Shown here: positions 1 to 45,022 of the stretch, piece by piece | Layout of the letters: every line of letters starts with the position of its first letter | Position numbering within the stretch: the first letter of the stretch is position 1 | Assembly: GCA_035710445.1 (NCBI GenBank) | Contig: DASTDH010000409.1 | Coordinates: forward strand, 1-45,022 | Direction of reading: 5' to 3' | Origin: Chthoniobacterales bacterium | GTDB lineage: Bacteria; Verrucomicrobiota; Verrucomicrobiia; Chthoniobacterales; JAFAMB01 | DNA length: 45,022 bases | Position numbers and translations under genes: made by a program | Notes under the pieces: model-generated | What the model was told of the DNA's origin: nothing | Seen by the model: only the letters and a program-made list of their open reading frames with translations | Databases searched by the model: none

Positions 1-206
1 TCATACCAATCCATGAACGCTCCTCCTAGCCCAAGCCCCAGGATAGAAACTTCGGCATCGAGCCGGCCGAGGCGCCGGCGATCGACGGACCTAGAGTCGG
101 CTTGGGCAGAAGTCGACGCGGCGGATGCATTCGCGAGGAGACCTCCGATGGCCGCGCCGAAGAGAGTGTGACGGATGAAATCCCGGCGAGAACTACCGGC
201 TTTCAT
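1..206 (-). CDS. aldo/keto reductase, N-terminal fragment with twin-arginine (Tat) signal; gene continues off the left edge
   Basis: Reverse-strand ATG at 204-206 reads MKAGSSRRDFIRHTLFGAAIGGLLANASAAS...RRRLGRLDAEVSILGLGLGG. This has an SRRDFI Tat motif plus a hydrophobic region, then the R-x-LG...VS-x-LGLG opening typical of AKR-fold proteins (compare the complete AKRs at 7473 and 28419). It is absent from the ORF track because it is truncated. Confidence 0.55.
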   Translation of the reverse strand, partial: MKAGSSRRDFIRHTLFGAAIGGLLANASAASTSAQADSRSVDRRRLGRLDAEVSILGLGLGGAFMDWY

Positions 207-502
207 ACTCCAAGGATCGCTTTGGAAAACGCTCGCGTCAATGAAAGGACGTTGTGCCTAGGGCCAGGCAGGTAAGCGCGGCTGTCGCGGCGGACCCTAT
301 GAAAGTATCCCCGCGAGACCAACTCATTCGCGGCCGACACCTCGCGACTACCGTTGGGTCGGCTCTAGGGAGAGTCTCCAGCCCGTCTTCACCGCTCCGG
401 AACCGGACCTCCTATCGCGAAACGTGATAGCTAATCATTAGAAGCGATATTACAAAGAGCTTTGAGGCGCCTATCTTGGAATCAGAAAGAGATAGAACTA
501 GA

Positions 503-715
503 ATGAAACGATTCAACTCGATCAAACATGCGAACCGGTTTGCCAGTGTTTTTTTGGCATTCAGCCTGTTTGGTTTTCTTTGGCCGCATCACGTGAACTC
601 AGCGGCCCGGCATCATGTGAACCTGATCAGGCCGAGCCAGGTTCAGGAAAGCGATTACGATTCCTGGTACACGCCACCTCGGAGTCCGGGATTTCACGAA
701 GATTTTGGTTCGTAA
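503..715 (+). CDS. small secreted peptide, copy 1 of an unnamed family with C-terminal RSPGF-x3-FGS tail
   Basis: ATG at 503 lies inside track ORF 476..715. It has a signal-peptide-like N-terminus (MKRFNSIKHANRFASVFLAFSLFGFLWPHHVNSAA). The C-terminus WYTPPRSPGFHEDFGS matches that of ORF 20082..20342, with third-position-only codon differences. Confidence 0.65.
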   Translation: MKRFNSIKHANRFASVFLAFSLFGFLWPHHVNSAARHHVNLIRPSQVQESDYDSWYTPPRSPGFHEDFGS

Positions 716-803
716 CGGAATAGGGATGAACTGCCTCCGGTAGCGCGGGGTATTCGCAGACCGAGTATCCTCGCTACCGGAAAAGTGGCGGACGCTCTTT
801 TCC

Positions 804-1742
804 TCAGCTACCGCCGGCGGTCAGCTTCGAACGATAATCGCTACAGAAACGGACAAAGGTGTCGCTGGGCTCGCCCAGGGCCCCGCTTGGCAGCACCCAG
901 TAAAACCCGCGCCGCACTGCCAGGTTCGCGATTTGCACCGTGCGCAGCTTGCCCAATGCTAGTTCCTCTTTCACGCTCCAACGGGAAAGAAATGCAAGCC
1001 CCAAGCAGTAGATGGCAGCGGTCTTGATAGCCTGGATGTCAGCGATCGTGTATTGATAAGCCAAGCGTTTGGTTTGGATCCCCAGCTTGCGCAGAGCCGC
1101 TTCAACCACCGCTCTCGTTCCCGAGCCGGCTTCACGCCAGATCAAAGGAATTTTGTAGAGATCCTGAACCGAAGTCACTGATGCGACCAGGCGTTGATAA
1201 TTGCGAAACGCCGGGTTGGTACCGGCCACCAAAATCACTTCGTCTTCGACAAACTGCTCGAGCCGGAGTCCCGCAGAACGCGGATTCCCTTCGACTAGGC
1301 CGAACGGATAGACTCCTTCTCGCACCGATTCGAGCACAACCTCGGTATTATCAACTCTGAGTTCCACGACGACTCCCGGATAGATCCGGCAGAATTCTGC
1401 CAGGAAAGCCGGGACGACCTGGGATGCGATGGTCAGACTGGCACCGAACCGCAGCCGTCCCGAGAGCTGCCGTTCGCGATGGAATGAAGCTTCGATACGG
1501 GCAAGGATTGCCTCGATCTCGGTCACGAGCGCCTGCAGCGTATGACCTTGGATCGTCAGTTTAACTCCGCGGCTTGAACGCGAAATCAGCGGTTTCCCTA
1601 TGATTTCCTCAAGCCGTCGTAGATGAGCGGTAACCGCCGGCTGCGACAAATGCAGCTGTTTGGCAGCCGTCGAAATCTTGCCGCATTGGGCCACGGCCAG
1701 AAACGATCGGAGAAGTCTGAGATCAAGGTCGTTTGGGTTCAT
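804..1742 (-). CDS. LysR-family transcriptional regulator
   Basis: Internal ATG at 1740-1742 gives MNPNDLDLRLLRSFLAVAQCGKISTAAKQLHLSQPAVTAHLRRLEE, a canonical LysR wHTH, followed by a roughly 200 aa substrate-binding domain. It is divergent from a YeiH-like gene, as yeiE-yeiH are in E. coli. Confidence 0.9.
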   Translation of the reverse strand: MNPNDLDLRLLRSFLAVAQCGKISTAAKQLHLSQPAVTAHLRRLEEIIGKPLISRSSRGVKLTIQGHTLQALVTEIEAILARIEASFHRERQLSGRLRFGASLTIASQVVPAFLAEFCRIYPGVVVELRVDNTEVVLESVREGVYPFGLVEGNPRSAGLRLEQFVEDEVILVAGTNPAFRNYQRLVASVTSVQDLYKIPLIWREAGSGTRAVVEAALRKLGIQTKRLAYQYTIADIQAIKTAAIYCLGLAFLSRWSVKEELALGKLRTVQIANLAVRRGFYWVLPSGALGEPSDTFVRFCSDYRSKLTAGGS

Positions 1743-1912
1743 TTCTTTTCGCAACCGGGACAGTGGCACTCCGGCAGTTCCGTCGTGCCGGAGCGACACG
1801 CCCGCGCCAGCCGGGCCTTCCCAACAATCATGATACCCCAATGTCACCAGCACTGATAGCGCATCCAGTCATTTGATTATTCAGATCTTCGTCATTGGCC
1901 TTTTTTCTTCTC

Positions 1913-2940
1913 ATGCAAATGCCTGATTTGAGGTTTTGGGGCGAGGTTCTGATCTCCGCCTTCCTTGCCGTACTCAGCGCTTTCATCGCCGCGGTTCCGC
2001 CGTTCGATCACTTCGGCGGCATCTCTCTCGCTCTGATCGCTGGGATGCTGGCCAAAGCATTGTTCTGGAAGCCTAGCTCTAGTGCGGGCGGACTGGTGTT
2101 TGCCGCCAAAACCTTGCTCCGAGTCGGTATAGTCTTGCTTGGGCTTCGATTGAATTTTGCGGTTCTCGTTCATTCCGGGATCGAGGTCGTTGTGTTCGAT
2201 CTTGTGATGATCATTTTGGGTATCGCTCTGATCATGCTTGTGTTGCGCCGGGCCGGATTCGAGCCGACGCTCGCCGCCTTAGCTGCCGTCGGCAGCTCGA
2301 TTTGCGGGGCGTCGGCCATCGCTGCGGCAGCCCCCGCGATCCGGGCGAACAAGGAAAGTTCCGCATTAGCAATTGTGGTCTGCACTCTGATCGGTACCTT
2401 TGCCACATTCTTGGTAATTCCGCTGCAGAGCATCGCTGGTCTGGCGCCCGCCAAGTACGGAATCCTGGCTGGAGCGACCCTGCATGAGGTCGCGCAGGTC
2501 GTGGCCGCAGTAACTCCGGTTCCTGACGCCTTCCAAACCGGAATGGCAGCAAAATTGTTGCGGGTGGTGTTTCTTGCGCCAGTCATTGCGGTATTGCCTT
2601 GGATCCTGCAAAGTCGATCCAGAGACGAGCCCAAAGCCATACGAATTCGGGATCAAAACCCGACTTCCTCCCGTGGTACGTCGGCGGATTTCTTCTGGCG
2701 GGCTTGGCGGTGACGCTCGCGGCTTACCTTCCGGCAGGGATACTTCGGTTGGTGAGCGCCGCGACGAATCAACTCGCCCTGCCGACGAATCTCCTCATCG
2801 GCACCTCCATGGCAGCCATTGGTCTTCAAGTCGACTTCACTCTCCTGCGTAAACATGGTCCGAAACTTATGCTGATCGCCGGCAGCGCGTGGCTACTCCT
2901 ATTCGTGGCGGTTTTTGCGCTTTGTTTGATCTGGAAATGA
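1913..2940 (+). pseudogene. YeiH/UPF0324-family membrane protein (putative sulfate-exporter family), split by a frameshift near 2640-2665
   Basis: ORF 1895..2713 carries GSSICGASAIAA and HEVAQVVAA motifs, as in E. coli YeiH. The expected continuation (PDFLPWYVGGFLL...MAAIGLQVDF...) is in ORF 2599..2940, in another frame. The combined length of about 345 aa matches the family. The switch lies around the run gatcaaaacccgac. Confidence 0.75.
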
Positions 2941-3033
2941 CGGCTCACCCGATCCCGCGCCCATCCAGGTACAAAAGAAAACTTTCGATCGAAACTAGAC
3001 GAATATCCTTCCAGGGTGAAGCGTACTGTCTGT

Positions 3034-3255
3034 ATGCAACGGACCGGCCGAATGATGGACTCGTTTCTGCGCAGTCGTTCAGTAGTTCGTGGAGTTCTTT
3101 CCATAGCAATTGTTTTGGCCCTTATTCTTTTCGGAGTAATTGGCTTTCTGTGGACGGTCGGATTCAAACCGGTGTCGCGTGATGCCCTGCGCGTAGCGAA
3201 AGGTAGCCTCTCGTACAACCGCGTCTCGGCGCAAGGTACGAATGCCCGGCGGTAG
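3034..3255 (+). CDS. hypothetical small single-pass membrane protein (weak call)
   Basis: The ORF has one clear hydrophobic helix (GVLSIAIVLALILFGVIGFLWTV) after a basic N-terminus. It lies directly upstream of the family-5 SBP on the same strand. I recognise no family. Confidence 0.25.
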   Translation: MQRTGRMMDSFLRSRSVVRGVLSIAIVLALILFGVIGFLWTVGFKPVSRDALRVAKGSLSYNRVSAQGTNARR

Positions 3256-3273
3256 ACCGGGCGCCGTTTCGGA

Positions 3274-5025
3274 TTGTATCGTTCCCCGAAAAAGCGCATC
3301 CTTGCGGTTCGTTTTCGCAATAGCGCGAAACGAACCGGACTCCGTGTGCTGAAGGCCATCCAAATCATCTGCGCGCTCGCGCTCGCAGGCTCGATCTTAG
3401 CCGGACTGGCTACGACAGTTAATCGCACGGCTGGCCGCAGCGGTCCGATGCTCTCGGCAGCCAACCGAAACAAGATTCTGCTGCTGACTGTCGGAAGCGA
3501 ACCGAAAACATTGGACCCCGCCATCACTGATACGGACCCGGAGGGCAAAATCGAGGAAGCGATCTTTGAGGGCCTGGTCATCACTGACCCCAAGGACGGT
3601 TATAAACAAATACCGGCGGTCGCCGAGAGCTGGGAACATAACGATGACTATTCGGTCTGGATATTCCACCTTCGAGCGAACGCCAAATGGTCAAACGGCG
3701 ATCCAGTCACTGCCGAGGACTTTGCTTTTTCAATCAAGCGGGTTCTGACGGCTTCGTTGGGCGCGCCTTTTTCCGAGTATCTCTCGGTGATTAAAGGAGC
3801 CAGAGAGTATCTGACCGGTCAAACCGGCGATTTCGATCGGGTCGGCGTAAAAGTGCTCGATGCCCGCACTCTGCGTTTTGACCTGGTCGGACCTGATCCT
3901 TACTTCACGGCTTTGCTCACTCTCCAACCCTTTCAACCGGTACATCCGCCCACTATTCTGAAGTTCGGAAAGATTGGCCAACGAGACACTAAGTGGACCG
4001 AGCCGCGCAACTTTGTGGGTAACGGACCGTTCGTACTCAAATCGTGGCGAGAAAATGATGTCATCGAGGTGGCCAAAAGTCCGACCTATTGGGATGCAGA
4101 AAGAGTGAAACTTAACGGTATCAATTTTTATTCCATTGAATCGTATGACACAACGGAACGCGCTTTTCGTGCCGGCCAGCTGCACAAAACAGAATTCCTG
4201 CCACTTGATAAGATCCCATACTACCGCCGAACCGAGCCCGAAGTTCTCCAAATTGCACCCTACCTCGCAGTCTATTTTTACATTCTTAACGTCGAGCACA
4301 AGCCTCTCGACAATCCCAAGGTCCGCCTCGCACTCAATCTCGCGGTAGACCGCGAATCTCTGGTTCGCAATGTGTTGCGAGGGAGCGAACAAGCGGCAAC
4401 CGGATTTATTCCACCCGGATTGAGCGAGTATCCGACAACGCAGCAAGTCGCTTATGATCCGGAGCGGGCGAGACAACTTCTGGCCGAGGCCGGATATCCG
4501 AACGGCCACGGCTTTCCCAATCTCAAAATATTCATGAACACGGGCGAACATCATCGACTGATCGCCGAGGCCATTCAACAGATGTGGCGCCAAGAGCTGA
4601 ATATCGCGATCGGCCTGGAGAATCAGGAATGGAAAGTCTACCTCGACACTCTAATCAAAAAACATTTCGATATTGGCCGGCGCGGTTGGGTTGGAATCCC
4701 GGACCCAGCGTTCTTCCTAAAAATTTGGACTGCGGCCAATGTAAACAATTCGTCCGGCTGGGCCAGTGCTCGATACGATTCTCTTTTGGCCAAAGCCGAT
4801 CGCACCGGGGATCTCAATGAGCGTTTAGCCCTCTATCATCAAGCGGAGGATCTGTTGCTTAGCGAGTCGGTAATGATTCCGATTTTCTGGTATACGAGCA
4901 ACCATCTGGTCCACCCCAGTGTAACTGGCTGGTATCCGAACATCATCGATGATCATCCCTACAAATTTATCGACTTAAAGCCATTGGAAGAGACGCCGGA
5001 CACCAGGCTCTCAAAGAACCCGTAG
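3274..5025 (+). CDS. ABC transporter substrate-binding protein, family 5 (peptide/oligosaccharide/nickel type), N-terminal membrane anchor
   Basis: 583 aa. It contains SBP_bac_5 hallmarks: LLLTVGSEPKTLDPA...EGLV...AESWE...W.FHLR...KWSNGDPVTAEDF. The N-terminal hydrophobic segment is AIQIICALALAGSILAGLATTV. Confidence 0.85.
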   Translation: MYRSPKKRILAVRFRNSAKRTGLRVLKAIQIICALALAGSILAGLATTVNRTAGRSGPMLSAANRNKILLLTVGSEPKTLDPAITDTDPEGKIEEAIFEGLVITDPKDGYKQIPAVAESWEHNDDYSVWIFHLRANAKWSNGDPVTAEDFAFSIKRVLTASLGAPFSEYLSVIKGAREYLTGQTGDFDRVGVKVLDARTLRFDLVGPDPYFTALLTLQPFQPVHPPTILKFGKIGQRDTKWTEPRNFVGNGPFVLKSWRENDVIEVAKSPTYWDAERVKLNGINFYSIESYDTTERAFRAGQLHKTEFLPLDKIPYYRRTEPEVLQIAPYLAVYFYILNVEHKPLDNPKVRLALNLAVDRESLVRNVLRGSEQAATGFIPPGLSEYPTTQQVAYDPERARQLLAEAGYPNGHGFPNLKIFMNTGEHHRLIAEAIQQMWRQELNIAIGLENQEWKVYLDTLIKKHFDIGRRGWVGIPDPAFFLKIWTAANVNNSSGWASARYDSLLAKADRTGDLNERLALYHQAEDLLLSESVMIPIFWYTSNHLVHPSVTGWYPNIIDDHPYKFIDLKPLEETPDTRLSKNP

Positions 5026-5028
5026 CGA

Positions 5029-5202
5029 ATGAAATCAAGCAAACCCAAAATTAAGCCAACTCCGTCCGCCGAAGTCGTGAAAACGGCAGGCGGCCTAAAA
5101 AAAGCCAGGCTTCAGCAAAGCGGCAAGAAAACACGCGTACGCGGACATTTGCTCGCGAATACTCGGATTAAGCAGGGACAGCGAGACAGACGCAATCCCT
5201 AA
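5029..5202 (+). CDS. hypothetical small, highly basic protein (57 aa)
   Basis: The ATG at 5029 overlaps the region just after the SBP stop. It is an open frame of 58 codons: MKSSKPKIKPTPSAEVVKTAGGLKKARLQQSGKKTRVRGHLLANTRIKQGQRDRRNP. It falls below the track's length cut-off, and I cannot name a family with certainty. Confidence 0.3.
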   Translation: MKSSKPKIKPTPSAEVVKTAGGLKKARLQQSGKKTRVRGHLLANTRIKQGQRDRRNP

Positions 5203-5214
5203 GAAAAGCGGGCC

Positions 5215-5415
5215 TCAGTTCTGTTTGGTTACTTCCGGCCGGCGCAGCTCGTAGCCACCGAAGTTCAACTCAATGTCGGCAGCCATCGCGTACTCGGCAC
5301 ATTCATCGCAAAGGATTCCCAGCTCTGCATCTTCGTACTTGAGCAATCGATAGGTGCCGCAGCAGGCGCAGCTACCAAGCGTATGATGACTGATTTTATG
5401 AATAACGGAGTTCAC
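5215..5415 (-). CDS. hypothetical small zinc-ribbon protein
   Basis: 66 aa with paired Cys motifs (C-A-C-C ... C-D-E-C) typical of a 4-Cys zinc ribbon. It is compact and non-overlapping. Confidence 0.45.
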   Translation of the reverse strand: MNSVIHKISHHTLGSCACCGTYRLLKYEDAELGILCDECAEYAMAADIELNFGGYELRRPEVTKQN

Positions 5416-5662
5416 TGGATTTCTCGAGCGTTTGAGATAGCACCTTTAATGCCAGTCGGTTCTGCGGGAACCCAACGACCGGAGACGGATTAAAGTCCGC
5501 AACTTCGAGTTATCCAGGTTCAACGAAATCGAGATTTGTAGTCCCAGAAGCGGGAGAACCGCGCCGTCGCCTAACTGATCTGCGCGAACGCGTTCAGGAT
5601 TCATCGCGCTATTCGTTCCGCTAACCAACCTATGGTAAGCTGTGCTCAACACATTTGTTCAA

Positions 5663-5968
5663 ATGGAGCAAGTACCGATGAGCCAATCATGCGCCGTGTG
5701 CGGCGGTCCGAAGTCGCGAACCTCTTCAGTCTGCCAGGCGTGCGAAACAGCCTTCAACTCAGGGAGTGCCGATCGAAGCAACCCCAAGCGGATCGATCTG
5801 AACCGTTACACCACGAAGATGTTCCCGTGGGAGCCAAGCGCGATTATACCGAGACTTGTTGCTCCCTCTCTGGTTTGGTCGGCGGTGTGTGTTGGACTAA
5901 TCTTAATTGTGGTCCTGCTTTCTTTGCTGCGCACTCCTCTTCCCTCTTGTTGGGAGATCTCTTCGTGA
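5663..5968 (+). CDS. hypothetical zinc-ribbon protein with C-terminal transmembrane helix
   Basis: ATG at 5663 gives MEQVPMSQSCAVCGG...VCQAC (CxxC-N11-CxxC), then a hydrophobic helix (LVWSAVCVGLILIVVLLSLL). It is divergent from the 5215..5415 zinc-ribbon ORF. Confidence 0.4.
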   Translation: MEQVPMSQSCAVCGGPKSRTSSVCQACETAFNSGSADRSNPKRIDLNRYTTKMFPWEPSAIIPRLVAPSLVWSAVCVGLILIVVLLSLLRTPLPSCWEISS

Positions 5969-6086
5969 CCTTCGCGCCAACACAAGGTGGCTAAGTGCGC
6001 CAGAGAAAGTCTCGGTGGCGCTGAACCATTTGCCATCGCGCCCTCCCCCTGCTCCTGTATTCCGTATTTCATTCCGCATTTCCACC

Positions 6087-7469
6087 ATGACTTCCCTTAC
6101 CTCACCTTTGCCCACCCAACCATTCATGTGGGGAACAGCCACTGCGAGTTATCAAATTGAGGGGGCCGTTTCCGAGGACGGACGAGCTCCTTCCATCTGG
6201 GATGTTTTTGCGCATACCCCAGGCAAAATTGAGCGGTCGGAAACGGGTGATATAGCGTGCGATCATTATCATCGCTACAAAGAGGATATTGCGCTGATGC
6301 GCGAACTCGGGGTACAAGCTTACCGTTTCTCGATTTCATGGCCGCGGGTCATCCCGGACGGCCGCGGCAAACCGAACGCCGCTGGCGTCGATTTTTATGA
6401 TCGCTTGGTCGACGAGCTTCTTGCTGCCGGCATCACCCCGTTTGCAACGTTGTTCCATTGGGATTTGCCACAAGCACTGCAAGAGCATGGCGGTTTTGCC
6501 AATCGCGATATCTGTGGCTGGTTCAGCGATTACGCAACGCGAATAGCGCCCCGTTTGGGCGATCGCGTAAACCACTGGATCATGCTGAACGAGCCGTCGG
6601 TCTATGCCTTTCTCGGCCACGCCTTGGGAACGTTTGCACCGGGCCTGGCCGATCGATCCGTTTTCCTGGCCGTGATCCACCACTTGAATCTGGCACAAGG
6701 CTCTGCCCTTGCCGCGCTGCGGTCGCTCGATTCCGCGTGGCAGCTTGGCACGACGCTGAATATTCACCCAGGCGTTCCGGCCGACCGTTCCGAGGATTCT
6801 ATCGTGATGACCGAGAGATATAACGATCTTTGGAACCGCTGCTTCCTGGGACCGCTGCTATCAGGCCGATATCCGGACGCAGTCGCATCAGAATTGCATC
6901 CCTTTATCCACGCGAGCGATCTGGATACTATTCGTCAGCCCTTGTCTTTTTTGGGTATCAATCATTACCTCCGTGCGTATATCCAGGCGGACGCCAACGA
7001 ACTGCTCGGATTTCGCCAGGTTTCGCCTCCAACCCATTTGCCAAGGACCAGTTATGACTGGGAAATCAATCCTCAGGTGTTTCGGGATGTGTTGCTCTGG
7101 CTGCATCAAGATTATGAGTGCCCTCCTATTTACATTACCGAGAATGGGGCATACTTCGAGGACACGCTATCTGCGGATGAAAAGGTCCACGATCCTCAAC
7201 GCATCGAGTTCCTTGAGAACTACATCCAGGCGATGCGGGAAGCCATCGATCAAGGAGTGGATATCCGCGGCTATTTCGTATGGTCTCTTCTGGACAATTT
7301 CGAGTGGGCTTCCGGCTATCGGCCGACCTTCGGACTCGTGAAGGTGGATAGCGAAAGTCAGAAACGGATCCCGAAAGATTCGTTTTATTGGTACCGAGAC
7401 TTGATCCAGCAAAATCGATCGATCACTTCTGCCCGGACCAATCAAGCCAGCGATGCAACCAAAGGATAA
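6087..7469 (+). CDS. GH1 beta-glucosidase
   Basis: ATG at 6087 gives MTSLTSPLPTQPFMWGTATASYQIEGA. The catalytic motifs are LNEP (acid/base) and ITENG (nucleophile). Length is 460 aa. Confidence 0.92.
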   Translation: MTSLTSPLPTQPFMWGTATASYQIEGAVSEDGRAPSIWDVFAHTPGKIERSETGDIACDHYHRYKEDIALMRELGVQAYRFSISWPRVIPDGRGKPNAAGVDFYDRLVDELLAAGITPFATLFHWDLPQALQEHGGFANRDICGWFSDYATRIAPRLGDRVNHWIMLNEPSVYAFLGHALGTFAPGLADRSVFLAVIHHLNLAQGSALAALRSLDSAWQLGTTLNIHPGVPADRSEDSIVMTERYNDLWNRCFLGPLLSGRYPDAVASELHPFIHASDLDTIRQPLSFLGINHYLRAYIQADANELLGFRQVSPPTHLPRTSYDWEINPQVFRDVLLWLHQDYECPPIYITENGAYFEDTLSADEKVHDPQRIEFLENYIQAMREAIDQGVDIRGYFVWSLLDNFEWASGYRPTFGLVKVDSESQKRIPKDSFYWYRDLIQQNRSITSARTNQASDATKG

Positions 7470-7472
7470 TAA

Positions 7473-8495
7473 ATGGATTATCGTAAGCTAGGACGCAGTG
7501 GCCTCAAGGTGTCGCCGCTTTGTTTGGGCACAATGATGTTCGGAGGTCAGACCGATGAGACGACTTCTACACGAATCGTCGCCCGCGCCCGCGCCGCTGG
7601 AATCAACTTTATCGATACGGCTGATGCCTACAACAACGGACGTTCCGAGGAAGTGGTGGGACGCGCCATCGCCCCGGAACGTTCCTGGTGGATTTTGGCA
7701 ACGAAGCTGGCGAACCCGACCGGTGATAGCCCCAATGATCGCGGTTTGTCTCGACGCCGGACTTTCAACGCGGTCGAGGCCAGTTTGCGTCGCCTTAGTA
7801 CCGACGTCATCGATATCCTTTATCTCCATAAAGAGGATCATTCGACCCCTCTCGACGAGACGGTAGGGGCGCTCGCCGACTTGCTCCGGCAGGGCAAGAT
7901 CCGCTATTTCGGAGTCTCAAACTTTCGAGGATGGCGTGTGGCCGACATCTGCCGACTGTGCGACTTGGCCGGAATCGATCGCCCGGTGGTGAGCCAACCA
8001 TACTACAATCTGCTGAACCGCATGCCCGAAGTCGAGCATTTGCCGGCGTGCGCTCATTACGGACTGGGCGTGGCGCCCTATAGCCCGCTTGCCCGCGGAG
8101 TTCTCACCGGCAAATATCCGCCGGACAGCACTCCCTCCGCAGATACCAGAGCTGGCCGCCAGGATAAACGGATCATGGAAACCGAATGGCGACGGGAAAG
8201 CCTGGAAATCGCCGGCCAATTGGCAAAACACGCGAGCTCACGTGGGATTACGCCGGGACAGTTTGCCTTTGCCTGGGTGCTTAACAACCGGATCGTTACC
8301 GCCCCGATTGCCGGCCCACGAACCGAACCGCAATGGGAGGATTATCTTGCCGCTCTCGATTATGATTTCACGCCCGAAGACGAAGCTCTAGTGGATCGGC
8401 TCGTAGTCCCCGGTCATGCCTCCACACCCAGCTACAATGATCCCATGTACCCGATCGAAGGACGCGTTGCGCTCAAAACTCAAAAGAACAATTGA
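7473..8495 (+). CDS. aldo/keto reductase (Tas/YajO/Kv-beta-like)
   Basis: The sequence reads MDYRKLGRSGLKVSPLCLGTMMFGG...INFIDTADAYNNGRSEE...LYLHKED...YFGVSNF. The gene starts 3 nt after the GH1 stop (TAA TAA ATG). Confidence 0.88.
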   Translation: MDYRKLGRSGLKVSPLCLGTMMFGGQTDETTSTRIVARARAAGINFIDTADAYNNGRSEEVVGRAIAPERSWWILATKLANPTGDSPNDRGLSRRRTFNAVEASLRRLSTDVIDILYLHKEDHSTPLDETVGALADLLRQGKIRYFGVSNFRGWRVADICRLCDLAGIDRPVVSQPYYNLLNRMPEVEHLPACAHYGLGVAPYSPLARGVLTGKYPPDSTPSADTRAGRQDKRIMETEWRRESLEIAGQLAKHASSRGITPGQFAFAWVLNNRIVTAPIAGPRTEPQWEDYLAALDYDFTPEDEALVDRLVVPGHASTPSYNDPMYPIEGRVALKTQKNN

Positions 8496-9492
8496 TGCTG
8501 CCAAACCTGTCCCAGCCGTCCTGGTGATGAAATTCTGAGGAGCGAAGAACAAAACTCGCTGCTATTCTGAAGCAATTCGAATAGAACAGCTCCACTCCGA
8601 ATATGATATCGGCCACCAAATAGTTCTTTGGCACGCTTCGGCTTGAGGCAAAACTGTTGCCATCCAAAAAAATATTTCGCGCAATTGCGCGTCCCTGCGC
8701 TCCCGCAAAAAAAGAAAAACCCAACCCGAGGTTTTTGGCTCTGGCCGCCTCGAAATAACCGGTACCAGAGTAAGCCGGACGAATGAGTTCTGGACCCCAA
8801 TTCGCCTTCAATCCTCGACCGAGGCGAAAAAGGCCGCCTGCTTCGGCATAGGTTAGCACATTACCGGCGGTGCCTCCGATATCCGGAATGAATTCGAAAC
8901 CAAGCTTGCCGGGGAGTTCAATGCCTAATCGCCATTTTCGTTCCCACGAAGCGTTGAATCCGAACTCATTTGCGAGTTGATGGCTCCAGCCTTTGGCTTT
9001 GCCGGTAGCATTAAATTCATGGAAATCATTCTGTGTCTGGCGTCCGAGCGCGTCCGAACCAACTACCCCGAACTGCAACTCGAATGAGTCGAGCCGGTGA
9101 TCGGCCGCGTTTTGAATGAAATCAAAACCACCGTAAAGCCAGCCGGCGTAAGGCCGATCGCGAGGATCCGGATTGTCGACGTGAATATTAGCAGGGGTAA
9201 AAAGGCTTTGGCCGAGCACGGTCCACTCCAGCCGGTCATCCAGGTCGGTCTCTCGGGTCGCGAAGAGGAAAAGATAGTTCCGTAATACTTTGATTGGCGC
9301 GTTGAAAAAGCTTTCGTCTGCCAACTGCGGCGTCACGTAAGCAATCTTGAGCCCCTGCGTATAATGTCTGTCGGTGTTAAAGAAAACATCGTTCTCTTCA
9401 ATTGCATCGAGACGACCGATGGAATCTGCAAAACCGCGGCCCGCTCCGAGCACCGAAAAGAACGTCAGGACGAAAAGAACACGAATGTTCAT
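8473..9492 (-). CDS. LpxR-like lipid A deacylase family (DUF2219) outer-membrane protein
   Basis: ATG at 9492 gives the signal peptide MNIRVLFVLTFFSVLGAGRGFA. Family-typical motifs are present: ENDVFFNTDRHYTQG, DRPYAGWLY, GW.HQL.NE, NIFLDGNSF and a C-terminal F. The 3' end overlaps the convergent AKR by 23 nt. Confidence 0.65.
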   Translation of the reverse strand: MNIRVLFVLTFFSVLGAGRGFADSIGRLDAIEENDVFFNTDRHYTQGLKIAYVTPQLADESFFNAPIKVLRNYLFLFATRETDLDDRLEWTVLGQSLFTPANIHVDNPDPRDRPYAGWLYGGFDFIQNAADHRLDSFELQFGVVGSDALGRQTQNDFHEFNATGKAKGWSHQLANEFGFNASWERKWRLGIELPGKLGFEFIPDIGGTAGNVLTYAEAGGLFRLGRGLKANWGPELIRPAYSGTGYFEAARAKNLGLGFSFFAGAQGRAIARNIFLDGNSFASSRSVPKNYLVADIIFGVELFYSNCFRIAASFVLRSSEFHHQDGWDRFGSINCSFEF

Positions 9493-9719
9493 GCTACGCT
9501 TCTCGGTTGGAAAATTGAGCGCCACCCCGCATCAGGTTACCATCCCTTGTTCGACTTCTTTGCCAGCAAACCACAAATCGAGATTAAGGCGCAAGCAAAA
9601 CGAGCCGATTGTTCCGTATGGATCAGAAAGACCGGCACATGTTATGATTTGCTATCAGTCGAGATTCTGGCCGATGCACTGGTTTGACCGTACCTGGTGC
9701 GCGGGAATTGCGGATGGGC

Positions 9720-9743
9720 GAGGTAGGGCGTGTCCGTCCCGGG
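9720..9743 (+). repeat. dispersed GC-rich repeat family R1, copy a (GAGGTAGGGCG-GTCCGTCCCGG core)
   Basis: The sequence gaggtagggcgtgtccgtcccggg matches the copies at 13909, 14090-14170 (reverse), 29406 and 44751. Confidence 0.7.
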
Positions 9744-9934
9744 TTCGATCGTAGTCTGATCCAGCCCTCAGTGAAACAATCGGAGGCAGTCACACGATCT
9801 TTGGTGACGCTGCAGCGAGTTCTAACCCGCTAGGCTAATCGGAATCCGCCGATCTGGGATAGACCGCCCGACCTGAATCAAACTGCAAACCTCTGAGGTG
9901 GCATACCGTAGGTCGATCATGCTAGCTTCTAGTT

Positions 9935-10963
9935 ATGGCGAGGCAAACGTTAGGACAGAAAAAGCACATTACCATCCATGACGTGGCAGCTCAGTCTGGG
10001 GTCTCTTATCAGACCGTCTCTCGGGTAATTAACAATATGCCCGATGTGGCTCCCAAAACTCGATTGCGCATTCTCAATGTGATGGAGGATCTGGGGTATC
10101 GGCCAAACATGACGGCGCGACATCTAGTAAGTCAGCGTTCGACCGTGATCGGTTTCGTCACATGGGCTACCAGCTTTTATGGTCCGGCCCAGATAATGAT
10201 TAACGTAGAGCGAGCGGCCAGAGAAACGGATTATACCTTAATGTTCGCCGGGATTCGAGACGCCACTATCGATCGGATTCGTCGAGCGGTTAACAAACTG
10301 TGCGCTCATCGGGTAGCCGGGATCCTGATGCATTTGCCGTTTGAGATGGACTTGCGTCCCCTGCGCGAAATGTGTGTGAACGTGCCGTTGGTGGCGGTGG
10401 ACTGTGACCTCGGCTTTGAAGCGCCTTCTGTCCACTTTCGTCAAGAACACGGAGCCTATCTCGCAACCAAATATTTGCTCGGCCTGGGACATTCGAAGGT
10501 CGCTTACCTCCGTGGACCGATGGTCTGGCGTGTCGCCCGGCTGCGCTATCAAGGCTGGTTGAAAGCGGTGAAGGAGGGCGGCCAACCACCCGGTCCTTGT
10601 GTCGACGGGAACTGGACTTCGCGAGGAGGATTTGATGCGACTCTCAAGTTGCTCAGAGAATACCAGGGAGAATTTTCGGCTCTAGCGGTCGCTAACGACC
10701 AAATGGCGCTGGGGGCTATTCGCGCGTTTGAAGAACGTGGTCTGCGTGTGCCGCAGGATATTTCCGTGGTCGGATTTGATAACCTTCCGGAAGCCGAGTT
10801 TTTTCGTCCGCCGCTTTCAACGATCAAGCACGATTTTGTTAGCATTGGCACATTAAGCATTCGCTGTCTGATGGATCAATTGCGCGGAAGCCGGGAGAGC
10901 GCGCAGGTCTATACGATCGAGCCAACTTTTGTCGAACGCCTGAGCGCGACCGGGCTAAAGTAG
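9935..10963 (+). CDS. LacI-family transcriptional regulator
   Basis: N-terminal HTH ITIHDVAAQSGVSYQTVSRVINN is followed by a periplasmic-binding-fold sugar sensor domain (VAVANDQMALGAIRA...VPQDISVVGFDN). Confidence 0.92.
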   Translation: MARQTLGQKKHITIHDVAAQSGVSYQTVSRVINNMPDVAPKTRLRILNVMEDLGYRPNMTARHLVSQRSTVIGFVTWATSFYGPAQIMINVERAARETDYTLMFAGIRDATIDRIRRAVNKLCAHRVAGILMHLPFEMDLRPLREMCVNVPLVAVDCDLGFEAPSVHFRQEHGAYLATKYLLGLGHSKVAYLRGPMVWRVARLRYQGWLKAVKEGGQPPGPCVDGNWTSRGGFDATLKLLREYQGEFSALAVANDQMALGAIRAFEERGLRVPQDISVVGFDNLPEAEFFRPPLSTIKHDFVSIGTLSIRCLMDQLRGSRESAQVYTIEPTFVERLSATGLK

Positions 10964-11023
10964 CACAACCGAGTGGCCGCAACCCGACTACTTTTCCTTT
11001 GACATTTCCGTCTATTATATTAT

Positions 11024-11043
11024 TTCCGTGAACGTTCTCGGAA
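11024..11043. promoter_or_regulatory. candidate LacI-type operator (20-bp palindrome TTCCGtGAACGTTCtCGGAA) upstream of the GH51 gene
   Basis: Nine of 10 base pairs are symmetric around a central AACGTT/CG. It lies about 85 nt upstream of ATG 11127. It is preceded by TTGACA (10999-11004) and an AT-rich TATTATATTAT stretch, and the LacI gene ends 60 nt upstream. Confidence 0.5.
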
Positions 11044-11126
11044 GCATTCGTATTCGTTTCCGAGCTCATCTTTACCCCCCAAGGAACGGAAACCCCGAGC
11101 ACAGCTCGGCATCACTGAAAGGATTC

Positions 11127-13751
11127 ATGCGAACACGTATTTCGCTCCCCTCCGCGCTACGGACTCATGTCCGCCCATTGTCGTTGCTCGCGCCTGCTTT
11201 CCTACTGCTGTCAACCGCTGCTGCTTTGCGCGCACAAACACCAACTCCGGCCGCTTACCTGACATTCGATGAAGGATCTGGCACAGTTGCCCACGATACT
11301 TCAGGTAACAATGACGACGCTACCCTGTTGGGCGGCGCTGGTTGGACCACCGGCTTGGTGGGACCAGGCGCACTCAATCTGACCGGCGCAGCCAGCGCCT
11401 ATGCCGACATCCCGCGAGACGTTGTCGATACCACCAAGAGTTTCACTGTCGCAGCATGGGTCAAGCTCAACAGCTTAGGCGGTTACCAGACATTCGTAAG
11501 TGAGGATTCCGGTTTCCAAGCCACGTTCTTCCTACAAAAGCGCGGCGACACCAACACGTTCACCTTCACCCAGCCGTTTGGCGCAGCCGGCGGACCCGGC
11601 GTTGCCGTTTACGCCGACTCAGGGATGACGCCTACGGTCGGCACCTGGTACCACCTAACCGGGGTCTATGATGCGATCCAACAATCCGCTTCGATCTATG
11701 TGAATGGCGTGCTGGCGGGACAGGTATACAGCGTATCTCCCAGCCCGGCAAACGGCCATACCGGAATCGGTCACGGCCAATATAATAACAGTTATGTGGA
11801 TTGGGTAAACGGTTCCATCGACGATGTACGCCTCTACCAGGCTGCACTTACCCCAGACCAGATCCTGACAATCGCTCGAATCGGCGATCCCTCGTTGCCG
11901 GGGCCGCAACCGGTTCAACCGGCTACACTGGACGTTGACGGCTTTCACCCGGGCGCCCACATCAATCCCAAGTTCTACGGATTGATGACCGAAGAGATCA
12001 ATCATTCGTACGATGGAGGTATCTACGGCGAGTTGGTCCAGAACCGGGTGTTCAAGGACGATCCGAGCACGCCAGTGCATTGGACACTCGTACAGGATAA
12101 CGGCGGAGCCGGCTCGATTACACTCGATACCACTCAGGCGGTCAGCAGTACAGCTCTGACCAACAGTCTCAGAGTTGACGTTAGCAAGGGTCAACGGGTC
12201 GGCGCGGCGAACGATGGATTCTGGGGCGTCCCGGTCAAGCCTTTGACAACCTATCACGCCTCTTTTTGGGCGAAGGCCGCCCCTGGCTTTACCGGTCCAT
12301 TAACGTTGGATATCGAGAGCAGCGACGGGTCGACTGTTTATGCTCGCGCCCAGGTGCCGCAGATCACCGAGGTCGGGACGAAATATCGGGTCGAATTCAG
12401 AAGTTCTCTGGTGCCGTCCAGCGCAAATACGCGCTACGTCATCTCAACCGGCAGCCCCGGAACTTTTTGGCTGACTCAAGTCTCACTGTTTCCGGCAACT
12501 TATCGAAATCGCCCCAACGGTAATCGAATCGATTTGATGGAGAAACTAGCGGCAATGAAGCCTGCCTTCCTGCGCCTGCCGGGAGGAAATTATCTTGAAG
12601 GCAACACGATCGACCAGCGATTCGAATGGAAAGACACGGTTGGCCCAATCGAACAAAGACCCGGCCATGAAAGTCCCTGGGGTTATCGCTCAGATGACGG
12701 CTTGGGTCTGCTTGAATTCGCGGAATGGTGCGAGGACCTACAGATGGAACCGGTGCTGGCGGTGTATGCTGGGTATTCGCTGAATGGCACTGTCGTTCCT
12801 GATTTGGCACCGTACGTGCAGGATGCCGTGGATGAAATCCAATATCTCACGGGTGCCCCCAGCACCACTTGGGGAGCGAAGCGCGCAGCGGACGGTCATC
12901 CGGCACCGTTCCCCCTCCACTACGTCGAAATCGGTAACGAAGATTTCTTTGACCGATCAGGGAGTTATGACGCTCGCTTTGCTGCGTTCTACGATGCGAT
13001 CAAGGCCGCTTACCCCAATCTTCAATTGATCGCGACGACCGGTGTGACCAGCCGGACCCCAGATATAATTGATGAGCACTACTATCGGGGACCAGGCTCG
13101 TTCGAAAACGACGTTCACCACTACGATAGTTACAAGCGGACCGGTCCGAAGATCTTTGTTGGCGAATGGGCTTCGCAAGAGGGATTCCCGACTCCGAACC
13201 TGCATGCTGCACTGGGTGACGCCGCCTGGTTGACCGGTCTGGAGCGCAACTCGGATATCGTAATTCTGGAATCCTATGCTCCACTGTTGGTTAACGTAAA
13301 TCCGGGCGCCAGCCAATGGCCGACGAACCTGATTGGCTATGATGCCTTGCAAAGCTACGGATCACCCTCGTACTACGTGCAGGTCATGTTCAGTAATTAC
13401 CATGGGGATGTGGTTTTACCGACGACGTTGACGTCGACCGGTGGATCGAAGGTATATGCGAGTGTCACTCGCGACAGTCGAGATGGGACGATCTATCTGA
13501 AAGTCGTCAACGCAGCCGCCGATCCGCAGCCGCTGCGCGTCAATCTCAATGGTGTCGGACAAGTTTCCTCGTCCGGTACAGTGGTGGTCCTTACCAGCAC
13601 CACTCCATCGGCCGGCAACAAACCTGGTGAAACCGACAAAGCGGTGCCGGTTAGCAGTAGAGTAGATGGTCTCGGTCGAGTTTTTAACTACAACTTTGCT
13701 CCGTTCTCGGTCACTGTTCTACAAATCGACTCCGGCGATGGACAACATTAA
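11127..13751 (+). CDS. secreted alpha-L-arabinofuranosidase, GH51 catalytic module with N-terminal LamG/concanavalin-like domain
   Basis: ATG at 11127 gives a signal peptide (MRTRISLPSALRTHVRPLSLLAPAFLLLSTAAALRAQ). The LamG_3-type segment reads LTFDEGSGT.AHDTSGN...FTVAAWVKL...GSIDDVRLYQAAL. The GH51 core reads NPKFYGLMTEEINHSYDGGIYGELVQNR, LRLPGGNYLEG, WGYRSDDGLGLLEF and YVEIGNEDF. Confidence 0.85.
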   Translation: MRTRISLPSALRTHVRPLSLLAPAFLLLSTAAALRAQTPTPAAYLTFDEGSGTVAHDTSGNNDDATLLGGAGWTTGLVGPGALNLTGAASAYADIPRDVVDTTKSFTVAAWVKLNSLGGYQTFVSEDSGFQATFFLQKRGDTNTFTFTQPFGAAGGPGVAVYADSGMTPTVGTWYHLTGVYDAIQQSASIYVNGVLAGQVYSVSPSPANGHTGIGHGQYNNSYVDWVNGSIDDVRLYQAALTPDQILTIARIGDPSLPGPQPVQPATLDVDGFHPGAHINPKFYGLMTEEINHSYDGGIYGELVQNRVFKDDPSTPVHWTLVQDNGGAGSITLDTTQAVSSTALTNSLRVDVSKGQRVGAANDGFWGVPVKPLTTYHASFWAKAAPGFTGPLTLDIESSDGSTVYARAQVPQITEVGTKYRVEFRSSLVPSSANTRYVISTGSPGTFWLTQVSLFPATYRNRPNGNRIDLMEKLAAMKPAFLRLPGGNYLEGNTIDQRFEWKDTVGPIEQRPGHESPWGYRSDDGLGLLEFAEWCEDLQMEPVLAVYAGYSLNGTVVPDLAPYVQDAVDEIQYLTGAPSTTWGAKRAADGHPAPFPLHYVEIGNEDFFDRSGSYDARFAAFYDAIKAAYPNLQLIATTGVTSRTPDIIDEHYYRGPGSFENDVHHYDSYKRTGPKIFVGEWASQEGFPTPNLHAALGDAAWLTGLERNSDIVILESYAPLLVNVNPGASQWPTNLIGYDALQSYGSPSYYVQVMFSNYHGDVVLPTTLTSTGGSKVYASVTRDSRDGTIYLKVVNAAADPQPLRVNLNGVGQVSSSGTVVVLTSTTPSAGNKPGETDKAVPVSSRVDGLGRVFNYNFAPFSVTVLQIDSGDGQH

Positions 13752-13792
13752 GTTAGGAGCTGATAGCGCCTAGTACCGCGGCCGTTGCCGGT

Positions 13793-13831
13793 AACGCCGA
13801 GAACTGTAGACTGCAAGCCGTTCTCGGCGTT
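13793..13831 (+). terminator. 12-bp perfect hairpin downstream of the GH51 gene (no U-tract)
   Basis: AACGCCGAGAAC (13793-13804) pairs with GTTCTCGGCGTT (13820-13831) across a 15-nt loop. It lies 42 nt after the stop. Confidence 0.4.
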
Positions 13832-13908
13832 GAACCAACTAATGGAACAAAGTCTCCCGTCGCGCCGGTGCCGTGCCTAACGGTGGGCGAAACGCCCAGC
13901 TTGGATCT

Positions 13909-13950
13909 ACGCGAGAGAGATAGGGCTTGTCCGTCCCCACCGCCGGGTTA
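13909..13950 (+). repeat. repeat family R1, copy b (extended form)
   Basis: The sequence is acgcgagagagatagggcttgtccgtccccaccgccgggtta. It is inverted relative to the copies at 14090-14170. Confidence 0.7.
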
Positions 13951-14089
13951 GGCCCGGCTAAGCTAGAAATATTACTAGAGGTTTAATCGGGTTAAGATTC
14001 GTCGTCGCTAACGAAACAATCGCGCGCCGGCGATTTCCGCCTTCGCAGTCGTGTTTGCCAAAAAACTTAAAGACGTTCAAGGGTTCGGA

Positions 14090-14170
14090 CGGCGGTCCGG
14101 GACGGACGCGCCCTACCTCTCTTGCGTAACCCGGCGGTCCGGGGACGGACCTGTCCTGCCTCTCGTGAAC
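14090..14170 (-). repeat. repeat family R1, two tandem copies (c1 14090-14127, c2 14127-14170) in reverse orientation
   Basis: The reverse complements read acgcaagagaggtagggcgcgtccgtcccggaccgccg and gttcacgagaggcaggacaggtccgtccccggaccgccgggtta. Confidence 0.7.
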
Positions 14171-14321
14171 AGGCAGATAAGCACGTCCAACAGTCAAATC
14201 TTTTCAGAATTGCGGAAAGCGGATAGCGGAACGCGGTCGCGTTCGCTAAGCTTTCGGCGCATTCGACAGCTTTGCTCTGCTGTTGATCGTGTGCTTTGGG
14301 CGATGTGGGCGCCAATTCGAT

Positions 14322-14768
14322 ATGGTATCAAGAAGCTCAGAACCGCCGAGTATCGTAGTGGTGGACGATGACCCTCAGATCAGGGACCTTATCGGTCGTT
14401 GCCTCATTGAGTTTGGCGCCTCAGTGACCCCTTGCGAGGACGCCTTCGCAGCAGTCGAAGTGATTAAGATAGTTCAGCCTGATGTCGTCTTAGCCGACCT
14501 CGTTATGCCCGGTCGGTACGGTCTTGACCTTCTCTACGAAATAAGAAGTTGGGGGGCAGAACATGGCGGCGACGTGCCGGCTATTGTAATCACCGGGCTG
14601 CACGATCCCGATCTAGAGAGCGAGATCAGGAAGGGCGGGTTCGGCTACCTGGCCAAGCCGTTTACGCCGATCAAGTTATTCAACACGATCATTCAGGCTT
14701 TGGGTCTGCTACCTCCGCCAAAGCGGACGTTGGCCGAATCTCCTGTGCTCGCTCACTCGGCTTCGTAG
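14322..14768 (+). CDS. single-domain CheY-like response regulator receiver protein
   Basis: ATG at 14322 gives SIVVVDDDPQIRDLI...VVLADLVMPGRYG...VITGLHD...YLAKPF, which carries the DD, D, T and K receiver signature residues. There is no output domain and no kinase gene in the window. Confidence 0.85.
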   Translation: MVSRSSEPPSIVVVDDDPQIRDLIGRCLIEFGASVTPCEDAFAAVEVIKIVQPDVVLADLVMPGRYGLDLLYEIRSWGAEHGGDVPAIVITGLHDPDLESEIRKGGFGYLAKPFTPIKLFNTIIQALGLLPPPKRTLAESPVLAHSAS

Positions 14769-15122
14769 ATCCCTTGATTTGTCCATCCAACATGCGGACG
14801 CACCCACTATTCTTGAGACATTTTTCCGCTCGGTTTTCGGCTGAAATGACGGCGCAGATTGGCTTGGTTGGTGCGAAGAACCCGCTGGCTAGCCCAGCTA
14901 CAAGCAGTTTTCAAAACTGGTTGTAGCTGTCCCTCGGGGCGAAAGTTGCCTCCGCTCCAGCGGGTGCGACTTTCGGGCTAGTGCACCACTTCGGCCCGGA
15001 GCTCGCCAGTCACTCGCCAACCGGGCAAAACGTCAAAAGGCAATTAGGCTTGACCTCGATCGCTCTCGTATGATCTCGATACCTCGTGTCCGCTGTCCGT
15101 ACTAGCCAATCGGGGTAGCTGA

Positions 15123-16109
15123 ATGCAAACAAACGCGCAATGGGGATTTCTCGATCGGCGGATCGAGACTTTTGATCCCGAGAATCTTCTGGAAGTAATC
15201 CGCGACGGACGATTTGATCACCGGTTGCTGAAAAGCGGCCGCTTCGAAGTTAGGCACCGCCGGGTCGTTTTCGGTAACTCCTCTCTGGATTGCGGAGACT
15301 ATTCACCAGCATTTGCAGTCAACGGACAGTTTTCCACCGATCAAATTTGCCTCGGATTCACGCCTCGCGTTGAGAAGCCGGCTTGGTGCAACGGATTCCA
15401 CGTCGCCAAAGGGGAGATACTTTGTTTCACCGAGGGAGCAGAACTACAGTTTAGCAATGCCCCTAGAACGACTTGGCAAGCGCTCTTAATCGATCGCCGC
15501 GAATTGCAAGAAGTTGCAACGATTCTCACTGGCCGGCCTTTGGAACTGCCGGAACGCGGGACGATCAATTTCAAAGCTCCGGATCAAGCCAGTAGCCTCG
15601 CCTCGACGGTCCAATGCGCTCTCTCGGATCTGGCCGAGTCGGGGGCGCTGAGCGATTCTGCGGCGGGAAACCTTTGCGAGGAAATCGTCAATGAATTTGT
15701 TCGTGCGATTGCCTACACCGACCAGTCCTCTCAAAAAAGCCACAGAGACTTCGCCGGTTATCGCTTTGCCGCCATGCGACGAGCTGAAGAATTTCTTCGA
15801 GAGCACATGGATGCGCCCTATAGCAGCCGCGGTTTGTGTAGCGCCACCCGGATGAGCGAACGTTGCATCGAAATGCTCTTCAAGGAGGCGTACGGTATTT
15901 CTCCGCGCACCTGGTCTCAGATCGCTCGACTGAATGCGGCGCGCCAAGACCTGCTCGAAAGGAATATCGAAGACGTTCGCGTGAGTGATGTCGCGGTACG
16001 CTGGGGCTTTTTCCACTTCGGCCGCTTTTCAGCCGCCTATCGCAATCTCTTTGGAGAGCTTCCATCTGCGACGGCGGCAATCAAACGCCGGCCCACAGTT
16101 GGGTTCTGA
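15123..16109 (+). CDS. AraC-family transcriptional regulator
   Basis: The C-terminal double HTH reads MSERCIEMLFKEAYGISPRTWSQIARLNAARQDLL...VSDVAVRWGFFHFGRFSAAYRNLFGELPS. Confidence 0.85.
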   Translation: MQTNAQWGFLDRRIETFDPENLLEVIRDGRFDHRLLKSGRFEVRHRRVVFGNSSLDCGDYSPAFAVNGQFSTDQICLGFTPRVEKPAWCNGFHVAKGEILCFTEGAELQFSNAPRTTWQALLIDRRELQEVATILTGRPLELPERGTINFKAPDQASSLASTVQCALSDLAESGALSDSAAGNLCEEIVNEFVRAIAYTDQSSQKSHRDFAGYRFAAMRRAEEFLREHMDAPYSSRGLCSATRMSERCIEMLFKEAYGISPRTWSQIARLNAARQDLLERNIEDVRVSDVAVRWGFFHFGRFSAAYRNLFGELPSATAAIKRRPTVGF

Positions 16110-16149
16110 TGGTTTCTCCGGTACAAGCGGCGACTCTCCAGCTGGGTCC

Positions 16150-16390
16150 CTCAGCGTCTTCCGCCAAAGCGGTTGAACGAAGCAATTTGGTGTGGCGGAC
16201 CTGAGAGCGCAGTCGCCACCGCTTACCATCACCTTGCACGCACTGGCCTGCGAATGATGCCAAGGCGGCTGCATTTTGAGGCCGATGTGAACGAATCGCT
16301 CCGTCCGGATTTTTGACCTTGGTGACACCAGCGGCTTCGCGGGATCCGACGTCGTCCCGCTCAAGCAAGGCGCTCGCTGCCGCCATCGGA
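16150..16390 (-). repeat. dispersed repeat family R2 (about 220 bp), copy 1
   Basis: It contains gcttcgcgggatccgacgtcgtcc (16334-16357), the exact inverse of 30283-30306. It also contains gagagcgcagtcgcc (16203-16217) and aacgaatcgctccgtccgg, both shared with the 24040-24300 and 30270-30500 copies. Confidence 0.7.
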
Positions 16391-16476
16391 CTATTTCGGA
16401 GAAGCTAGGCCCCTACCGACCAACGGGCGAGATCAGTTAGGATCTCGTTTTAACGTAACTCCGCGATTAAAAGAAG

Positions 16477-17310
16477 TTAGCTCTTCAATCTGATCGCTTT
16501 ATACGCCTTCATTGTTTCCGTAATCGCCTTTTCCACCGGCAACCGCTCCATACTCGAAGCACCGTAAAATCCGTGAACGCCCTCAGTCCGATTGAGTACA
16601 TACTCCGCATCACTTGGCTCGGAGATCGGTCCACCATGACACAGAACGATCACGTCGCGGTTTACACTTTTTGCCGCTTCGGCAATTCCCTGAACTTTGG
16701 CCGGTGCTTCCTCCAATGTGACCGCAGTGGTCGCACCAATTGATCCCTTAGTTGTCAACCCCAGATGCGCTACAACCACGTCGGCTCCGGCTCCGGCCAT
16801 TGCTTTTGCGTCCTCAGCATTAAAACAATAAGGAGTGGTCAGCAAACCCATTTCGTGAGCCTGACGAATCATGTCAATCTCGAGGCCGTACCCCATGCCG
16901 GTTTCTTCCAGGTTTTGCCGGAACAGTCCGTCTATCAGACCCACCGTTGGGAAATTCTGTACCCCGGAAAAGCCAACCTCAGCGACTTGCTCTAAAAATA
17001 GCGGCATTGGGCGAAACGGATCGGTTCCGCAAACGCCGGCGAGCACGGGTGTATCTTTCACAATGGTTAAGACCTCACCCGCCATCTCCATCACGATTGC
17101 ATTGGCGTCTCCATAAGGCATCAGGCCGGAAAGAGAACCACGCCCCGCCATCCGGTATCGCCCGCTATTATAAATAATGATAAGATCCACCCCTCCCGCC
17201 TCTTCGAACTTAGCCGAGATTCCAGTCCCGGCTCCTCCCCCAATGATCGGGCGCCCTTCCCCAATGATTTTCTGCAGCCGCTCCAGAACTTGTTTTCGAG
17301 TAAACGCCAT
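16477..17310 (-). CDS. phosphoenolpyruvate-hydrolase-like TIM-barrel protein (Tm-1 C-terminal-domain homologue)
   Basis: The sequence [60 protein letters not shown] is the characteristic opening of the PEP_hydrolase family. It sits immediately downstream of a UPF0261 gene, the usual pairing. Confidence 0.75.
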
Positions 17311-17393
17311 AGCTAGTCAGCGAACGACAACGAACGCCAGCATGCGCCTCGTTCTCCGTTCATGGGTGTTCACTACCCCTTCCTTCGTGTTGA

Positions 17394-18647
17394 CTATCCT
17401 TTGTTAGTGTTCGCTGTCGTCCGCTCCTTTTGCTGAATCAGCTCGAGCACCATTTCGACAGCTTTAGCCGCAAAAGGCGGATCGTTGATATTGAGATCGA
17501 GCTCTACTACCGGAATGCCCGGTTTCAGATTTGTTCTGATCGCATCAAACATCGCCCGATCAGCCTCTCGGTCGCAGAACGGTTGACCATCGCCGTCGAG
17601 CATCGAGACTCCCTTGAGCGGAATCAGAAATGCCACTGGGCCTTTGGCGACATTCGCCTTTTGTGCAAAGATTTCACCCATTCGGCGATTTTCTTCTGCG
17701 TTAGTACGCATCAAGGTCACCGACGGATTCCACTCATAGAAAAGACGCTTCGCCTGGCGGTATTTTTCCGGGACAGTAGATAGTGCGCCAAAATTGGCCA
17801 TATCGACGCAGCCAGGCACGATCACATGAGCAACACCGCGTTGCCCGGGTGCGTCCAGCCGCTCCGGCCCCGCGCTGAAGACGCCCTGGCACAGCTCATC
17901 CGCCCATTCGGTCGTCGTGATGTCGAGTACGCCTTCAACCAAACCGTCCGCAATCAGCGTCTCCATCGCGCGTCCGCCCGTTCCGGTGGCATGGAATACC
18001 AGAACCTCGAATCCTTTTTCTGTCAGTATCTTGACACACGCGCTCACGCATTCGGTTGTGTTTCCAAACATCGACGCCGCAATAATCGGTAAATCTTTGC
18101 TGCTGCCAGCGGGTTCGTTTTGGGCCATACCGCAGATTGCTCCCGCCGCCCGAGCGTAAACCAGTCGAGAAATGCGATTCAATCCGGCCACATCAACAAT
18201 GGACGGAACCATGGTGATGTCCTTGCCACGGACGTAAAATGACACGTCTCCTGAGGCGACGGTCGATACCAGGACCTTTGGCACTCCGATCGGCAGAGCA
18301 CGCATCGCTGCCGCGATAATCGAGGAGCCGCCCGATCCCCCCATTCCGACAATGCCATCGAATGGCCGCTGCTGGTACAGTTGTCGAATCAATTTCGGCG
18401 CACTTTGGTCAAAGGCTTTCATCGCCTCAGCCTTGTCTTTTAGCTCTCGAATTTTTTGCAGGTCGAACCCGCCGGTTTCGAGAACGCCCTTCGCCTCGAT
18501 ATCGACCGGAAATAGCGTGGTGCTACCCAGTACCCCGATATTCACGGTGAGAACTTTATCGCCACGCTTGAGAATTTCTTCTCGCAAAAACGCGTGATCT
18601 TCGCCTTTGGTATCGAAGGCTCCAACAATACAGATCGTTCTGGGCAT
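17394..18647 (-). CDS. UPF0261 / Tm-1-like ATP-binding domain protein
   Basis: 417 aa. It has the MPRTICIVGAFDTKGEDHAFL opening and GMGGSGGSS and HATGTGGRAME motifs typical of UPF0261. Confidence 0.75.
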   Translation of the reverse strand: MPRTICIVGAFDTKGEDHAFLREEILKRGDKVLTVNIGVLGSTTLFPVDIEAKGVLETGGFDLQKIRELKDKAEAMKAFDQSAPKLIRQLYQQRPFDGIVGMGGSGGSSIIAAAMRALPIGVPKVLVSTVASGDVSFYVRGKDITMVPSIVDVAGLNRISRLVYARAAGAICGMAQNEPAGSSKDLPIIAASMFGNTTECVSACVKILTEKGFEVLVFHATGTGGRAMETLIADGLVEGVLDITTTEWADELCQGVFSAGPERLDAPGQRGVAHVIVPGCVDMANFGALSTVPEKYRQAKRLFYEWNPSVTLMRTNAEENRRMGEIFAQKANVAKGPVAFLIPLKGVSMLDGDGQPFCDREADRAMFDAIRTNLKPGIPVVELDLNINDPPFAAKAVEMVLELIQQKERTTANTNKG

Positions 18648-18928
18648 AGGGGGACAGAAGTTAGTTATCTAGTGCGCCGTCTCACATATCATGTTGACGG
18701 TGCACTACTCCGCATGCGCTCAGCGGTGTCAAGGGCGAACGGGACACGGCTCGACGGTGCAATTGTCGCAGGAATGTTTCCATCGGGATTTCGGCCGCCT
18801 CGCCTGCTCGCTCATGGTCAACGATACGGCCCGGAGCGGCCTGTCTGAGTTTTCAGCCGGGTCATCGATGGAGCGATGGAAAGAAACGAAGGTCAGCGAC
18901 AGTCCCAGAAGGACTATATTGACAGTAG

Positions 18929-19019
18929 CCCACCACTTTAGTGGTGGGTTGGCGTGTTTAAAAGCGGCGCGTCCCGGCAGGGACGAGCGATTCACTCCTT
19001 ACGCCCGCTTAGCCGTAAG
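18929..19019. repeat. cluster of three short perfect hairpins in a 540-bp intergenic gap
   Basis: Three stem pairs are present: CCCACCAC/GTGGTGGG (18929-36/18941-48), CGTCCC/GGGACG (18970-75/18980-85) and CTTACG/CGTAAG (18998-19003/19014-19). Confidence 0.6.
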
Positions 19020-19186
19020 TGAGAGACAAGTAACCAAGCGTTTCGATCGTCACTGGAGGGACGGGCATTTCCTTTTGCGTCTTTTCCCGGCACTTGACGC
19101 AAGATGGCTTAAATGATCCAAAAAGAACTCCCCTCCTCCGCACCAGCCGCAATAGAAATTTGGCGCCGCTAGCTGCACACATGGTG

Positions 19187-19594
19187 CTAGGCGCCAGCCG
19201 GAATAACTTTGGCGCCCGGAATCTCGCGGAGTAGTCGCTCCGGTCCAGCCGGCGAGTAAACGACGATCAGCTTCATTGTTTCGCTTCCGGTGTTTACGGT
19301 CGAGTGATAGACGTCTGCCGGTATGTAGATACTGGCGCCGGGACCCACTTTCACCGGCGCCTTGTCGTCCACCATTTGTTCGCCCTCTCCGGATATGACA
19401 TAGATAATCTCTTCGGAACCGGGATGATTATGTCGCGCGTGCCCCTTTCCTTGACACAGCTCAACAATACCAAAACTGAACCGGTTCGCTTGAGTGACTG
19501 CTGGTTCGCTGAGGAAGTGGATTTTTCCCCAGTCAAATTCCACGCAATCAACATCGTGCGTGGTGGTGATAACGCCGCATCCAAGTTTCTGCAT
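19187..19594 (-). CDS. cupin-domain protein
   Basis: The cupin_2 motifs are G.GHARHNHPGSEEIIYVISGEG and PGASIYIPADVYHSTVN. It is on the same strand as, and upstream of, the UPF0261/PEP-hydrolase pair. Confidence 0.8.
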   Translation of the reverse strand: MQKLGCGVITTTHDVDCVEFDWGKIHFLSEPAVTQANRFSFGIVELCQGKGHARHNHPGSEEIIYVISGEGEQMVDDKAPVKVGPGASIYIPADVYHSTVNTGSETMKLIVVYSPAGPERLLREIPGAKVIPAGA

Positions 19595-19807
19595 AGGGTA
19601 GAAAGAAGTCCTTTCTTTATATTCCAGAAAATGGCGTTAAAAAGATCTTTGTTTGTTGAATCGAGCAAGCCGCTGCCAGTAGCGCGCAACCATCGGTTGC
19701 GGTCTCTCCTGATTAGAAGTCGAAACGAAGTGTCAACTCTGAAACGGTCACCGCAACGGACGGCATGTCCGCGCCGTAGCCTCATGCGTAGTCGGGCTAT
19801 ATTCTTC

Positions 19808-19926
19808 TCTGCGCTTCGCGCCTCAAGAGCAGGGTTCCATAAGGCCTATCAGCCCAGGGCTGCTTGGCCTGGCAACCGGGCTCCGAAACTGTGGCGCTGC
19901 AGACGCCGTTCTGCGCTTCGCGCCTC
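19808..19926 (+). repeat. 17-bp exact direct repeat TCTGCGCTTCGCGCCTC (19808-19824 and 19910-19926)
   Basis: Both copies were read directly from the sequence. The repeat is intergenic, between the cupin gene and peptide gene copy 2. Confidence 0.7.
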
Positions 19927-20081
19927 CCACTTGCTCTAGCTCGCCGATCGGGCCACGCCCACTGTCCGCTGTTAATCGGTATCAAGATCTAATAACTGTA
20001 CCTTATTAATCTCGTGCATCCGTTCTATTAGAAATTCCTCCTCTGATGTCCGACAGTTAAGCTAGAAAGGGACTAGGAAGA

Positions 20082-20342
20082 ATGAACAAGAGTTGGTTCT
20101 CAAAACTAACAAAAGGAGCGATAGTTCGAGCCGTGGTGCTGGCTTTGGTTATTAGCCCCACTCTTGGTTTGGCTAACACACCACATAAAACCAAGGGGAC
20201 CGTTCGGCATGTTGTGCGTCAACCGGCCAGCCAAGCTGTACAATTTCAAGGACAAAAATCGCAGACCGATTGGGACCACGATGAGGATGGCTTCTATCGG
20301 CCGACCCGAAGCCCTGGCTTCAACGACCTGTTTGGTTCCTAA
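20082..20342 (+). CDS. small secreted peptide, copy 2 of the RSPGF-x3-FGS tail family
   Basis: 86 aa. It has a signal-peptide-like N-terminus (MNKSWFSKLTKGAIVRAVVLALVISPTLGLA) and the C-terminus FYRPTRSPGFNDLFGS. The leader is similar to copy 1, and the gene is followed by a strong hairpin. Confidence 0.7.
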   Translation: MNKSWFSKLTKGAIVRAVVLALVISPTLGLANTPHKTKGTVRHVVRQPASQAVQFQGQKSQTDWDHDEDGFYRPTRSPGFNDLFGS

Positions 20343-20374
20343 TAATTGGTAATTTTCAATTAGGGTCGCACCGA

Positions 20375-20412
20375 CTCAGCGCCGTTAAACTAATCGGCGC
20401 TGAGTTTCGCTT
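20375..20412 (+). terminator. intrinsic terminator after peptide gene copy 2
   Basis: A perfect 10-bp stem, CTCAGCGCCG (20375-84) / CGGCGCTGAG (20395-404), encloses a 10-nt loop and is followed by TTTCGCTTG. Confidence 0.6.
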
Positions 20413-20501
20413 GTAAAGACAAGGTTCGGAGACACAGTCCCCTCTATCAAGCGATCAACGCCAAGACTTTCAGTGTTAACAACCGGTCAGGCAGCGTTTG
20501 C

Positions 20502-21485
20502 TCATGATTCTACATTCCGAATCGGTTGGACCTTACGACAAGTGCAAGGTGTAGCCGATTCCACTATTTTGTTGGCCCTCTCCATTTTCTTGTACAACGC
20601 TCCTTCTCTGAGCTTCGTCAGAAGAAAATTCACGGCTGGCGAATGTTCATCTCGACGGTAAGCGACAGCTAGTTCCGATACCCGCTGAATGTCCGCCAAG
20701 GGGCGAAATACCACCGATGGAACGTGCATATAGCGGAGCGACTCCGGCACGATCGCTACGCCTGATCCTCCGGCCACCAGGCCGATAATCGCAGTGAGTT
20801 TCTCGGCGGTCTGCGCCACCCGGAAGTCAAACCCTCCCTTTTGTGCAATTGCCTTTACGTGATGATCCAAAGCCGACTTACCATCCGGTCTCGCATACAA
20901 TACCAGCTGCTCGGCCTTTAGCTTGGCACACAGTACTTTCTTCTTTTTAGCCAGGGCATGCTCCCTGTTCAGTGCCACGAGGATTTTTTCCCGCATTACC
21001 GTGGTAACTACGATCTCAGGCGGGACGTCCTCAAGAGGCAAGCGGATAAAGCCCAGGTCAAGCTCCCCTTCGAACAACCGGCTCATTTGGTTAGAAGAAT
21101 CGCCTTCAGCAAATTCCAAATGAACTTCGGCAGCACACTTTCGAAACACCGATGCCAAGTTGGCCAGCAGTCCGCTGAATGGAACCGAATGCACGTAACC
21201 GATTCGGATCGTGCCGAGCTTGCCGCGGGCTACCTTCTGGGCAACGACCTTGGCTCGTTCAGCATGCTCGAGCGTTAGTTTCGCCTCTTCCAAGAAATAC
21301 TTCCCCGCTTCGGTCAATGCTACCGTGCGCTTCGTGCGCTCCAGCAAAAGGACGCCCAATTCTTCTTCCAAAGCCTTGATTTGTTGGCTCAATCCGGGCT
21401 GGGAAACATGGACGGATTCAGCCGCCTCCGCAAAATGCAGCCGTTCAGCGACCGCCACAAAATAGCGCAACTGGTGCAAATCCAT
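20502..21485 (-). CDS. LysR-family transcriptional regulator
   Basis: The sequence MDLHQLRYFVAVAERLHFAEAAESVHVSQPGLSQQIKALEEELG is a wHTH, followed by a LysR substrate-binding domain. Confidence 0.9.
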   Translation of the reverse strand: MDLHQLRYFVAVAERLHFAEAAESVHVSQPGLSQQIKALEEELGVLLLERTKRTVALTEAGKYFLEEAKLTLEHAERAKVVAQKVARGKLGTIRIGYVHSVPFSGLLANLASVFRKCAAEVHLEFAEGDSSNQMSRLFEGELDLGFIRLPLEDVPPEIVVTTVMREKILVALNREHALAKKKKVLCAKLKAEQLVLYARPDGKSALDHHVKAIAQKGGFDFRVAQTAEKLTAIIGLVAGGSGVAIVPESLRYMHVPSVVFRPLADIQRVSELAVAYRRDEHSPAVNFLLTKLREGALYKKMERANKIVESATPCTCRKVQPIRNVES

Positions 21486-21500
21486 TTGTCCTTTCAGAAA

Positions 21501-22460
21501 CTAGATCAACCGCTTCGCTCGATTACCTCTCTCTTTGCCCTGATAACGACCTCCATTTACTCTTCCGCTCCGCGGCGCTATTTGCACAGCACGATTCAGT
21601 GTACGTACAAACTCTTCCAGCGCGAGTGACCGAAGGGTATCCCTTCGGGTAATAAACATAGTCTCCGATCGGGCGTCCTCCGGCGGTATCCGGTGAATCG
21701 CAACCTCTTTGCGGCGAACATATGGTTCAACTACTGACAGAGGCAGCATGGTGACACCCAGACCCGCGCCAACGCAGCCGATGATGCCGTCAAGTGTTCC
21801 AAATTCCAGCTGGTTGATTAAGGTAATTCCTCGCGCGCCAAGGAATCGCTCAAGACGTTGCCGGTACGAGCATCCTACTCGGAAAACAAAGAGCTTGTGA
21901 ATACTTCCCTCCTTTAGCGCCATTTCCAAAGACCGATGCTGCGGCGCGCTTACCAGCACGAGTTCTTCCACAAAGCTGAGAGTCGCTTGCAGGTCATCGT
22001 GTTCGATTGGTCCGGCGACGAAGGCGCCATCCAATCGGTATTCCAGAACCGACTGGATAAGATTTCTGGTGGTACCGGTCTCTACTGCAATATCGACGTT
22101 CCGGTGCGTCGGAGCGTATGCTTTGAGCAGCGCGGGCAAGCGCGCAGCCGCCGTGGTTTCCATCGATCCCAAGCGCAGGACCCCGTGTGGTTTTCCGTTA
22201 TTGGCAACGGTGTCCTTTGCCTTTTGCACGAGGGCTTCGGCCTGCTGAGCAAACGGCAGCAGATCGTGTCCGGCTCGCGTCAACGTTACTCCCTGATGAT
22301 GACGCTGGAAGAGCGAGACACCCAGTTCTCGCTCCAACATTCGTAAACGAGTCGTGACGTTCGACTGAACCGTGTTAAGGCGCTGAGCTGCCTTGGTAAT
22401 GTTCCCGTGCTGCGCGATGGTGGCGAAAAGATTCAGATCCGATAGCTCCATGACCATCAC
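21501..22460 (-). CDS. LysR-family transcriptional regulator, divergent from the MFS transporter
   Basis: The sequence MELSDLNLFATIAQHGNITKAAQRLNTVQSNVTTRLRMLERELG is a wHTH. The start could be any of the Met codons at 22460, 22457 or 22451. Confidence 0.9.
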   Translation of the reverse strand: MMVMELSDLNLFATIAQHGNITKAAQRLNTVQSNVTTRLRMLERELGVSLFQRHHQGVTLTRAGHDLLPFAQQAEALVQKAKDTVANNGKPHGVLRLGSMETTAAARLPALLKAYAPTHRNVDIAVETGTTRNLIQSVLEYRLDGAFVAGPIEHDDLQATLSFVEELVLVSAPQHRSLEMALKEGSIHKLFVFRVGCSYRQRLERFLGARGITLINQLEFGTLDGIIGCVGAGLGVTMLPLSVVEPYVRRKEVAIHRIPPEDARSETMFITRRDTLRSLALEEFVRTLNRAVQIAPRSGRVNGGRYQGKERGNRAKRLI

Positions 22461-22461
22461 T

Positions 22462-22482
22462 ATAACAGATGGATCATATTAT
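22462..22482. promoter_or_regulatory. AT-rich dyad ATAA-N13-TTAT in the LysR/MFS divergent promoter (possible LysR box)
   Basis: The sequence is ATAACAGATGGATCATATTAT. It lies 45-65 nt upstream of the MFS start, the usual position for a LysR recognition site. The call rests on position only. Confidence 0.3.
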
Positions 22483-22526
22483 AAACAATCATTTCTCAAG
22501 ATAGGCGAATCGCATCTATTCGGTTG

Positions 22527-23960
22527 ATGCTGAAACCGCTAACGATGCTAGGGCCGGATAACCCGAGGCGGACGACCGGCCAGCCGGCGCCGGACGCCCG
22601 GAGCCGCGCTCTTTTTGTTGTCTGTTTCGGGTTTTTCCTCGTGCTGCTCGATACTACTGCTCTGAACATCGCAACACCGGCACTCGGAAAAGAGTTCGGC
22701 AACGGGATCAGCGATCTTCAGTGGGTGATTAACAGTTACACGCTGGTATTCGCGAGTCTTTTGCTCACCGCCGGTGCAGTCGGCGACCGGACCGGCGTGA
22801 AACGATCTTATCAGATTGGTTTGGCCCTTTTCACCGTCACCTCCCTTTTCTCGGCGGTTGCCTCTTCCCTCTCTCTGCTGATTGCGGCTCGCGCGCTTCA
22901 GGGATTAGGCGCAGCTATCATGCTGCCGGCGTCCCTTGCCATCTTGTCTCATACTTTCCCGGATCCGGCGGAACGGAGCCAGGCGGTCACCACTTGGGCC
23001 AACACCGCTAGTCTTGGCTTTGCCGCCGGTCCCGTTCTCGGCGGCGTCCTCACAACTTATTTAGGCTGGCGCAGTATCTTTTGGTTAAACGTTCCAGTCG
23101 GTCTCATCGCGCTTTATCTGAATCATGTTTACATCCGCGAAACGAGGTTAAGCCGGCCGCGTCCGATCGATTGGAGCGGACAGTTATCGATCGGTCTTGC
23201 CCTCTTCGCGCTAACCTACGCTCTGATCGAAGTCGGTCGCCGGGCATGGGATAACCCTATCGTGCTCTGCGCACTTGGATGCGCGGTACTGTTGTTGTGT
23301 CTGTTTGTTGCTTTAGAGCGCCGAAGCAATCACCCAGTGCTCCCCGGTTTCCTCTTCGCACAACTGACCTTCTCCGCCTGTATCGTTGTCGGATTCGTCC
23401 TGAACTTCAGCATGTACGGCGTCCTGTTCATTGAATCTCTTTATCTGCAAAGCGCACGAGGAATGGACGCGTTCGCTACCGGGCTTACTATTACACCGTT
23501 TACACTCTTTCCCACTGTCGCCAGCCGCCTGCTTGGCCAACGGAATGGAATACCGTACTTACAGCCTCGCATTTCTCTCGGCTTGGCTCTGGCCGCAATC
23601 GGAACAGGCGTACTGGTGGTCTGTGCGTTGAGTACGGCCTTCTGGCCGATCCCCATTGGCCTTGGATTGATGGGGATCAGCATGGGGATAATCATGCCGG
23701 CCATGACAGCCGGCGTACTGATCTCGGCTGCGCCGGAACACTCTGGGCTCGCTTCAGGGCTACTTAATTCAATGCGTCAGGTCGGCGGTACTGTCGGTGT
23801 TGCGCTGCTGGGGACAACCATGCAGACGCTCGCTCCGGGCACCGGGCTAGCTTGCGCACTCGGATTCACCACCCTATTCCTTCTGGTTGCCGCCGGGCTG
23901 AGTCGCTGGGTATTTGCGGTAGGCCGAGATCCCAAACTTCTGCGGACAGGCCAAGCCTAA
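22527..23960 (+). CDS. MFS transporter, DHA2 (EmrB/QacA-like, 14-TMS) family
   Basis: The sequence LDTTALNIATPALGKEF...LQWVINSYTLVFASLLLTAGAVGDRTGVKR is the typical DHA2 motif region. Length is about 477 aa with many hydrophobic helices. The start could be 22524 (TTG), 22527 or 22545. Confidence 0.88.
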   Translation: MLKPLTMLGPDNPRRTTGQPAPDARSRALFVVCFGFFLVLLDTTALNIATPALGKEFGNGISDLQWVINSYTLVFASLLLTAGAVGDRTGVKRSYQIGLALFTVTSLFSAVASSLSLLIAARALQGLGAAIMLPASLAILSHTFPDPAERSQAVTTWANTASLGFAAGPVLGGVLTTYLGWRSIFWLNVPVGLIALYLNHVYIRETRLSRPRPIDWSGQLSIGLALFALTYALIEVGRRAWDNPIVLCALGCAVLLLCLFVALERRSNHPVLPGFLFAQLTFSACIVVGFVLNFSMYGVLFIESLYLQSARGMDAFATGLTITPFTLFPTVASRLLGQRNGIPYLQPRISLGLALAAIGTGVLVVCALSTAFWPIPIGLGLMGISMGIIMPAMTAGVLISAAPEHSGLASGLLNSMRQVGGTVGVALLGTTMQTLAPGTGLACALGFTTLFLLVAAGLSRWVFAVGRDPKLLRTGQA

Positions 23961-23974
23961 GTAATCGGTAATCG
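23958..23974 (+). repeat. heptad stop-triplet array H1: TAA GTAATCG GTAATCG
   Basis: It begins at the MFS stop codon. TAA occurs at 23958, 23962 and 23969, covering all three frames. Confidence 0.6.
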
Positions 23975-24039
23975 GCGGCGACTGTCCAACCGAAGGCCCT
24001 GACTTTGTTGAATTCAGAGATTCGAACCGAACCGACTCG

Positions 24040-24300
24040 TTCGGACCGGCCTCAGAGCGCAGTCGCCTTAGCCTGGTTCGCGCGGATTGTGCGTCAAAGG
24101 GTTATGGCGAGCGCGCTCTAAGGTCGGCCAAATGAGTCGTTTCGAATATTTTGGTCAGCCATAGTTTGCCCGGACAGCGTATCACAGGCGTTGGCGAGCG
24201 ATGGCGACTGCGCCCCTAAGTCACCCCAGACGAATCGCTTCGGTCCATCGTTTTGGTCAGCAACGTCGAGGAAACCTAAACGGACAGTCGCCGCTACCGA
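24040..24300. repeat. repeat family R2, composite copy containing an internal inverted segment
   Basis: cagagcgcagtcgcc (24053-67) matches 16203-17. gagcgatggcgactgcg (24196-24212) is identical to 30443-59 and inverted relative to the first segment. gacgaatcgcttcggtcc (24228-45) matches 16289-16308. Confidence 0.6.
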
Positions 24301-24346
24301 AAAATGCAACGGACCACTCTCCCGTCCCTTCCCCCTAAACGGATTG

Positions 24347-24670
24347 TCAGGCTGCACTTGCTTTCCGCGCCGTCGCCAGATCGTACGAACGACGGAGCAA
24401 CGCAATCGCTGATTCCACCTGGTCGGCTCGTTTGATGTAAAAGCTTATCCAGCCGCTATTCGGCAGAATATGGTGCGGTTCGGCTATGCCGGCAGCCACT
24501 ACTTCATTGCGGACGTTCTTGGGAAAAGGAATATCCACGAGATGGTCCCCGTGGATATGACCGATCTCTCTTTTTCCGAAACGATATTCGGTGCCGCCAA
24601 AACGATGAGGTTGGGCGGTCACGCCAAGCCAGCTCATCGCGGCGCTATGAATCTGTTCACTTGGTCTCAT
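24347..24670 (-). CDS. small conserved hypothetical protein (luciferase-like / DUF5519-like)
   Basis: 107 aa. The GHIHGDHLVDIPFP...EPHHILPNSGWISFYI pattern resembles the family I recall as DUF5519. The assignment is from memory only. Confidence 0.4.
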   Translation of the reverse strand: MRPSEQIHSAAMSWLGVTAQPHRFGGTEYRFGKREIGHIHGDHLVDIPFPKNVRNEVVAAGIAEPHHILPNSGWISFYIKRADQVESAIALLRRSYDLATARKASAA

Positions 24671-24786
24671 GTCCGGCTGGTTACAAGTTACGAGTCGTAG
24701 ACTACAAATTGCAAGTTGCAGATTTTCGGCAGTCCAAATGAGCAGTTAGAATTCGTGTATTCTGCATTTTCCATTCCGTATTCCAT

Positions 24787-25249
24787 ATGATTCAGATCCG
24801 CCAAGCCGAACGCCGAGACGTCGCCGACCTGTCTCATCTTTATCGCCAACTGGTTCGTCCCGTCGCTCCCGAGGTTGAAATTGACGTAAGGCCGGATCGG
24901 ATCGACGAAAATCGGTCTTGATTCACGCAATTTTCTATTCGTTTTGGAAATAGAGCACCGAATTTGCGGGACCGCGTTTGTAACCTTATGCCCGGATCCG
25001 ATGCATGGCCACCAACCGTATGCGCTGGTCGAGCATTTCGTTATCGATAAAAGCATTCGAGGCAAGGGGTATGGCACCATGCTGGCTACGTACCTCGAGA
25101 ATTTCTGTCTTCGGGCGGATTGTTCGCAAATCATGTTGCTCAGCAACAGCAAACGTTCGGAGGCGCACCGCTTCTTCGAGAAACAGGGATTTTCTTCCGA
25201 ACGTAAAAAAGGATTTGTAAAGTATCGAAGGCACTTGCGGTCGGCTTGA
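24787..25249 (+). pseudogene. GNAT-family N-acetyltransferase split by a frameshift near 24905-24915
   Basis: ATG at 24787 reads MIQIRQAERRDVADLSHLYRQLV...RIDENRS and then hits a stop. The other frame is open from 24890 and continues ...GLDSRNFLFVLEIEHRICGTAFV...VIDKSIRGKGYGTML...GF, the GNAT acetyl-CoA motif region. The switch is at the run gacgaaaatcgg. Confidence 0.7.
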
Positions 25250-25500
25250 AATTGGCGCGTTCGTTTTTTGAACCGAAGACCTCAAAGATCACAAAGAAAT
25301 TGCGGTATCCATCGACTTGTTCTCTGAGATTAACGCGCACAGCCCGCAGGAGCCAGAATGTCTTCGCTCCGTTTTCTCCATGACCTCCTGTTTAAAGATT
25401 CTTTGCGCGCTCCTATACGCGTCGCGTTTCGCGGGTGCGTCTGCGCGCAGAACCTGCTTTCCTATTTGCTATCTGCTCCTCGCTATTCGTCATTCTTCGC

Positions 25501-26487
25501 ATGCCAAAGATCGTTCGTTTCCACGCGGTCGGGGATGCCAGTGTATTGCGACTGGAAGAGTTACCGAAACCAGAACCAAAAGAAGGCGAAGTTCTATTGA
25601 AGGTCGAAGCGATTGGATTGAACCGTGCCGAGGTCATGTTCCGTTCGGGTCAATACCTGGATCAACCAAGCTTTCCCTCATTGATCGGCTACGAAGCAGC
25701 CGGAATTGTTGAGGCTGTCGGACCAGGAGTAAGCGGGCTCAAACCGGGCGATCGAGTCAGTTCGATTCCTGCATTCCGGATGACGGAATACGGTACCTAC
25801 GGTGAATATGTCGTTTTGCCGGCGTACGCACTGTCCCGCTACCCGGGCAATCTCTCACCGGTGGAAGGCACATCGATCTGGATGCAGTACATCACCGCTT
25901 ACGGGTTGCTGGAATTTGGCGGGTTGAAAAAGGGCCAGCATCTACTGATTACCGCCGCCGCCAGCAGCGTCGGATTGGCGGCAATCCAGACCGCCAAGGC
26001 AGTTGGCGCCATTTCGATTGCCACAACGCGCAACAAAGCTAAGGCTTCTGCTCTGTCAGATGCCGGAGCTGACTTTGTCATCAACACCAAGAGCGAAGAT
26101 CTCATCATGCGAGTTCGCGAGATTACCGATGGAAAGGGATTTGCACTCGCTTTCGATCCGGTGGCTGGTCCCGGTCTTGAGACGCTGGCGAAAGCTGCCG
26201 GCAAAGCCGCGATGATCATCGAATATGGCGCTCTGGCCCCCGAACCGACTCCTTATCCCTTATTCGCAGCGATCGGCAAAGGGCTGACGATTCGGGGATA
26301 CACGCTACTCGAAATCAACGCGGACCCGGAACGTCAGGGTCGGGCGAAAAAGTTCATTATCGACAAACTGGCTGACGGCACTTTCAAACCGCTTATCGCC
26401 AAAACTTTTAAGCTCGACGAAATCGTCCTGGCGCATCGTTATATGGAATCAAACGAACAAATTGGAAAGATCGTCGTCACTGTCTAG
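25501..26487 (+). CDS. NADPH:quinone oxidoreductase / zeta-crystallin-like MDR-family dehydrogenase
   Basis: ATG at 25501 gives MPKIVRFHAVGDASVLRLEELPKPEPKEGEVLLKVEAIGLNRAEVMFRSGQY, with nucleotide-binding AAASSVGLAAIQ. Confidence 0.85.
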   Translation: MPKIVRFHAVGDASVLRLEELPKPEPKEGEVLLKVEAIGLNRAEVMFRSGQYLDQPSFPSLIGYEAAGIVEAVGPGVSGLKPGDRVSSIPAFRMTEYGTYGEYVVLPAYALSRYPGNLSPVEGTSIWMQYITAYGLLEFGGLKKGQHLLITAAASSVGLAAIQTAKAVGAISIATTRNKAKASALSDAGADFVINTKSEDLIMRVREITDGKGFALAFDPVAGPGLETLAKAAGKAAMIIEYGALAPEPTPYPLFAAIGKGLTIRGYTLLEINADPERQGRAKKFIIDKLADGTFKPLIAKTFKLDEIVLAHRYMESNEQIGKIVVTV

Positions 26488-27547
26488 AAGCTGCGCTCGT
26501 CCTTGGTTAGTGTTGGCTGCCGGTTTGATCTGGCTGGCGCCATCGCTTCAAGGCGAGTTCGTTTACGTCGCCAACGGTGGGGGCAGCAACAATGTCTCGG
26601 CTTACCAGATCGGTTTGAGCGGAAATCTGACGGCCGTTTCCGGCTCACCGTTCGCCGCCAGGAACCTGCCTTCGTCCGTGGTAGTCAATCCCAGCGGCGA
26701 GTTCGCCTATGTCGTAAATGAAAGCAGCAGCGATGTCTCGGGGTACAAGATCGCTTCGAATGGAGCATTAACACCAGTGCCCGGCTCGCCTTTCGCGGTG
26801 GGAAGCGATCCCCATCAAATGGTGATAGAACCTGCCGGGAAATTTGCCTACGTCGCGAATGCGGTCGACAACAATGTCTCCGCGTTTCGCATCAGTCCGG
26901 ACGGTAGGCTGACCGCAATCACGGGTTCGCCATTTGACGCAGGAAATTTTCCCCGCTCTTTAGCCGCCGACTCCGCCGCCAAATTCATCTATGTGGCCAA
27001 TGAGGTCGGCAATAATGTCTCGGTTTACCGAATCCGTTCGGATGGCCGCTTGACCCCGGGCCCAGGCTCACCTTTCCGCACCGGGATCGGACCTTTCGCT
27101 GTGGCGGTGGATCGCACCAGTAAGTTTGTCTACGTCGTCAATGAGGGCAGCAATAACGTCTCTGCTTTTCAGATCGAACTCGACGGCTCCCTGGTCACCA
27201 TCGCCGGTTCGCCTTTTCCTGCCGAGACCGAACCAGTTTCGGTGGCGATACATCCTAGCGGCAAATTCCTCTATGTGACAAATCAGGTTAGCAATTGCGT
27301 TTCGGCTTACCGCATCGGTATCGACGGAGCGTTAGCGCCGGTTCCAGGTTCACCGTTCCCAGCCGGAACCGAGCCGGTTTCCATAGCAATCGAACCCACC
27401 GGCAAATTCGCCTATGTAGCGAATAAGTTCAGTCATAACGTTTCTGGTTACCTGGTCGATGAAAATGGCGTATTGACACCGGTAGCCGATTCCCCGTTCC
27501 CGGCCGAATCAGGACCCGACTCGGTGGCTATCAGCCGAACAAAATAG
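26462..27547 (+). CDS. secreted 7-bladed beta-propeller, lactonase-like (YNCB/6-phosphogluconolactonase-fold) protein
   Basis: It contains seven very regular repeats of about 47 aa, of the form (K/E)F.YV.N...NNVS.Y.I...G.L....GSPF. The N-terminus is signal-like (RSCARPWLVLAAGLIWLAPSLQG). The TTG start overlaps the preceding gene by 26 nt. Confidence 0.75.
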   Translation: MERSSSLSRSCARPWLVLAAGLIWLAPSLQGEFVYVANGGGSNNVSAYQIGLSGNLTAVSGSPFAARNLPSSVVVNPSGEFAYVVNESSSDVSGYKIASNGALTPVPGSPFAVGSDPHQMVIEPAGKFAYVANAVDNNVSAFRISPDGRLTAITGSPFDAGNFPRSLAADSAAKFIYVANEVGNNVSVYRIRSDGRLTPGPGSPFRTGIGPFAVAVDRTSKFVYVVNEGSNNVSAFQIELDGSLVTIAGSPFPAETEPVSVAIHPSGKFLYVTNQVSNCVSAYRIGIDGALAPVPGSPFPAGTEPVSIAIEPTGKFAYVANKFSHNVSGYLVDENGVLTPVADSPFPAESGPDSVAISRTK

Positions 27548-27657
27548 TGTGGCCGCGTCCGCAGAATCGGGCAAAAATTGCGCCTATCACCCGGAGCGCA
27601 CCGGAGTCCGACTTGCGCCTTTAAGCCAATCGTTGGATCCTGCCTCGGAATCTGGGT

Positions 27658-28155
27658 TTATTTGGAGGGTTGTTCTTCCGAGACCGCGCCCGTTTTCTTT
27701 TTCTCTTTCCATTTTTCGACCAGAAGATCCTGATGGTCCTCTTCCGCATCTGCCAATTCACCGACCAGCTTGCGGATCTCGGCCGATTTTACCTTGTTAA
27801 ATGCGTCGCGATAAAAGCGTCTGGTGTCTGCTTCCATTGCCATGACTTCGCCGATCACCCGTCGCGGTCGCAGCATCCGGTTCAGCCAAATCGGTTTTCG
27901 TTTTGTAAATCCCTTAACATCATGTCTCCGGACGAGAGGTATGTGATCGCCAAACCTGAGCTGATATAGTTCCGCCAATCGTTGATGATGGGAGGATTCT
28001 TCCTCATGCATGGATTGTAGAACTGAAGCGATCTCAGGATTCTTTTCCTTTAATCTTTCCGCAAAATCTCGATAGATTCGGCTATCCTCTTCCTCCAGGG
28101 AGATGGCCAAAGCGAGAATTTCGCGCTCGTCGAGGTCGGCAAATGATTTAGGCAT
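27658..28155 (-). CDS. ferritin-like / rubrerythrin-family protein
   Basis: ATG at 28155 gives two E-x-x-H-containing helices (LEEEDSRIY...HEEESSHH and MEADTRRFY...AEEDHQ). The C-terminal tail is Lys-rich. Confidence 0.65.
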   Translation of the reverse strand: MPKSFADLDEREILALAISLEEEDSRIYRDFAERLKEKNPEIASVLQSMHEEESSHHQRLAELYQLRFGDHIPLVRRHDVKGFTKRKPIWLNRMLRPRRVIGEVMAMEADTRRFYRDAFNKVKSAEIRKLVGELADAEEDHQDLLVEKWKEKKKTGAVSEEQPSK

Positions 28156-28418
28156 AAATCGTTTAGTGCTTCGGTGGGAACCTAACGAATACTCGGGACA
28201 AAGAGAGTTCAGTTTAGGAGCGAACGCTGCAAATTGGAAGACCGCTGTGGGATATCGCAGCCGGAAAAACGCGGACGGACCCCTCTCGAGAGACACTGTT
28301 ACGTATTTTGCGAGAAACTGCACATTTGCGATCGGTCACTTTACTTTTTGCACTTCTGAAAATTCCAGAAGATCATCGATCACGATAGTGAACGAATATC
28401 TCTCCATTATTGATACCG

Positions 28419-29402
28419 ATGAAATACCGTAAACTTGGCAAAACCGGATTTGACGTTTCTGAAGTAAGTTTGGGCACCTGGCAGATTGGGGCATCATGGG
28501 GCTCCGTCTCCGAGAAGGACGCCATCGGGCTACTGCATGCCGCGATCGACAATGGGATCAATTTCTTTGATACGGCCGATGTTTATGGCGACGGCCGAAG
28601 CGAGCGGCTGATTGCTGGCGTGCTGAGCGAGCGCCGCGAAAAAGTGTACGTTGCTACCAAAGCGGGCCGCCGGCTTCAACCCCACACGGCAGAGGGGTAT
28701 AACCGGGAGAACCTCACTGCCTTTGTCGAGCGAAGCTTGACGAATCTAAAGCGCGAAACGCTCGATCTAGTACAACTCCATTGTCCGCCGACAGATGTTT
28801 ACTATCGTCCCGAAGTCTTCGAAGCACTCGATTCACTCAAGCGGGCCGGTAAAATATTGCATTACGGCGTCAGCGTGGAAAAGATTGAAGAAGCGATCAA
28901 GGCCACCGAGTTTCCCGGCATAGCCAGCGTTCAAATCATCTTCAACATTTTCCGGCAACGACCCAGGGAATTCTTTTTCCCGCTGGCGCAAAAGCGCGAT
29001 GTCGGGATCCTTGTTCGGCTCCCCCTCGCGAGCGGTTTGCTTGGCGGCAAGATAACCAGGGAAACCCAGTTTGCTGCCGATGATCATCGGGCTTACAACC
29101 GGCACGGTGAACAATTTGATCGCGGTGAAACCTTTTCCGGGGTCGACCTCGATGTGGCTCTGGATGCCGTTGAGAAAGTGCGTCAAGTTGTTCCCCCCAA
29201 TATGAATATGGCCAGTTTCGCGTTACGCTGGATTCTCGAGTTTCCCGAAGTGAGCTGCGTAATCCCAGGAGCGAGGAACCAACATCAAGTACTTGAGAAT
29301 ATCAAAGCCGCGCAGTTACCGGCACTAACGTCTGGGCAAATGGACGCGCTCGAGCGCATTTACGACGACCAGATTCGGCCACTGGTTCATCAGCGCTGGT
29401 AG
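28419..29402 (+). CDS. aldo/keto reductase
   Basis: The sequence reads MKYRKLGKTGFDVSEVSLGTWQIG...INFFDTADVYGDGRSE...LVQLHCPP...YGVS. Confidence 0.88.
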   Translation: MKYRKLGKTGFDVSEVSLGTWQIGASWGSVSEKDAIGLLHAAIDNGINFFDTADVYGDGRSERLIAGVLSERREKVYVATKAGRRLQPHTAEGYNRENLTAFVERSLTNLKRETLDLVQLHCPPTDVYYRPEVFEALDSLKRAGKILHYGVSVEKIEEAIKATEFPGIASVQIIFNIFRQRPREFFFPLAQKRDVGILVRLPLASGLLGGKITRETQFAADDHRAYNRHGEQFDRGETFSGVDLDVALDAVEKVRQVVPPNMNMASFALRWILEFPEVSCVIPGARNQHQVLENIKAAQLPALTSGQMDALERIYDDQIRPLVHQRW

Positions 29403-29405
29403 TCC

Positions 29406-29435
29406 GAGGTAGGGCGGTCCGTCCCGGACCGCCGG
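29406..29435 (+). repeat. repeat family R1, copy d; forms a perfect 9-bp stem with a 3-nt loop
   Basis: The sequence is gaggtagggcggtccgtcccggaccgccgg. The stem GGCGGTCCG (29413-21) / CGGACCGCC (29425-33) starts 11 nt after the AKR stop codon. Confidence 0.75.
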
Positions 29436-29593
29436 ACATCGATTTACTATCACCGGATCGAGCTTCAGAAATGAGCGTGCGTAAATTGCCGGCGATGATT
29501 TTCTACCCGACGAAGTGCGACCTGGCCTTGGATCCAACGGTCGCGGAGCGACACCTACCTCGTGAGGCGACCAAATTGCAGTAGCCAAAAGAG

Positions 29594-30127
29594 ATGGTCT
29601 CCAACCTTCCTGATCAGTATTTTCGCCGTATCGAGTCCATTCATCAGGCGCTGCAGATTCCATCGAACTACGGCGCACTTCGAAACCTTACGCCATACCT
29701 GGAAGCATCCGATCTTGTTCCGGTCGAGGGATACGAACGGCAACATTATCTTGCCCCCTACGCTGCACGCCAATGGCACGCCATGAAGAGCGCTGCAGCT
29801 CAGGACGAGATTGAGCTCTGGGTCATCTCCGGCTTTCGCAGCGTCGATCGTCAAACCGAGATCATTGAAGGCAAGCTCACCCAGCGGATGGCCCTGCATG
29901 CCATTCTTGCGGTAATCGCTGCTCCTGGTTTCAGCCAGCATCACACCGGCCTGGCTATCGACATCGGAACACCAGACCATACGGCCTTGACTGAAGACTT
30001 CGAAAACTCCGCGGCATTCCGCTGGCTCACTTCCTATGCCGAAAAATTCGGGTTCGTGATGCCTTGTACCCGCGATAACCCGTACGGATTTATCTATGAA
30101 CCGTGGCATTGGGTACTCGCGAGATAG
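29594..30127 (+). CDS. M15-family zinc D-Ala-D-Ala carboxypeptidase-like peptidase (VanY/LdcB-type)
   Basis: The motifs SGFRSVDRQ, APGFSQHHTGLAIDI and YEPWHW match the H-x6-D ... H metal and active-site pattern of peptidase M15B. No signal peptide is evident. Confidence 0.8.
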   Translation: MVSNLPDQYFRRIESIHQALQIPSNYGALRNLTPYLEASDLVPVEGYERQHYLAPYAARQWHAMKSAAAQDEIELWVISGFRSVDRQTEIIEGKLTQRMALHAILAVIAAPGFSQHHTGLAIDIGTPDHTALTEDFENSAAFRWLTSYAEKFGFVMPCTRDNPYGFIYEPWHWVLAR

Positions 30128-30148
30128 CCGATAGCCGATAACCAATAG
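30125..30148 (+). repeat. heptad stop-triplet array H2: TAGCCGA TAGCCGA TAACCAA TAG
   Basis: It starts at the M15 peptidase stop codon. Stops occur at 30125, 30132, 30139 and 30146, with an exact 7-nt period. Confidence 0.65.
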
Positions 30149-30269
30149 GCGAACCGGACCACCCTCACTCTCCAGGAACGCGCACTTGAGATTGCCTACA
30201 GAGGCCCGGTCGCAATTTCTGGTAGCGGCGACTAGCCCGTCAGACATAGTCCGGTTTTCTCAGGTTGTC

Positions 30270-30500
30270 GGTTGTTTCGCCCGGACGACGTCGGATCCCG
30301 CGAAGCAGCCCGGTTTTGTTCAGTTGAAGGATCGAACGGAGCGACTGGTTCTGAGCGGCCGTCAAAACTCGTCGCCTTTATATCGCCGCGTTTAGGCGGT
30401 AAGCATGCCTCAATCAACCATGTATTGCTGGATTCGCGGACCGAGCGATGGCGACTGCGTTTTGAGGCGGCATGACGCGGGCAGCTCCGGACCGCATTTT
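30270..30500 (+). repeat. repeat family R2, copy in opposite orientation to 16150-16390
   Basis: ggacgacgtcggatcccgcgaagc (30283-30306) is the exact reverse complement of 16334-57. acggagcgactggttc, ggtaagc and gagcgatggcgactgcg (30443-59) are shared with the other copies. Confidence 0.7.
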
Positions 30501-30567
30501 TGGACTGCGCCAACGCCTGAGGTTGTGTGTTCCTGTCCCCTGCAACCAGCAACGCTGTTTAATTTGC

Positions 30568-30603
30568 TAATCACTAATCACCAATCACCGGGTCACCTCT
30601 CAC
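30568..30603 (-). repeat. heptad stop-triplet array H3 (minus strand: GGTGAGA GGTGACCC GGTGATT GGTGATT AGTGATT)
   Basis: On the plus strand, TCA occurs at 30600, 30593 (the genuine stop of the dehydrogenase gene), 30585, 30578 and 30571. Confidence 0.65.
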
Positions 30604-32026
30604 CCTCCCCCACATCATCCTTCGTAAAGCGTCCGTTGATCTGCCGCCAGATCCCCAGCTTATTCGCGTTGCGCAGTTCTACGGGCAACAAGTTCTCAGC
30701 AAAATTTTGGAAACATACCGGTCGCGTGAACCGGTGGATTGCTGCTGTCCCAACCGAAGTGAAACGAGAATCCGTTGTCGCCGGATAGGGTCCACCATGT
30801 TGCATCGACGGGCAGACCTCGACTCCCGTAGGGTAACCATTAAGAATTACGCGCCCTGCTCTCCCAGCAAACGCTTCCAGAAATGCTCTGCTTGATTCCT
30901 CTTCGTCCGGCGTGAGATGCACCGTTGCAGTCAGTTGTCCCGGCAAAGATTTGATCGTCTTTAACACTTCTTCTTCATCCGTGCATTCCACTAGCAATGT
31001 GGCCGGACCGAAAATCTCTTCCTGTAGCACTTGGTTCTCCCGAAATTCTTTGGCGGTTGCTCTCAATAGATGAGCGGCCCGGCTTACCCGCACATGGGAC
31101 TGCGTCTTTCGGAGTGAGTCGGCCAATCGTTCCTCGATGCCACGGTATAACATTGGCGCTGATTCTACTTTGGCGAGTGCATCCCCAAGTGCGCTGCTCA
31201 ACTCTTCAAAGTCCGCTCCGCGCAGACCTAGAATTAGCCCCGGTTTGGTGCAGAATTGACCAACACCGAGTGTCACTGAACCAGCCAAACCTTTTACGAT
31301 CTCTGCCCGGCGTTCTCGCAATGCTTCCGGCATAATCAACACAGGATTGAGAGAGCTCATTTCAGCAAAAACTGGAATCGGCTCCGGCCGACCGGCTGCG
31401 AGATCGAACAAGGAACGTCCAGCCTGAGTGGACCCTGTAAACCCGACGGCGCGAATCACCGGATGGGTCACCAACTGCTTGCCCGCCTCGATAGAGGTAT
31501 CGGTCACCAGATGAAACATGGCCTTGGGCATTCCAGTGTCTACTATTGCACGCACAATTGCGTCCCCGACCAAAACCGAGGTGCGTGGATGAGCCGGATG
31601 AGGTTTCACTGCGACCGCACAACCCGCGGCAAAAGCCGAAGCCGTATCGCCGCCTGCCACGGAGAAAGCCAACGGGAAATTGCTGGCGCTGAATACCGCA
31701 ACCGGTCCGAGCGGCCGGAGCACCCGCCGAATGTCTGGCTTAGGAATGGGCTTGCGCGCGGGCAGAGCGGTATCGATACGCGCGTCGACCCATGATCCTT
31801 CCTCGATCAAGCCGGCGAACATCGTAAGCTGATTGACCGTGCGCGTTCGCTCTCCCCGCAGGCGATCAACCCCGAGCTTAGATTCCTCATGGCAAACTTG
31901 AATCAATTCGTCGCCAAGCTTCTCGATGTGTTCTCCGACCCGACGAAGAAACGATGCGCGTTCTTTGGCGCCGGGGGCGCGAAAGCCGCCGAGACCATCC
32001 AGATGAGCAGATAAAGAATCACTCAT
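30593..32026 (-). CDS. alpha-ketoglutarate semialdehyde dehydrogenase (aldehyde dehydrogenase family; XylA/AraE-like)
   Basis: ATG at 32026. The motifs GPVAVFSASNFPLAFSVAGGDTASAFAAGCAVAVKPHPAHP, VGFTGS and EMSSLNPV...GQFCTKPG are typical of the KGSADH subgroup. It lies downstream of the pentonate dehydratase and FAH genes. Confidence 0.8.
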   Translation of the reverse strand: MSDSLSAHLDGLGGFRAPGAKERASFLRRVGEHIEKLGDELIQVCHEESKLGVDRLRGERTRTVNQLTMFAGLIEEGSWVDARIDTALPARKPIPKPDIRRVLRPLGPVAVFSASNFPLAFSVAGGDTASAFAAGCAVAVKPHPAHPRTSVLVGDAIVRAIVDTGMPKAMFHLVTDTSIEAGKQLVTHPVIRAVGFTGSTQAGRSLFDLAAGRPEPIPVFAEMSSLNPVLIMPEALRERRAEIVKGLAGSVTLGVGQFCTKPGLILGLRGADFEELSSALGDALAKVESAPMLYRGIEERLADSLRKTQSHVRVSRAAHLLRATAKEFRENQVLQEEIFGPATLLVECTDEEEVLKTIKSLPGQLTATVHLTPDEEESSRAFLEAFAGRAGRVILNGYPTGVEVCPSMQHGGPYPATTDSRFTSVGTAAIHRFTRPVCFQNFAENLLPVELRNANKLGIWRQINGRFTKDDVGEGER

Positions 32027-32081
32027 AGCCAATCCTTGCACAGAAGATCGCAGAGACCACAAAGAACCACTAATAGACACA

Positions 32082-32181
32082 CAGAAATTTAAACCGCGAA
32101 TGAACACTAATAGAAGAACCGGAGTTGAATGCGGTCCCTTTATTCGTGTCTATTCGCGCGCATTCGTGGTCTAAATTTCTG
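32082..32181. repeat. 21-bp inverted repeat (19/21) in the FAH-to-dehydrogenase spacer
   Basis: cagaaatttaaaccgcgaatg (32082-32102) pairs with cattcgtggtctaaatttctg (32161-32181). The 58-nt loop contains tandem 10-mers TATTCGTGTC and TATTCGCGCG (32141-32160), and a third unit, CATTCGTGGT (32161-32170), opens the right arm. Confidence 0.75.
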
Positions 32182-32198
32182 CCTCCGTTCGTGGTTGT

Positions 32199-33026
32199 TC
32201 AGGCGACTTCGTTTGTCAGTTCACCGATGGGTGCGGCCGCGATCCTGACCAAATCTCCCGATAACAATGTGAAGTCATTCGGTGGAACGATGCCAGTACC
32301 GGTAAATAGAAAAGCACCGACCGGAAAATCGAGTTCGCGAAACAAATATTCGACTAGTTCGCTGAACGGGCGGCGAATGCGCGACAGCGCTACACTGCCT
32401 TGGAAGAGGGGTTTGCCGGAGCGCTCGATTACCAACGTCATTTCAACGTTCAAATCAAGCGGTCGGTCGATTACCAGTATGGCGGGGCCCAGCGCGCAAC
32501 TGCCGTCGTACACTTTCGCTTGCGGCAGATACAACGGATTTTCGCCTTCGATATCGCGAGACGAAACATCGTTGCCCAAGGTGTATCCGATAATTTGACG
32601 ATCAGTATTGATCGCCAACACCAACTCCGGCTCAGGAACGCTCCAACGGGCATCTTTGCGAACACGAATCTTGGCATCAGGTCCAATTGCTCTCCATCCG
32701 GGCGATTTGAAGAAAAGTTCCGGGCGCTCAGCCTCATACACTTTGGAGTAAAATAACGCCGCTCCGCTTTCCTTAGATTCCTCCCGGCGCCCTTCCCGGC
32801 TTCTTTCGTAGGTCACACCGGCTGCCCAGATCTCCTGCGTACCAACTGGAGCCAGAATCTCCTCCGGAGCCGGGGGTTGCGCCGCCGCTCCTCGGCGTGA
32901 AACCTCAAGCAGATGGTCGTAAAGATTGGGCAGGTTTAAGAGCTCATCAAAATCGGTGCCGTGAACAGTGAAGAATTTGCCATCCGAGTTCAGCAGGAAA
33001 CTTTTGGTGGTGCGGTAGAGAAGCAT
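32199..33026 (-). CDS. fumarylacetoacetate-hydrolase-fold 2-keto-3-deoxy-pentonate dehydratase-like protein (XylX/KdaD-like)
   Basis: ATG at 33026, 275 aa. The FAH-family C-terminal domain pattern is present: IWAAGVTYE...YTLGNDVS.RD.EGENPLYLPQAK...G. The operon context places it between an IlvD/Edd dehydratase and KGSADH. Confidence 0.7.
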   Translation of the reverse strand: MLLYRTTKSFLLNSDGKFFTVHGTDFDELLNLPNLYDHLLEVSRRGAAAQPPAPEEILAPVGTQEIWAAGVTYERSREGRREESKESGAALFYSKVYEAERPELFFKSPGWRAIGPDAKIRVRKDARWSVPEPELVLAINTDRQIIGYTLGNDVSSRDIEGENPLYLPQAKVYDGSCALGPAILVIDRPLDLNVEMTLVIERSGKPLFQGSVALSRIRRPFSELVEYLFRELDFPVGAFLFTGTGIVPPNDFTLLSGDLVRIAAAPIGELTNEVA

Positions 33027-33027
33027 A

Positions 33028-33056
33028 GTAAGGCAGTAATCGGTAATCAGTAATGG
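33028..33056 (+). repeat. heptad array H4 (plus-strand GTAA units: GTAAGGCA GTAATCG GTAATCA GTAATGG)
   Basis: GTAA occurs at 33028, 33036, 33043 and 33050. The array ends 2 nt from the FAH start codon and is inverted relative to H5. There is a 13-bp perfect complement, 33034-46 with 33185-97. Confidence 0.65.
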
Positions 33057-33168
33057 CTCAATAATCGATGGTATTCGGCGAGCATTTTCGTACCGATGAG
33101 AACTCTGGGATCGACTGAGACACCCGGTCAAACAATTAGAAGCAGCTTCCTCGAGCTGCGGCACCATT

Positions 33169-33215
33169 CTCTACCGATTACCGTTTACCGATTACTGATT
33201 ACTGATTAGTGGCTA
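33169..33215 (-). repeat. heptad stop-triplet array H5 (minus strand: TAG CCA CTAATCA GTAATCA GTAATCG GTAAACG GTAATCG GTAGAG)
   Basis: On the plus strand, CTA/TTA units start at 33171, 33178, 33185, 33192, 33199, 33206 and 33213. This is a strict 7-nt period, and the last unit is the genuine stop of the dehydratase gene. Confidence 0.75.
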
Positions 33216-34943
33216 GTGCGACGGCCTCGGCACCGCATGGCCACGCGAGCCAATCAGAAAATCAAAATCGGCACCGAGATTAGCTTGCATCACGCGTTCG
33301 CAGTACAAGCGCTGATAGCCGCCCGAAGGCAGCTCCGGTGGAACCCATGCGCTTCGTCGCCGTTGCAATTCGGCCTCGTCTACCTGCAAATGAAGAATCC
33401 GTTTCTCAACGTCCACCTCGATGATATCGCCATCCTGCACGAAAGCGAGCGATCCTCCTACTGCCGCTTCCGGTGCGCAATGCAAGATTACGGTGCCATA
33501 AGCGGTCCCGCTCATGCGCGCATCGGATATTCGGATCATGTCAGTGATTCCGCGTTTGAGTAGCGCCGGTGGAAGTCCCATGTTGCCGACCTCGGCCATC
33601 CCGGGATAACCGCGCGGCCCGCAATTCTTCAAAACCAGAATCGAATTTTCGTCGGCCTCCAAATCAGGATCATTGATCCGCTCATGGTAATGTTCAATGT
33701 TTTCGAAGACGATTGCTCTGCCGGTATGCTTCAGCAGATGCGGGCTGGCGGCTGACGGTTTAACCACTGCCCCGTCCGGAGCCAGATTCCCTCGTAGTAC
33801 CGCAACGCCACCGGAACGAACCAGCGGCTTGGATAACGGCCGAATCACTTCCGAATCGTAACATTCCGCATTCCGAATATTCTCCCAAACGGTATTGCCG
33901 CTTACGGTCTTAATCGAAGTGTGCAAAAGCCCAGCCTCCGCCAGTCTGCGCATCACCACGGGAAGACCTCCCGCGTAATAAAAATCCTCCATCAGAAAAC
34001 GTCCGGAAGGCATCAAATCCACAATGGTCGGAACCTCACGGCCAAGTTTGTCCCAGTCATCCAGAGTTACTTTAACCCCAAGTCTGCCGGCAATCGCAAG
34101 GAGATGAATGACGCCGTTAGTCGATCCTCCCACTGCGCCATTGACCCGAATCGCGTTTTCGAATGCCTCACGGATGAGAACCTTAGAGAGTCGCTGATCT
34201 TCCTGCACCATCTCGACGATGCGGCGGCCCGCCATCTGTGCCAGGACACCCCGCCTGGAATCAACCGCAGGAATCGCTGCATTGTGAGGCAGCGCCACTC
34301 CGAGCGCCTCGACCATAGACGCCATGGTGGATGCCGTCCCCATAGTCATACAATGACCCGCACTCCGGGACATGCAGGCTTCCGCCTCCGAAAATTCGCA
34401 CATCGTCATCTGGCCGGCACGAACCGCCTCGGAGAACTGCCAAACGCTGGTTCCGGACCCGATCGTTTGCCCCTTGAATCGACCGTTTAGCATCGGTCCG
34501 CCCGACACCACGATGCTCGGCAGATCGCAGCTGGCCGCTCCCATCAGCAATGCGGGCGTGGTCTTGTCGCAGCCGGTAAGTAGAACCACCCCATCGATCG
34601 GATTCCCGCGAATCGACTCCTCTACGTCCATGCTCACCAAGTTCCGAAACAGCATCGCCGTAGGTCGCAGGTTCGATTCACCCAGCGACATCACCGGAAA
34701 TTCAAACGCCACGCCGCCCGCTTGCAGGACCCCTTGCTTCACCTTGTCGGCCAGCCCGCGAAAATGTGCATTGCAGGGCGTAAGCTCCGAATAGGTATTA
34801 CAAATGCCGATAACCGGTCGCCCGTCGAAAACATCGTCCGGCAATCCCTGGTTCCGCATCCAGCTCCGATGAATGAAAACATCGCGACTGGTCCCTCCGA
34901 ACCAAGCCTGGGACCGAAGCGATCCGTTTGATTGCTCTATCAT
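33213..34943 (-). CDS. IlvD/Edd-family sugar-acid dehydratase (pentonate dehydratase, XylD / L-arabonate dehydratase-like)
   Basis: About 576 aa. The sequence reads LRSQAWFGG...NQGLP...GRPVIGICNT.SELTPCN.H...CDKTTPALLMGA...CMTMGTASTM. The track ORF starts at GTG 34952; ATG 34943 is the likelier start. Confidence 0.88.
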   Translation of the reverse strand: MIEQSNGSLRSQAWFGGTSRDVFIHRSWMRNQGLPDDVFDGRPVIGICNTYSELTPCNAHFRGLADKVKQGVLQAGGVAFEFPVMSLGESNLRPTAMLFRNLVSMDVEESIRGNPIDGVVLLTGCDKTTPALLMGAASCDLPSIVVSGGPMLNGRFKGQTIGSGTSVWQFSEAVRAGQMTMCEFSEAEACMSRSAGHCMTMGTASTMASMVEALGVALPHNAAIPAVDSRRGVLAQMAGRRIVEMVQEDQRLSKVLIREAFENAIRVNGAVGGSTNGVIHLLAIAGRLGVKVTLDDWDKLGREVPTIVDLMPSGRFLMEDFYYAGGLPVVMRRLAEAGLLHTSIKTVSGNTVWENIRNAECYDSEVIRPLSKPLVRSGGVAVLRGNLAPDGAVVKPSAASPHLLKHTGRAIVFENIEHYHERINDPDLEADENSILVLKNCGPRGYPGMAEVGNMGLPPALLKRGITDMIRISDARMSGTAYGTVILHCAPEAAVGGSLAFVQDGDIIEVDVEKRILHLQVDEAELQRRRSAWVPPELPSGGYQRLYCERVMQANLGADFDFLIGSRGHAVPRPSH

Positions 34944-35024
34944 CGAAGGCACCTCTCAAAACTTAATTTAGATTCGTCCATAATAATCACCTCAACTCGC
35001 TGACTCATAGCTACTTATAACCAG

Positions 35025-35084
35025 TCACTCATCAAGAAGCACCAATCACCAGTCACCGTTTACTGCTTACCTCTCACCGCTCAC
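35025..35084 (-). repeat. heptad stop-triplet array H6 (minus strand: TGA GCGGTGAGA GGTAAGC AGTAAAC GGTGACT GGTGATT GGTGCTT CTTGATG AGTGACT)
   Basis: On the plus strand, TCAC/TTAC occurs at 35046, 35053, 35060, 35067, 35074 and 35081, an exact 7-nt period. Position 35081 is the genuine permease stop. Degenerate units continue in register to 35025. Confidence 0.75.
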
Positions 35085-36034
35085 TGTTCCGCACGCTCCC
35101 GTCCGTAAGCCAACAGCATAGCGATGATCACAACGCCGTAAATGATTTGCCGACCAGCCTCCGGCATCTGCACCACCGATAATATCGATTGTAGAAGGGT
35201 AATCAAAATTACGCCGGCGACCGTACCGAGAAACGTGCCGCGCCCACCAAGAATCCTGGTCCCGCCCAAGACAACAGCCGCAATCGCTGGAAGAAGATAA
35301 GGATCTCCCATCGCCTGGTAAGCATGAGTAGAGTAGCCGGCCAGGAGGACGCCGGAAAGCGCGGAGCAGGATCCGGATATGGCAAAGCAAACTAGAACTA
35401 TGCGGCGCGTGTCGACCCCGGACAGATAAACTGCCGATTCACGGTTACCGATCGCATAAACTCGCCGACCAAAGACGGTTCGGGTCAACAATATAATAAC
35501 GATGAGGGCGACCGTCCCCCACACCCAAAGCGCATTGGGAACCCCGAAGAAAGATCGCCCAACGGCGATCATATGCATGGTCGCGGTAGCGCGATCTTGC
35601 GGAGCGTAACCACTTGTATGAACGATCATCAATCCCTGGGCCAAGACGTTGGTACCAAGCGTGAAGATCATCGACGGCACACGGAGATACGCAACCCCTA
35701 CGCCGTTTACCAGACCGACGCAGAGACCGCACGCGATGCCGATTGGGATGGCCAGTGTCGTTCCTATTTGGCCCCAACCGCCTGCGGTGGTTGACATCAT
35801 GCCACCGATCGTCACAACCCATGGGATCGAGAGATCAATTTGGCCAAGTAAAATGATCAGCATAAGGCCGGAGGCGATGATACCGAGAAACGAAGCCACC
35901 TGCAGTTGCTGCAAGAGATACTCTGGGGAAAGAAAATTGGACGAATAGAATGAACCCACCACCAGTAGAGCAATAATACAGCCGAAGACGGCCAGCACGA
36001 TTGGATCAATACGTTTCAATATCCGGGCCTGCAT
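35081..36034 (-). CDS. sugar ABC transporter permease (RbsC/XylH-type, CUT2)
   Basis: 317 aa and polytopic. It carries the family pattern LLGQIDLSI.WV......VGLVNG..VAYLRVPS.I.TLGT. The gene starts 6 nt after the preceding gene's stop. Confidence 0.85.
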   Translation of the reverse strand: MQARILKRIDPIVLAVFGCIIALLVVGSFYSSNFLSPEYLLQQLQVASFLGIIASGLMLIILLGQIDLSIPWVVTIGGMMSTTAGGWGQIGTTLAIPIGIACGLCVGLVNGVGVAYLRVPSMIFTLGTNVLAQGLMIVHTSGYAPQDRATATMHMIAVGRSFFGVPNALWVWGTVALIVIILLTRTVFGRRVYAIGNRESAVYLSGVDTRRIVLVCFAISGSCSALSGVLLAGYSTHAYQAMGDPYLLPAIAAVVLGGTRILGGRGTFLGTVAGVILITLLQSILSVVQMPEAGRQIIYGVVIIAMLLAYGRERAEQ

Positions 36035-36040
36035 TGCCTG

Positions 36041-38815
36041 TTAGCCTCCGAGGTAAATATCAAGCCTATTCTTGACCCGAAGCAGTCGGAAGGAACTGAG
36101 ACTAACTGCCGCCAGCAGAACGACACCGAGGTACAGCGGTTGCCAAAGGGGATCGAGGTCGAAGGTGATGAGCAGATCGCCGATGGTTCTTAGTACGAAA
36201 GCGCCAAAGATCGAGCCGATGGCTCCGCCTGAGCCGCCGAAAAGAGACGTTCCCCCGAGCACGACCGCAGCGATCGAATTCAGAGTATAGGTGCTGCCAA
36301 GAACGGTGTTCGCTTCGCCGGAATAGGTAATGCAGGTCAAAAGTAGCCCGGCCATCGAGGCCAGGACACCCGCCATGAGATAAGCGAAAAACTTCGCTCG
36401 TCCAATTGGAATACCCGACATAAAGGCGGCCTGTTCCGAAGAACCTACGGCGTACGCTGCACGACCCAGGACGGAATGCTTGTAAGGGAGCCAAAAGAGG
36501 AAGACCACACCCAGCAGGAGAAGCAGAGTTACCGGAATGCCACCGGGCAATGATCCAACTACGGCGTCAGCAAAATCGGTGTTGATCGTGCCGCCCGGAG
36601 CAGGCCTCAACCAAAGGGCAAAACCAAAATAGATCGCTCCGGTAGCAATCGTCGCGATGATTGGCTGCAACCGGCCAAACACGACGATTGCGCCATTGAT
36701 CGCGCCACAGACGGTTCCAACCAGAAGGACCCCGAACACTCCAAACGCCGTTTCGAGGGGTGAGCCGGCTACGAGGGTTGAGGCGAGGCAGTTTGCCAGT
36801 ACAAACACCATACCAACGGAAAGGTCGAGGCCTGCGGTAAGGATCGGGATAGTTTGCGCCATCGCTACGAGAGCGAGGAGCACTCCTTTGTTGGCTGCCG
36901 TATTGAGAATTCTCGCGCTAAAACCGCCCGGATGTTTGGCTACGTATAGTGTGAACATCACGAGGAAGAGCGCTACCGCGAAAAGAATTCGGCGTTGAGC
37001 CGCAACCTGAAAACGCCAGTCGGGTTTACGTTTCCCTGGCTTGGAAGGGATCGCAGCCTGCTCGATATAGCCGGACTGAAGACTTGTGGGCTGTCCTCCT
37101 GCACTCGGCTGCGTCAGATCCCCGCGATCCGCCGTACCCGCAATCCGTGGCTGACGAGGATCCGGCGCCGCTGATGGGATGGACTCCAAGGTTGGTGAAT
37201 CGACAGATATGTCGGACGGGCGCGGTCGTTCCCTAGGTTCTACCGACCGCATCTCGATTAACGCCGTCGATGTTTTGCTCTGCGCCTCCGTCACCGGCAG
37301 ATTGAGAGCACTTGCGACCAGATTGCGTTCGGTGATCGCCTCCCCTTCGAGAGTTCGCACTAAACCGCCTCCATAAAGAACCAGGACCCGGTCACAACAG
37401 CCGATCAGCTCGTCATAGTCGGTGGAATAAAATAAGATGGCGGCTCCTTCGTCTGCCAGCCGCCGAAGGCTCTGATAGAGCTCCTGCTTGGTACCGACAT
37501 CGACACCGCGGGTGGGATCATTTAAGAGGATGATTCGCGGCTCGGTCATCAGCCATTTGCCAATGACTACCTTCTGTTGATTGCCGCCGGACAGAGCACC
37601 GACCGGACCTTCAATACCGTCACAGCGAATATTCAGGCGCAGGATGATCTCGTTGATTGCTTTCTCTTCGGTACCGCGCTGGATCAGTCCGAAACGACAA
37701 AATCGTTCGATTGCAGCAAAAGAAAGGTTATCACGAACCGACATCGGTAGCATCAATCCCTCCGTCTTCCTGTCCTCTGGGATGAGCGCCATGCCGACTT
37801 CCTTTCTCTTGGCCACGGCGGGACTTCTTAACGTAACCGCTCTGCCGCCAACTTCGACCGTACCAGAAACACCATTTAAAACGCCGAATAAAGCCAGCAG
37901 CAATTCGTGTTGGCCCTGTCCGTCGAGTCCTCCCAGCCCGATCACTTCGCCTCGCTTGATCGACACATCGATCCCTCGCAGGCGCCCCGCCCAAGAGAGA
38001 TTCTTAACGTTGAGCATCGTCGCGCTGTCTGTCGCTCGCGCGGGTTTGGGCGGAAAAACGCTCTTGTACTCGCGTCCGATCATCATTTCCACGATCGCAT
38101 CATCGCTTTTGGTCCCAGCCCCAAACGTCGCGACATAGCTGCCGTTGCGATAAACTGTGCAGTCGTCGGCGAGCTCCGCTATCTCATGCATGCGATGCGA
38201 GATATAGACGATAGCGAGGCCTTCTGACCGAAGTTGTTTCAAGACGCGGAAAACCCTAGCCACATCGGCGGCGGTCAATGCTGATGTAGCCTCGTCCAGA
38301 ATCAGAATCTTCGGCTTGCGAGCGAGCGCTTTCGCGATCTCGACCATCTGCCGGCGCGAAAGCGGAAGATCTTTGACCAACGAAAGCGGATGAATATCCT
38401 GCGCCCCAGCTCGGGCCAGTGCTTCCTCCGCCAAGCGACGCTGAGACCGGCGATCGATTAGTCCGAGACGGACGGGCGGGCTGGTGATCGCGATATTGTC
38501 GGCCACGGATAAATCGGCGATCAGCGACAGCTCTTGGAAGATACAGGCAATGCCTGCTGCCGTCGCGGCGGCCGGTTTGTGGAAGGTGACCGGCTGGCTT
38601 TCCAGTTTCATGACACCGGAATCGGGTTGGACAACGCCAGCCATCACCTTGATTAAAGTTGATTTTCCCGCGCCGTTCTCGCCGAGAACCGCGTGAATGC
38701 GACCACGGAAACAGTCGAGGCGTGCGTCCTGGAGCGCACGGACGCCACCGTAACGCTTCGAAATCCCATCCATGCTGAAGAGTGCAGTTGCACTCGTATT
38801 TGAAACAAGTTCCAC
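36041..38815 (-). CDS. sugar ABC transporter, fused tandem-NBD ATPase + permease (RbsA/XylG-like fused to RbsC/XylH-like)
   Basis: A single 924-aa ORF. The N-terminal half has two Walker A / signature / Walker B sets (GENGAGKST...LSRRQ...ILILDEATSAL, then ...LSGGNQQKV...IILLNDPTRGVD). A P/S/R-rich linker of about 90 aa follows, then a permease domain of about 325 aa (ILTAGLDLSVG...). The start is GTG 38815, with an alternative ATG at 38773. Confidence 0.85.
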   Translation of the reverse strand: MELVSNTSATALFSMDGISKRYGGVRALQDARLDCFRGRIHAVLGENGAGKSTLIKVMAGVVQPDSGVMKLESQPVTFHKPAAATAAGIACIFQELSLIADLSVADNIAITSPPVRLGLIDRRSQRRLAEEALARAGAQDIHPLSLVKDLPLSRRQMVEIAKALARKPKILILDEATSALTAADVARVFRVLKQLRSEGLAIVYISHRMHEIAELADDCTVYRNGSYVATFGAGTKSDDAIVEMMIGREYKSVFPPKPARATDSATMLNVKNLSWAGRLRGIDVSIKRGEVIGLGGLDGQGQHELLLALFGVLNGVSGTVEVGGRAVTLRSPAVAKRKEVGMALIPEDRKTEGLMLPMSVRDNLSFAAIERFCRFGLIQRGTEEKAINEIILRLNIRCDGIEGPVGALSGGNQQKVVIGKWLMTEPRIILLNDPTRGVDVGTKQELYQSLRRLADEGAAILFYSTDYDELIGCCDRVLVLYGGGLVRTLEGEAITERNLVASALNLPVTEAQSKTSTALIEMRSVEPRERPRPSDISVDSPTLESIPSAAPDPRQPRIAGTADRGDLTQPSAGGQPTSLQSGYIEQAAIPSKPGKRKPDWRFQVAAQRRILFAVALFLVMFTLYVAKHPGGFSARILNTAANKGVLLALVAMAQTIPILTAGLDLSVGMVFVLANCLASTLVAGSPLETAFGVFGVLLVGTVCGAINGAIVVFGRLQPIIATIATGAIYFGFALWLRPAPGGTINTDFADAVVGSLPGGIPVTLLLLLGVVFLFWLPYKHSVLGRAAYAVGSSEQAAFMSGIPIGRAKFFAYLMAGVLASMAGLLLTCITYSGEANTVLGSTYTLNSIAAVVLGGTSLFGGSGGAIGSIFGAFVLRTIGDLLITFDLDPLWQPLYLGVVLLAAVSLSSFRLLRVKNRLDIYLGG

Positions 38816-39001
38816 AAAAGGTCGCGAAGGCAGATTTTTGGACAGGTGCGCACCGAGGTCCCAAAGAACGTGCTACTGACCCAGAATAGGATCAAATGGC
38901 CGTATCTTTTGAACAATGCAAGGTCCTGCTAAAAACGGAATCCCTCTTTGAGATCTTTGCGATCTCTTTGTTTAAAATCTTTCTTTCGCGGGCACCTGTT
39001 A

Positions 39002-39031
39002 GGTGCCGCCGGAGTCTCGCCCCGCGGCACC
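39002..39031 (-). terminator. 8-bp GC hairpin just downstream of the SBP gene (possible intra-operon attenuator or mRNA stabiliser)
   Basis: GGTGCCGC (39002-09) pairs with GCGGCACC (39024-31) across a 14-nt loop. It lies 18 nt after the SBP stop on the minus strand. There is no clear U-tract. Confidence 0.35.
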
Positions 39032-39048
39032 GATACCACCACGACAAC

Positions 39049-40209
39049 TCACTGATTGGCCTCAGTCTTGCCCATTATCTCCTCCGCGGTGAAGCCGATG
39101 TTGCAGGCCGGAAAGGAGTTTCCGACGAAGAAGTTGTCTTGGAGGTTGGGATAATAGTCTTGACCTTCTTTCATGTTTGGCCATTCGACATACGAAACCG
39201 GCAAACTGATCGATTGCGGAACTGAGTTGCCTTGAAGTGCTGAGATGGCTGCCTTAAGGGTTACCGCAACCTGAGCCGGGCCGGTACCGCTCGAAGAGCC
39301 ATGCAAACCTTGGTCAGCGTACTTCGCGCACAACTTGCGATACCCGTTTTCCGTTTCGCCGGATACCGGAATCATTGGATGATGCGCATCAATCAGTGCT
39401 TGAACCGTGCCGGTGGAGCCGCCCTGGGTGTATACGCCCGCGAACTGCTTATGCACCGCAATCGCATCGGCGGTGACCTTCTGAGCCGTCCCATCATCCC
39501 ATTTGCCGACCACCTCGATCACTTCGAATTTTTTGCCCGACTTATCAAGCACCTCATGGAAACCGTTATGCCGGTCACGGTCGACCGAATTGCCCGATGG
39601 TCCACGTACCTCAAGAATCTTGCCACTGTCCGCCTTGATTTCCTTCAAGAGCCAACGAGCAGCTAAACGACCGAGTTCGGTTTGGTCAACATTGACGGTA
39701 ATTGCATCTGGTGACTCGATGACGTTATCAAACGACAGAAGCACGACGCCTGCCGCATTGGCTCTTTTAACCACAGGCGCGAAAGCAGCAGGATTGAGCG
39801 CGTTGACAATCACTGCATCGTAGCCGGAGTCGATGAAGTTATTGGCTGCGGCAATCTGGGCAGCAAGATCTTCACCGGTCGAGACTACCTTGAATTCCTT
39901 TAGTTGGCTCTTTACGTCTGCCTTTTCGGCGTAGGCCTTGGCCGTTTTGATCATCTGGATACGCCAGGTATTTCCGATGAAGCCGTTGACTAACGCGATC
40001 CGGTAGGGTCCATCCTTTTTCGGCCATTTGAAATACTTTGTGTCCGAACTCCATGGTTTCATGCAGTCGGCATCGGCACCAGGTCCGGAGACGGTTTGCG
40101 GGCCCGCCGCAATTGCCGTCCCGGAGACGCCGTACAACAGCGACAGACCACCAATCAGGATCAGTATCCGGCCGCTGAGAAACGTATTTTTCGTCAGATT
40201 TTTTTTCAC
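39049..40209 (-). CDS. sugar ABC transporter periplasmic substrate-binding protein (Peripla_BP_4, ribose/xylose/arabinose type)
   Basis: The N-terminus is signal-like (MKKNLTKNTFLSGRILILIGGLSLLYGVSGTAIAAG). The sequence then reads YRIALVNGFIGNTWR...GYDAVIVNALNP...VVLLSFDN. It has a GTG start and is the first gene of the minus-strand operon. Confidence 0.85.
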   Translation of the reverse strand: MKKNLTKNTFLSGRILILIGGLSLLYGVSGTAIAAGPQTVSGPGADADCMKPWSSDTKYFKWPKKDGPYRIALVNGFIGNTWRIQMIKTAKAYAEKADVKSQLKEFKVVSTGEDLAAQIAAANNFIDSGYDAVIVNALNPAAFAPVVKRANAAGVVLLSFDNVIESPDAITVNVDQTELGRLAARWLLKEIKADSGKILEVRGPSGNSVDRDRHNGFHEVLDKSGKKFEVIEVVGKWDDGTAQKVTADAIAVHKQFAGVYTQGGSTGTVQALIDAHHPMIPVSGETENGYRKLCAKYADQGLHGSSSGTGPAQVAVTLKAAISALQGNSVPQSISLPVSYVEWPNMKEGQDYYPNLQDNFFVGNSFPACNIGFTAEEIMGKTEANQ

Positions 40210-40500
40210 GTGGGGGGAGCGTATGAGTTACGCTTGGAATATTAGCTTGAGCTTAGCAACATCAGCATTTCTGCCTCCCAAAATGAGGGGACAACGCAGA
40301 ACCAGGGAAGGATTTGTCTTTCCTTTTGACCGCATATAAAGCCGATGATGCTGGGGGATGCTTTATCTGGCCAGATCCGGCTGGCCGACCACCACGAACA
40401 TAGGAAACAAATTTTGCTGATGTCAATCCTTTCATATGATTTAATGAGACAATTGATATACAACCGAACATCAACCCCCAAGAAAGACATGAGGAAGCGG

Positions 40501-40716
40501 CGAATGAAACGCTAATAAAGACGAATGGAAACCGTGATCGAAACGTTCTCGATTGTCCGAAATGCTCTTGCTCTAATAGCCTGTGATTTCCCAATTCCAG
40601 AAACGAATGAGTCAACCCAAATTCGGATGCTCTCATCCTTATTCGTGTCAATTCGAGCCTGTCCGCCAAAGCTTGGACTGTCCGGCCTTGGGTTACAGTC
40701 AGCTTAGCGAAGGCGG
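40501..40716. promoter_or_regulatory. cluster of seven CGAAT/ATTCG(Y)G motifs plus an AACGTTCTCG core in the SBP/GntR divergent control region
   Basis: cgaatg occurs at 40501, 40522 and 40604; attcg at 40621, 40641, 40651 and 40711. TATTCGTGTC (40640-49) is identical to 32141-50. AACGTTCTCG (40542-51) is identical to 11031-40. Confidence 0.5.
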
Positions 40717-40761
40717 ATCCATTCGCGGTTGCTTACCTTTTGTGGCTTTTGGCGGTTGATC

Positions 40762-41640
40762 ATGAAAATCAAGCGCTCTGCCGCAACCAAAATTGTCCGT
40801 AAACGCAAACCGCGGGTTCGACAAGAAGTGGTGGCCACTCTCGCCCGTCGCATTTTATCGGGAGAAATTCCGGCCCACGAGTATCTGCCCAAAGAATCGG
40901 AACTCTGTCTTGAATACGGAGTTAGTCGCACCGTGATCCGGGAAGCGACCAAGATCCTCGAATCGAAGGGATTGCTCCGCAGTCGCAGTCGCGTTGGCAC
41001 CCAAGTGCTCGATCCAATCCGATGGAATATGCTCGATGCTGATCTGCTGGCCTGGGCAGGTTCCGAATTCCATGATCCACGATTTGTTCAGTCGCTGATG
41101 GAAGCGCGTTTTATCATCGAACCGGCAGCGGCCGAGCTGGCCGCTCAACGCGCGGTCCCGAGCGATCTGGCACGATTGGACGAGGCGTACCAGCGTATGC
41201 AGGCTTCCTTGCCGCCTAACGCTCCCCATGATGTTGCTCGATGTTCGGAGGCAGACCTGGACTTTCACACCGCGCTTCTGGTCGGCAGCCACAATCATGT
41301 GCTTATCCAACTGGCGAGCGTCATTCGCGCGGCCCTTCGCGCACTGTTTGAGCTAACCACTCACCTCGGTTCGGCTCACGAACAAGCTCTTCACCTGCAT
41401 GGTGAAGTCGTGGAAGCAATTCGTCTTCGCCGGTCGGATCTTGCCCGTGCCGCGATTCTGAAGATCCTCGACGCGGCCGTCGCTGACCTCGATCTCCCGC
41501 CATCACGTATATTGCCGGAGGCGCACCGGCCTAAACCGGTAAACCGGCAACGTCGCGATGGACGCCCGAGGATGGAACGGACACAGAAACTAGCCAAGAA
41601 AGAGCGCAGAGGTCGCAGAGGAAAAGTATTGGAAAAGTAG
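40762..41640 (+). CDS. GntR-family transcriptional regulator, FadR subfamily (FCD domain)
   Basis: ATG at 40762. The HTH is LPKESELCLEYGVSRTVIREATKILESKGLL, followed by a helical FCD-type domain (FH.AL...HN..L). The R/K-rich C-terminal tail runs into a repeat. Confidence 0.85.
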   Translation: MKIKRSAATKIVRKRKPRVRQEVVATLARRILSGEIPAHEYLPKESELCLEYGVSRTVIREATKILESKGLLRSRSRVGTQVLDPIRWNMLDADLLAWAGSEFHDPRFVQSLMEARFIIEPAAAELAAQRAVPSDLARLDEAYQRMQASLPPNAPHDVARCSEADLDFHTALLVGSHNHVLIQLASVIRAALRALFELTTHLGSAHEQALHLHGEVVEAIRLRRSDLARAAILKILDAAVADLDLPPSRILPEAHRPKPVNRQRRDGRPRMERTQKLAKKERRGRRGKVLEK

Positions 41641-41732
41641 ATGCGCCGACCGCAACGTGTAATGCGGCGGGCGGATCACGTTTCTCCCACTCCGGTAGGT
41701 TTTTGTCTTTGCGATCTTTGTGTTCTGTGTGG
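41601..41732 (+). repeat. imperfect inverted repeat of the TCTGCG/TTTGCGATCT motif family (R3) between the GntR and GguC-like genes
   Basis: Arm gcagaggtcgcagaggaaaag (41606-26) pairs with arm ttttgtctttgcgatctttgt (41701-21). There are 14 Watson-Crick pairs, 6 G-U-compatible pairs and 1 mismatch out of 21. Related motifs occur at 32040-32070 (minus) and 38945-38975. Confidence 0.5.
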
Positions 41733-41780
41733 CTATTTCCAATCTGTCCTGCTAGCTCCCAGCTTCTAAATTCTTCTCAC

Positions 41781-42779
41781 ATGAATCTCGTGCAATTTCT
41801 GGATGTTCACGGCACTCGGCGCGTTGGTACCCCGACCGGCGATCAATCAGCTCTTCGGATTTTGGATCGGTTCGCGTCAGTGTACGAGCTTGCCAACGAG
41901 GCAATTCACGCGCGGACCACGTTGGCAGGTCTAGCTGCCGCGCATCTGTCTGATCAAACGGAACCCTACGATCAAGTCATTCGTGAGCGCCGGGTCCTGG
42001 TGCCGTTTGATCATCCAGATCCCGCTCGCTGTTGGGTTTCTCTTACCGGTCTTACCCATTTTGGGAGCGCCAAATCGAGAGATGCAATGCACGCAAAACT
42101 CGCCGGCGATACCGACCAATTGAGTGATTCGATGAAGATGTTTCGGCTTGGGTACGAAGGCGGCAAACCACCAGCGGGCGAGATCGGTGCGCAGCCGGAA
42201 TGGGCTTTCAAAGGAGATGGGCAATGCGTTGTGAATCCGGAGCAACCGATCGCCTCGCCCGCCTTCGCCCATGATGGCGGTGAAGAAGCAGAATTGACCG
42301 GACTCTACTTGATCGACCCGGAAGGGATTCCGGTCCGGGTAGGATTTGCGATCGGGAATGAGTTCGCCGATCACGCTTTGGAACGGCAAAACTATCTTTA
42401 TCTGGCACACTCCAAATTGCGTGTCTGCTCCTACGGTCCCGAATTGTACCTAGGCGAACTGCCGCTAAGTTTGATCGGAACGGTGCGCATCCGGCGGCAC
42501 CACAGAGAAGTTTGGAGCGGCACGATGTTCACCGGTGAAGAACATATGTGCCATTCAATCGCAAACCTGGAGCATCATCATTTCAAATATCCCATGTTTC
42601 GCCGACCCGGCGACGTCCATGTCCATTTCTTCGGTGCCAGCATATTGAGTTGCCAGGAAGGCTTTCAGACGGAGCCTGGTGACATCGTTGAGATTGAGTG
42701 CCAACCTTTTGGAAGACCGTTGCGGAATCCGCTACTTTGGTCCGAGACCGAGGGCACGATTTGCGTTCGCACCCTTTAA
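41781..42779 (+). CDS. FAH-fold GguC/AraD1-like protein (sugar-acid pathway accessory enzyme; function inferred)
   Basis: ATG at 41781, 332 aa. The overall pattern (MNLVQFLD..G.RRVG...LTGLTH.GSA..RD.MH...PEWAFKG.G...V.....I..P.FA.DGGEE.E...Y.I...G.P.R.GF..GNEF.DH..E..NYLYLAHSKLR) matches what I recall for GguC/AraD1-family proteins next to sugar ABC operons. Confidence 0.5.
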   Translation: MNLVQFLDVHGTRRVGTPTGDQSALRILDRFASVYELANEAIHARTTLAGLAAAHLSDQTEPYDQVIRERRVLVPFDHPDPARCWVSLTGLTHFGSAKSRDAMHAKLAGDTDQLSDSMKMFRLGYEGGKPPAGEIGAQPEWAFKGDGQCVVNPEQPIASPAFAHDGGEEAELTGLYLIDPEGIPVRVGFAIGNEFADHALERQNYLYLAHSKLRVCSYGPELYLGELPLSLIGTVRIRRHHREVWSGTMFTGEEHMCHSIANLEHHHFKYPMFRRPGDVHVHFFGASILSCQEGFQTEPGDIVEIECQPFGRPLRNPLLWSETEGTICVRTL

Positions 42780-42900
42780 CCAACGAACGTCAGTGAATGT
42801 CCGTTTCGGATTTAGCACGGACTGCTAACGCCATGAACACCACCGGATTGCGAAGACAGGAGCAGGCGTTCGCTGACGTTCGCTTTTTTGCGCCCTCCTG

Positions 42901-43224
42901 TTATTGTCGCTGGACGCGCTCGCCTTCGAAGGGATACCCACCGTCTTCCCAATCCGCTATCCCGCCGGGATAGTGCCATACGTTCTGAAAACCGCGTTCG
43001 ACAAATTGTTGATAGACCAGAACACTGGCGGTGCAACCGGGATTCGAGCAATAAACGATCACCTCCTCCTTCGGATGAAGCGTTTCCAGGATATGCCTCT
43101 CGAAGCGGATCGAACCGGGAATGCGTTTCTCTCGAAACATCCACTCGTCCAAACAATTGACCAGCTTGAATTCCCCTCTCTGGTCGAGCTTCTTTTTTAG
43201 CTCCTCGCGCGTAATTCTATTCAT
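42901..43224 (-). CDS. rhodanese-like domain protein
   Basis: 107 aa. The active-site loop is VIVYCSNPGCTAS, and the sequence has RIPGSI and GG...W features of single-domain rhodaneses. Confidence 0.8.
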   Translation of the reverse strand: MNRITREELKKKLDQRGEFKLVNCLDEWMFREKRIPGSIRFERHILETLHPKEEVIVYCSNPGCTASVLVYQQFVERGFQNVWHYPGGIADWEDGGYPFEGERVQRQ

Positions 43225-43339
43225 AAGACCAGTCTGTGAAGGTAAAATCTCGCGCCTTTTCGCTGGATCACAACGAAAAGCTCACCAAAGTAAAGTTTTC
43301 GCGTCGGACCCCAGGAATTCACACGGAGGTGTATAGAGC

Positions 43340-43798
43340 ATGTCTGGAGCCTCAATTCCGCGAGCGGTCGAGCTCGTTGCAATACTGTTGATCCCGAGAA
43401 AAGCGGCCAGTCCGGATCAACTGAGAAAGCGCATTACCCACCAGGGCGGCGTGGTAAGCGGTTCCCGATTGAGCGGCCAGGTGAAGCGCGCGTTTATCAG
43501 AGGCCAGCCGGGCAAAGAAGCTCTTTTCTCGATTACTGCACGGGTGCGTATTCTCACCGATGACGGTGCAGACATCTTGATGGTCGATCGCGGTGAGTGG
43601 CGCGGATCCAGGGACGCCTTCGCCCGCTTGATGGCCAATCAATTGGTAGCGCCGACCGAGCTTTACATGGTGGGAGTGGTGACTTTTGCAACCTTGGATA
43701 CCCGATACGCCTGGCTAAATGAACGCGAATTTCTCAGTCACGCCGTGGGTGAAGGCGACCGCCTGAAAATCTCGGTCTATGAGTCGTCCTCGCCTTAG
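43340..43798 (+). CDS. DUF3237-like (UPF0311) protein
   Basis: The sequences GGVVSGSRLSGQV...ARVRILTDDGADILM...YMVGVVTFATLDTRYAWLNEREF resemble the DUF3237 signature (GG.f.G..L.G.V ... ARY.L.TdDGA.I ... FET....Y.WLN). The assignment is from memory. Confidence 0.5.
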   Translation: MSGASIPRAVELVAILLIPRKAASPDQLRKRITHQGGVVSGSRLSGQVKRAFIRGQPGKEALFSITARVRILTDDGADILMVDRGEWRGSRDAFARLMANQLVAPTELYMVGVVTFATLDTRYAWLNEREFLSHAVGEGDRLKISVYESSSP

Positions 43799-43869
43799 CG
43801 AGAATGATTGCCAACGTCGGACGAGTCGGCATCCCCTATCGTTTGATTCTACCCGCCGTCTCCGATTCG

Positions 43870-44535
43870 CTATTGGCGGCCGAGCCATCCGTCCTTGAGC
43901 CGAATGATCCTTTGGTCGTAACCGGCGTTCGTTTCCGAATGTGTCACCTGGACGATAGTGGTGCCGAGCGCATTGAGCTTACAAAACAATTCCATGATTT
44001 CTTTCGCCTGATCGGAATGCAGATTGCCGGTCGGCTCGTCCGCCAAAAAGAGTTCAGGTTTCGCTACCGTCGCTCGCACCACGGCGACAAGTTGCTGTTG
44101 GCCACCGGAGAGTTGAGCAGGAAAGAGATCGCGTTTTCCGACGATGTTGAATCTATCTAACGCATCACAGACAATTGCTTCTCGTTCCTTTTTCGGAACG
44201 TCAGGATAGGCCAGGGGCAGCTCGATGTCTTCATACACCGTGAGATCGTCGAGCAGATGATAGGACTGAAACACAAATCCAGTATGTTTCTTCTGCAATG
44301 CCAGACGTTCTTTGGGCCGTAACTTATGTACCGCATGACCCAGCAAATGATATTCCCCTTCCCAATTTGCATCATGTAATCCGAGAATATGCAAGAGAGT
44401 CGATTTACCGGCTCCGGAGGGACCCATGATCGAAACGAATTCGCCCTCCGCTATCGTAAAGGTGATCTGCTGGAGGACGTAGTAAAGACCGCCTTTCAGT
44501 TTGTAACACTTTTCAATGTTTTTGAGTGTGATCAT
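43870..44535 (-). CDS. ABC transporter ATP-binding protein (LolD/MacB-NBD/FtsE-like)
   Basis: It has Walker [11 protein letters not shown]-loop, signature LSGGQQQ, Walker [12 protein letters not shown] and H-loop VTH. Length is 221 aa. No cognate FtsX-type permease is present in the window. Confidence 0.88.
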
Positions 44536-44547
44536 GGAGGAATTGCT

Positions 44548-44568
44548 GGTTACAGGTAACGGGTTACA
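44548..44568 (+). repeat. heptad repeat H7: GGTTACA GGTAACG GGTTACA
   Basis: Three units with a 7-nt period lie 13 nt upstream of the minus-strand ABC ATPase start. It is weaker than H1-H6 and is not anchored on an annotated stop. Confidence 0.45.
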
Positions 44569-44750
44569 GCTTGCGAGTTTGATAGCTCACCGTTTTCGTC
44601 GTCGTCCTCGTACTCGTTGTCGTCCTCGTGCTCGACCTTAGATGTTGTCAGTTGCGGGTTGCACGTTCCTCTTTCTCGCACTTCCGGGCCGCGTCCTCAC
44701 ATTCCCAGACTACCGCGGACAAGCTGTCGGTGTTTTCGCACTCGGTACGC

Positions 44751-44780
44751 GGCGGTAGGGCGGTCCGTCCAGGACCGGCC
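44751..44780 (+). repeat. repeat family R1, copy e
   Basis: The sequence ggcggtagggcggtccgtccaggaccggcc matches the R1 core with two substitutions. Confidence 0.65.
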
Positions 44781-45022
44781 GCATGCGTTCGAAGTCCGTG
44801 CCTTCCGTGTTCCATTTCCTCATTCTCTTAATGCTGTCGTCGGATTAACTCTTGTGGCTCGGATTGCCGGTAACAAGCAAGCTAGTGCATCGTTTCATTG
44901 ATTTCCAAAGCGGATATTTGATAAGTTAAGTGGGTGTCAACAACGAGGTTGAAATTGGCGCCGCATGAGCGGCGGGAACTGAAAAGAATGGCGGCTTCGC
45001 GAACGATGAAGGCCGGAGAAGT

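Follow-up and report, generated by a model that had tools for sequence, protein, structure and literature searches.

Small-ORF surveys of genomes and metagenomes have catalogued lineage-specific small exported proteins and lipoproteins. LpoB is an outer-membrane lipoprotein that reaches its periplasmic target through a disordered tether, and the OMP YxF-COOH peptides are C-terminus-dependent ligands read by the DegS PDZ domain. In the PGF-CTERM and PEP-CTERM sorting signals the motif precedes a transmembrane helix and a C-terminal basic cluster, and the bufferins are RiPP precursors with a Sec signal peptide, adjoining MNIO (DUF692) enzymes. Two genes, copies 1 and 2, found in a 45,022-nucleotide stretch of a Chthoniobacterales MAG contig (hereafter the window) belong to a family that shares some features with each of these systems. 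Like the catalogued small exported proteins, its members are shorter than 100 aa, carry a signal peptide or a lipobox, contain no domain, have a restricted range and are annotated as 'hypothetical protein'. Unlike them, the family presents one invariant C-terminal tail on at least five unrelated N-terminal hydrophobic export segments (types A−E), with several paralogues per genome, which marks the tail as a functional module in its own right. Type C resembles LpoB in its predicted lipid anchor, long disordered linker and functional end, and the motif keeps, as in the peptides read by DegS, a constant spacing to the free carboxyl end. Unlike these ligands, the family lacks a globular domain and shows no similarity in sequence to them, and its tail ends in G-S and not in an aromatic or aliphatic residue.

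The coordinates of both genes and of the elements around them are collected in Table 1. The translations of the two ORFs in the initial annotation were found to be correct, including the C-termini WYTPPRSPGFHEDFGS (copy 1) and FYRPTRSPGFNDLFGS (copy 2), each followed by the stop codon. The other features that it had described were likewise recovered for copies 1 and 2, respectively: a basic n-region (net charge of +4 and +3 over residues 1–12), a hydrophobic core (Kyte-Doolittle maximum of 2.49 and 2.95 in an 11-residue window), the segments VNSAA and GLANT, acidic patches ahead of the tails (SDYDS and DWDHDEDG) and an R-H-x-V motif (RHHV and RHVV). The RSPGF codons (cgg agt ccg gga ttt and cga agc cct ggc ttc) differed at third positions only. 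Pairwise BLASTP between the two proteins gave an E value of 5e-8, so the match is not due to chance. A six-frame motif scan revealed no tail copies in the window besides these two, and no overlapping ORF of 80 aa or more was found at either copy in any frame. Neither window protein contains Cys or a lipobox of the form [LVI][ASTVI][GAS]C. Four to five His residues are present in type A (PHHxNSxxRHHVN), and a DxDxDG-like patch, DHDEDG, in type B.

Table 1. Genes, precursor segments and neighbouring elements of the two family members in the window.
Feature	Position	Strand	Description or basis
Copy 1 gene, type A	503..715	+	70 aa + stop; GenBank VFO40_16690 / HET9376613.1, 'hypothetical protein'
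Copy 1 predicted Sec signal peptide	503..607	+	n-region MKRFNSIKHANR, h-region FASVFLAFSLFGFLW, c-region PHHVNSAA
Copy 1 conserved C-terminal tail	665..712	+	WYTPPRSPGFHEDFGS; position frequencies, codon comparison
Palindromic operator upstream of copy 1, candidate	413..431	+	TATCGCGAAACGTGATAGC, T-N11-A dyad; phylogenetic footprint
5'UTR / Shine-Dalgarno-like block of copy 1	482..497	+	TCAGAAAGAGATAGAA, 6 nt ahead of ATG
Strong hairpin past copy 1 stop codon	736..781	+	Between convergent genes; folding
LysR-type regulator, convergent with copy 1	804..1853	-	Pfam HTH_1 + LysR_substrate; probable true start near 1742
Related box between LysR and YeiH-like genes	1842..1860	+	TGTCACCAGCACTGATAGC, divergent region; box search
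Copy 2 gene, type B	20082..20342	+	86 aa + stop; GenBank VFO40_16770 / HET9376629.1, 'hypothetical protein'
Copy 2 predicted Sec signal peptide	20082..20180	+	MNKSWFSKLTKGAIVRAVVLALVISPTLGLANT; charge, hydrophobicity
Copy 2 conserved C-terminal tail	20292..20339	+	FYRPTRSPGFNDLFGS; acidic patch DWDHDEDG ahead of tail
Palindrome upstream of copy 2	19990..20008	+	TAATAACTGTACCTTATTA, T-N11-A dyad; core invariant in five orthologues
Second element upstream of copy 2	20021..20033	+	CGTTCTATTAGAA, includes palindrome TTCTA-T-TAGAA; near-invariant in five orthologues
Terminator-like hairpin past copy 2	20373..20406	+	12-bp stem, then UUUCGCUUGU; folding
Two tandem LysR genes, convergent with copy 2	20502..21485, 21501..22460	-	Pfam
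MFS transporter gene after the LysR pair, divergent	22524..23960		Pfam

The earlier claim that the protein rather than the DNA is constrained was borne out by whole-gene dN/dS values of about 0.1–0.4 (0.11–0.39) across family comparisons, with synonymous sites near saturation and the peptide kept. Copy 1 gave values of 0.11–0.22 against the L001 and L005 orthologues, the pair with L011 being saturated at synonymous sites, and copy 2 gave 0.20–0.33 against five orthologues. The tails of copy-1 orthologues showed 0–2 non-synonymous versus 6–9 synonymous differences, the comparison with L011 giving 0 and 9, respectively. Copies 1 and 2 are real genes under protein-level selection, and both are presumably transcribed and translated. 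The shortness of the ORFs and the absence of a family annotation might raise the suspicion that they arose by chance, or that a DNA or RNA element is conserved there in place of protein-coding genes. This idea is already refuted by the near-saturated synonymous sites beside a conserved peptide; hundreds of homologues also preserve the frame and the stop position, and no Rfam match was found in the whole window, which leaves it with practically no likelihood.

Thirty homologues of copy 1 (47–99% identity) and 13 of copy 2 were obtained. The profile search suggested in the initial annotation recovered many further relatives that retain the tail (97 clusters at 50% identity), and a lipoprotein-type profile recovered 810 clusters at 90% identity. 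The proteins measure 65–100 aa, and all taxonomically labelled matches came from Chthoniobacterales/Verrucomicrobiota, from soil. Types A, B and C were found together on one 5.04-Mb MAG contig (CAWIPH010000002.1), in keeping with several paralogues per genome. Matches longer than about 120 aa resembled over-extended start calls and one EGF-repeat match was spurious; no genuine large protein carries the tail, so that it does not serve as a general sorting tag. In line with the initial annotation, which had not recognised the tail, no characterised family was matched. No Pfam or NCBIfam family was found for both window proteins and six relatives of other types (no Pfam match at E ≤ 10), a family-profile search of PDB sequences returned noise only (E of 0.76 and above), and the literature on the tail strings contained no relevant match. 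The JGI name of relative P0179, 'YceK' (DUF1375) lipoprotein, was rejected, Pfam at E ≤ 10 giving only noise for this protein and other type C members. The family is undescribed, lineage-restricted and multi-paralogue, with members known to date from Chthoniobacterales (Verrucomicrobiota) alone; it is genuinely new, yet of a generic kind.

The C-terminal consensus was found to be D-x-[WF]-Y-x-P-[PT]-R-S-P-G-F-x-[DE]-x-F-G-S-COOH, with a conserved tail of 16 residues. Among 114 canonical tails, the Y was present in 113, followed along the motif by P (109), R (106), S (114), P (114), G (98), F (100), G (107) and S (109). The set of distinct family sequences, for which the final search was run with the lipoprotein-type profile, numbered 212, about 190 of which terminate in [FTL]G[SG]. 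In 114 of the 212 the same tail is preceded by a lipobox, (L/V)(A/S/T)(G/A)C-SSTG with invariant G-C-S-S (type C), a share of more than half that refers to the sequences recovered in this way. The linker is the most variable region; it is hydrophilic and 20–40 residues long, and its charge changes from basic at the beginning to acidic towards the end. Sister sequences of type A share the N-terminus and carry other C-terminal ends, such as ...VYEWFY and HPGQPYNQGF.... Taken together, the sequences suggest that the tail is a functional unit tied to the C-terminus. With the PGF-CTERM and PEP-CTERM signals it has in common a short Pro-Gly-Phe motif near the C-terminus of exported proteins; unlike these, it continues with 6–7 hydrophilic residues after P-G-F, has neither a transmembrane helix nor a basic end, and occurs on tiny proteins only, never on large cargo. 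A sorting signal of this kind was rejected, since 203 of the 212 sequences end exactly 8 or 9 residues after S-P in an acidic, hydrophilic stretch.

The positively charged n-region and the hydrophobic h-region expected of a Sec/SPI signal (the latter of 10–16 residues) were recognised in both window copies on the basis of charge, hydrophobicity and the AlphaFold2 helix. By inspection of the -3/-1 rule, cleavage is predicted after S-A-A in copy 1 and after G-L-A or A-N-T in copy 2. The AlphaFold2 model (37-sequence alignment) had a mean pLDDT of 59.6, with a helix at residues 4–26 alone, namely the signal helix, and the mature part of the precursor is predicted to be disordered. The N-terminal segments are supported as export signals, in line with the signal-peptide-like N-termini noted at the outset: charge, hydrophobic core and the lipobox branch agree, and the strongest support comes from the largest branch, where the same tail stands behind an invariant lipoprotein lipobox. 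The term 'secreted' may be read simply as predicted export across the inner membrane.

The type A h-region was found to be conserved as strongly as the tail (top-residue frequencies of 0.83 and 0.82, respectively), so that an uncleaved membrane anchor is possible in the copy-1 branch. MgrB and AcrZ are small proteins that modulate a transporter or a sensor, and members of the family might, by analogy, be membrane-anchored regulators lying N-in/C-out in the inner membrane, with an uncleaved segment and a tail that contacts the periplasmic face of the target. Such a role would suit an h-region that is the sole confidently helical part of the model and the frequency of membrane-protein neighbours (MFS transporters, YeiH-like, DoxX and bestrophin-like). 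Nevertheless, the hydrophobic segments differ greatly among branches while the tail is the same, the lipobox branch implies cleavage and lipidation, and the c-regions obey the -3/-1 rule by inspection (S-A-A, A-N-S and G-L-A); the anchored arrangement is thus considered improbable.

The neighbourhoods were tabulated, as the initial annotation had proposed, and about nine recurring ones were distinguished, with no maturation enzyme, transporter or immunity gene common to all. Within two genes on either side, the 94 family loci contained no RiPP maturation enzyme, transporter or peptidase. The neighbour clusters comprised LysR, MFS, O-methyltransferase, NDH-2-like, DoxX and others, none of them common across branches, and no partner gene common to all branches was found in the neighbourhoods examined. 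These results bear on the possibility that the products are precursors from which a peptide is processed and released, whether a signal, a bacteriocin-like product or a RiPP with its enzymes elsewhere. Following export, proteolysis within or past the acidic patch would yield the active tail of 16–22 residues, which might be modified on Tyr, Pro or Ser. A small precursor with its sole strongly conserved mature segment at the extreme C-terminus, a disordered linker that resembles a pro-region, sisters with the same N-terminus and differing aromatic ends (YEWFY, HPGQPYNQGF...), and precursor genes scattered in several copies per genome are all compatible with this view. It is unlikely, however, given that no radical-SAM, MNIO, cyclase, peptidase-transporter or immunity gene occurs in the neighbourhoods examined and that Cys is absent from the tail, which is also not rich in Ser/Thr. 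Across branches the 'core' is constant and the 'leader' varied, the reverse of the usual RiPP logic, and the lipoproteins that make up more than half of the sequences recovered, the last search having used a lipoprotein-type profile, argue for retention in the envelope. Like the family, bufferins have small precursors with a Sec signal peptide, predicted in the family, and conservation towards the C-terminus; unlike in bufferins, the mature part has no conserved Cys, and no MNIO/DUF692 or DUF2063 neighbour was present in any locus. An assignment to bufferins (DUF2282 / BUF_6/12Cys) was rejected, with no Pfam match at E ≤ 10 and no Cys in the window proteins.

The precursors of plant CEPs (C-terminally encoded peptides) have a signal peptide, a variable region and, at the C-terminus, a Pro-rich peptide about 15 residues long, and the tail, released by soil Verrucomicrobia, could be imagined to mimic such a hormone and to act on roots. 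Besides the shared design, the F-Y-R-P-T...S-P-G of copy 2 resembles AtCEP1, DFRPTNPGNSPGVGH (PMC8763272). The comparison was made with this published AtCEP1 sequence, other CEP sequences and the consensus [DA]F[RQ]PTxPGxSPG[VI]GH. The similarity was not significant: local alignments scored 0.9–2.7 SD above composition-matched shuffles (z), 2–18% of which scored equally. Furthermore, the spacing is not the same, the C-terminal GH has no counterpart in the tail, and copy 2 is more CEP-like than the family consensus WYxPPRSPGF. Unlike CEP precursors, the family is bacterial and includes a lipoprotein branch, and a route across the outer membrane is missing; mimicry therefore appears very improbable.

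Each window gene is flanked by its own putative regulatory elements. The upstream palindromes are branch-specific and conserved, and accompany the small gene into differing neighbourhoods. The footprint at copy 1 comprised four orthologues in three different neighbourhoods, with a perfect 21-bp palindrome in L005, and the block ahead of the ATG is near-invariant in every type A upstream region; the copy 2 palindrome has its sole match in the window at that site. A sigma-70 promoter scan match for copy 1 was discarded as implausible, its -10 element overlapping the ATG. Folding of positions 716..800 gave -41.1 kcal/mol (z = -4.57) and that of 20343..20420 gave -27.8 kcal/mol (z = -4.34), with 0 of 200 shuffles equally stable in either case. 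Both hairpins were detected by folding and missed by a simple terminator scan, and the one past copy 1 is probably a (bidirectional) terminator.

The arrangement of copy 1 and its LysR neighbour is syntenic in L005–L007 and L030. The best NCBIfam matches of this regulator were a selenium-metabolism LysR and YeiE, both below cut-off (152 bits for YeiE, with a cut-off of 480 bits). Copy 1 may belong to the regulon of this YeiE-like regulator, as its upstream box, TCA-N7-TGATAGC, recurs in the divergent promoter region of the regulator itself. The exact box occurs at just two sites in L005, the divergent region of the regulator (orthologous box CATCAGCAAACCTGATAGC at 9230..9248) and upstream of the small gene, and at both window sites with mismatches (0–1 in one tally and 1–2 in another). 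The half-sites TATCAC/GTGATA would equally suit other helix-turn-helix regulators. The LysR/MFS arrangement at copy 2 recurs in L008, L010, L013, L016, L018 and L032 and is degraded in L014. No shared box was found when one was sought between the LysR and MFS genes, and a functional link of copy 2 with LysR is therefore not supported.

YeiE/YeiH is a sulfite-stress module in Salmonella (PMC12880088), and the divergent pair beside copy 1 resembles it. This pair adjoining copy 1 agrees with a further proposal, namely that the peptides are periplasmic stress protectants or metal-binding peptides, acting as His-/Asp-rich disordered chaperones co-induced with detoxification genes. The His residues of type A and the DxDxDG-like patch of type B point in the same direction, as do the neighbours DUF305, ferritin-like, rubrerythrin, DoxX, NDH-2-like, YCII with an ECF sigma factor, and aldo-keto reductases. 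Types C and D, however, do not conserve the His residues, no metal ligand is conserved within the invariant tail, whose His/Asn/Asp position varies freely, and the fixation of the motif at the C-terminus is left unexplained. The proposal is accordingly regarded as rather doubtful.

The preferred reading, held tentatively at a probability of roughly 0.45, is that the family consists of disordered, envelope-exported peptides that, free or tethered by lipid, dock through the C-terminal motif onto a conserved partner in the periplasm or the outer membrane. The precursor would have three parts: an N-terminal export signal (of the signal-peptidase-I type in the window copies, a lipobox signal in the largest branch), a hydrophilic disordered linker and the near-invariant tail that is always the end of the protein. 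After Sec export the peptide would remain in the cell envelope, with the tail as its working part, a short linear docking motif read by the partner together with the free carboxyl end. The N-terminal carrier would set the state of the ligand, free in the periplasm for types A, B, D and E, including both window copies, and tethered to a membrane by lipid for type C. Each paralogue would have its own promoter, operator and terminator, so that ligand supply would depend on conditions, and copy 1 would be under the neighbouring YeiE-like LysR regulator. In this scheme we infer signal-peptide cleavage, the final location of the peptide, the existence of the binding partner and LysR control.

Several observations count against the docking reading. 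No neighbour gene common across branches suggests a partner, and a C-terminal serine is an atypical ligand for PDZ-type domains, which read C-termini. Conservation as strong as that of the type A h-region is not usual in signal peptides that are cleaved and would suit an anchor that is retained, and the pattern of a conserved leader with a variable end among the type A sisters is also seen in processed-peptide families. A more far-reaching proposal is that the tail is the ligand of a lineage-specific envelope system, in which a dedicated receptor in the periplasm or outer membrane would read D-x-W-Y-x-P-P-R-S-P-G-F-x-D-x-F-G-S and the free carboxyl end in tethered (C) and soluble (A, B, D, E) forms. 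The soluble forms, each with a stress-responsive regulator of its own, such as the YeiE-like LysR beside copy 1, would compete with or replace the tethered ones. Although improbable as it stands, such a system, if true, would give abundant, mostly uncultured soil bacteria a tunable envelope switch based on a peptide ligand.

Chthoniobacterales rank among the most abundant bacteria in soil, with a biology that is almost undescribed. The family matters in this respect, with hundreds of sequence clusters, several copies per genome and strong purifying selection, and without annotation. Its simple design (export signal, disordered spacer and invariant C-terminal peptide) makes it experimentally tractable, and a synthetic 22-mer such as QNDDDSWYTPPRSPGFHEDFGS-COOH could serve to fish for the partner. 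If the tail is not a docking module, the family would be one more conserved small protein, defined well enough for a family model. If it is a docking or signalling module, presented both free and lipid-anchored, it would represent a new type of short linear motif in bacterial envelope biology.

Copy 1 and copy 2, the two small genes of the window, are real genes selected at the protein level. Both open reading frames were found by translation precisely where the initial annotation had claimed them (503..715 and 20082..20342), and neither was overlapped by an ORF of at least 80 aa. No third copy of the motif was detected in the window by a six-frame motif scan, and no Rfam match was obtained anywhere in the window. 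The two proteins were related with E = 5e-8 in pairwise BLASTP and, as had been reported for their RSPGF codons, all five differences were confined to third positions. The idea that the protein rather than the DNA is constrained was borne out, and the argument was widened by dN/dS from two paralogues to many orthologues recovered as DNA. Codon alignments of copy 1 with the fetched loci L001, L005 and L011, and of copy 2 with L008, L013, L014, L016 and L018, gave whole-gene dN/dS values of 0.11–0.39, with synonymous sites near saturation. In the 16-codon C-terminal tail, the comparison of copy 1 with L011 showed 0 non-synonymous changes (37.3 sites) and 9 synonymous changes (10.7 sites). The window also carries a GH1 glycosidase, an aldo-keto reductase, a LacI regulator and a 907-aa arabinofuranosidase-like protein (5907..13751 and 8473..9525), which are ordinary chromosomal content, and encodes an LpxR outer-membrane lipid A deacylase, in keeping with a diderm cell that has a periplasm.

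Features of the two small genes, their surroundings and the family branches
Feature	Position	Strand	Sequence or content	Remark
Copy 1 gene	503..715	+	MKRFNSIKHANRFASVFLAFSLFGFLWPHHVNSAARHHVNLIRPSQVQESDYDSWYTPPRSPGFHEDFGS	VFO40_16690 / HET9376613.1, 'hypothetical protein' (GenBank)
Copy 2 gene	20082..20342	+	MNKSWFSKLTKGAIVRAVVLALVISPTLGLANTPHKTKGTVRHVVRQPASQAVQFQGQKSQTDWDHDEDGFYRPTRSPGFNDLFGS	VFO40_16770 / HET9376629.1, 'hypothetical protein' (GenBank)
Terminator-like hairpins	3' of copy 1 and copy 2 stop codons			strong; z = -4.6 and -4.3
Type A palindrome	413..429		TATCAC-N5-GTGATA	kept in four orthologues, three different neighbourhoods
Box upstream of copy 1	413..431		TATCGCGAAACGTGATAGC	T-N11-A type
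LysR gene convergent with copy 1 (candidate regulator)	804..1853 (regulator taken as 804..1742)	-		divergent from YeiH-family gene
Box in LysR/YeiH-family intergenic region	1842..1860		TGTCACCAGCACTGATAGC	resembles TATCGCGAAACGTGATAGC
YeiH-family gene (PF03601 / TIGR00698)	1895..2713	+		divergent from LysR
Type B upstream element 1	19990..20008		TAATAAC-N5-CTTATTA	kept in five orthologues
Type B upstream element 2	20021..20033		CGTTCTATTAGAA	kept in five orthologues
Type A (copy 1) N-terminus			...SFASVLLAFSLFGFLWPHHANSA...
Type B (copy 2) N-terminus			...SKLT..AVVLALVISPTLGLANT...
Type C N-terminus			long n-region, then LLAVALGATVVLATG-C-SSTG	invariant lipobox
Type D N-terminus			MKSNLFSKC...LLALASTSNS...
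Type E N-terminus			MSKIEFYRSLMAVAIAATLWSVPA...
Type A neighbours			NmrA + LysR; or GyrI-like + DUF305 + beta-propeller; or O-methyltransferase + 131-aa hypothetical protein
Type B neighbours			two LysR genes + MFS transporter
Type C neighbours			DoxX + NDH-2-like; or MFS_3; or Metallophos-DUF2231-cytochrome c

Searches for further homologues keeping the tail recovered many, 30 for copy 1 and 13 for copy 2, all unnamed or 'hypothetical'. A 37-sequence profile run against 1.84 billion representative proteins returned 97 clusters at 50% identity, with no genuine large protein among the matches (one EGF-repeat match was spurious); those longer than about 120 aa look like start calls extended too far. 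A profile built from lipoprotein-type members returned 810 clusters at 90% identity. When GTDB genomes and JGI metagenomes were scanned, 9 and 80 loci emerged, respectively, and all matches with a taxonomic label were Chthoniobacterales, Verrucomicrobiae or Verrucomicrobiota, with no cultured isolate among the nine GTDB matches; so far the family has been found only in Chthoniobacterales. The invariant S-P was followed by exactly 8 or 9 residues in 203 of 212 distinct sequences, about 190 of the 212 ended in [FTL]G[SG], and in the canonical tails (n = 114) the residue counts were Y 113, P 109, R 106, S 114, P 114, G 98, F 100, G 107 and S 109. One contig of 5.04 Mb held genes of all three types A, B and C, and in another MAG one type A gene was accompanied by two of type C. 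The placement of the tail outside known families held against Pfam, NCBIfam and PDB sequences, which gave no match, and a literature search on the tail found nothing relevant. A PGF-CTERM or PEP-CTERM signal was ruled out, the motif having no transmembrane helix after it, as was a bufferin, the conserved Cys and MNIO neighbour being absent; the JGI label 'uncharacterized protein YceK' on the type C relative P0179 was unsupported by a Pfam scan at E <= 10. The first observation was confirmed and its interpretation supported: this is a genuine, previously undescribed family of small exported proteins, defined by a C-terminus-anchored tail.

At least five N-terminal types were distinguished, all with the same C-terminal end. 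Both window proteins showed the signal-peptide-like start described earlier, in which a positively charged n-region precedes a hydrophobic core, with predicted cleavage after S-A-A in copy 1 and after G-L-A or A-N-T in copy 2. Evolution gives the strongest argument for reading the N-termini as export signals: the same tail stands behind unrelated hydrophobic segments and also behind a canonical lipobox, the latter in over half of the recovered sequences, the last search having been made with a lipoprotein-type profile. The part predicted to remain after cleavage is strongly hydrophilic (mean Kyte-Doolittle -1.26 for copy 1 and -1.20 for copy 2), and AlphaFold2 with the family alignment gave a single helix at residues 4-26, the signal segment (mean pLDDT 59.6), and no structure outside it. 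Top-residue frequency in type A was 0.83 in the hydrophobic segment, 0.82 in the tail and lowest, 0.56, in the linker. A small regulator anchored in the membrane by an uncleaved hydrophobic segment is improbable. In type C genes (e.g., L021 7986..8291, L015 15377..15667 and L020 8001..8294) the n-region is unusually long, about 35 residues, and contains a conserved Cys (...D[HR]C[FS]G.F...); the 5' region, GGAATAAGGA...GAAAGAGGGTAGTTAACTATGGAGTTATTCAATG, is conserved as well and includes an out-of-frame ATG located 13 nt before the annotated start. Several relatives share the type A N-terminal segment (SFASVFLAFSLFGFLFPH..HQVNL) and acidic patch and end in ...YEWFY or ...YQWFY (P0079, P0087, P0088 and P0093) or in ...HPGQPYNQGF... 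(P0082, P0085 and P0086); such sister sequences with other aromatic or proline-rich C-termini suggest a wider superfamily with exchangeable tails.

To survey genomic context, ORFs were called near 94 family genes in the window plus 103 fetched loci, the two neighbours per side were clustered and representatives were annotated. Each orthologue group kept its own arrangement, and no neighbour was shared across branches; nor did these neighbours include a peptide-maturation enzyme, a peptidase-containing transporter or an immunity gene. The main rival explanation, in which the proteins are precursors of a peptide that is processed or released, would accommodate the sister sequences with a type A N-terminus ending ...VYEWFY or in other aromatic tails, but this absence of maturation genes and the existence of a lipoprotein branch make it unlikely. 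Two tandem LysR genes and a divergent MFS gene lie downstream of each type B gene (window 20502..23960; L008, L010, L013, L016, L018 and L032), an arrangement degraded in L014, and upstream neighbours vary. A conserved hypothetical ORF of about 131 aa (block FL.FFRGF.EEDARALLSAYG..FEVD), without a Pfam match, occurs near type A genes in two arrangements (L041 5021..5416, L011 8514..8930 and nine more loci). In L082 (772..3766), L078, L098 and L100, a type C gene stands between DoxX and NDH-2-like pyridine-nucleotide-disulphide oxidoreductase genes on one strand, and this group may be an operon. A Metallophos phosphoesterase followed by a DUF2231 ORF (about 142 aa) and a cytochrome c ORF (about 126 aa) adjoins a type C gene in L020 (8414..11154); in L017 (6276..8374) a Metallophos phosphoesterase with ORFs of about 142 and 126 aa, paired with those of L020 by size alone, adjoins a type D gene.

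The family genes look monocistronic because of the hairpins 3' of both window stops and the conserved upstream elements that each branch has of its own. TATCAC/GTGATA are also the half-sites in the operator consensus of phage lambda, which makes a cI/XRE-type repressor another candidate binder. A convergent LysR gene lies downstream of each copy, the two regulators not being close paralogues. With a LysR HMM, 27 LysR ORFs were found in 650 kb of fetched DNA, nearly all neighbours of family genes; counted as independent cases, these come down to two robust ones, in the type A and type B orthologue groups, and two weak ones. The best NCBIfam matches of the regulator beside copy 1 were a selenium-metabolism LysR and YeiE; together with the YeiH-family gene it resembles the divergent YeiE/YeiH pair, a sulfite-stress module in Salmonella (PMC12880088), although both window proteins fell below the NCBIfam cut-offs. 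The T-N11-A box (TCA-N7-TGATAGC) occurs upstream of the small gene and in the divergent promoter region of the LysR/YeiH-like pair in two genomes, those of the window and of L005; in L005 the exact pattern was found at these two sites only in 17.7 kb (7446..7468 and 9230..9248, respectively). Given the similar boxes, the YeiE-like regulator and the YeiE/YeiH precedent, co-regulation of copy 1 with the YeiH-like exporter is plausible from sequence. For copy 2, no corresponding box and no operator common to the small gene and the tandem LysR + MFS region were found.

Across all branches, only a C-terminus-fixed peptide of 16-22 residues is conserved. Interchangeable export signals, one being a lipid anchor, and a variable spacer predicted to be disordered precede it; it occurs in several independently regulated copies per genome, with no dedicated neighbour genes at the loci examined and never on large proteins. 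Taken together, these features make a short linear docking motif acting in the envelope the simplest explanation, to which we give a probability of roughly 0.45. A conserved protein of the periplasm or outer membrane would read the tail, presented either free or tethered, along with its free carboxyl end. A metal- or stress-binding peptide is improbable, slightly more so than the membrane-anchored regulator. Mimicry of plant CEP hormones, considered for the resemblance of FYRPT..SPG in copy 2 to AtCEP1, DFRPTNPGNSPGVGH (PMC8763272), is most improbable, since the likeness was no better than that of shuffled controls. The closest functional likeness of the family is to envelope proteins acting via a disordered tether or C-terminal peptide, a likeness of architecture alone. 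The family, although one among many uncharacterised small-protein families, is well delimited, abundant in soil metagenomes and readily testable, and no finding so far indicates a new kind of system.

What the first reader, a model, noticed from the sequence alone, without database searches (positions are those of the whole stretch)
33028..33215. Two inverted heptad arrays bracket the dehydratase-to-FAH spacer and abut the FAH start codon
Immediately after the dehydratase stop (TAG at 33215-33213, minus strand) come six further in-phase units: CTAATCA GTAATCA GTAATCG GTAAACG GTAATCG GTAGAG. That gives seven stop triplets at an exact 7-nt spacing (plus-strand starts 33171 to 33213).

About 110 nt further on in the mRNA, the complementary array (plus-strand GTAA at 33028, 33036, 33043 and 33050) ends 2 nt before the FAH gene ATG (33026). 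The two arrays contain a perfect 13-bp complement (33034-33046 with 33185-33197), plus further register-shifted pairing options.

The region where a Shine-Dalgarno sequence would sit is ...GAUUACUGCCUUACU-AUG. It has no SD and could be sequestered in a long stem. This suggests structure-dependent coupling or attenuation of FAH-gene translation inside the operon.
Basis: partly seen in the sequence, partly recalled or inferred. Interest (0 to 1): 0.65.

Follow-up and report, generated by a model that had tools for sequence, protein, structure and literature searches.

The report
Inverted heptamer-repeat arrays between operon genes
The gap between two pentose-breakdown genes of a soil Verrucomicrobium is filled by two mirror-image runs of a 7-base repeat around a 116-base core; this belongs to a widespread, already described but functionally unsolved class of bacterial intergenic heptamer repeats, and is not a locus-specific translation switch.

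Summary
Six GTAATCR-type units follow the dehydratase stop. Three to four complementary YGATTAC units end 1 nt before the FAH start, and the two arrays can form a long imperfect stem (z = -2.8 against shuffles).

- The arrays belong to a dispersed heptamer family. It occurs at about six more gene junctions in this window, is strongly enriched in related Chthoniobacterales contigs, and is found in at least 12 phyla.
- This kind is already described: GGGAATC arrays and inverted pairs in Xanthomonas, and TAACTGA arrays before SD-less start codons in Beggiatoaceae, Cyanobacteria and Bacteroidetes.
- Lacking an SD is normal in this genome (12 of 17 genes).
- In silico, the distal array barely changes start-site accessibility.
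- The spacer is not conserved. The closest FAH relatives carry unrelated spacers or almost none.
- Copy number changes in 7-nt steps between strains.

New here: one relative carries the same core inverted between the arrays, so the arrays act as recombining inverted repeats.

Best reading: a slippage-prone palindromic insert in an ancestrally tight stop/start junction. Its self-pairing loops it out and keeps the two genes coupled. Whether it has a dedicated regulatory function is unproven.

The parts
33213..34943 (-). IlvD/EDD-family pentonate (L-arabinonate-type) dehydratase gene; stop TAG at 33215-33213
   Evidence: Pfam PF00920 + PF24877. NCBIfam PRK06131 922 bits and L-arabinonate dehydratase 856 bits. 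The exact 576-aa product is on record in ENA contig k133_1280028.
33171..33212 (-). Distal (mRNA 5') heptamer array, starting 3 nt after the stop: CTAATCA GTAATCA GTAATCG GTAAACG GTAATCG GTAGAG. It carries UAA/UAG every 7 nt, so there are stops in all three frames.
   Evidence: Copy number varies between strains: +1 unit in L001, +14 nt in run X1, -20 nt in X8, and fewer units in L202. Contig depth here is about 2 to 100 times that of the flanks in soil metagenomes, so the array is multi-copy.
33055..33170 (-). 116-nt single-copy core between the arrays. It is non-coding and is found in both orientations among relatives.
   Evidence: No other copy in about 1.4 Mb of fetched loci, and depth equals the flanks. 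It is 93.6% identical in L202, where FAH third codon positions are 68.8% identical. It is reverse-complemented in L205 (83.4% over 175 nt) and, more diverged, in L006. The 47-codon in-frame extension is not coding: about 7 nt changes give 5 aa changes, and L001 loses the frame by -7 nt.
33132..33159 (-). Weak terminator-like hairpin inside the core: GCAGCTCGAGGAAGCTGC followed by TTCTAATTGT. It lies in the sense orientation of the operon in this window.
   Evidence: 1 site found against 0.5 expected, so not significant on its own. It is conserved in L001 and L202 (sense) and in L205, where it lies on the antisense strand.
33027..33054 (-). Proximal (mRNA 3') heptamer array: CAUUACU GAUUACC GAUUACU GCCUUACU. 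It ends 1 nt before the FAH AUG. The unit UUACYGA is a 1-nt variant of TAACTGA in 'forward' orientation.
   Evidence: Alleles: -7 nt in L001 and +7 nt (CAGCAAT at 33033) in run X7.
32199..33026 (-). FAH-family gene (2-keto-3-deoxy-pentonate dehydratase, KdaD/AraD1-like); start ATG at 33026-33024
   Evidence: Pfam PF01557. Homologues are named 2-dehydro-3-deoxy-D-arabinonate dehydratase and nearly all are 275-277 aa.
35036..35077 (-). Another array of the family, 3 nt after the permease stop: GTGAGAG GTAAGCA GTAAACG GTGACTG GTGATTG GTGCTTC
30567..30588 (-). Another array, a few nt after the aldehyde dehydrogenase stop: GGTGATT GGTGATT AGTGATT
30123..30152 (+). GATAGCC-type heptamer array (4.3 copies). 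Longer arrays sit at the matching place in L002 and L010.
23961..23975 (+). GTAATCG x2 directly after the TAA of ORF 22524-23960. It forms the outer edge of a MITE-like element.
44540..44567 (-). GTAACCC GTTACCT GTAACCA GCAATTC, ending 4 nt before the ATG of ABC ATPase gene 43870-44535
14209..14260 (+). GCGGAAA GCGGATA GCGGAAC array followed at once by a partly complementary stretch (a small palindrome)

Best explanation
What it is (confidence about 0.9). The feature is an inverted pair of heptameric simple-sequence-repeat arrays. Its arrangement is 5'-(R/C)TAATCR x6 ... 116-nt core ... YGATTAC x3-4-3'. It fills the intercistronic spacer of a Weimberg-type pentose operon in a Chthoniobacterales-like soil bacterium. 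The operon order is sugar-binding protein, ABC ATPase-permease, permease, pentonate dehydratase, KdaD/FAH, aldehyde dehydrogenase. The pair is one member of a dispersed family of intergenic heptamer arrays that this lineage shares with many phyla.

How it behaves (shown):
- The arrays gain and lose 7-nt units between strains, as expected from replication slippage.
- They act as recombining inverted repeats: the core between them is flipped in at least one relative.
- The whole spacer is an exchangeable, non-conserved filling of a junction that in other relatives is only 1-3 nt long.

How it most likely works in the mRNA (inferred; about 0.4-0.5):
- The element is palindromic, so the transcript zips the two arrays into a stem of about 25-35 bp. 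This loops out the insert and puts the dehydratase UAG and the SD-less FAH AUG at the foot of one helix.
- A ribosome terminating at UAG opens the foot of the stem. FAH translation therefore stays coupled to dehydratase translation despite 186 inserted nucleotides.
- On this reading the element is a tolerated, self-folding, hypervariable insert. Array length may modulate FAH and aldehyde dehydrogenase output incidentally. It is not a dedicated attenuator.
For: Arrays and their complementarity.

Family membership:
- Nine GTAATCRGTAATC-like sites in the window against 1.3 expected.
- Lag-7 periodicity specific to period 7.
- 10 arrays per 59 kb and 9 per 58 kb in close and mid relatives, against 4 per 330 kb in distant ones.
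- Array depth about 2-100x that of the flanks in 7 soil metagenomes that cover it, with contigs diverging on both sides of the array.
- At least 120 genome loci with (GATTACY)3, in Cyanobacteriota, Bacteroidota, Chloroflexota, Acidobacteriota, Planctomycetota, Verrucomicrobiota, Chlamydiota, Elusimicrobiota, Methylomirabilota and others.

Slippage:
- Alleles at this locus: L001, X1, X5, X7, X8, L202.
- L208-L211 encode an identical FAH protein but carry roughly 3 to 6 GTGAGAR units, differing between contigs.

Inverted pairs as a rule:
- 34 inverted-only against 15 direct-only array pairs. Arms are complementary although the units differ between loci (GTTCCAA, TAAGGGA, GTGAATC, TTGTTCG, AGAGATT); a GGCGTTC-type pair was found by eye in L020.
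- GTAATC-type pairs are arranged 5'-GTAATCN...NGATTAC-3' in about 22 loci and the other way round in 1.
- The same stop-array-loop-array-start bracket occurs in L117, L177, L190, L010 and L006.

Inversion: L205 positions 15-187 match window spacer positions 180-11 at 83.4% on the opposite strand, while the outer flanks stay colinear.

Ancestrally tight junction:
- TAAGATG in L015 and L018.
- Contigs in X2, X3 and X7 replace 248 nt by 63 nt.

Stem geometry and partial opening by a terminating ribosome: (0.43 to 0.51 in the window, 0.31 to 0.58 in L001, 0.40 to 0.77 in L205).

Literature:
- Xanthomonas GGGAATC arrays lie on the sense strand within 50 bp after stops, or on the antisense strand before starts. 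They form 70-75 inverted pairs, vary in length between species and are mostly transcribed (PMC4692102).
- TAACTGA arrays end a few nt before SD-less start codons (PMC4679880).
Against: - There is no transcript or structure-probing data; no RNA run could be listed.
- The distal array does not measurably lower start-site accessibility in the window: 0.43 native against 0.41 with the distal half shuffled. L202 shows no change at all.
- Sense RNA is not more stable than antisense across 11 elements. Pairing may therefore matter, or simply arise, at the DNA level.
- Many inverted pairs lie between convergent genes, where coupling is irrelevant (stop/stop in 8 of 33 pairs).
- The core is 93.6% conserved between the window and L202 although flanking synonymous sites are about 69% identical. 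That could mean the core has a function this explanation ignores, or that it was exchanged recently.
- The strong 5'-GTAATCN...NGATTAC-3' polarity is not explained by hairpin formation alone.
Confidence: 0.45

Rival explanations
1. Dedicated riboregulator. The distal array exists to sequester the SD-less FAH start in a long stem, so FAH translation is attenuated unless the stem is opened. Array copy number sets the strength.
For: - A stable long stem is predicted, z = -2.78.
- The proximal array abuts the AUG.
- The same bracket occurs at other co-directional junctions.
- The forced-open footprint raises accessibility in L001 and L205.
Against: - Shuffling the distal half leaves window accessibility unchanged, 0.41 against 0.43.
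- Absence of an SD is the genome norm.
- The element is absent from the closest FAH relatives and replaced by unrelated spacers.
- The same arrays occur between convergent genes.
- There is no sense-strand bias in stability.
Confidence: 0.15
2. Protein-binding platform. Each heptamer binds one copy of a single-strand RNA-binding protein (cold-shock-domain or S1-like). The YGAUUAC array before the AUG would be an SD-independent ribosome standby or regulatory site. The complementary array after the stop would compete with the protein by pairing.
For: - Forward GATTACY arrays end within 20 nt of an ATG that opens an ORF of at least 100 aa in 19 of 113 cases, against 8 of 109 for the reverse reading.
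- The unit is a 1-nt variant of TAACTGA, for which this model was proposed. CspB binds one protein per heptamer (PMC4679880).
- Relatives carry pyrimidine-rich ATTCTNN heptamers before the same AUG.
- The phyla with these arrays include the SD-poor Bacteroidota and Cyanobacteriota.
- The fixed polarity of the pairs fits a strand-specific reader.
Against: - No binding protein has been identified.
- Units differ widely between loci, which is hard to reconcile with one sequence-specific binder.
- The orientation bias is only 2- to 3-fold.
Confidence: 0.12
3. Invertible switch. The arrays are the inverted repeats of a flip-flop segment whose core carries a one-way terminator-like hairpin. In the window orientation it would dampen read-through into FAH and the aldehyde dehydrogenase gene. 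In the L205 orientation it would not.
For: - The core is present in both orientations among relatives, with colinear flanks.
- The hairpin plus T-rich tail is conserved, lying on the sense strand in the window, L001 and L202 and on the antisense strand in L205.
- The core is unusually conserved against L202.
Against: - A single inversion event is enough to explain the data.
- No strand-change joints appear in the contigs of 8 soil runs.
- No inversion is seen at other array pairs.
- The hairpin is weak (6 bp, 4 GC) and its count is not above shuffles.
- No promoter-like site is present.
- No invertase was looked for or found.
Confidence: 0.08
4. REP/BIME-like 3'-end element. The long hairpin protects the upstream transporter-dehydratase mRNA segment from 3' exonucleases, or acts as a processing or partial termination point, and so sets the stoichiometry between upstream and downstream genes.
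For: - Arrays reading GTAATCR follow stop codons within 20 nt in 21 of 113 cases against 7 of 109.
- Many pairs lie between convergent genes or right after stops.
- Xanthomonas arrays lie on average 28 nt from the upstream ORF (PMC4692102).
Against: - No U-tract follows the 3' arm.
- No transcript data are available.
- The element abuts a start codon as closely as a stop codon.
Confidence: 0.08
5. Miniature inverted-repeat transposable element (MITE) whose terminal inverted repeats happen to be heptamer arrays, inserted between the two genes.
For: - The element has an inverted-repeat architecture.
- A true multi-copy MITE-like family (TIR GGTAGCGGCGACTGTCC, with heptamers at its edge) fills the same junction in L212/213 and L225-228, and occurs at window 23961-24299.
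- L002 equals L004 minus an insert of about 217 nt.
Against: - The core has no second copy in 1.4 Mb of loci and has single-copy depth in metagenomes.
- The distance between arms at other loci ranges from 13 to 374 nt with unrelated cores.
- No target-site duplication is evident.
Confidence: 0.07

Closest known systems
Intergenic heptameric SSRs of Xanthomonas (GGGAATC) and Nostoc (GGGGAYT), Rehm et al. 2015, PLoS One (PMC4692102)
   Same: - Tandem 7-nt units in intergenic regions, dispersed over the genome.
- Preferentially between co-directional ORFs.
- The same strand rule: the GGGAATC/GGTAATC reading lies on the sense strand just after, or overlapping, a stop codon, and its complement lies just before a start.
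- Frequent inverted pairs able to form stem-loops (70-75 per genome).
- Copy number varies between close relatives while the single or paired type is kept.
- GGTAATC differs from GGGAATC by one base.
   Different: - There are no G-runs, so the G-quadruplex property that defined that study is absent.
- The host phylum is different (Verrucomicrobiota).
- Here the segment between the arms is shown inverted in a relative, and the whole spacer is mosaic among relatives. Neither was reported there.
TAACTGA direct repeats of Beggiatoaceae, Cyanobacteria and Bacteroidetes, MacGregor 2015, Front Microbiol (PMC4679880)
   Same: - Heptamer arrays in 'forward' orientation ending a few nt before start codons that lack an SD.
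- Stops in all three frames.
- 7-nt indels between strains.
- Patchy cross-phylum distribution.
- The proximal unit UUACUGA is a listed single-base variant. True TAACTGA-like units abut an ATG in L010 and form the 3' arm in L194.
   Different: - That work found essentially direct repeats only, with one inverted case. Here the inverted partner array is the rule.
- The unit is TTACYGA, not TAACTGA.
- Function is untested in both cases.
Cyanobacterial STRR heptanucleotide repeats (Calothrix PCC 7601; cited in PMC4692102; otherwise from my own knowledge of Mazel et al. 1990)
   Same: Short tandemly repeated heptamers in intergenic DNA, as several unit families per genome. Function is unknown.
   Different: The units are different (CCCCAGT and others). 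They were described only for heterocystous cyanobacteria. No stop/start bracket or inverted pairing was described, as far as I recall; this was not checked here.
REP/BIME and REPIN elements of Proteobacteria (own knowledge; REPIN paper PMC3116915 surfaced but was not read)
   Same: Multi-copy intergenic palindromes, often in inverted pairs, lying after stop codons and inside operons. They form mRNA hairpins.
   Different: REPs are fixed 20-40-nt imperfect palindromes mobilised by RAYT transposases. They are not tandem 7-nt arrays with variable unit number.
Invertons: invertible promoter segments flanked by inverted repeats (own knowledge; not searched or read here)
   Same: Short inverted repeats flank a segment of about 100-700 bp that is found in both orientations.
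   Different: Both orientations are seen only between diverged lineages. No promoter and no invertase were found, and within-population flipping is not shown.
Translational coupling through long-range mRNA pairing (MS2 coat-replicase, rpmI-rplT; own knowledge)
   Same: The downstream start lies in a helix whose other strand lies at the end of the upstream cistron. A terminating or translating ribosome opens it.
   Different: Here the helix is made of generic repeat units. It is not conserved among orthologous junctions, and its effect on accessibility is marginal in silico.

Membership tests
Intergenic heptameric SSR arrays (Mrazek 2007 class; Rehm 2015) | Head-to-tail tandem copies of a 7-nt unit, at least 2 units | tested here: met
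   TRF period 7: 5.3 copies at 33172-33208 and 3.0 copies at 33034-33054
Intergenic heptameric SSR arrays (Mrazek 2007 class; Rehm 2015) | Dispersed, multi-copy, intergenic | tested here: met
   Array depth is about 2-100x that of the flanks in soil contigs.
Intergenic heptameric SSR arrays (Mrazek 2007 class; Rehm 2015) | Unit-number polymorphism between close relatives | tested here: met
   L001, L202, X1, X7 and X8 alleles differ by 7, 14 or 20 nt. L208-L211 also differ.
Intergenic heptameric SSR arrays (Mrazek 2007 class; Rehm 2015) | Strand rule: purine-rich reading on the sense strand after a stop, complement before a start; inverted pairs common | tested here: met
   Window. 21/113 against 7/109, and 19/113 against 8/109. 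34 inverted against 15 direct pairs.
G-quadruplex-forming heptamer repeats (Rehm 2015 subclass) | Four or more G3-4 tracts able to form a G4 | tested here: not met
   Units GTAATCR / YGATTAC contain no G-run
TAACTGA repeats (MacGregor 2015) | Unit TAACTGA | tested here: not met
   The unit is TTACTGA/TTACCGA, one mismatch. True TAACTGA-like units occur in L010 and L194.
TAACTGA repeats (MacGregor 2015) | Forward orientation ending within a few nt of a start codon without an SD | tested here: met
   The proximal array ends 1 nt before the AUG and there is no SD motif
MITE | Terminal inverted repeats | tested here: met
   Arms of 20 nt at 90% and 31 nt at 81%
MITE | Multiple copies of the same internal sequence; target-site duplication | tested here: not met
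   The core has no other copy in 1.4 Mb of loci and has single-copy depth. No flanking direct duplication was seen.
Inverton (invertible segment) | Segment flanked by inverted repeats and found in both orientations | tested here: met
   The L205 and L006 cores are reverse-complemented relative to the window, L001 and L202, with colinear flanks
Inverton (invertible segment) | Both orientations coexist within one population; dedicated invertase; promoter inside | tested here: inconclusive
   No strand-change joints in the contigs of 8 runs, but contigs drop rare variants. No promoter-like site. An invertase was not searched for. Raw reads were not available.
Intrinsic terminator | GC-rich hairpin followed by a U-tract | tested here: inconclusive
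   The array stem has no U-tract. The core hairpin is 6 bp with 4 GC plus TTCTAATTGT; 1 site found against 0.5 expected.
Known RNA families (Rfam 15) | Covariance-model match | tested here: not met
   No hit at gathering score in the whole window, and none at E<=1 in 32900-33350
Translational coupling by start-site sequestration | Start region paired in the native mRNA and freed when the upstream partner is removed or covered | tested here: inconclusive
   Unpaired probability (native / ribosome at stop / distal half shuffled): 0.43 / 0.51 / 0.41 in the window. The native-to-ribosome shift is larger in L001 (0.31 to 0.58) and L205 (0.40 to 0.77), and absent in L202.

The most novel reading that the evidence does not exclude
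The heptamer arrays are the working inverted repeats of a small invertible cassette inside an operon. Recombination between them flips a conserved 116-nt core that carries a one-way terminator-like hairpin, switching expression of the downstream FAH and aldehyde dehydrogenase genes. More broadly, the near-universal 5'-GTAATCN...NGATTAC-3' polarity across at least 12 phyla would reflect a dedicated heptamer-reading factor (a recombinase or an RNA-binding protein). That would make these arrays a cross-phylum regulatory system rather than slippage debris.
Probability: 0.1. Interest if true: 0.8.

Novelty: new member of a known kind. Interest (0 to 1): 0.4.

Why it matters
Heptamer tandem repeats are over-represented in many bacterial genomes. 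They have been described several times (Calothrix, Xanthomonas, Nostoc, Beggiatoaceae, Bacteroidetes), yet nobody knows what they do.

This locus adds four things:
1. The family extends to soil Verrucomicrobiota, and by pattern scan to at least a dozen phyla.
2. It shows a strict polarity rule for inverted pairs.
3. It gives a clear natural series at one operon junction: no spacer, several unrelated spacers, the same spacer with different unit numbers, and the same spacer with its core inverted.
4. It shows that such arrays can recombine.

That series is ready-made material for testing whether the arrays affect translation coupling, transcript ends or phase variation. For genome annotation, the practical lesson is that such arrays next to start codons should not be read as locus-specific riboregulators, nor as N-terminal extensions. 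One public gene call, P0024, translated the spacer as a 47-aa extension.

Tried and rejected
1. N-terminal extension or upstream ORF. The ORF is open from ATG 33167 (322 aa), and a 322-aa homologue, P0024, exists. Rejected because about 7 nt differences give 5 amino-acid changes, L001 loses the frame by a 7-nt deletion, and nearly all other listed homologues start at MLLYR/MHLYR.

2. Known RNA family or riboswitch. No Rfam hit.

3. Multi-copy MITE. The core is single-copy.

4. Sigma-70 promoter in the spacer, which could give FAH its own transcript. None on either strand in the window, L205 or L006.

5. Transcript evidence. No RNA run could be listed.

6. Selection on the sense RNA. Sense and antisense fold energies of 11 co-directional elements show no bias.

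7. Inversions at other array pairs. L020, L019 and L011 are colinear. The reverse hits in L016, L012 and L068 only reflect the palindromic arrays.

8. Within-sample inversion. No strand-change joints in the contigs of 8 soil runs.

9. Base-by-base covariation of the stem. Not meaningful, because the arms are repeats with several possible pairing registers. Replaced by copy-number and unit-level comparison.

10. Complementarity of the unit AGTAATCG to a conserved 16S rRNA segment. This was recalled from memory only. An 8-mer match is near chance level given the rotations and variants allowed, and it was not pursued.
Full report
**1. The observation**

On the minus strand the dehydratase gene ends with TAG (33215-33213). 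It is followed by CCA and then CTAATCA GTAATCA GTAATCG GTAAACG GTAATCG GTAGAG. This gives seven stop triplets exactly 7 nt apart.

Tandem Repeats Finder reports 33172-33208 (period 7, 5.3 copies, 90% matches) and 33034-33054 (period 7, 3.0 copies).

The proximal array reads CAUUACU GAUUACC GAUUACU GCCUUACU on the mRNA.

The arms are complementary over 20 nt at 90% (33034-33053 / 33185-33204). In other registers they match over 31-32 nt at 78-81%.

The pattern is not chance:
- GTAATCRGTAATC-like sites occur 9 times against 1.3 expected.
- Period-7 self-similarity is the only enriched lag.
- The spacer RNA folds at -61.9 kcal/mol against -51.1 +/- 3.9 for shuffles (z = -2.78).

**2. Context**

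The genes on the minus strand are:
- a periplasmic sugar-binding protein (39049-40209);
- a fused ABC ATPase-permease (36041-38815);
- a permease (35081-36034);
- an IlvD/EDD pentonate dehydratase (33213-34943);
- a FAH-family protein annotated in public sources as 2-dehydro-3-deoxy-D-arabinonate dehydratase (32199-33026);
- an aldehyde dehydrogenase closest to 2,5-dioxovalerate dehydrogenases (30593-32107).

Together these form a Weimberg-type oxidative pentose operon.

The nearest named homologues are from Chthoniobacterales MAGs. The same locus is on ENA soil-metagenome contig k133_1280028 (L001).

Nearly all of the 120 listed FAH homologues are 275-277 aa, so the ATG at 33026 is the start.

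**3. It is one copy of a repeat family**

Further heptamer arrays sit at other gene junctions of the window:
- 35036-35077, right after the permease stop;
- 30567-30588, after the aldehyde dehydrogenase stop;
- 30123-30152;
- 23961-23975, directly after a TAA;
- 44540-44567, ending 4 nt before an ATG;
- 14209-14260.

In contigs of relatives, period-7 arrays occur at 10 per 59 kb (84-89% FAH identity) and 9 per 58 kb (about 70%). In distant relatives the figure is 4 per 330 kb. No other period is enriched to a similar degree; the lag-14 signal is the same arrays.

In soil-metagenome contigs, depth over 33172-33208 is about 2-100 times that of the flanks. Many contigs match only the array and diverge on both sides. 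The core has the same depth as the flanks.

The hits come from Cyanobacteriota, Bacteroidota, Chloroflexota, Acidobacteriota, Planctomycetota, Verrucomicrobiota (including two Chthoniobacterales MAGs), Chlamydiota, Elusimicrobiota, Methylomirabilota, Nitrospirota and a few Proteobacteria.

**4. Inverted pairs are a recurring architecture with a fixed polarity**

In 1.34 Mb of fetched loci there were 34 inverted-only and 15 direct-only pairs of heptamer arrays lying 10-400 nt apart.

The arms are complementary within a locus although the unit differs between loci. The units include GTAATCN, GTTCCAA, TAAGGGA, GTGAATC, TTGTTCG and AGAGATT, and GGCGTTC in L020. This is covariation at the level of the unit.

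GTAATC-type pairs are arranged 5'-GTAATCN...NGATTAC-3' in about 22 loci and the opposite way in one, L114.

The precise stop-array-loop-array-start bracket of the window recurs in:
- L117 (Chthoniobacterales);
- L177 (Verrucomicrobiia);
- L190 (Methylomirabilota);
- L010 (an FtsX-like permease followed by an ABC ATPase);
- L006, L007 and L009.

Many other pairs lie between convergent genes.

Across the pattern-scan loci:
- arrays reading GATTACY end within 20 nt of an ATG-ORF in 19 of 113 cases, against 8 of 109 for the opposite reading;
- arrays reading GTAATCR start within 20 nt after a stop in 21 of 113 cases, against 7 of 109.

**5. The orthologous spacer in relatives**

*Copy number.*
- L001 is the same species (FAH 99.4% nt identity). 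It has one more distal unit and one fewer proximal unit.
- Run X1 has +14 nt in the distal array.
- X7 has +7 nt in the proximal array.
- X8 has -20 nt in the distal array.
- L202 has fewer distal units.
- Four contigs encoding an identical FAH (L208-L211) carry roughly 3 to 6 GTGAGAR units, differing between contigs.

*Mosaicism.*
- L206 is the closest FAH relative (94.0% nt) but has an unrelated 381-nt spacer.
- L008 is 96.6% identical to L006 in FAH but has a different spacer.
- L214 is 91.2% identical to L205 but has another upstream gene and a 39-nt spacer.
- L202 is only 83.5% identical in FAH, with third codon positions at 68.8%. It nevertheless shares the window's core at 93.6%.

*Ancestral state.* L015 and L018 have TAAGATG, a 1-nt spacer. 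Contigs in X2, X3 and X7 replace 248 nt (the spacer plus 60 nt of FAH) by 63 nt.

*Other fillings.* Relatives carry other palindromic elements and other heptamers at this junction. After the stop these are GAACGCC, GTGAGAR and GTGATTG; before the ATG they are ATTCTNN.

Several relatives carry a MITE-like element with the TIR GGTAGCGGCGACTGTCC. It has a homologous copy (70-79%) elsewhere in the window, at 23961-24299.

**6. The core is inverted in a relative**

L205 (FAH 85.3% nt identity) has the same outer flanks, TAGGCCACTAACC...GCCTTGCTATG, and the same array arrangement. Its interior, however, is the reverse complement of the window's. L205 spacer positions 15-187 match window spacer positions 180-11 at 83.4% over 175 nt.

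L006, L007 and L009 carry a more diverged homologue of the core in the same inverted orientation (60% over 183 nt, with conserved blocks).

The simplest account is in-situ inversion by recombination between the arrays. One event is enough to explain the data.

No strand-change joints appear in the contigs of eight soil runs, but such contigs drop rare variants. Other array pairs compared between relatives are colinear.

The core contains a weak terminator-like hairpin, GCAGCTCGAGGAAGCTGC followed by TTCTAATTGT. It is in the operon sense in the window, L001 and L202, and antisense in L205. There is no promoter-like site and no Rfam match.

The in-frame 47-codon extension called in P0024 is not coding.

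**7.

The minimum-free-energy fold pairs the arrays and extends into both coding ends. The UAG and the AUG therefore lie at the foot of one long helix.

The mean unpaired probability of positions -18..+12 around the AUG was computed under three conditions:

| Locus | Native | 28 nt around the stop held open (terminating ribosome) | Distal half of spacer shuffled |
|---|---|---|---|
| Window | 0.43 | 0.51 | 0.41 |
| L001 | 0.31 | 0.58 | 0.39 |
| L205 | 0.40 | 0.77 | 0.51 |
| L202 | 0.51 | 0.51 | 0.51 |

Sequestration by the distal array is therefore marginal and inconsistent.

Only 5 of 17 called genes of the same genome have an SD-like motif, so the missing SD is unremarkable. Sense and antisense RNAs of 11 co-directional elements fold equally well. 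No RNA-seq run could be listed.

**8. What is known**

*Rehm et al. 2015 (PMC4692102)* described about 185 GGGAATC heptamer arrays per Xanthomonas genome.
- They lie preferentially between co-directional ORFs.
- The G-rich reading is on the sense strand within 50 bp after, or overlapping, the stop, or on the antisense strand within 50 bp before an ORF.
- There are 70-75 inverted pairs that could form stem-loops.
- Length varies between species while the single or paired type is preserved.
- Most arrays are transcribed.

That paper cites the general over-representation of heptamer SSRs (Mrazek 2007) and the polymerase-slippage idea.

*MacGregor 2015 (PMC4679880)* described 169 sets of TAACTGA arrays in a Beggiatoaceae genome.
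- Most are 'forward' and end a few nt before SD-less start codons.
- They give stops in all frames and show 7-nt indels between strains.
- They are spread across Cyanobacteria and Bacteroidetes.

The window's units differ from each of these by one base: GGTAATC against GGGAATC, and TTACTGA against TAACTGA. They obey the same strand rule. The feature is therefore a new member, in a new phylum and without G-tracts, of a known kind whose function is still open.

**9. Verdict**

*Shown:*
- the arrays, their complementarity and their family membership;
- 7-nt length polymorphism;
- the polarity rule;
- non-conservation and mosaicism of the spacer;
- one inversion of the core.

*Inferred:*
- The transcript folds so that the insert is looped out.
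- FAH translation stays coupled to termination at the dehydratase stop.

*Not supported:*
- A dedicated, locus-specific attenuator.

*Open:*
- why the pairs have a fixed polarity;
- why the core is so well conserved between the window and L202;
- whether inversion is ongoing.

Noticed in passing
window 23961-24299: A MITE-like element of about 335 bp lies directly after the TAA of ORF 22524-23960. Its left end is (GTAATCG)2 GCGGCGACTGTCC and its right end is GGACAGTCGCCGCTACCG, with a 13-nt perfect inverted repeat 294 nt apart. It is 70-79% homologous, in the opposite orientation, to the elements that fill the dehydratase-FAH spacer in L212/213 and L225-228. Weaker copies of the motif lie at 16127-16139 and 30225-30237.
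   Followed up: partly
window 35036-35077, 30567-30588, 30123-30152, 44540-44567, 14209-14260: Further heptamer arrays with other units (GTGAGAG/GTAAACG, GGTGATT, GATAGCC, GTAACCN, GCGGAAA) lie at other gene junctions. Most are within a few nt of a stop or start codon.
   Followed up: partly
L206, L008 and L214 compared with window, L006 and L205 (dehydratase-FAH junction): Spacer type is decoupled from the phylogeny of the flanking genes. FAH genes 91-97% identical carry unrelated spacers, while FAH genes 83.5% identical share a 93.6% identical core. This suggests cassette-like exchange of spacers by recombination, or strong constraint on the core.
   Followed up: partly
L208-L211 (spacers of 252-273 nt): Four contigs from different samples encode the same FAH protein (P0007) but differ in the number of GTGAGAR units (roughly 3 to 6) after the dehydratase stop. 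One also has an extra GAACGCC unit.
   Followed up: no
L202 1307-1566 (FAH to aldehyde dehydrogenase spacer): This spacer holds a near-perfect inverted repeat of about 37 nt: GGAATTATCCGCAGATTACACGGATTACGCAGATTTT ... AAAATCTGCGTAATCTGTATAATCTGCGGATAATTCC. It is built from 8-9-nt periodic GATTAC-containing units. The window's 91-nt spacer at that place is unrelated.
   Followed up: no
L001 gene starts (same genome as window about 23-43 kb): Only 5 of 17 called genes have a GGAG, GAGG or AGGA motif at -20..-3. This lineage appears to be poor in SD sequences.
   Followed up: partly
window 36041-38815 (-): The sugar ABC transporter ATPase (two ABC_tran domains, AraG/RbsA-like) is fused to a BPD_transp_2 permease domain in one 924-aa ORF. 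A separate permease gene follows it.
   Followed up: no
P0024 (public gene call on L202): A public annotation translated the non-coding spacer core and proximal array as a 47-aa N-terminal extension of the FAH protein (322 aa). The window has the same open frame from ATG 33167.
   Followed up: yes
L004 compared with L002 (dehydratase-FAH spacer): The L002 spacer (94 nt) equals the L004 spacer (311 nt) minus an internal segment of about 217 nt bounded by TGAAGCGC-like direct repeats. The segment is itself a nested palindrome, so this is an insertion/deletion polymorphism of another small element.
   Followed up: no

Follow-up and report, generated by a model that had tools for sequence, protein, structure and literature searches.

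A stop-codon-anchored heptanucleotide array behind a permease gene of a Chthoniobacterales bacterium, a probable decayed member of a lineage-wide class of intergenic repeats

Why should a gene end in a stop codon that recurs every seven nucleotides into the spacer behind it? The question is raised by a permease-to-dehydratase spacer in a stretch of 45,022 nucleotides from a Chthoniobacterales bacterium, which was analysed as a whole and is called the window below. The BPD_transp_2 permease gene (35081-36034, minus strand) ends in a TGA at 35081-35083, and this triplet is the starting unit (unit 0) of site A, an array of 11 degenerate heptanucleotide units with the consensus RGTRANN that occupies 35009-35085 on the minus strand. 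Listed from 1, its heptads read AGTGAGC, GGTGAGA, GGTAAGC, AGTAAAC, GGTGACT and GGTGATT (1-6), followed by GGTGCTT, CTTGATG, AGTGACT, GGTTATA and AGTAGCT (7-11). Stops make up nine of the 11 in-phase triplets, the permease's own TGA (35083-35081) being counted first. On the minus strand it is followed by TGA at 35076, TAA at 35069, TAA at 35062, TGA at 35055 and TGA at 35048; the series is then broken by TGC at 35041, resumes with TGA at 35034 and 35027, is broken again by TTA at 35020 and closes with TAG at 35013.

A sequence-only reading had described a 7-nt periodic array of stop triplets starting at the real permease stop. The unit listing bears this out, as does autocorrelation, with a self-similarity of 0.59 at lag 7 versus at most 0.36 at the other lags of 3-12. 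The plus-strand coordinates given for the triplets were exact, and the degenerate tail is in register as claimed, although it reaches approximately 35009 instead of ending near 35025. That all frames are closed twice was also correct, with at least two closures of each reading frame between 35083 and 35046 (minus strand). The array has decayed unevenly: the mismatches to the consensus at unit positions 1 to 7 number 5, 1, 0, 4, 2, 7 and 6 (permutation p = 0.008). The G-T-(R)-A core is thus retained and positions 6-7 are randomised, as in a 16-unit mosaic array of the genome L176. The sense strand contains 36% G and 10% C, and no GGG occurs in the units anywhere across site A (GGTGATT, GGTAAGC and similar). 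The last unit lies 65 nt before the dehydratase start, itself 137 nt from the permease stop and served by its own GAGAGGTG ribosome-binding site.

Period scans, simulations and shuffles rule out a chance origin of the array. Period-7 runs of at least five stop triplets were observed twice in the window and those of at least four three times, as against 0.005 and 0.12 expected from 200 first-order Markov simulations; the model underpredicts runs of the length of site A by about 400-fold. At periods 4-12 other than 7, a scan of the window found no run of at least five stop triplets. The pattern GTRA-N3-GTRA-N3-GTRA, with at most one mismatch, was matched 14 times in the window versus 0.76 times in shuffles. 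An assembly artefact is ruled out as well, since the sequence of site A is identical, with no variation in unit number, in four independent assemblies (ENA and JGI). This invariance is what a degenerate array past slipping would be expected to show, but it fits constraint as well. TRF misses site A because of its degeneracy, but does detect the other sites in the window.

No inverted repeat or partner array for site A was found in 34880-35130, and its RNA fold is no better than that of shuffled sequences (z = +0.81). A hairpin or structured RNA was rejected for site A on these two grounds, the hairpin idea being confined to paired arrays such as site B. A REP/BIME palindrome or an intrinsic terminator at site A was rejected on the same z-score, together with the lack of a terminator-like match in the spacer and of an Rfam match. 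The absence of Rfam family matches anywhere in the window also rules out a known RNA family. Consensus scans for terminators and promoters returned nothing in the site A spacer and no overall enrichment.

The four other period-7 sites named in the sequence-only reading all exist, and in all five window arrays (sites A-E) it is the coding strand of the upstream gene that carries the stop triplets. The count of four arrays out of five that start at a real stop has to be reduced to three strict first-unit cases and a partial one. Site B comprises two arms. Arm 1 (33171-33215, minus strand) consists of (G/C)TAATC(A/G) heptads with seven in-phase stops, the first of which is the real TAG of the IlvD/EDD-family dehydratase gene (33213-34943). 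Arm 2 (33034-33054, plus strand; CAGTAAT CGGTAAT CAGTAAT) is an inverted copy of arm 1 and is separated by 8 nt from the true start of the downstream FAA-hydrolase gene (ATG at about 33025). The hydrolase is called at 275 aa with its start after the array, and the longest open reading frame adds 47 false N-terminal residues. The two arms are 90% complementary over 20 nt, and the pair folds at -61.9 kcal/mol (z = -2.78 versus shuffles); according to this prediction, they can form a long hairpin bracketing the spacer.

Site C (30567-30604, minus strand) overlaps the end of the aldehyde dehydrogenase gene and reads GGTGAGA GGTGACC, a lone c, then GGTGATT GGTGATT AGTGATT; the real TGA (30595-30593) is its second unit and is followed by an 8-nt step. 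Site D (30123-30152, plus strand) comprises 4.3 copies of GATAGCC, the first of which includes the TAG that ends the VanY carboxypeptidase gene (plus strand, 29594-30127), and orthologous arrays are found in the relatives L002 and L086. Site E (23958-23975, plus strand) consists of two GTAATCG units only, directly behind the TAA of an MFS transporter gene (22524-23960) and 4 nt out of phase with it.

The arrays of the window belong to a larger population. Period-7 arrays occur at 22 per 100 kb in Chthoniobacterales relatives (the clade), versus 2.8 in other phyla, an approximately 8-fold enrichment that rests on about 186 kb of clade sequence and about 1.8 Mb from the other phyla; a second clade sample of about 150 kb was sparser, with six arrays. 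At periods 8-10, the clade has 5-10 arrays per 100 kb, compared with 22 at period 7. The gene maps behind these statistics are greedy longest-ORF maps, and some of the loci counted are orthologous, which makes the counts not fully independent.

Within the clade, 22 of 41 arrays lie at most 25 nt from a gene 3' end, and 20 of these 22 carry stop triplets on the sense strand, where about 45% is expected from base composition by our own calculation. Among TRF arrays near a 3' end (within 25 nt in the first set, 40 nt in the second), stop triplets are sense-only in 15 and antisense-only in two, one of the latter being an assignment error. Of 24 sense-strand period-7 stop runs or arrays close to a gene 3' end, 14 share the phase of the real stop (1/7 expected). 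A stop triplet stands at +7 behind 13% of 147 clade gene ends, versus 0-7% at other offsets up to +19. At least three in-phase stops follow the real stop at seven clade gene ends at period 7, at none at any other period, and at none of 1358 gene ends in other lineages. Such a phased run is present at about 5% of clade gene ends, and most clade genes have no array. In the other phyla, 12 of 28 heptamer arrays lie at most 25 nt from a 3' end; G exceeds C on the sense strand in ten of these 12, and six of the 12 lack stop triplets on both strands.

The unit families RGTRANN, RATAGCC and GTTTTAR recur at unlinked gene ends in different genomes, and the 5' terminus GTGAGAG-GTGATTG is common to site C of the window and two loci of L165, and a variant of it occurs at site A. 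Pairs of inverted arrays enclose whole spacers in the window and in L002, L087, L124, L081 and L011, and the sequence between the paired arrays is unrelated from locus to locus. Some arrays start with GAGAGGTGAT and resemble the local ribosome-binding site, yet the two L165 loci and site C, where this was checked, have no start codon at a workable distance, and a role as ribosome-binding site for a downstream gene was rejected. Avoidance of Rho as the cause of the strand bias would fit the RGTRANN arrays and those of other phyla, whose sense strands are G-rich and C-poor, but it fails for the RATAGCC arrays, in which C equals or exceeds G, and is therefore kept only as a partial idea.

How the arrays change can be followed in a sister strain, L164, whose sequence shares 99.2% identity with the window across 9.7 kb. 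The two differ by whole-unit indels at 33048 (GATTACC) and 30140 (TATCGGC): L164 is one GATTACC unit short in arm 2 of site B and one unit short at site D. Arm 1 of site B has two units more in that strain and a first step of 8 nt, so that the phase with the real stop at 33213 is lost there. Site C differs by small indels, among them a 1-nt insertion. Copy number also varies in the AATAGCC array behind the aldehyde dehydrogenase gene: L002 has 3.7 copies, L085 has 6.7 and L086 has 2.3.

Orthologous spacers show turnover as well. No array is present in the permease-to-dehydratase spacer of L002, L003 or L086, although the permease stop is at an unchanged position in all of them, which rules out a conserved operon element. 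Behind the dehydratase stop, units, periods and offsets differ in every relative, and different arrays or none are found in orthologous spacers of relatives with 93-95% identical protein. Six genomes were compared for the spacer between the AP_endonuc_2 and GFO_IDH genes, which measures 15, 56, 118, 133 or 166 nt. Arrays are present in the three longest (118-166 nt), the 56-nt spacer holds a GC hairpin and no array, and the 15-nt spacer is TGA-TCGG-TAA-TAG-TGA.

Seven not being a multiple of three, every frame is closed within three units, and at two gene ends an array has supplied the stop. The last codons of the aldehyde dehydrogenase gene are ...GGT GAG AGG TGA in the window; those of L164, in which the reading frame is shifted by the 1-nt insertion and closes at the TGA of the first unit, the previous heptad, are ...GGG TGA. 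The second case is a stop loss: owing to a TAG-to-CAG difference, the ORF at 647-1078 of L087 runs 12 codons beyond the position of the TAG of L124 and ends at a TAA inside the array. Three-frame closure is therefore real, with two natural examples following a frameshift and a stop loss; it is probably a by-product.

Reportedly, heptamers called STRR were described in cyanobacteria by Mazel et al. in 1990. The sequence-only reading knew of no described element with this architecture, which is not upheld, as both heptamers on the coding strand at stops (PMC4692102) and the closure of all frames by a forward heptamer (PMC4679880) are on record. In the first of these studies, the G-rich heptamers GGGAATC of Xanthomonas and GGGGA(C/T)T of Nostoc PCC 7120 were described, with no function identified, and three heptanucleotides of Calothrix PCC 7601 were mentioned (Rehm et al., 2015; PMC4692102). 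The Xanthomonas and Nostoc heptamers form 2 to 26 tandem copies, almost all intergenic and mostly between co-oriented ORFs. They are found on the coding strand within 50 bp of a stop or overlapping it, and on the non-coding strand just upstream of starts, with 70-75 convergent inverted pairs per genome. Their units have a core with variable positions, (GGGANTN)n, and array length and sequence vary between related species (PMC4692102). The units reported here differ from them by a single base (GGTAATC/GGGAATC, GGTGAYT/GGGGAYT), and site A likewise lies on the coding strand, starting at the stop codon itself. Unlike those repeats, the units found here have no G-tract and therefore cannot form a G-quadruplex, and with T-R at positions 3-4 each unit carries a TGA or TAA on the coding strand. 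Further differences are that the arrays are often in phase with a real stop, that site A has no convergent inverted partner (partners are present at site B and in L002, L087, L124 and L081), that RATAGCC and GTTTTAR families sit alongside, and that the host belongs to the Chthoniobacterales of the Verrucomicrobiota. No report of heptamer repeats in Verrucomicrobia was found in the literature searched.

The second precedent is the TAACTGA direct repeat of marine Beggiatoaceae, some Cyanobacteria and Bacteroidetes, whose arrays of 2-6 copies are intergenic and orientation-biased (MacGregor, 2015; PMC4679880). Forward arrays close three frames and overlap coding ends by at most 18 nt; they are found a few nt upstream of starts that lack a Shine-Dalgarno sequence, and immediately upstream in 147 of 170 Beggiatoaceae sets (PMC4679880). 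A similar placement is seen at site B, where 8 nt separate the TTACTGA-type arm 2 from the FAA-hydrolase start. The units closest to TAACTGA are GGTGATT at site A and TTACTGA/GTAATCA at site B; each has at least one mismatch to it, TTACTGA differing by a single base. Other differences are that about half of the arrays described here abut 3' ends, site A abutting a stop, and that there are several unit families here versus a single unit sequence and rare inverted pairs there.

More generally, prokaryotic heptanucleotide LSSRs have been characterised as intergenic, with period 7 over-represented, lineage-specific abundance and copy-number polymorphism, polymerase slippage being proposed as their source (Mrazek et al., 2007, as summarised in PMC4679880 and PMC4692102). 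Site A resembles this class in that its 7-nt units are head to tail beyond chance and period 7 is over-represented in the clade. Whole-unit polymorphism is observed at sites B and D and small indels at site C, site A being identical in four assemblies. In the form in which the surveys of Mrazek and Mazel are summarised, phase-locking to stops and a coding-strand bias are not reported and no Verrucomicrobiota genome is highlighted.

Taken together, it seems reasonably likely that site A belongs, as an old and decayed copy, to a lineage-wide set of intergenic heptanucleotide simple-sequence repeats, with RGTRANN as its unit on the mRNA strand. Of the explanations offered in the sequence-only reading, a heptanucleotide microsatellite generated by slippage at a preferred site is the one favoured by the whole-unit indels at 99.2% identity, the turnover of spacers and the approximately 8-fold enrichment. 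The arrays change in whole 7-nt units by replication slippage and persist in non-coding sequence only. On the GT-rich strand, the 5' end of an array adjoins an ORF boundary; an array behind a gene therefore lies on its coding strand, the partner before the next gene often being inverted. An array might nucleate from a heptamer that contains a stop codon, for which the 15-nt spacer TGA-TCGG-TAA-TAG-TGA would be a minimal case. Once an array closes all frames just downstream, loss or shift of the original stop would be harmless, and genes would therefore come to end within the array ('stop capture'). On this slippage account, three-frame closure is a consequence of the arrays, not the reason for them, and no conserved function is required for site A. 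The position rule itself is independent of stop triplets, as the stop-less arrays of other phyla obey it and the GGGAATC and GGGGAYT repeats follow it too (PMC4692102).

Plain neutral slippage does not account for everything. It leaves unexplained the uneven decay within site A with its conserved GT-A core, the strong sense-strand bias, and the occurrence of the same units at unlinked loci in different genomes, which independent seeding from local stop contexts does not predict. The core, the recurrent units and the strand bias keep a function at the RNA level possible. Such an orientation-specific RNA element, which we consider unlikely but the best of the alternatives, would have its periodic core (GGURA or AUAGCC) read after the stop by an oligomeric RNA-binding protein, as in a further explanation of the sequence-only reading, or by the 3' end of 16S rRNA; paired arrays would be the arms of a long hairpin setting mRNA stability or termination, and the stop triplets would be part of the motif and not its purpose. 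Near its 3' end, bacterial 16S rRNA has the sequence AUCACC, to which GGUGAU is complementary. In Bacillus, HutP binds UAG-N4-UAG-N4-UAG, which has a 7-nt period, and the UAG-N4 repeats of AAUAGCC arrays formally match this pattern. The sites of HutP and TRAP in that organism are conserved, single-copy elements of 5' leaders that act in terminator control, with the gene of the cognate protein nearby. Site A differs from them in its UGA/UAA triplets, its position behind a stop, its lack of a terminator or structure and its absence from orthologous spacers.

An RNA element would agree with a bias that follows transcription and not the chromosome, with the same units at unlinked loci and in different genomes, and with inverted pairs that bracket spacers, that of the window folding better than shuffles (z = -2.78). 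It would also agree with a core that is conserved in degenerate arrays while the tail varies, as in the GGGANTN repeats (PMC4692102). However, site A has neither partner nor structure, arrays come, go and change size between close relatives and are missing from orthologous spacers, and the occurrence of several unrelated unit families at the same position means that no single motif explains them all. Nor was a candidate binding protein identified, a Pfam scan of 35 window proteins having shown no HutP or TRAP domain. A bolder version, in which post-stop arrays are a selected class of strand-specific RNA elements, read by the 16S 3' end or an oligomeric protein, whose core doubles as a three-frame stop and insulates cistrons, appears rather doubtful. 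If it were true, the arrays would serve to hold ribosomes or let them go, and the system would extend to the GGGAATC, GGGGAYT and TAACTGA repeats as its variants.

That the arrays were selected as three-frame insulators, releasing readthrough, frameshifted or stop-loss ribosomes before the next cistron, was another explanation offered at the outset. The effect exists, as shown by the two natural array-supplied stops; selection for it is improbable. It would be consistent with the sense-strand stops in 20 of 22 clade arrays near 3' ends (about 45% expected) and with the phasing of 14 of 24 runs or arrays (1/7 expected). Within arrays, 103 of 113 in-phase triplets are stops that interchange TAA, TAG and TGA, with TGG found once; this count is suggestive of selection on stop identity, but it was judged unreliable: choosing strand and phase so as to maximise stops inflates it, as does the duplication of variant units. 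Insulation needs no phase with a real stop, and the phase at 33213 is lost in L164. Arrays are not conserved at orthologous gene ends, and a phased run is present at only about 5% of clade gene ends. The conserved core also includes a G outside the stop triplet, and the stop-less, G-rich heptamers of other phyla hold the same post-stop position on the coding strand (PMC4692102).

Finally, a sequence-specific DNA process, in the form of repeated insertion and excision with 7-bp target duplications or of pre-formed arrays with a defined 5' end, is very improbable: the strict period of 7, the recurrent units with the shared GTGAGAG-GTGATTG terminus and the inverted pairs that bracket spacers like terminal inverted repeats would suit it, and MacGregor raised this possibility for TAACTGA repeats (PMC4679880), but different loci have unrelated sequence between their paired arrays, a Pfam scan of 35 window proteins returned no transposase or integrase domain, variation between strains concerns whole units inside arrays as slippage predicts, and the Xanthomonas repeats have no association with mobile elements (PMC4692102).

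The kind of array seen at site A is thus already described in Xanthomonas, Nostoc and Beggiatoa. In many bacteria, heptamers outnumber all other long simple repeats, and the reason for a 7-nt unit is, like the role of such repeats, a standing question. What is new here is that each unit carries a stop codon and that arrays lock onto real stops, which offers two handles on that question: selection on stop identity becomes testable, as TAA, TAG and TGA kept versus TGG avoided, and the strand rule can be compared across phyla with and without stop-containing units. In practical terms, the arrays cause annotation errors, such as the 47 false N-terminal residues of the FAA hydrolase, and create differences in C-terminal length between strains. 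They are also ready variable-number markers for the typing of soil Verrucomicrobia, which are abundant and mostly uncultured.

On the minus strand, the end of the second permease gene and the sequence behind it (site A, from 35085 to 35009) consist of 77 nt that divide into 11 heptads, namely AGTGAGC, GGTGAGA, GGTAAGC, AGTAAAC, GGTGACT and GGTGATT, followed by GGTGCTT, CTTGATG, AGTGACT, GGTTATA and AGTAGCT. Nine of the 11 in-phase triplets, at 7-nt steps from the real stop, are stop triplets, the first being that of the permease itself (TGA, 35083-35081), and within the first six units each reading frame is closed at least twice. Self-similarity is maximal at lag 7 (0.59, against at most 0.36 at other lags), and neither an inverted partner nor a structure was found for site A by inverted-repeat search and folding. 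The sequence-only reading had placed this array correctly and had described its degenerate tail, which is present and ends at about 35009, slightly beyond the limit proposed. The four other sites that it had listed are also present. Arm 1 of site B (33215-33171, minus strand) carries seven in-phase stops, the first of which is the TAG of the dehydratase gene. Site C (30604-30567, minus strand) extends into the 3' end of the aldehyde dehydrogenase gene, whose real TGA is the second unit and precedes an 8-nt step; the first unit of site D (30123-30152, plus strand) contains the TAG of the VanY gene; and site E (23958-23975, plus strand) has two units that are not in phase with the real stop.

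The heptad stop arrays exceed chance. First-order Markov simulations placed the period-7 stop runs of the window far above expectation, with two runs of at least five triplets against 0.005 expected and three of at least four against 0.12, and no run of at least five was found in the window at the other periods from 4 to 12. The motif GTRA-N3-GTRA-N3-GTRA, with at most one mismatch, has 14 matches against 0.76 in shuffles, and a period scan of the window found strong tandem similarity only of period 7, at three places, and of period 6, at one.

Site A lies in a minus-strand gene set (30593-40209) with a divergent GntR/FCD regulator upstream, comprising a periplasmic binding protein, a fused ABC ATPase-permease (36041-38815), the second permease (35081-36034), an IlvD/EDD-family dehydratase (33213-34943), an FAA-hydrolase-family protein and an aldehyde dehydrogenase. 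The set resembles an operon for an oxidative pathway of the Weimberg type, for pentoses or sugar acids. The nearest relatives of the dehydratase are encoded by Verrucomicrobiota/Chthoniobacterales metagenome-assembled genomes (84-95% identity) and soil metagenome contigs (79-96%); its 70-75% identity to Acidobacteriota and Alphaproteobacteria proteins suggests horizontal spread. It is preceded by a short ORF (34940-34990, minus strand) of the form (G/A)TG ATT ATT ... TTT GAG AGG TGY ... TGA, which includes the GAGAGGTG ribosome-binding site of the dehydratase and whose stop overlaps the dehydratase start as ATGA. This ORF is conserved in L001, L002, L081-L083 and L086, and in L003 a homologous peptide (MNITEKDKLK...) appears fused in frame with the dehydratase. 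A leader peptide for translational coupling is one possibility for this ORF, the remnant of an older N-terminus another.

For the FAA hydrolase, the start of the longest ORF (33167) is wrong, as gene calls and orthologues place the true ATG near 33025; the longest ORF crosses an inverted heptamer array and thereby gains 47 false residues, while the protein begins MLLYRTT... and has 275 aa on the sister contig and in orthologues. This leaves a true dehydratase-to-hydrolase spacer of about 190 nt, with the sense array at the stop and an inverted copy (site B arm 2, 33034-33054, plus strand) 8 nt ahead of the start. Over 20 nt the arms are 90% complementary, and shuffled sequences fold less well than this region (z = -2.78). 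The same succession of stop, array, spacer, inverted array and start is found in L002, L081, L087 and L124, and paired arrays also occur between convergent genes, each of which sees the stop-bearing strand, and in the Acidobacteriota locus L011 as an inverted pair (8530-8621). The aldehyde dehydrogenase and VanY genes are convergent and separated by 465 nt (30128-30592) that are devoid of a called gene and flanked by a heptamer array at each stop, on the respective coding strand; the L002 counterpart has AATAGCC arrays in inverted orientation on both flanks. Neither a 106-aa ORF in this interval (30232-30552) nor a minus-strand ORF competing with VanY has a Pfam match or a gene call on the sister contig.

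Other repeats are present in the window. A second family, with a 10-nt period and a (R)CRCGAAT core, occupies the FAA-hydrolase to aldehyde-dehydrogenase spacer (32140-32200, minus strand; for example GACCACGAAT GCGCGCGAAT AGACACGAAT). More distant relatives (L087, L089, L124) have 10-mers of a similar kind after the dehydratase stop, as well as 8-nt TCGCCNNT arrays upstream of the gene. A GCGGAAA repeat of 3.6 copies without stop triplets (14212-14236, plus strand) precedes a response-regulator gene by 46 nt, and a TCGTCC or 18-nt repeat (7 or 2.2 copies; 44596-44638, plus strand) lies in the upstream region of an ABC ATPase gene ending at 44535.

The anchoring of heptads on stop codons, which the sequence-only reading had described for several gene ends of the window, holds for the lineage, as shown by enrichment among Chthoniobacterales relatives (the clade) and by the same pattern and units in a second, independent sample. 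Over some 186 kb of clade sequence, the density of period-7 arrays detected by Tandem Repeats Finder (TRF) was 22 per 100 kb, against 5-10 for other periods and against 2.8 for period 7 in about 1.8 Mb from other phyla (Acidobacteriota, Proteobacteria and others), obtained by the same query. Among 147 clade gene ends, a stop triplet lies exactly at +7 from the real stop in 13%, against 0-7% at other offsets up to +19. At least three in-phase period-7 stops follow the real stop at seven of these ends, against none for other periods and none of 1358 gene ends in other lineages. Near clade 3' ends, 12 of 20 sense-strand period-7 stop runs are in phase with the real stop, where one in seven is expected; the five antisense-type runs comprise four on arrays that also bear sense stops and one assignment error. 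The second sample, 13 loci around a UPF0261 gene, is much sparser (six arrays), and its arrays adjoining 3' ends have sense-only stops in four cases of four and are in phase in two; the unit types (GGTGATT, AGTAAGC/AGTAAAC, ATAGCCG) are the same. The gene maps behind these counts are greedy ORF maps, and a part of the loci are orthologous to one another.

Comparison of orthologous gene ends, another check initially proposed, revealed variation in unit number and in the arrays themselves. The permease is identical in three other assemblies, including a contig (L161, L164; the sister strain) with 99.2-99.3% identity to the window over 9-10 kb. In the sister strain, the arm-1 array at 33213 differs by two units and one extra base, so that the dehydratase stop is out of phase. 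Single units account for the differences at 33048 (GATTACC) and in the VanY array (TATCGGC), and site C shows two 1-nt indels along with several substitutions. The four assemblies agree completely at site A, as would be expected of a degenerate array that has lost the ability to misalign. At greater distance, turnover of the arrays is complete. L002, L003 and L086 keep the position of the permease stop and lack the array after it, the dehydratase stop is followed in different relatives by different heptamers, 9-mers or 10-mers, and the GGTGATT units at the aldehyde dehydrogenase end give way to AATAGCC units in L002, L085 and L086 (3.7, 6.7 and 2.3 copies, respectively). Across six genomes, the AP_endonuc_2 to GFO_IDH junction forms a growth series, with spacers of 15 nt (TGA-TCGG-TAA-TAG-TGA-AA), 56 nt (a GC hairpin and no array), 118 and 133 nt (arrays of roughly three to six units of the site A consensus, RGTRANN) and 166 nt (about 16 such units).

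Arrays act as backstops, and genes come to end within them, as two natural cases show. The aldehyde dehydrogenase, called at 475 aa with a longest ORF of 504 aa, ends ...GGT GAG AGG TGA in the window and ...GGG TGA in the sister strain, where an inserted G brings the stop of the previous heptad into use. An ORF of L124 terminates at a TAG located 23 nt before an array; its L087 counterpart has CAG at the homologous codon and continues for 12 codons to an array TAA.

Site A is best explained as a heptanucleotide repeat that has decayed and that belongs to a class hyper-abundant in the lineage. Of the origins envisaged initially, a slippage microsatellite is the best supported, by whole-unit differences between near-identical strains and by turnover in relatives. 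On this account, arrays lengthen and shorten through slippage, are tolerated only outside coding sequence and adjoin ORF boundaries. Phase-locking to the real stop would then have two sources: nucleation on a heptamer that contains the stop, for which the 15-nt AP_endonuc_2-GFO_IDH spacer looks like a seed, and, with a three-frame stop array in place downstream, neutral loss of the original stop or its fusion, as the aldehyde dehydrogenase and L124/L087 cases suggest.

This slippage account leaves three features unexplained. Decay of site A is uneven (three mismatches in 33 cells for the G-T-(R)-A core, 13 in 22 for two tail positions; p = 0.008 in a permutation test over all seven positions, the core-tail contrast itself being post hoc), and a 16-unit mosaic array in L176 looks similar; the same unit families reappear at unlinked loci of different genomes, down to the 5' terminal units GTGAGAG-GTGATTG; and the strand bias is strong. 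Because of these features, a sequence-specific generating mechanism is an option, though an unlikely one, as is, though rather unlikely, a sequence-specific function at the RNA level, whereby a protein or the 16S 3' end would read the periodic core, or paired arrays would act as hairpin arms. Three-frame closure, which had suggested a translational insulator, is a real side-effect, but selection for stopping as such is quite improbable given that the phase and presence of arrays are not conserved, that most genes lack them and that stop-free arrays elsewhere follow the same rule of position and strand.

The sequence-only reading had known of no described element of this kind; the repeat class has been published, although no report of heptamer repeats in Verrucomicrobia was found in the literature. 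In most prokaryotic genomes, heptanucleotide units outnumber all other long simple repeats, and slippage tied to the polymerase footprint has been proposed as the mechanism (Mrazek and colleagues 2007, as summarised in PMC4679880). The GGGAATC repeats of Xanthomonas and GGGGAYT repeats of Nostoc described by Rehm et al. are intergenic in about 90% of cases, chiefly between co-oriented ORFs, on the coding strand when they overlap a stop codon or lie at most 50 bp from one, but on the opposite, non-coding strand when just upstream of starts, with 70-75 convergent inverted pairs per genome; their core is conserved and the remaining positions variable, Xcc and Xac do not share the same repeats, and no function was identified (PMC4692102). 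The TAACTGA arrays of MacGregor place stops in all frames when in forward orientation, and therefore can overlap a coding end by at most 18 nt (PMC4679880). The units GGTAATC, GGTGAYT and TTACTGA found here each differ by one base from those of Xanthomonas, Nostoc and MacGregor, respectively, and the stop-bearing, stop-anchored unit distinguishes the arrays of this lineage within the class.

In the loci from other phyla, heptamer arrays likewise concentrate immediately behind stops, and their G-rich strand is the sense strand, as in a Vicinamibacterales (GGGGCTT)6 array located 3 nt after the dehydratase stop. Most lack stop triplets, and the rule of position and strand is thus independent of them. 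One L080 array shifts gradually from AGAATTC through AGGAGTC to AGCCCAA. As Acidobacteriota and Vicinamibacterales relatives have arrays directly behind this dehydratase stop as well, most with a G-rich coding strand (L024, 7707-7752 and 2627-2721; L080, 5835-5924 and 7704-7735; L062, 7745-7775; L011, 8530-8621), the post-stop heptamer habit extends well beyond Verrucomicrobia. Within the known but functionally unexplained class of heptamer repeats, the arrays of this Chthoniobacterales lineage form a new variant in a new phylum.
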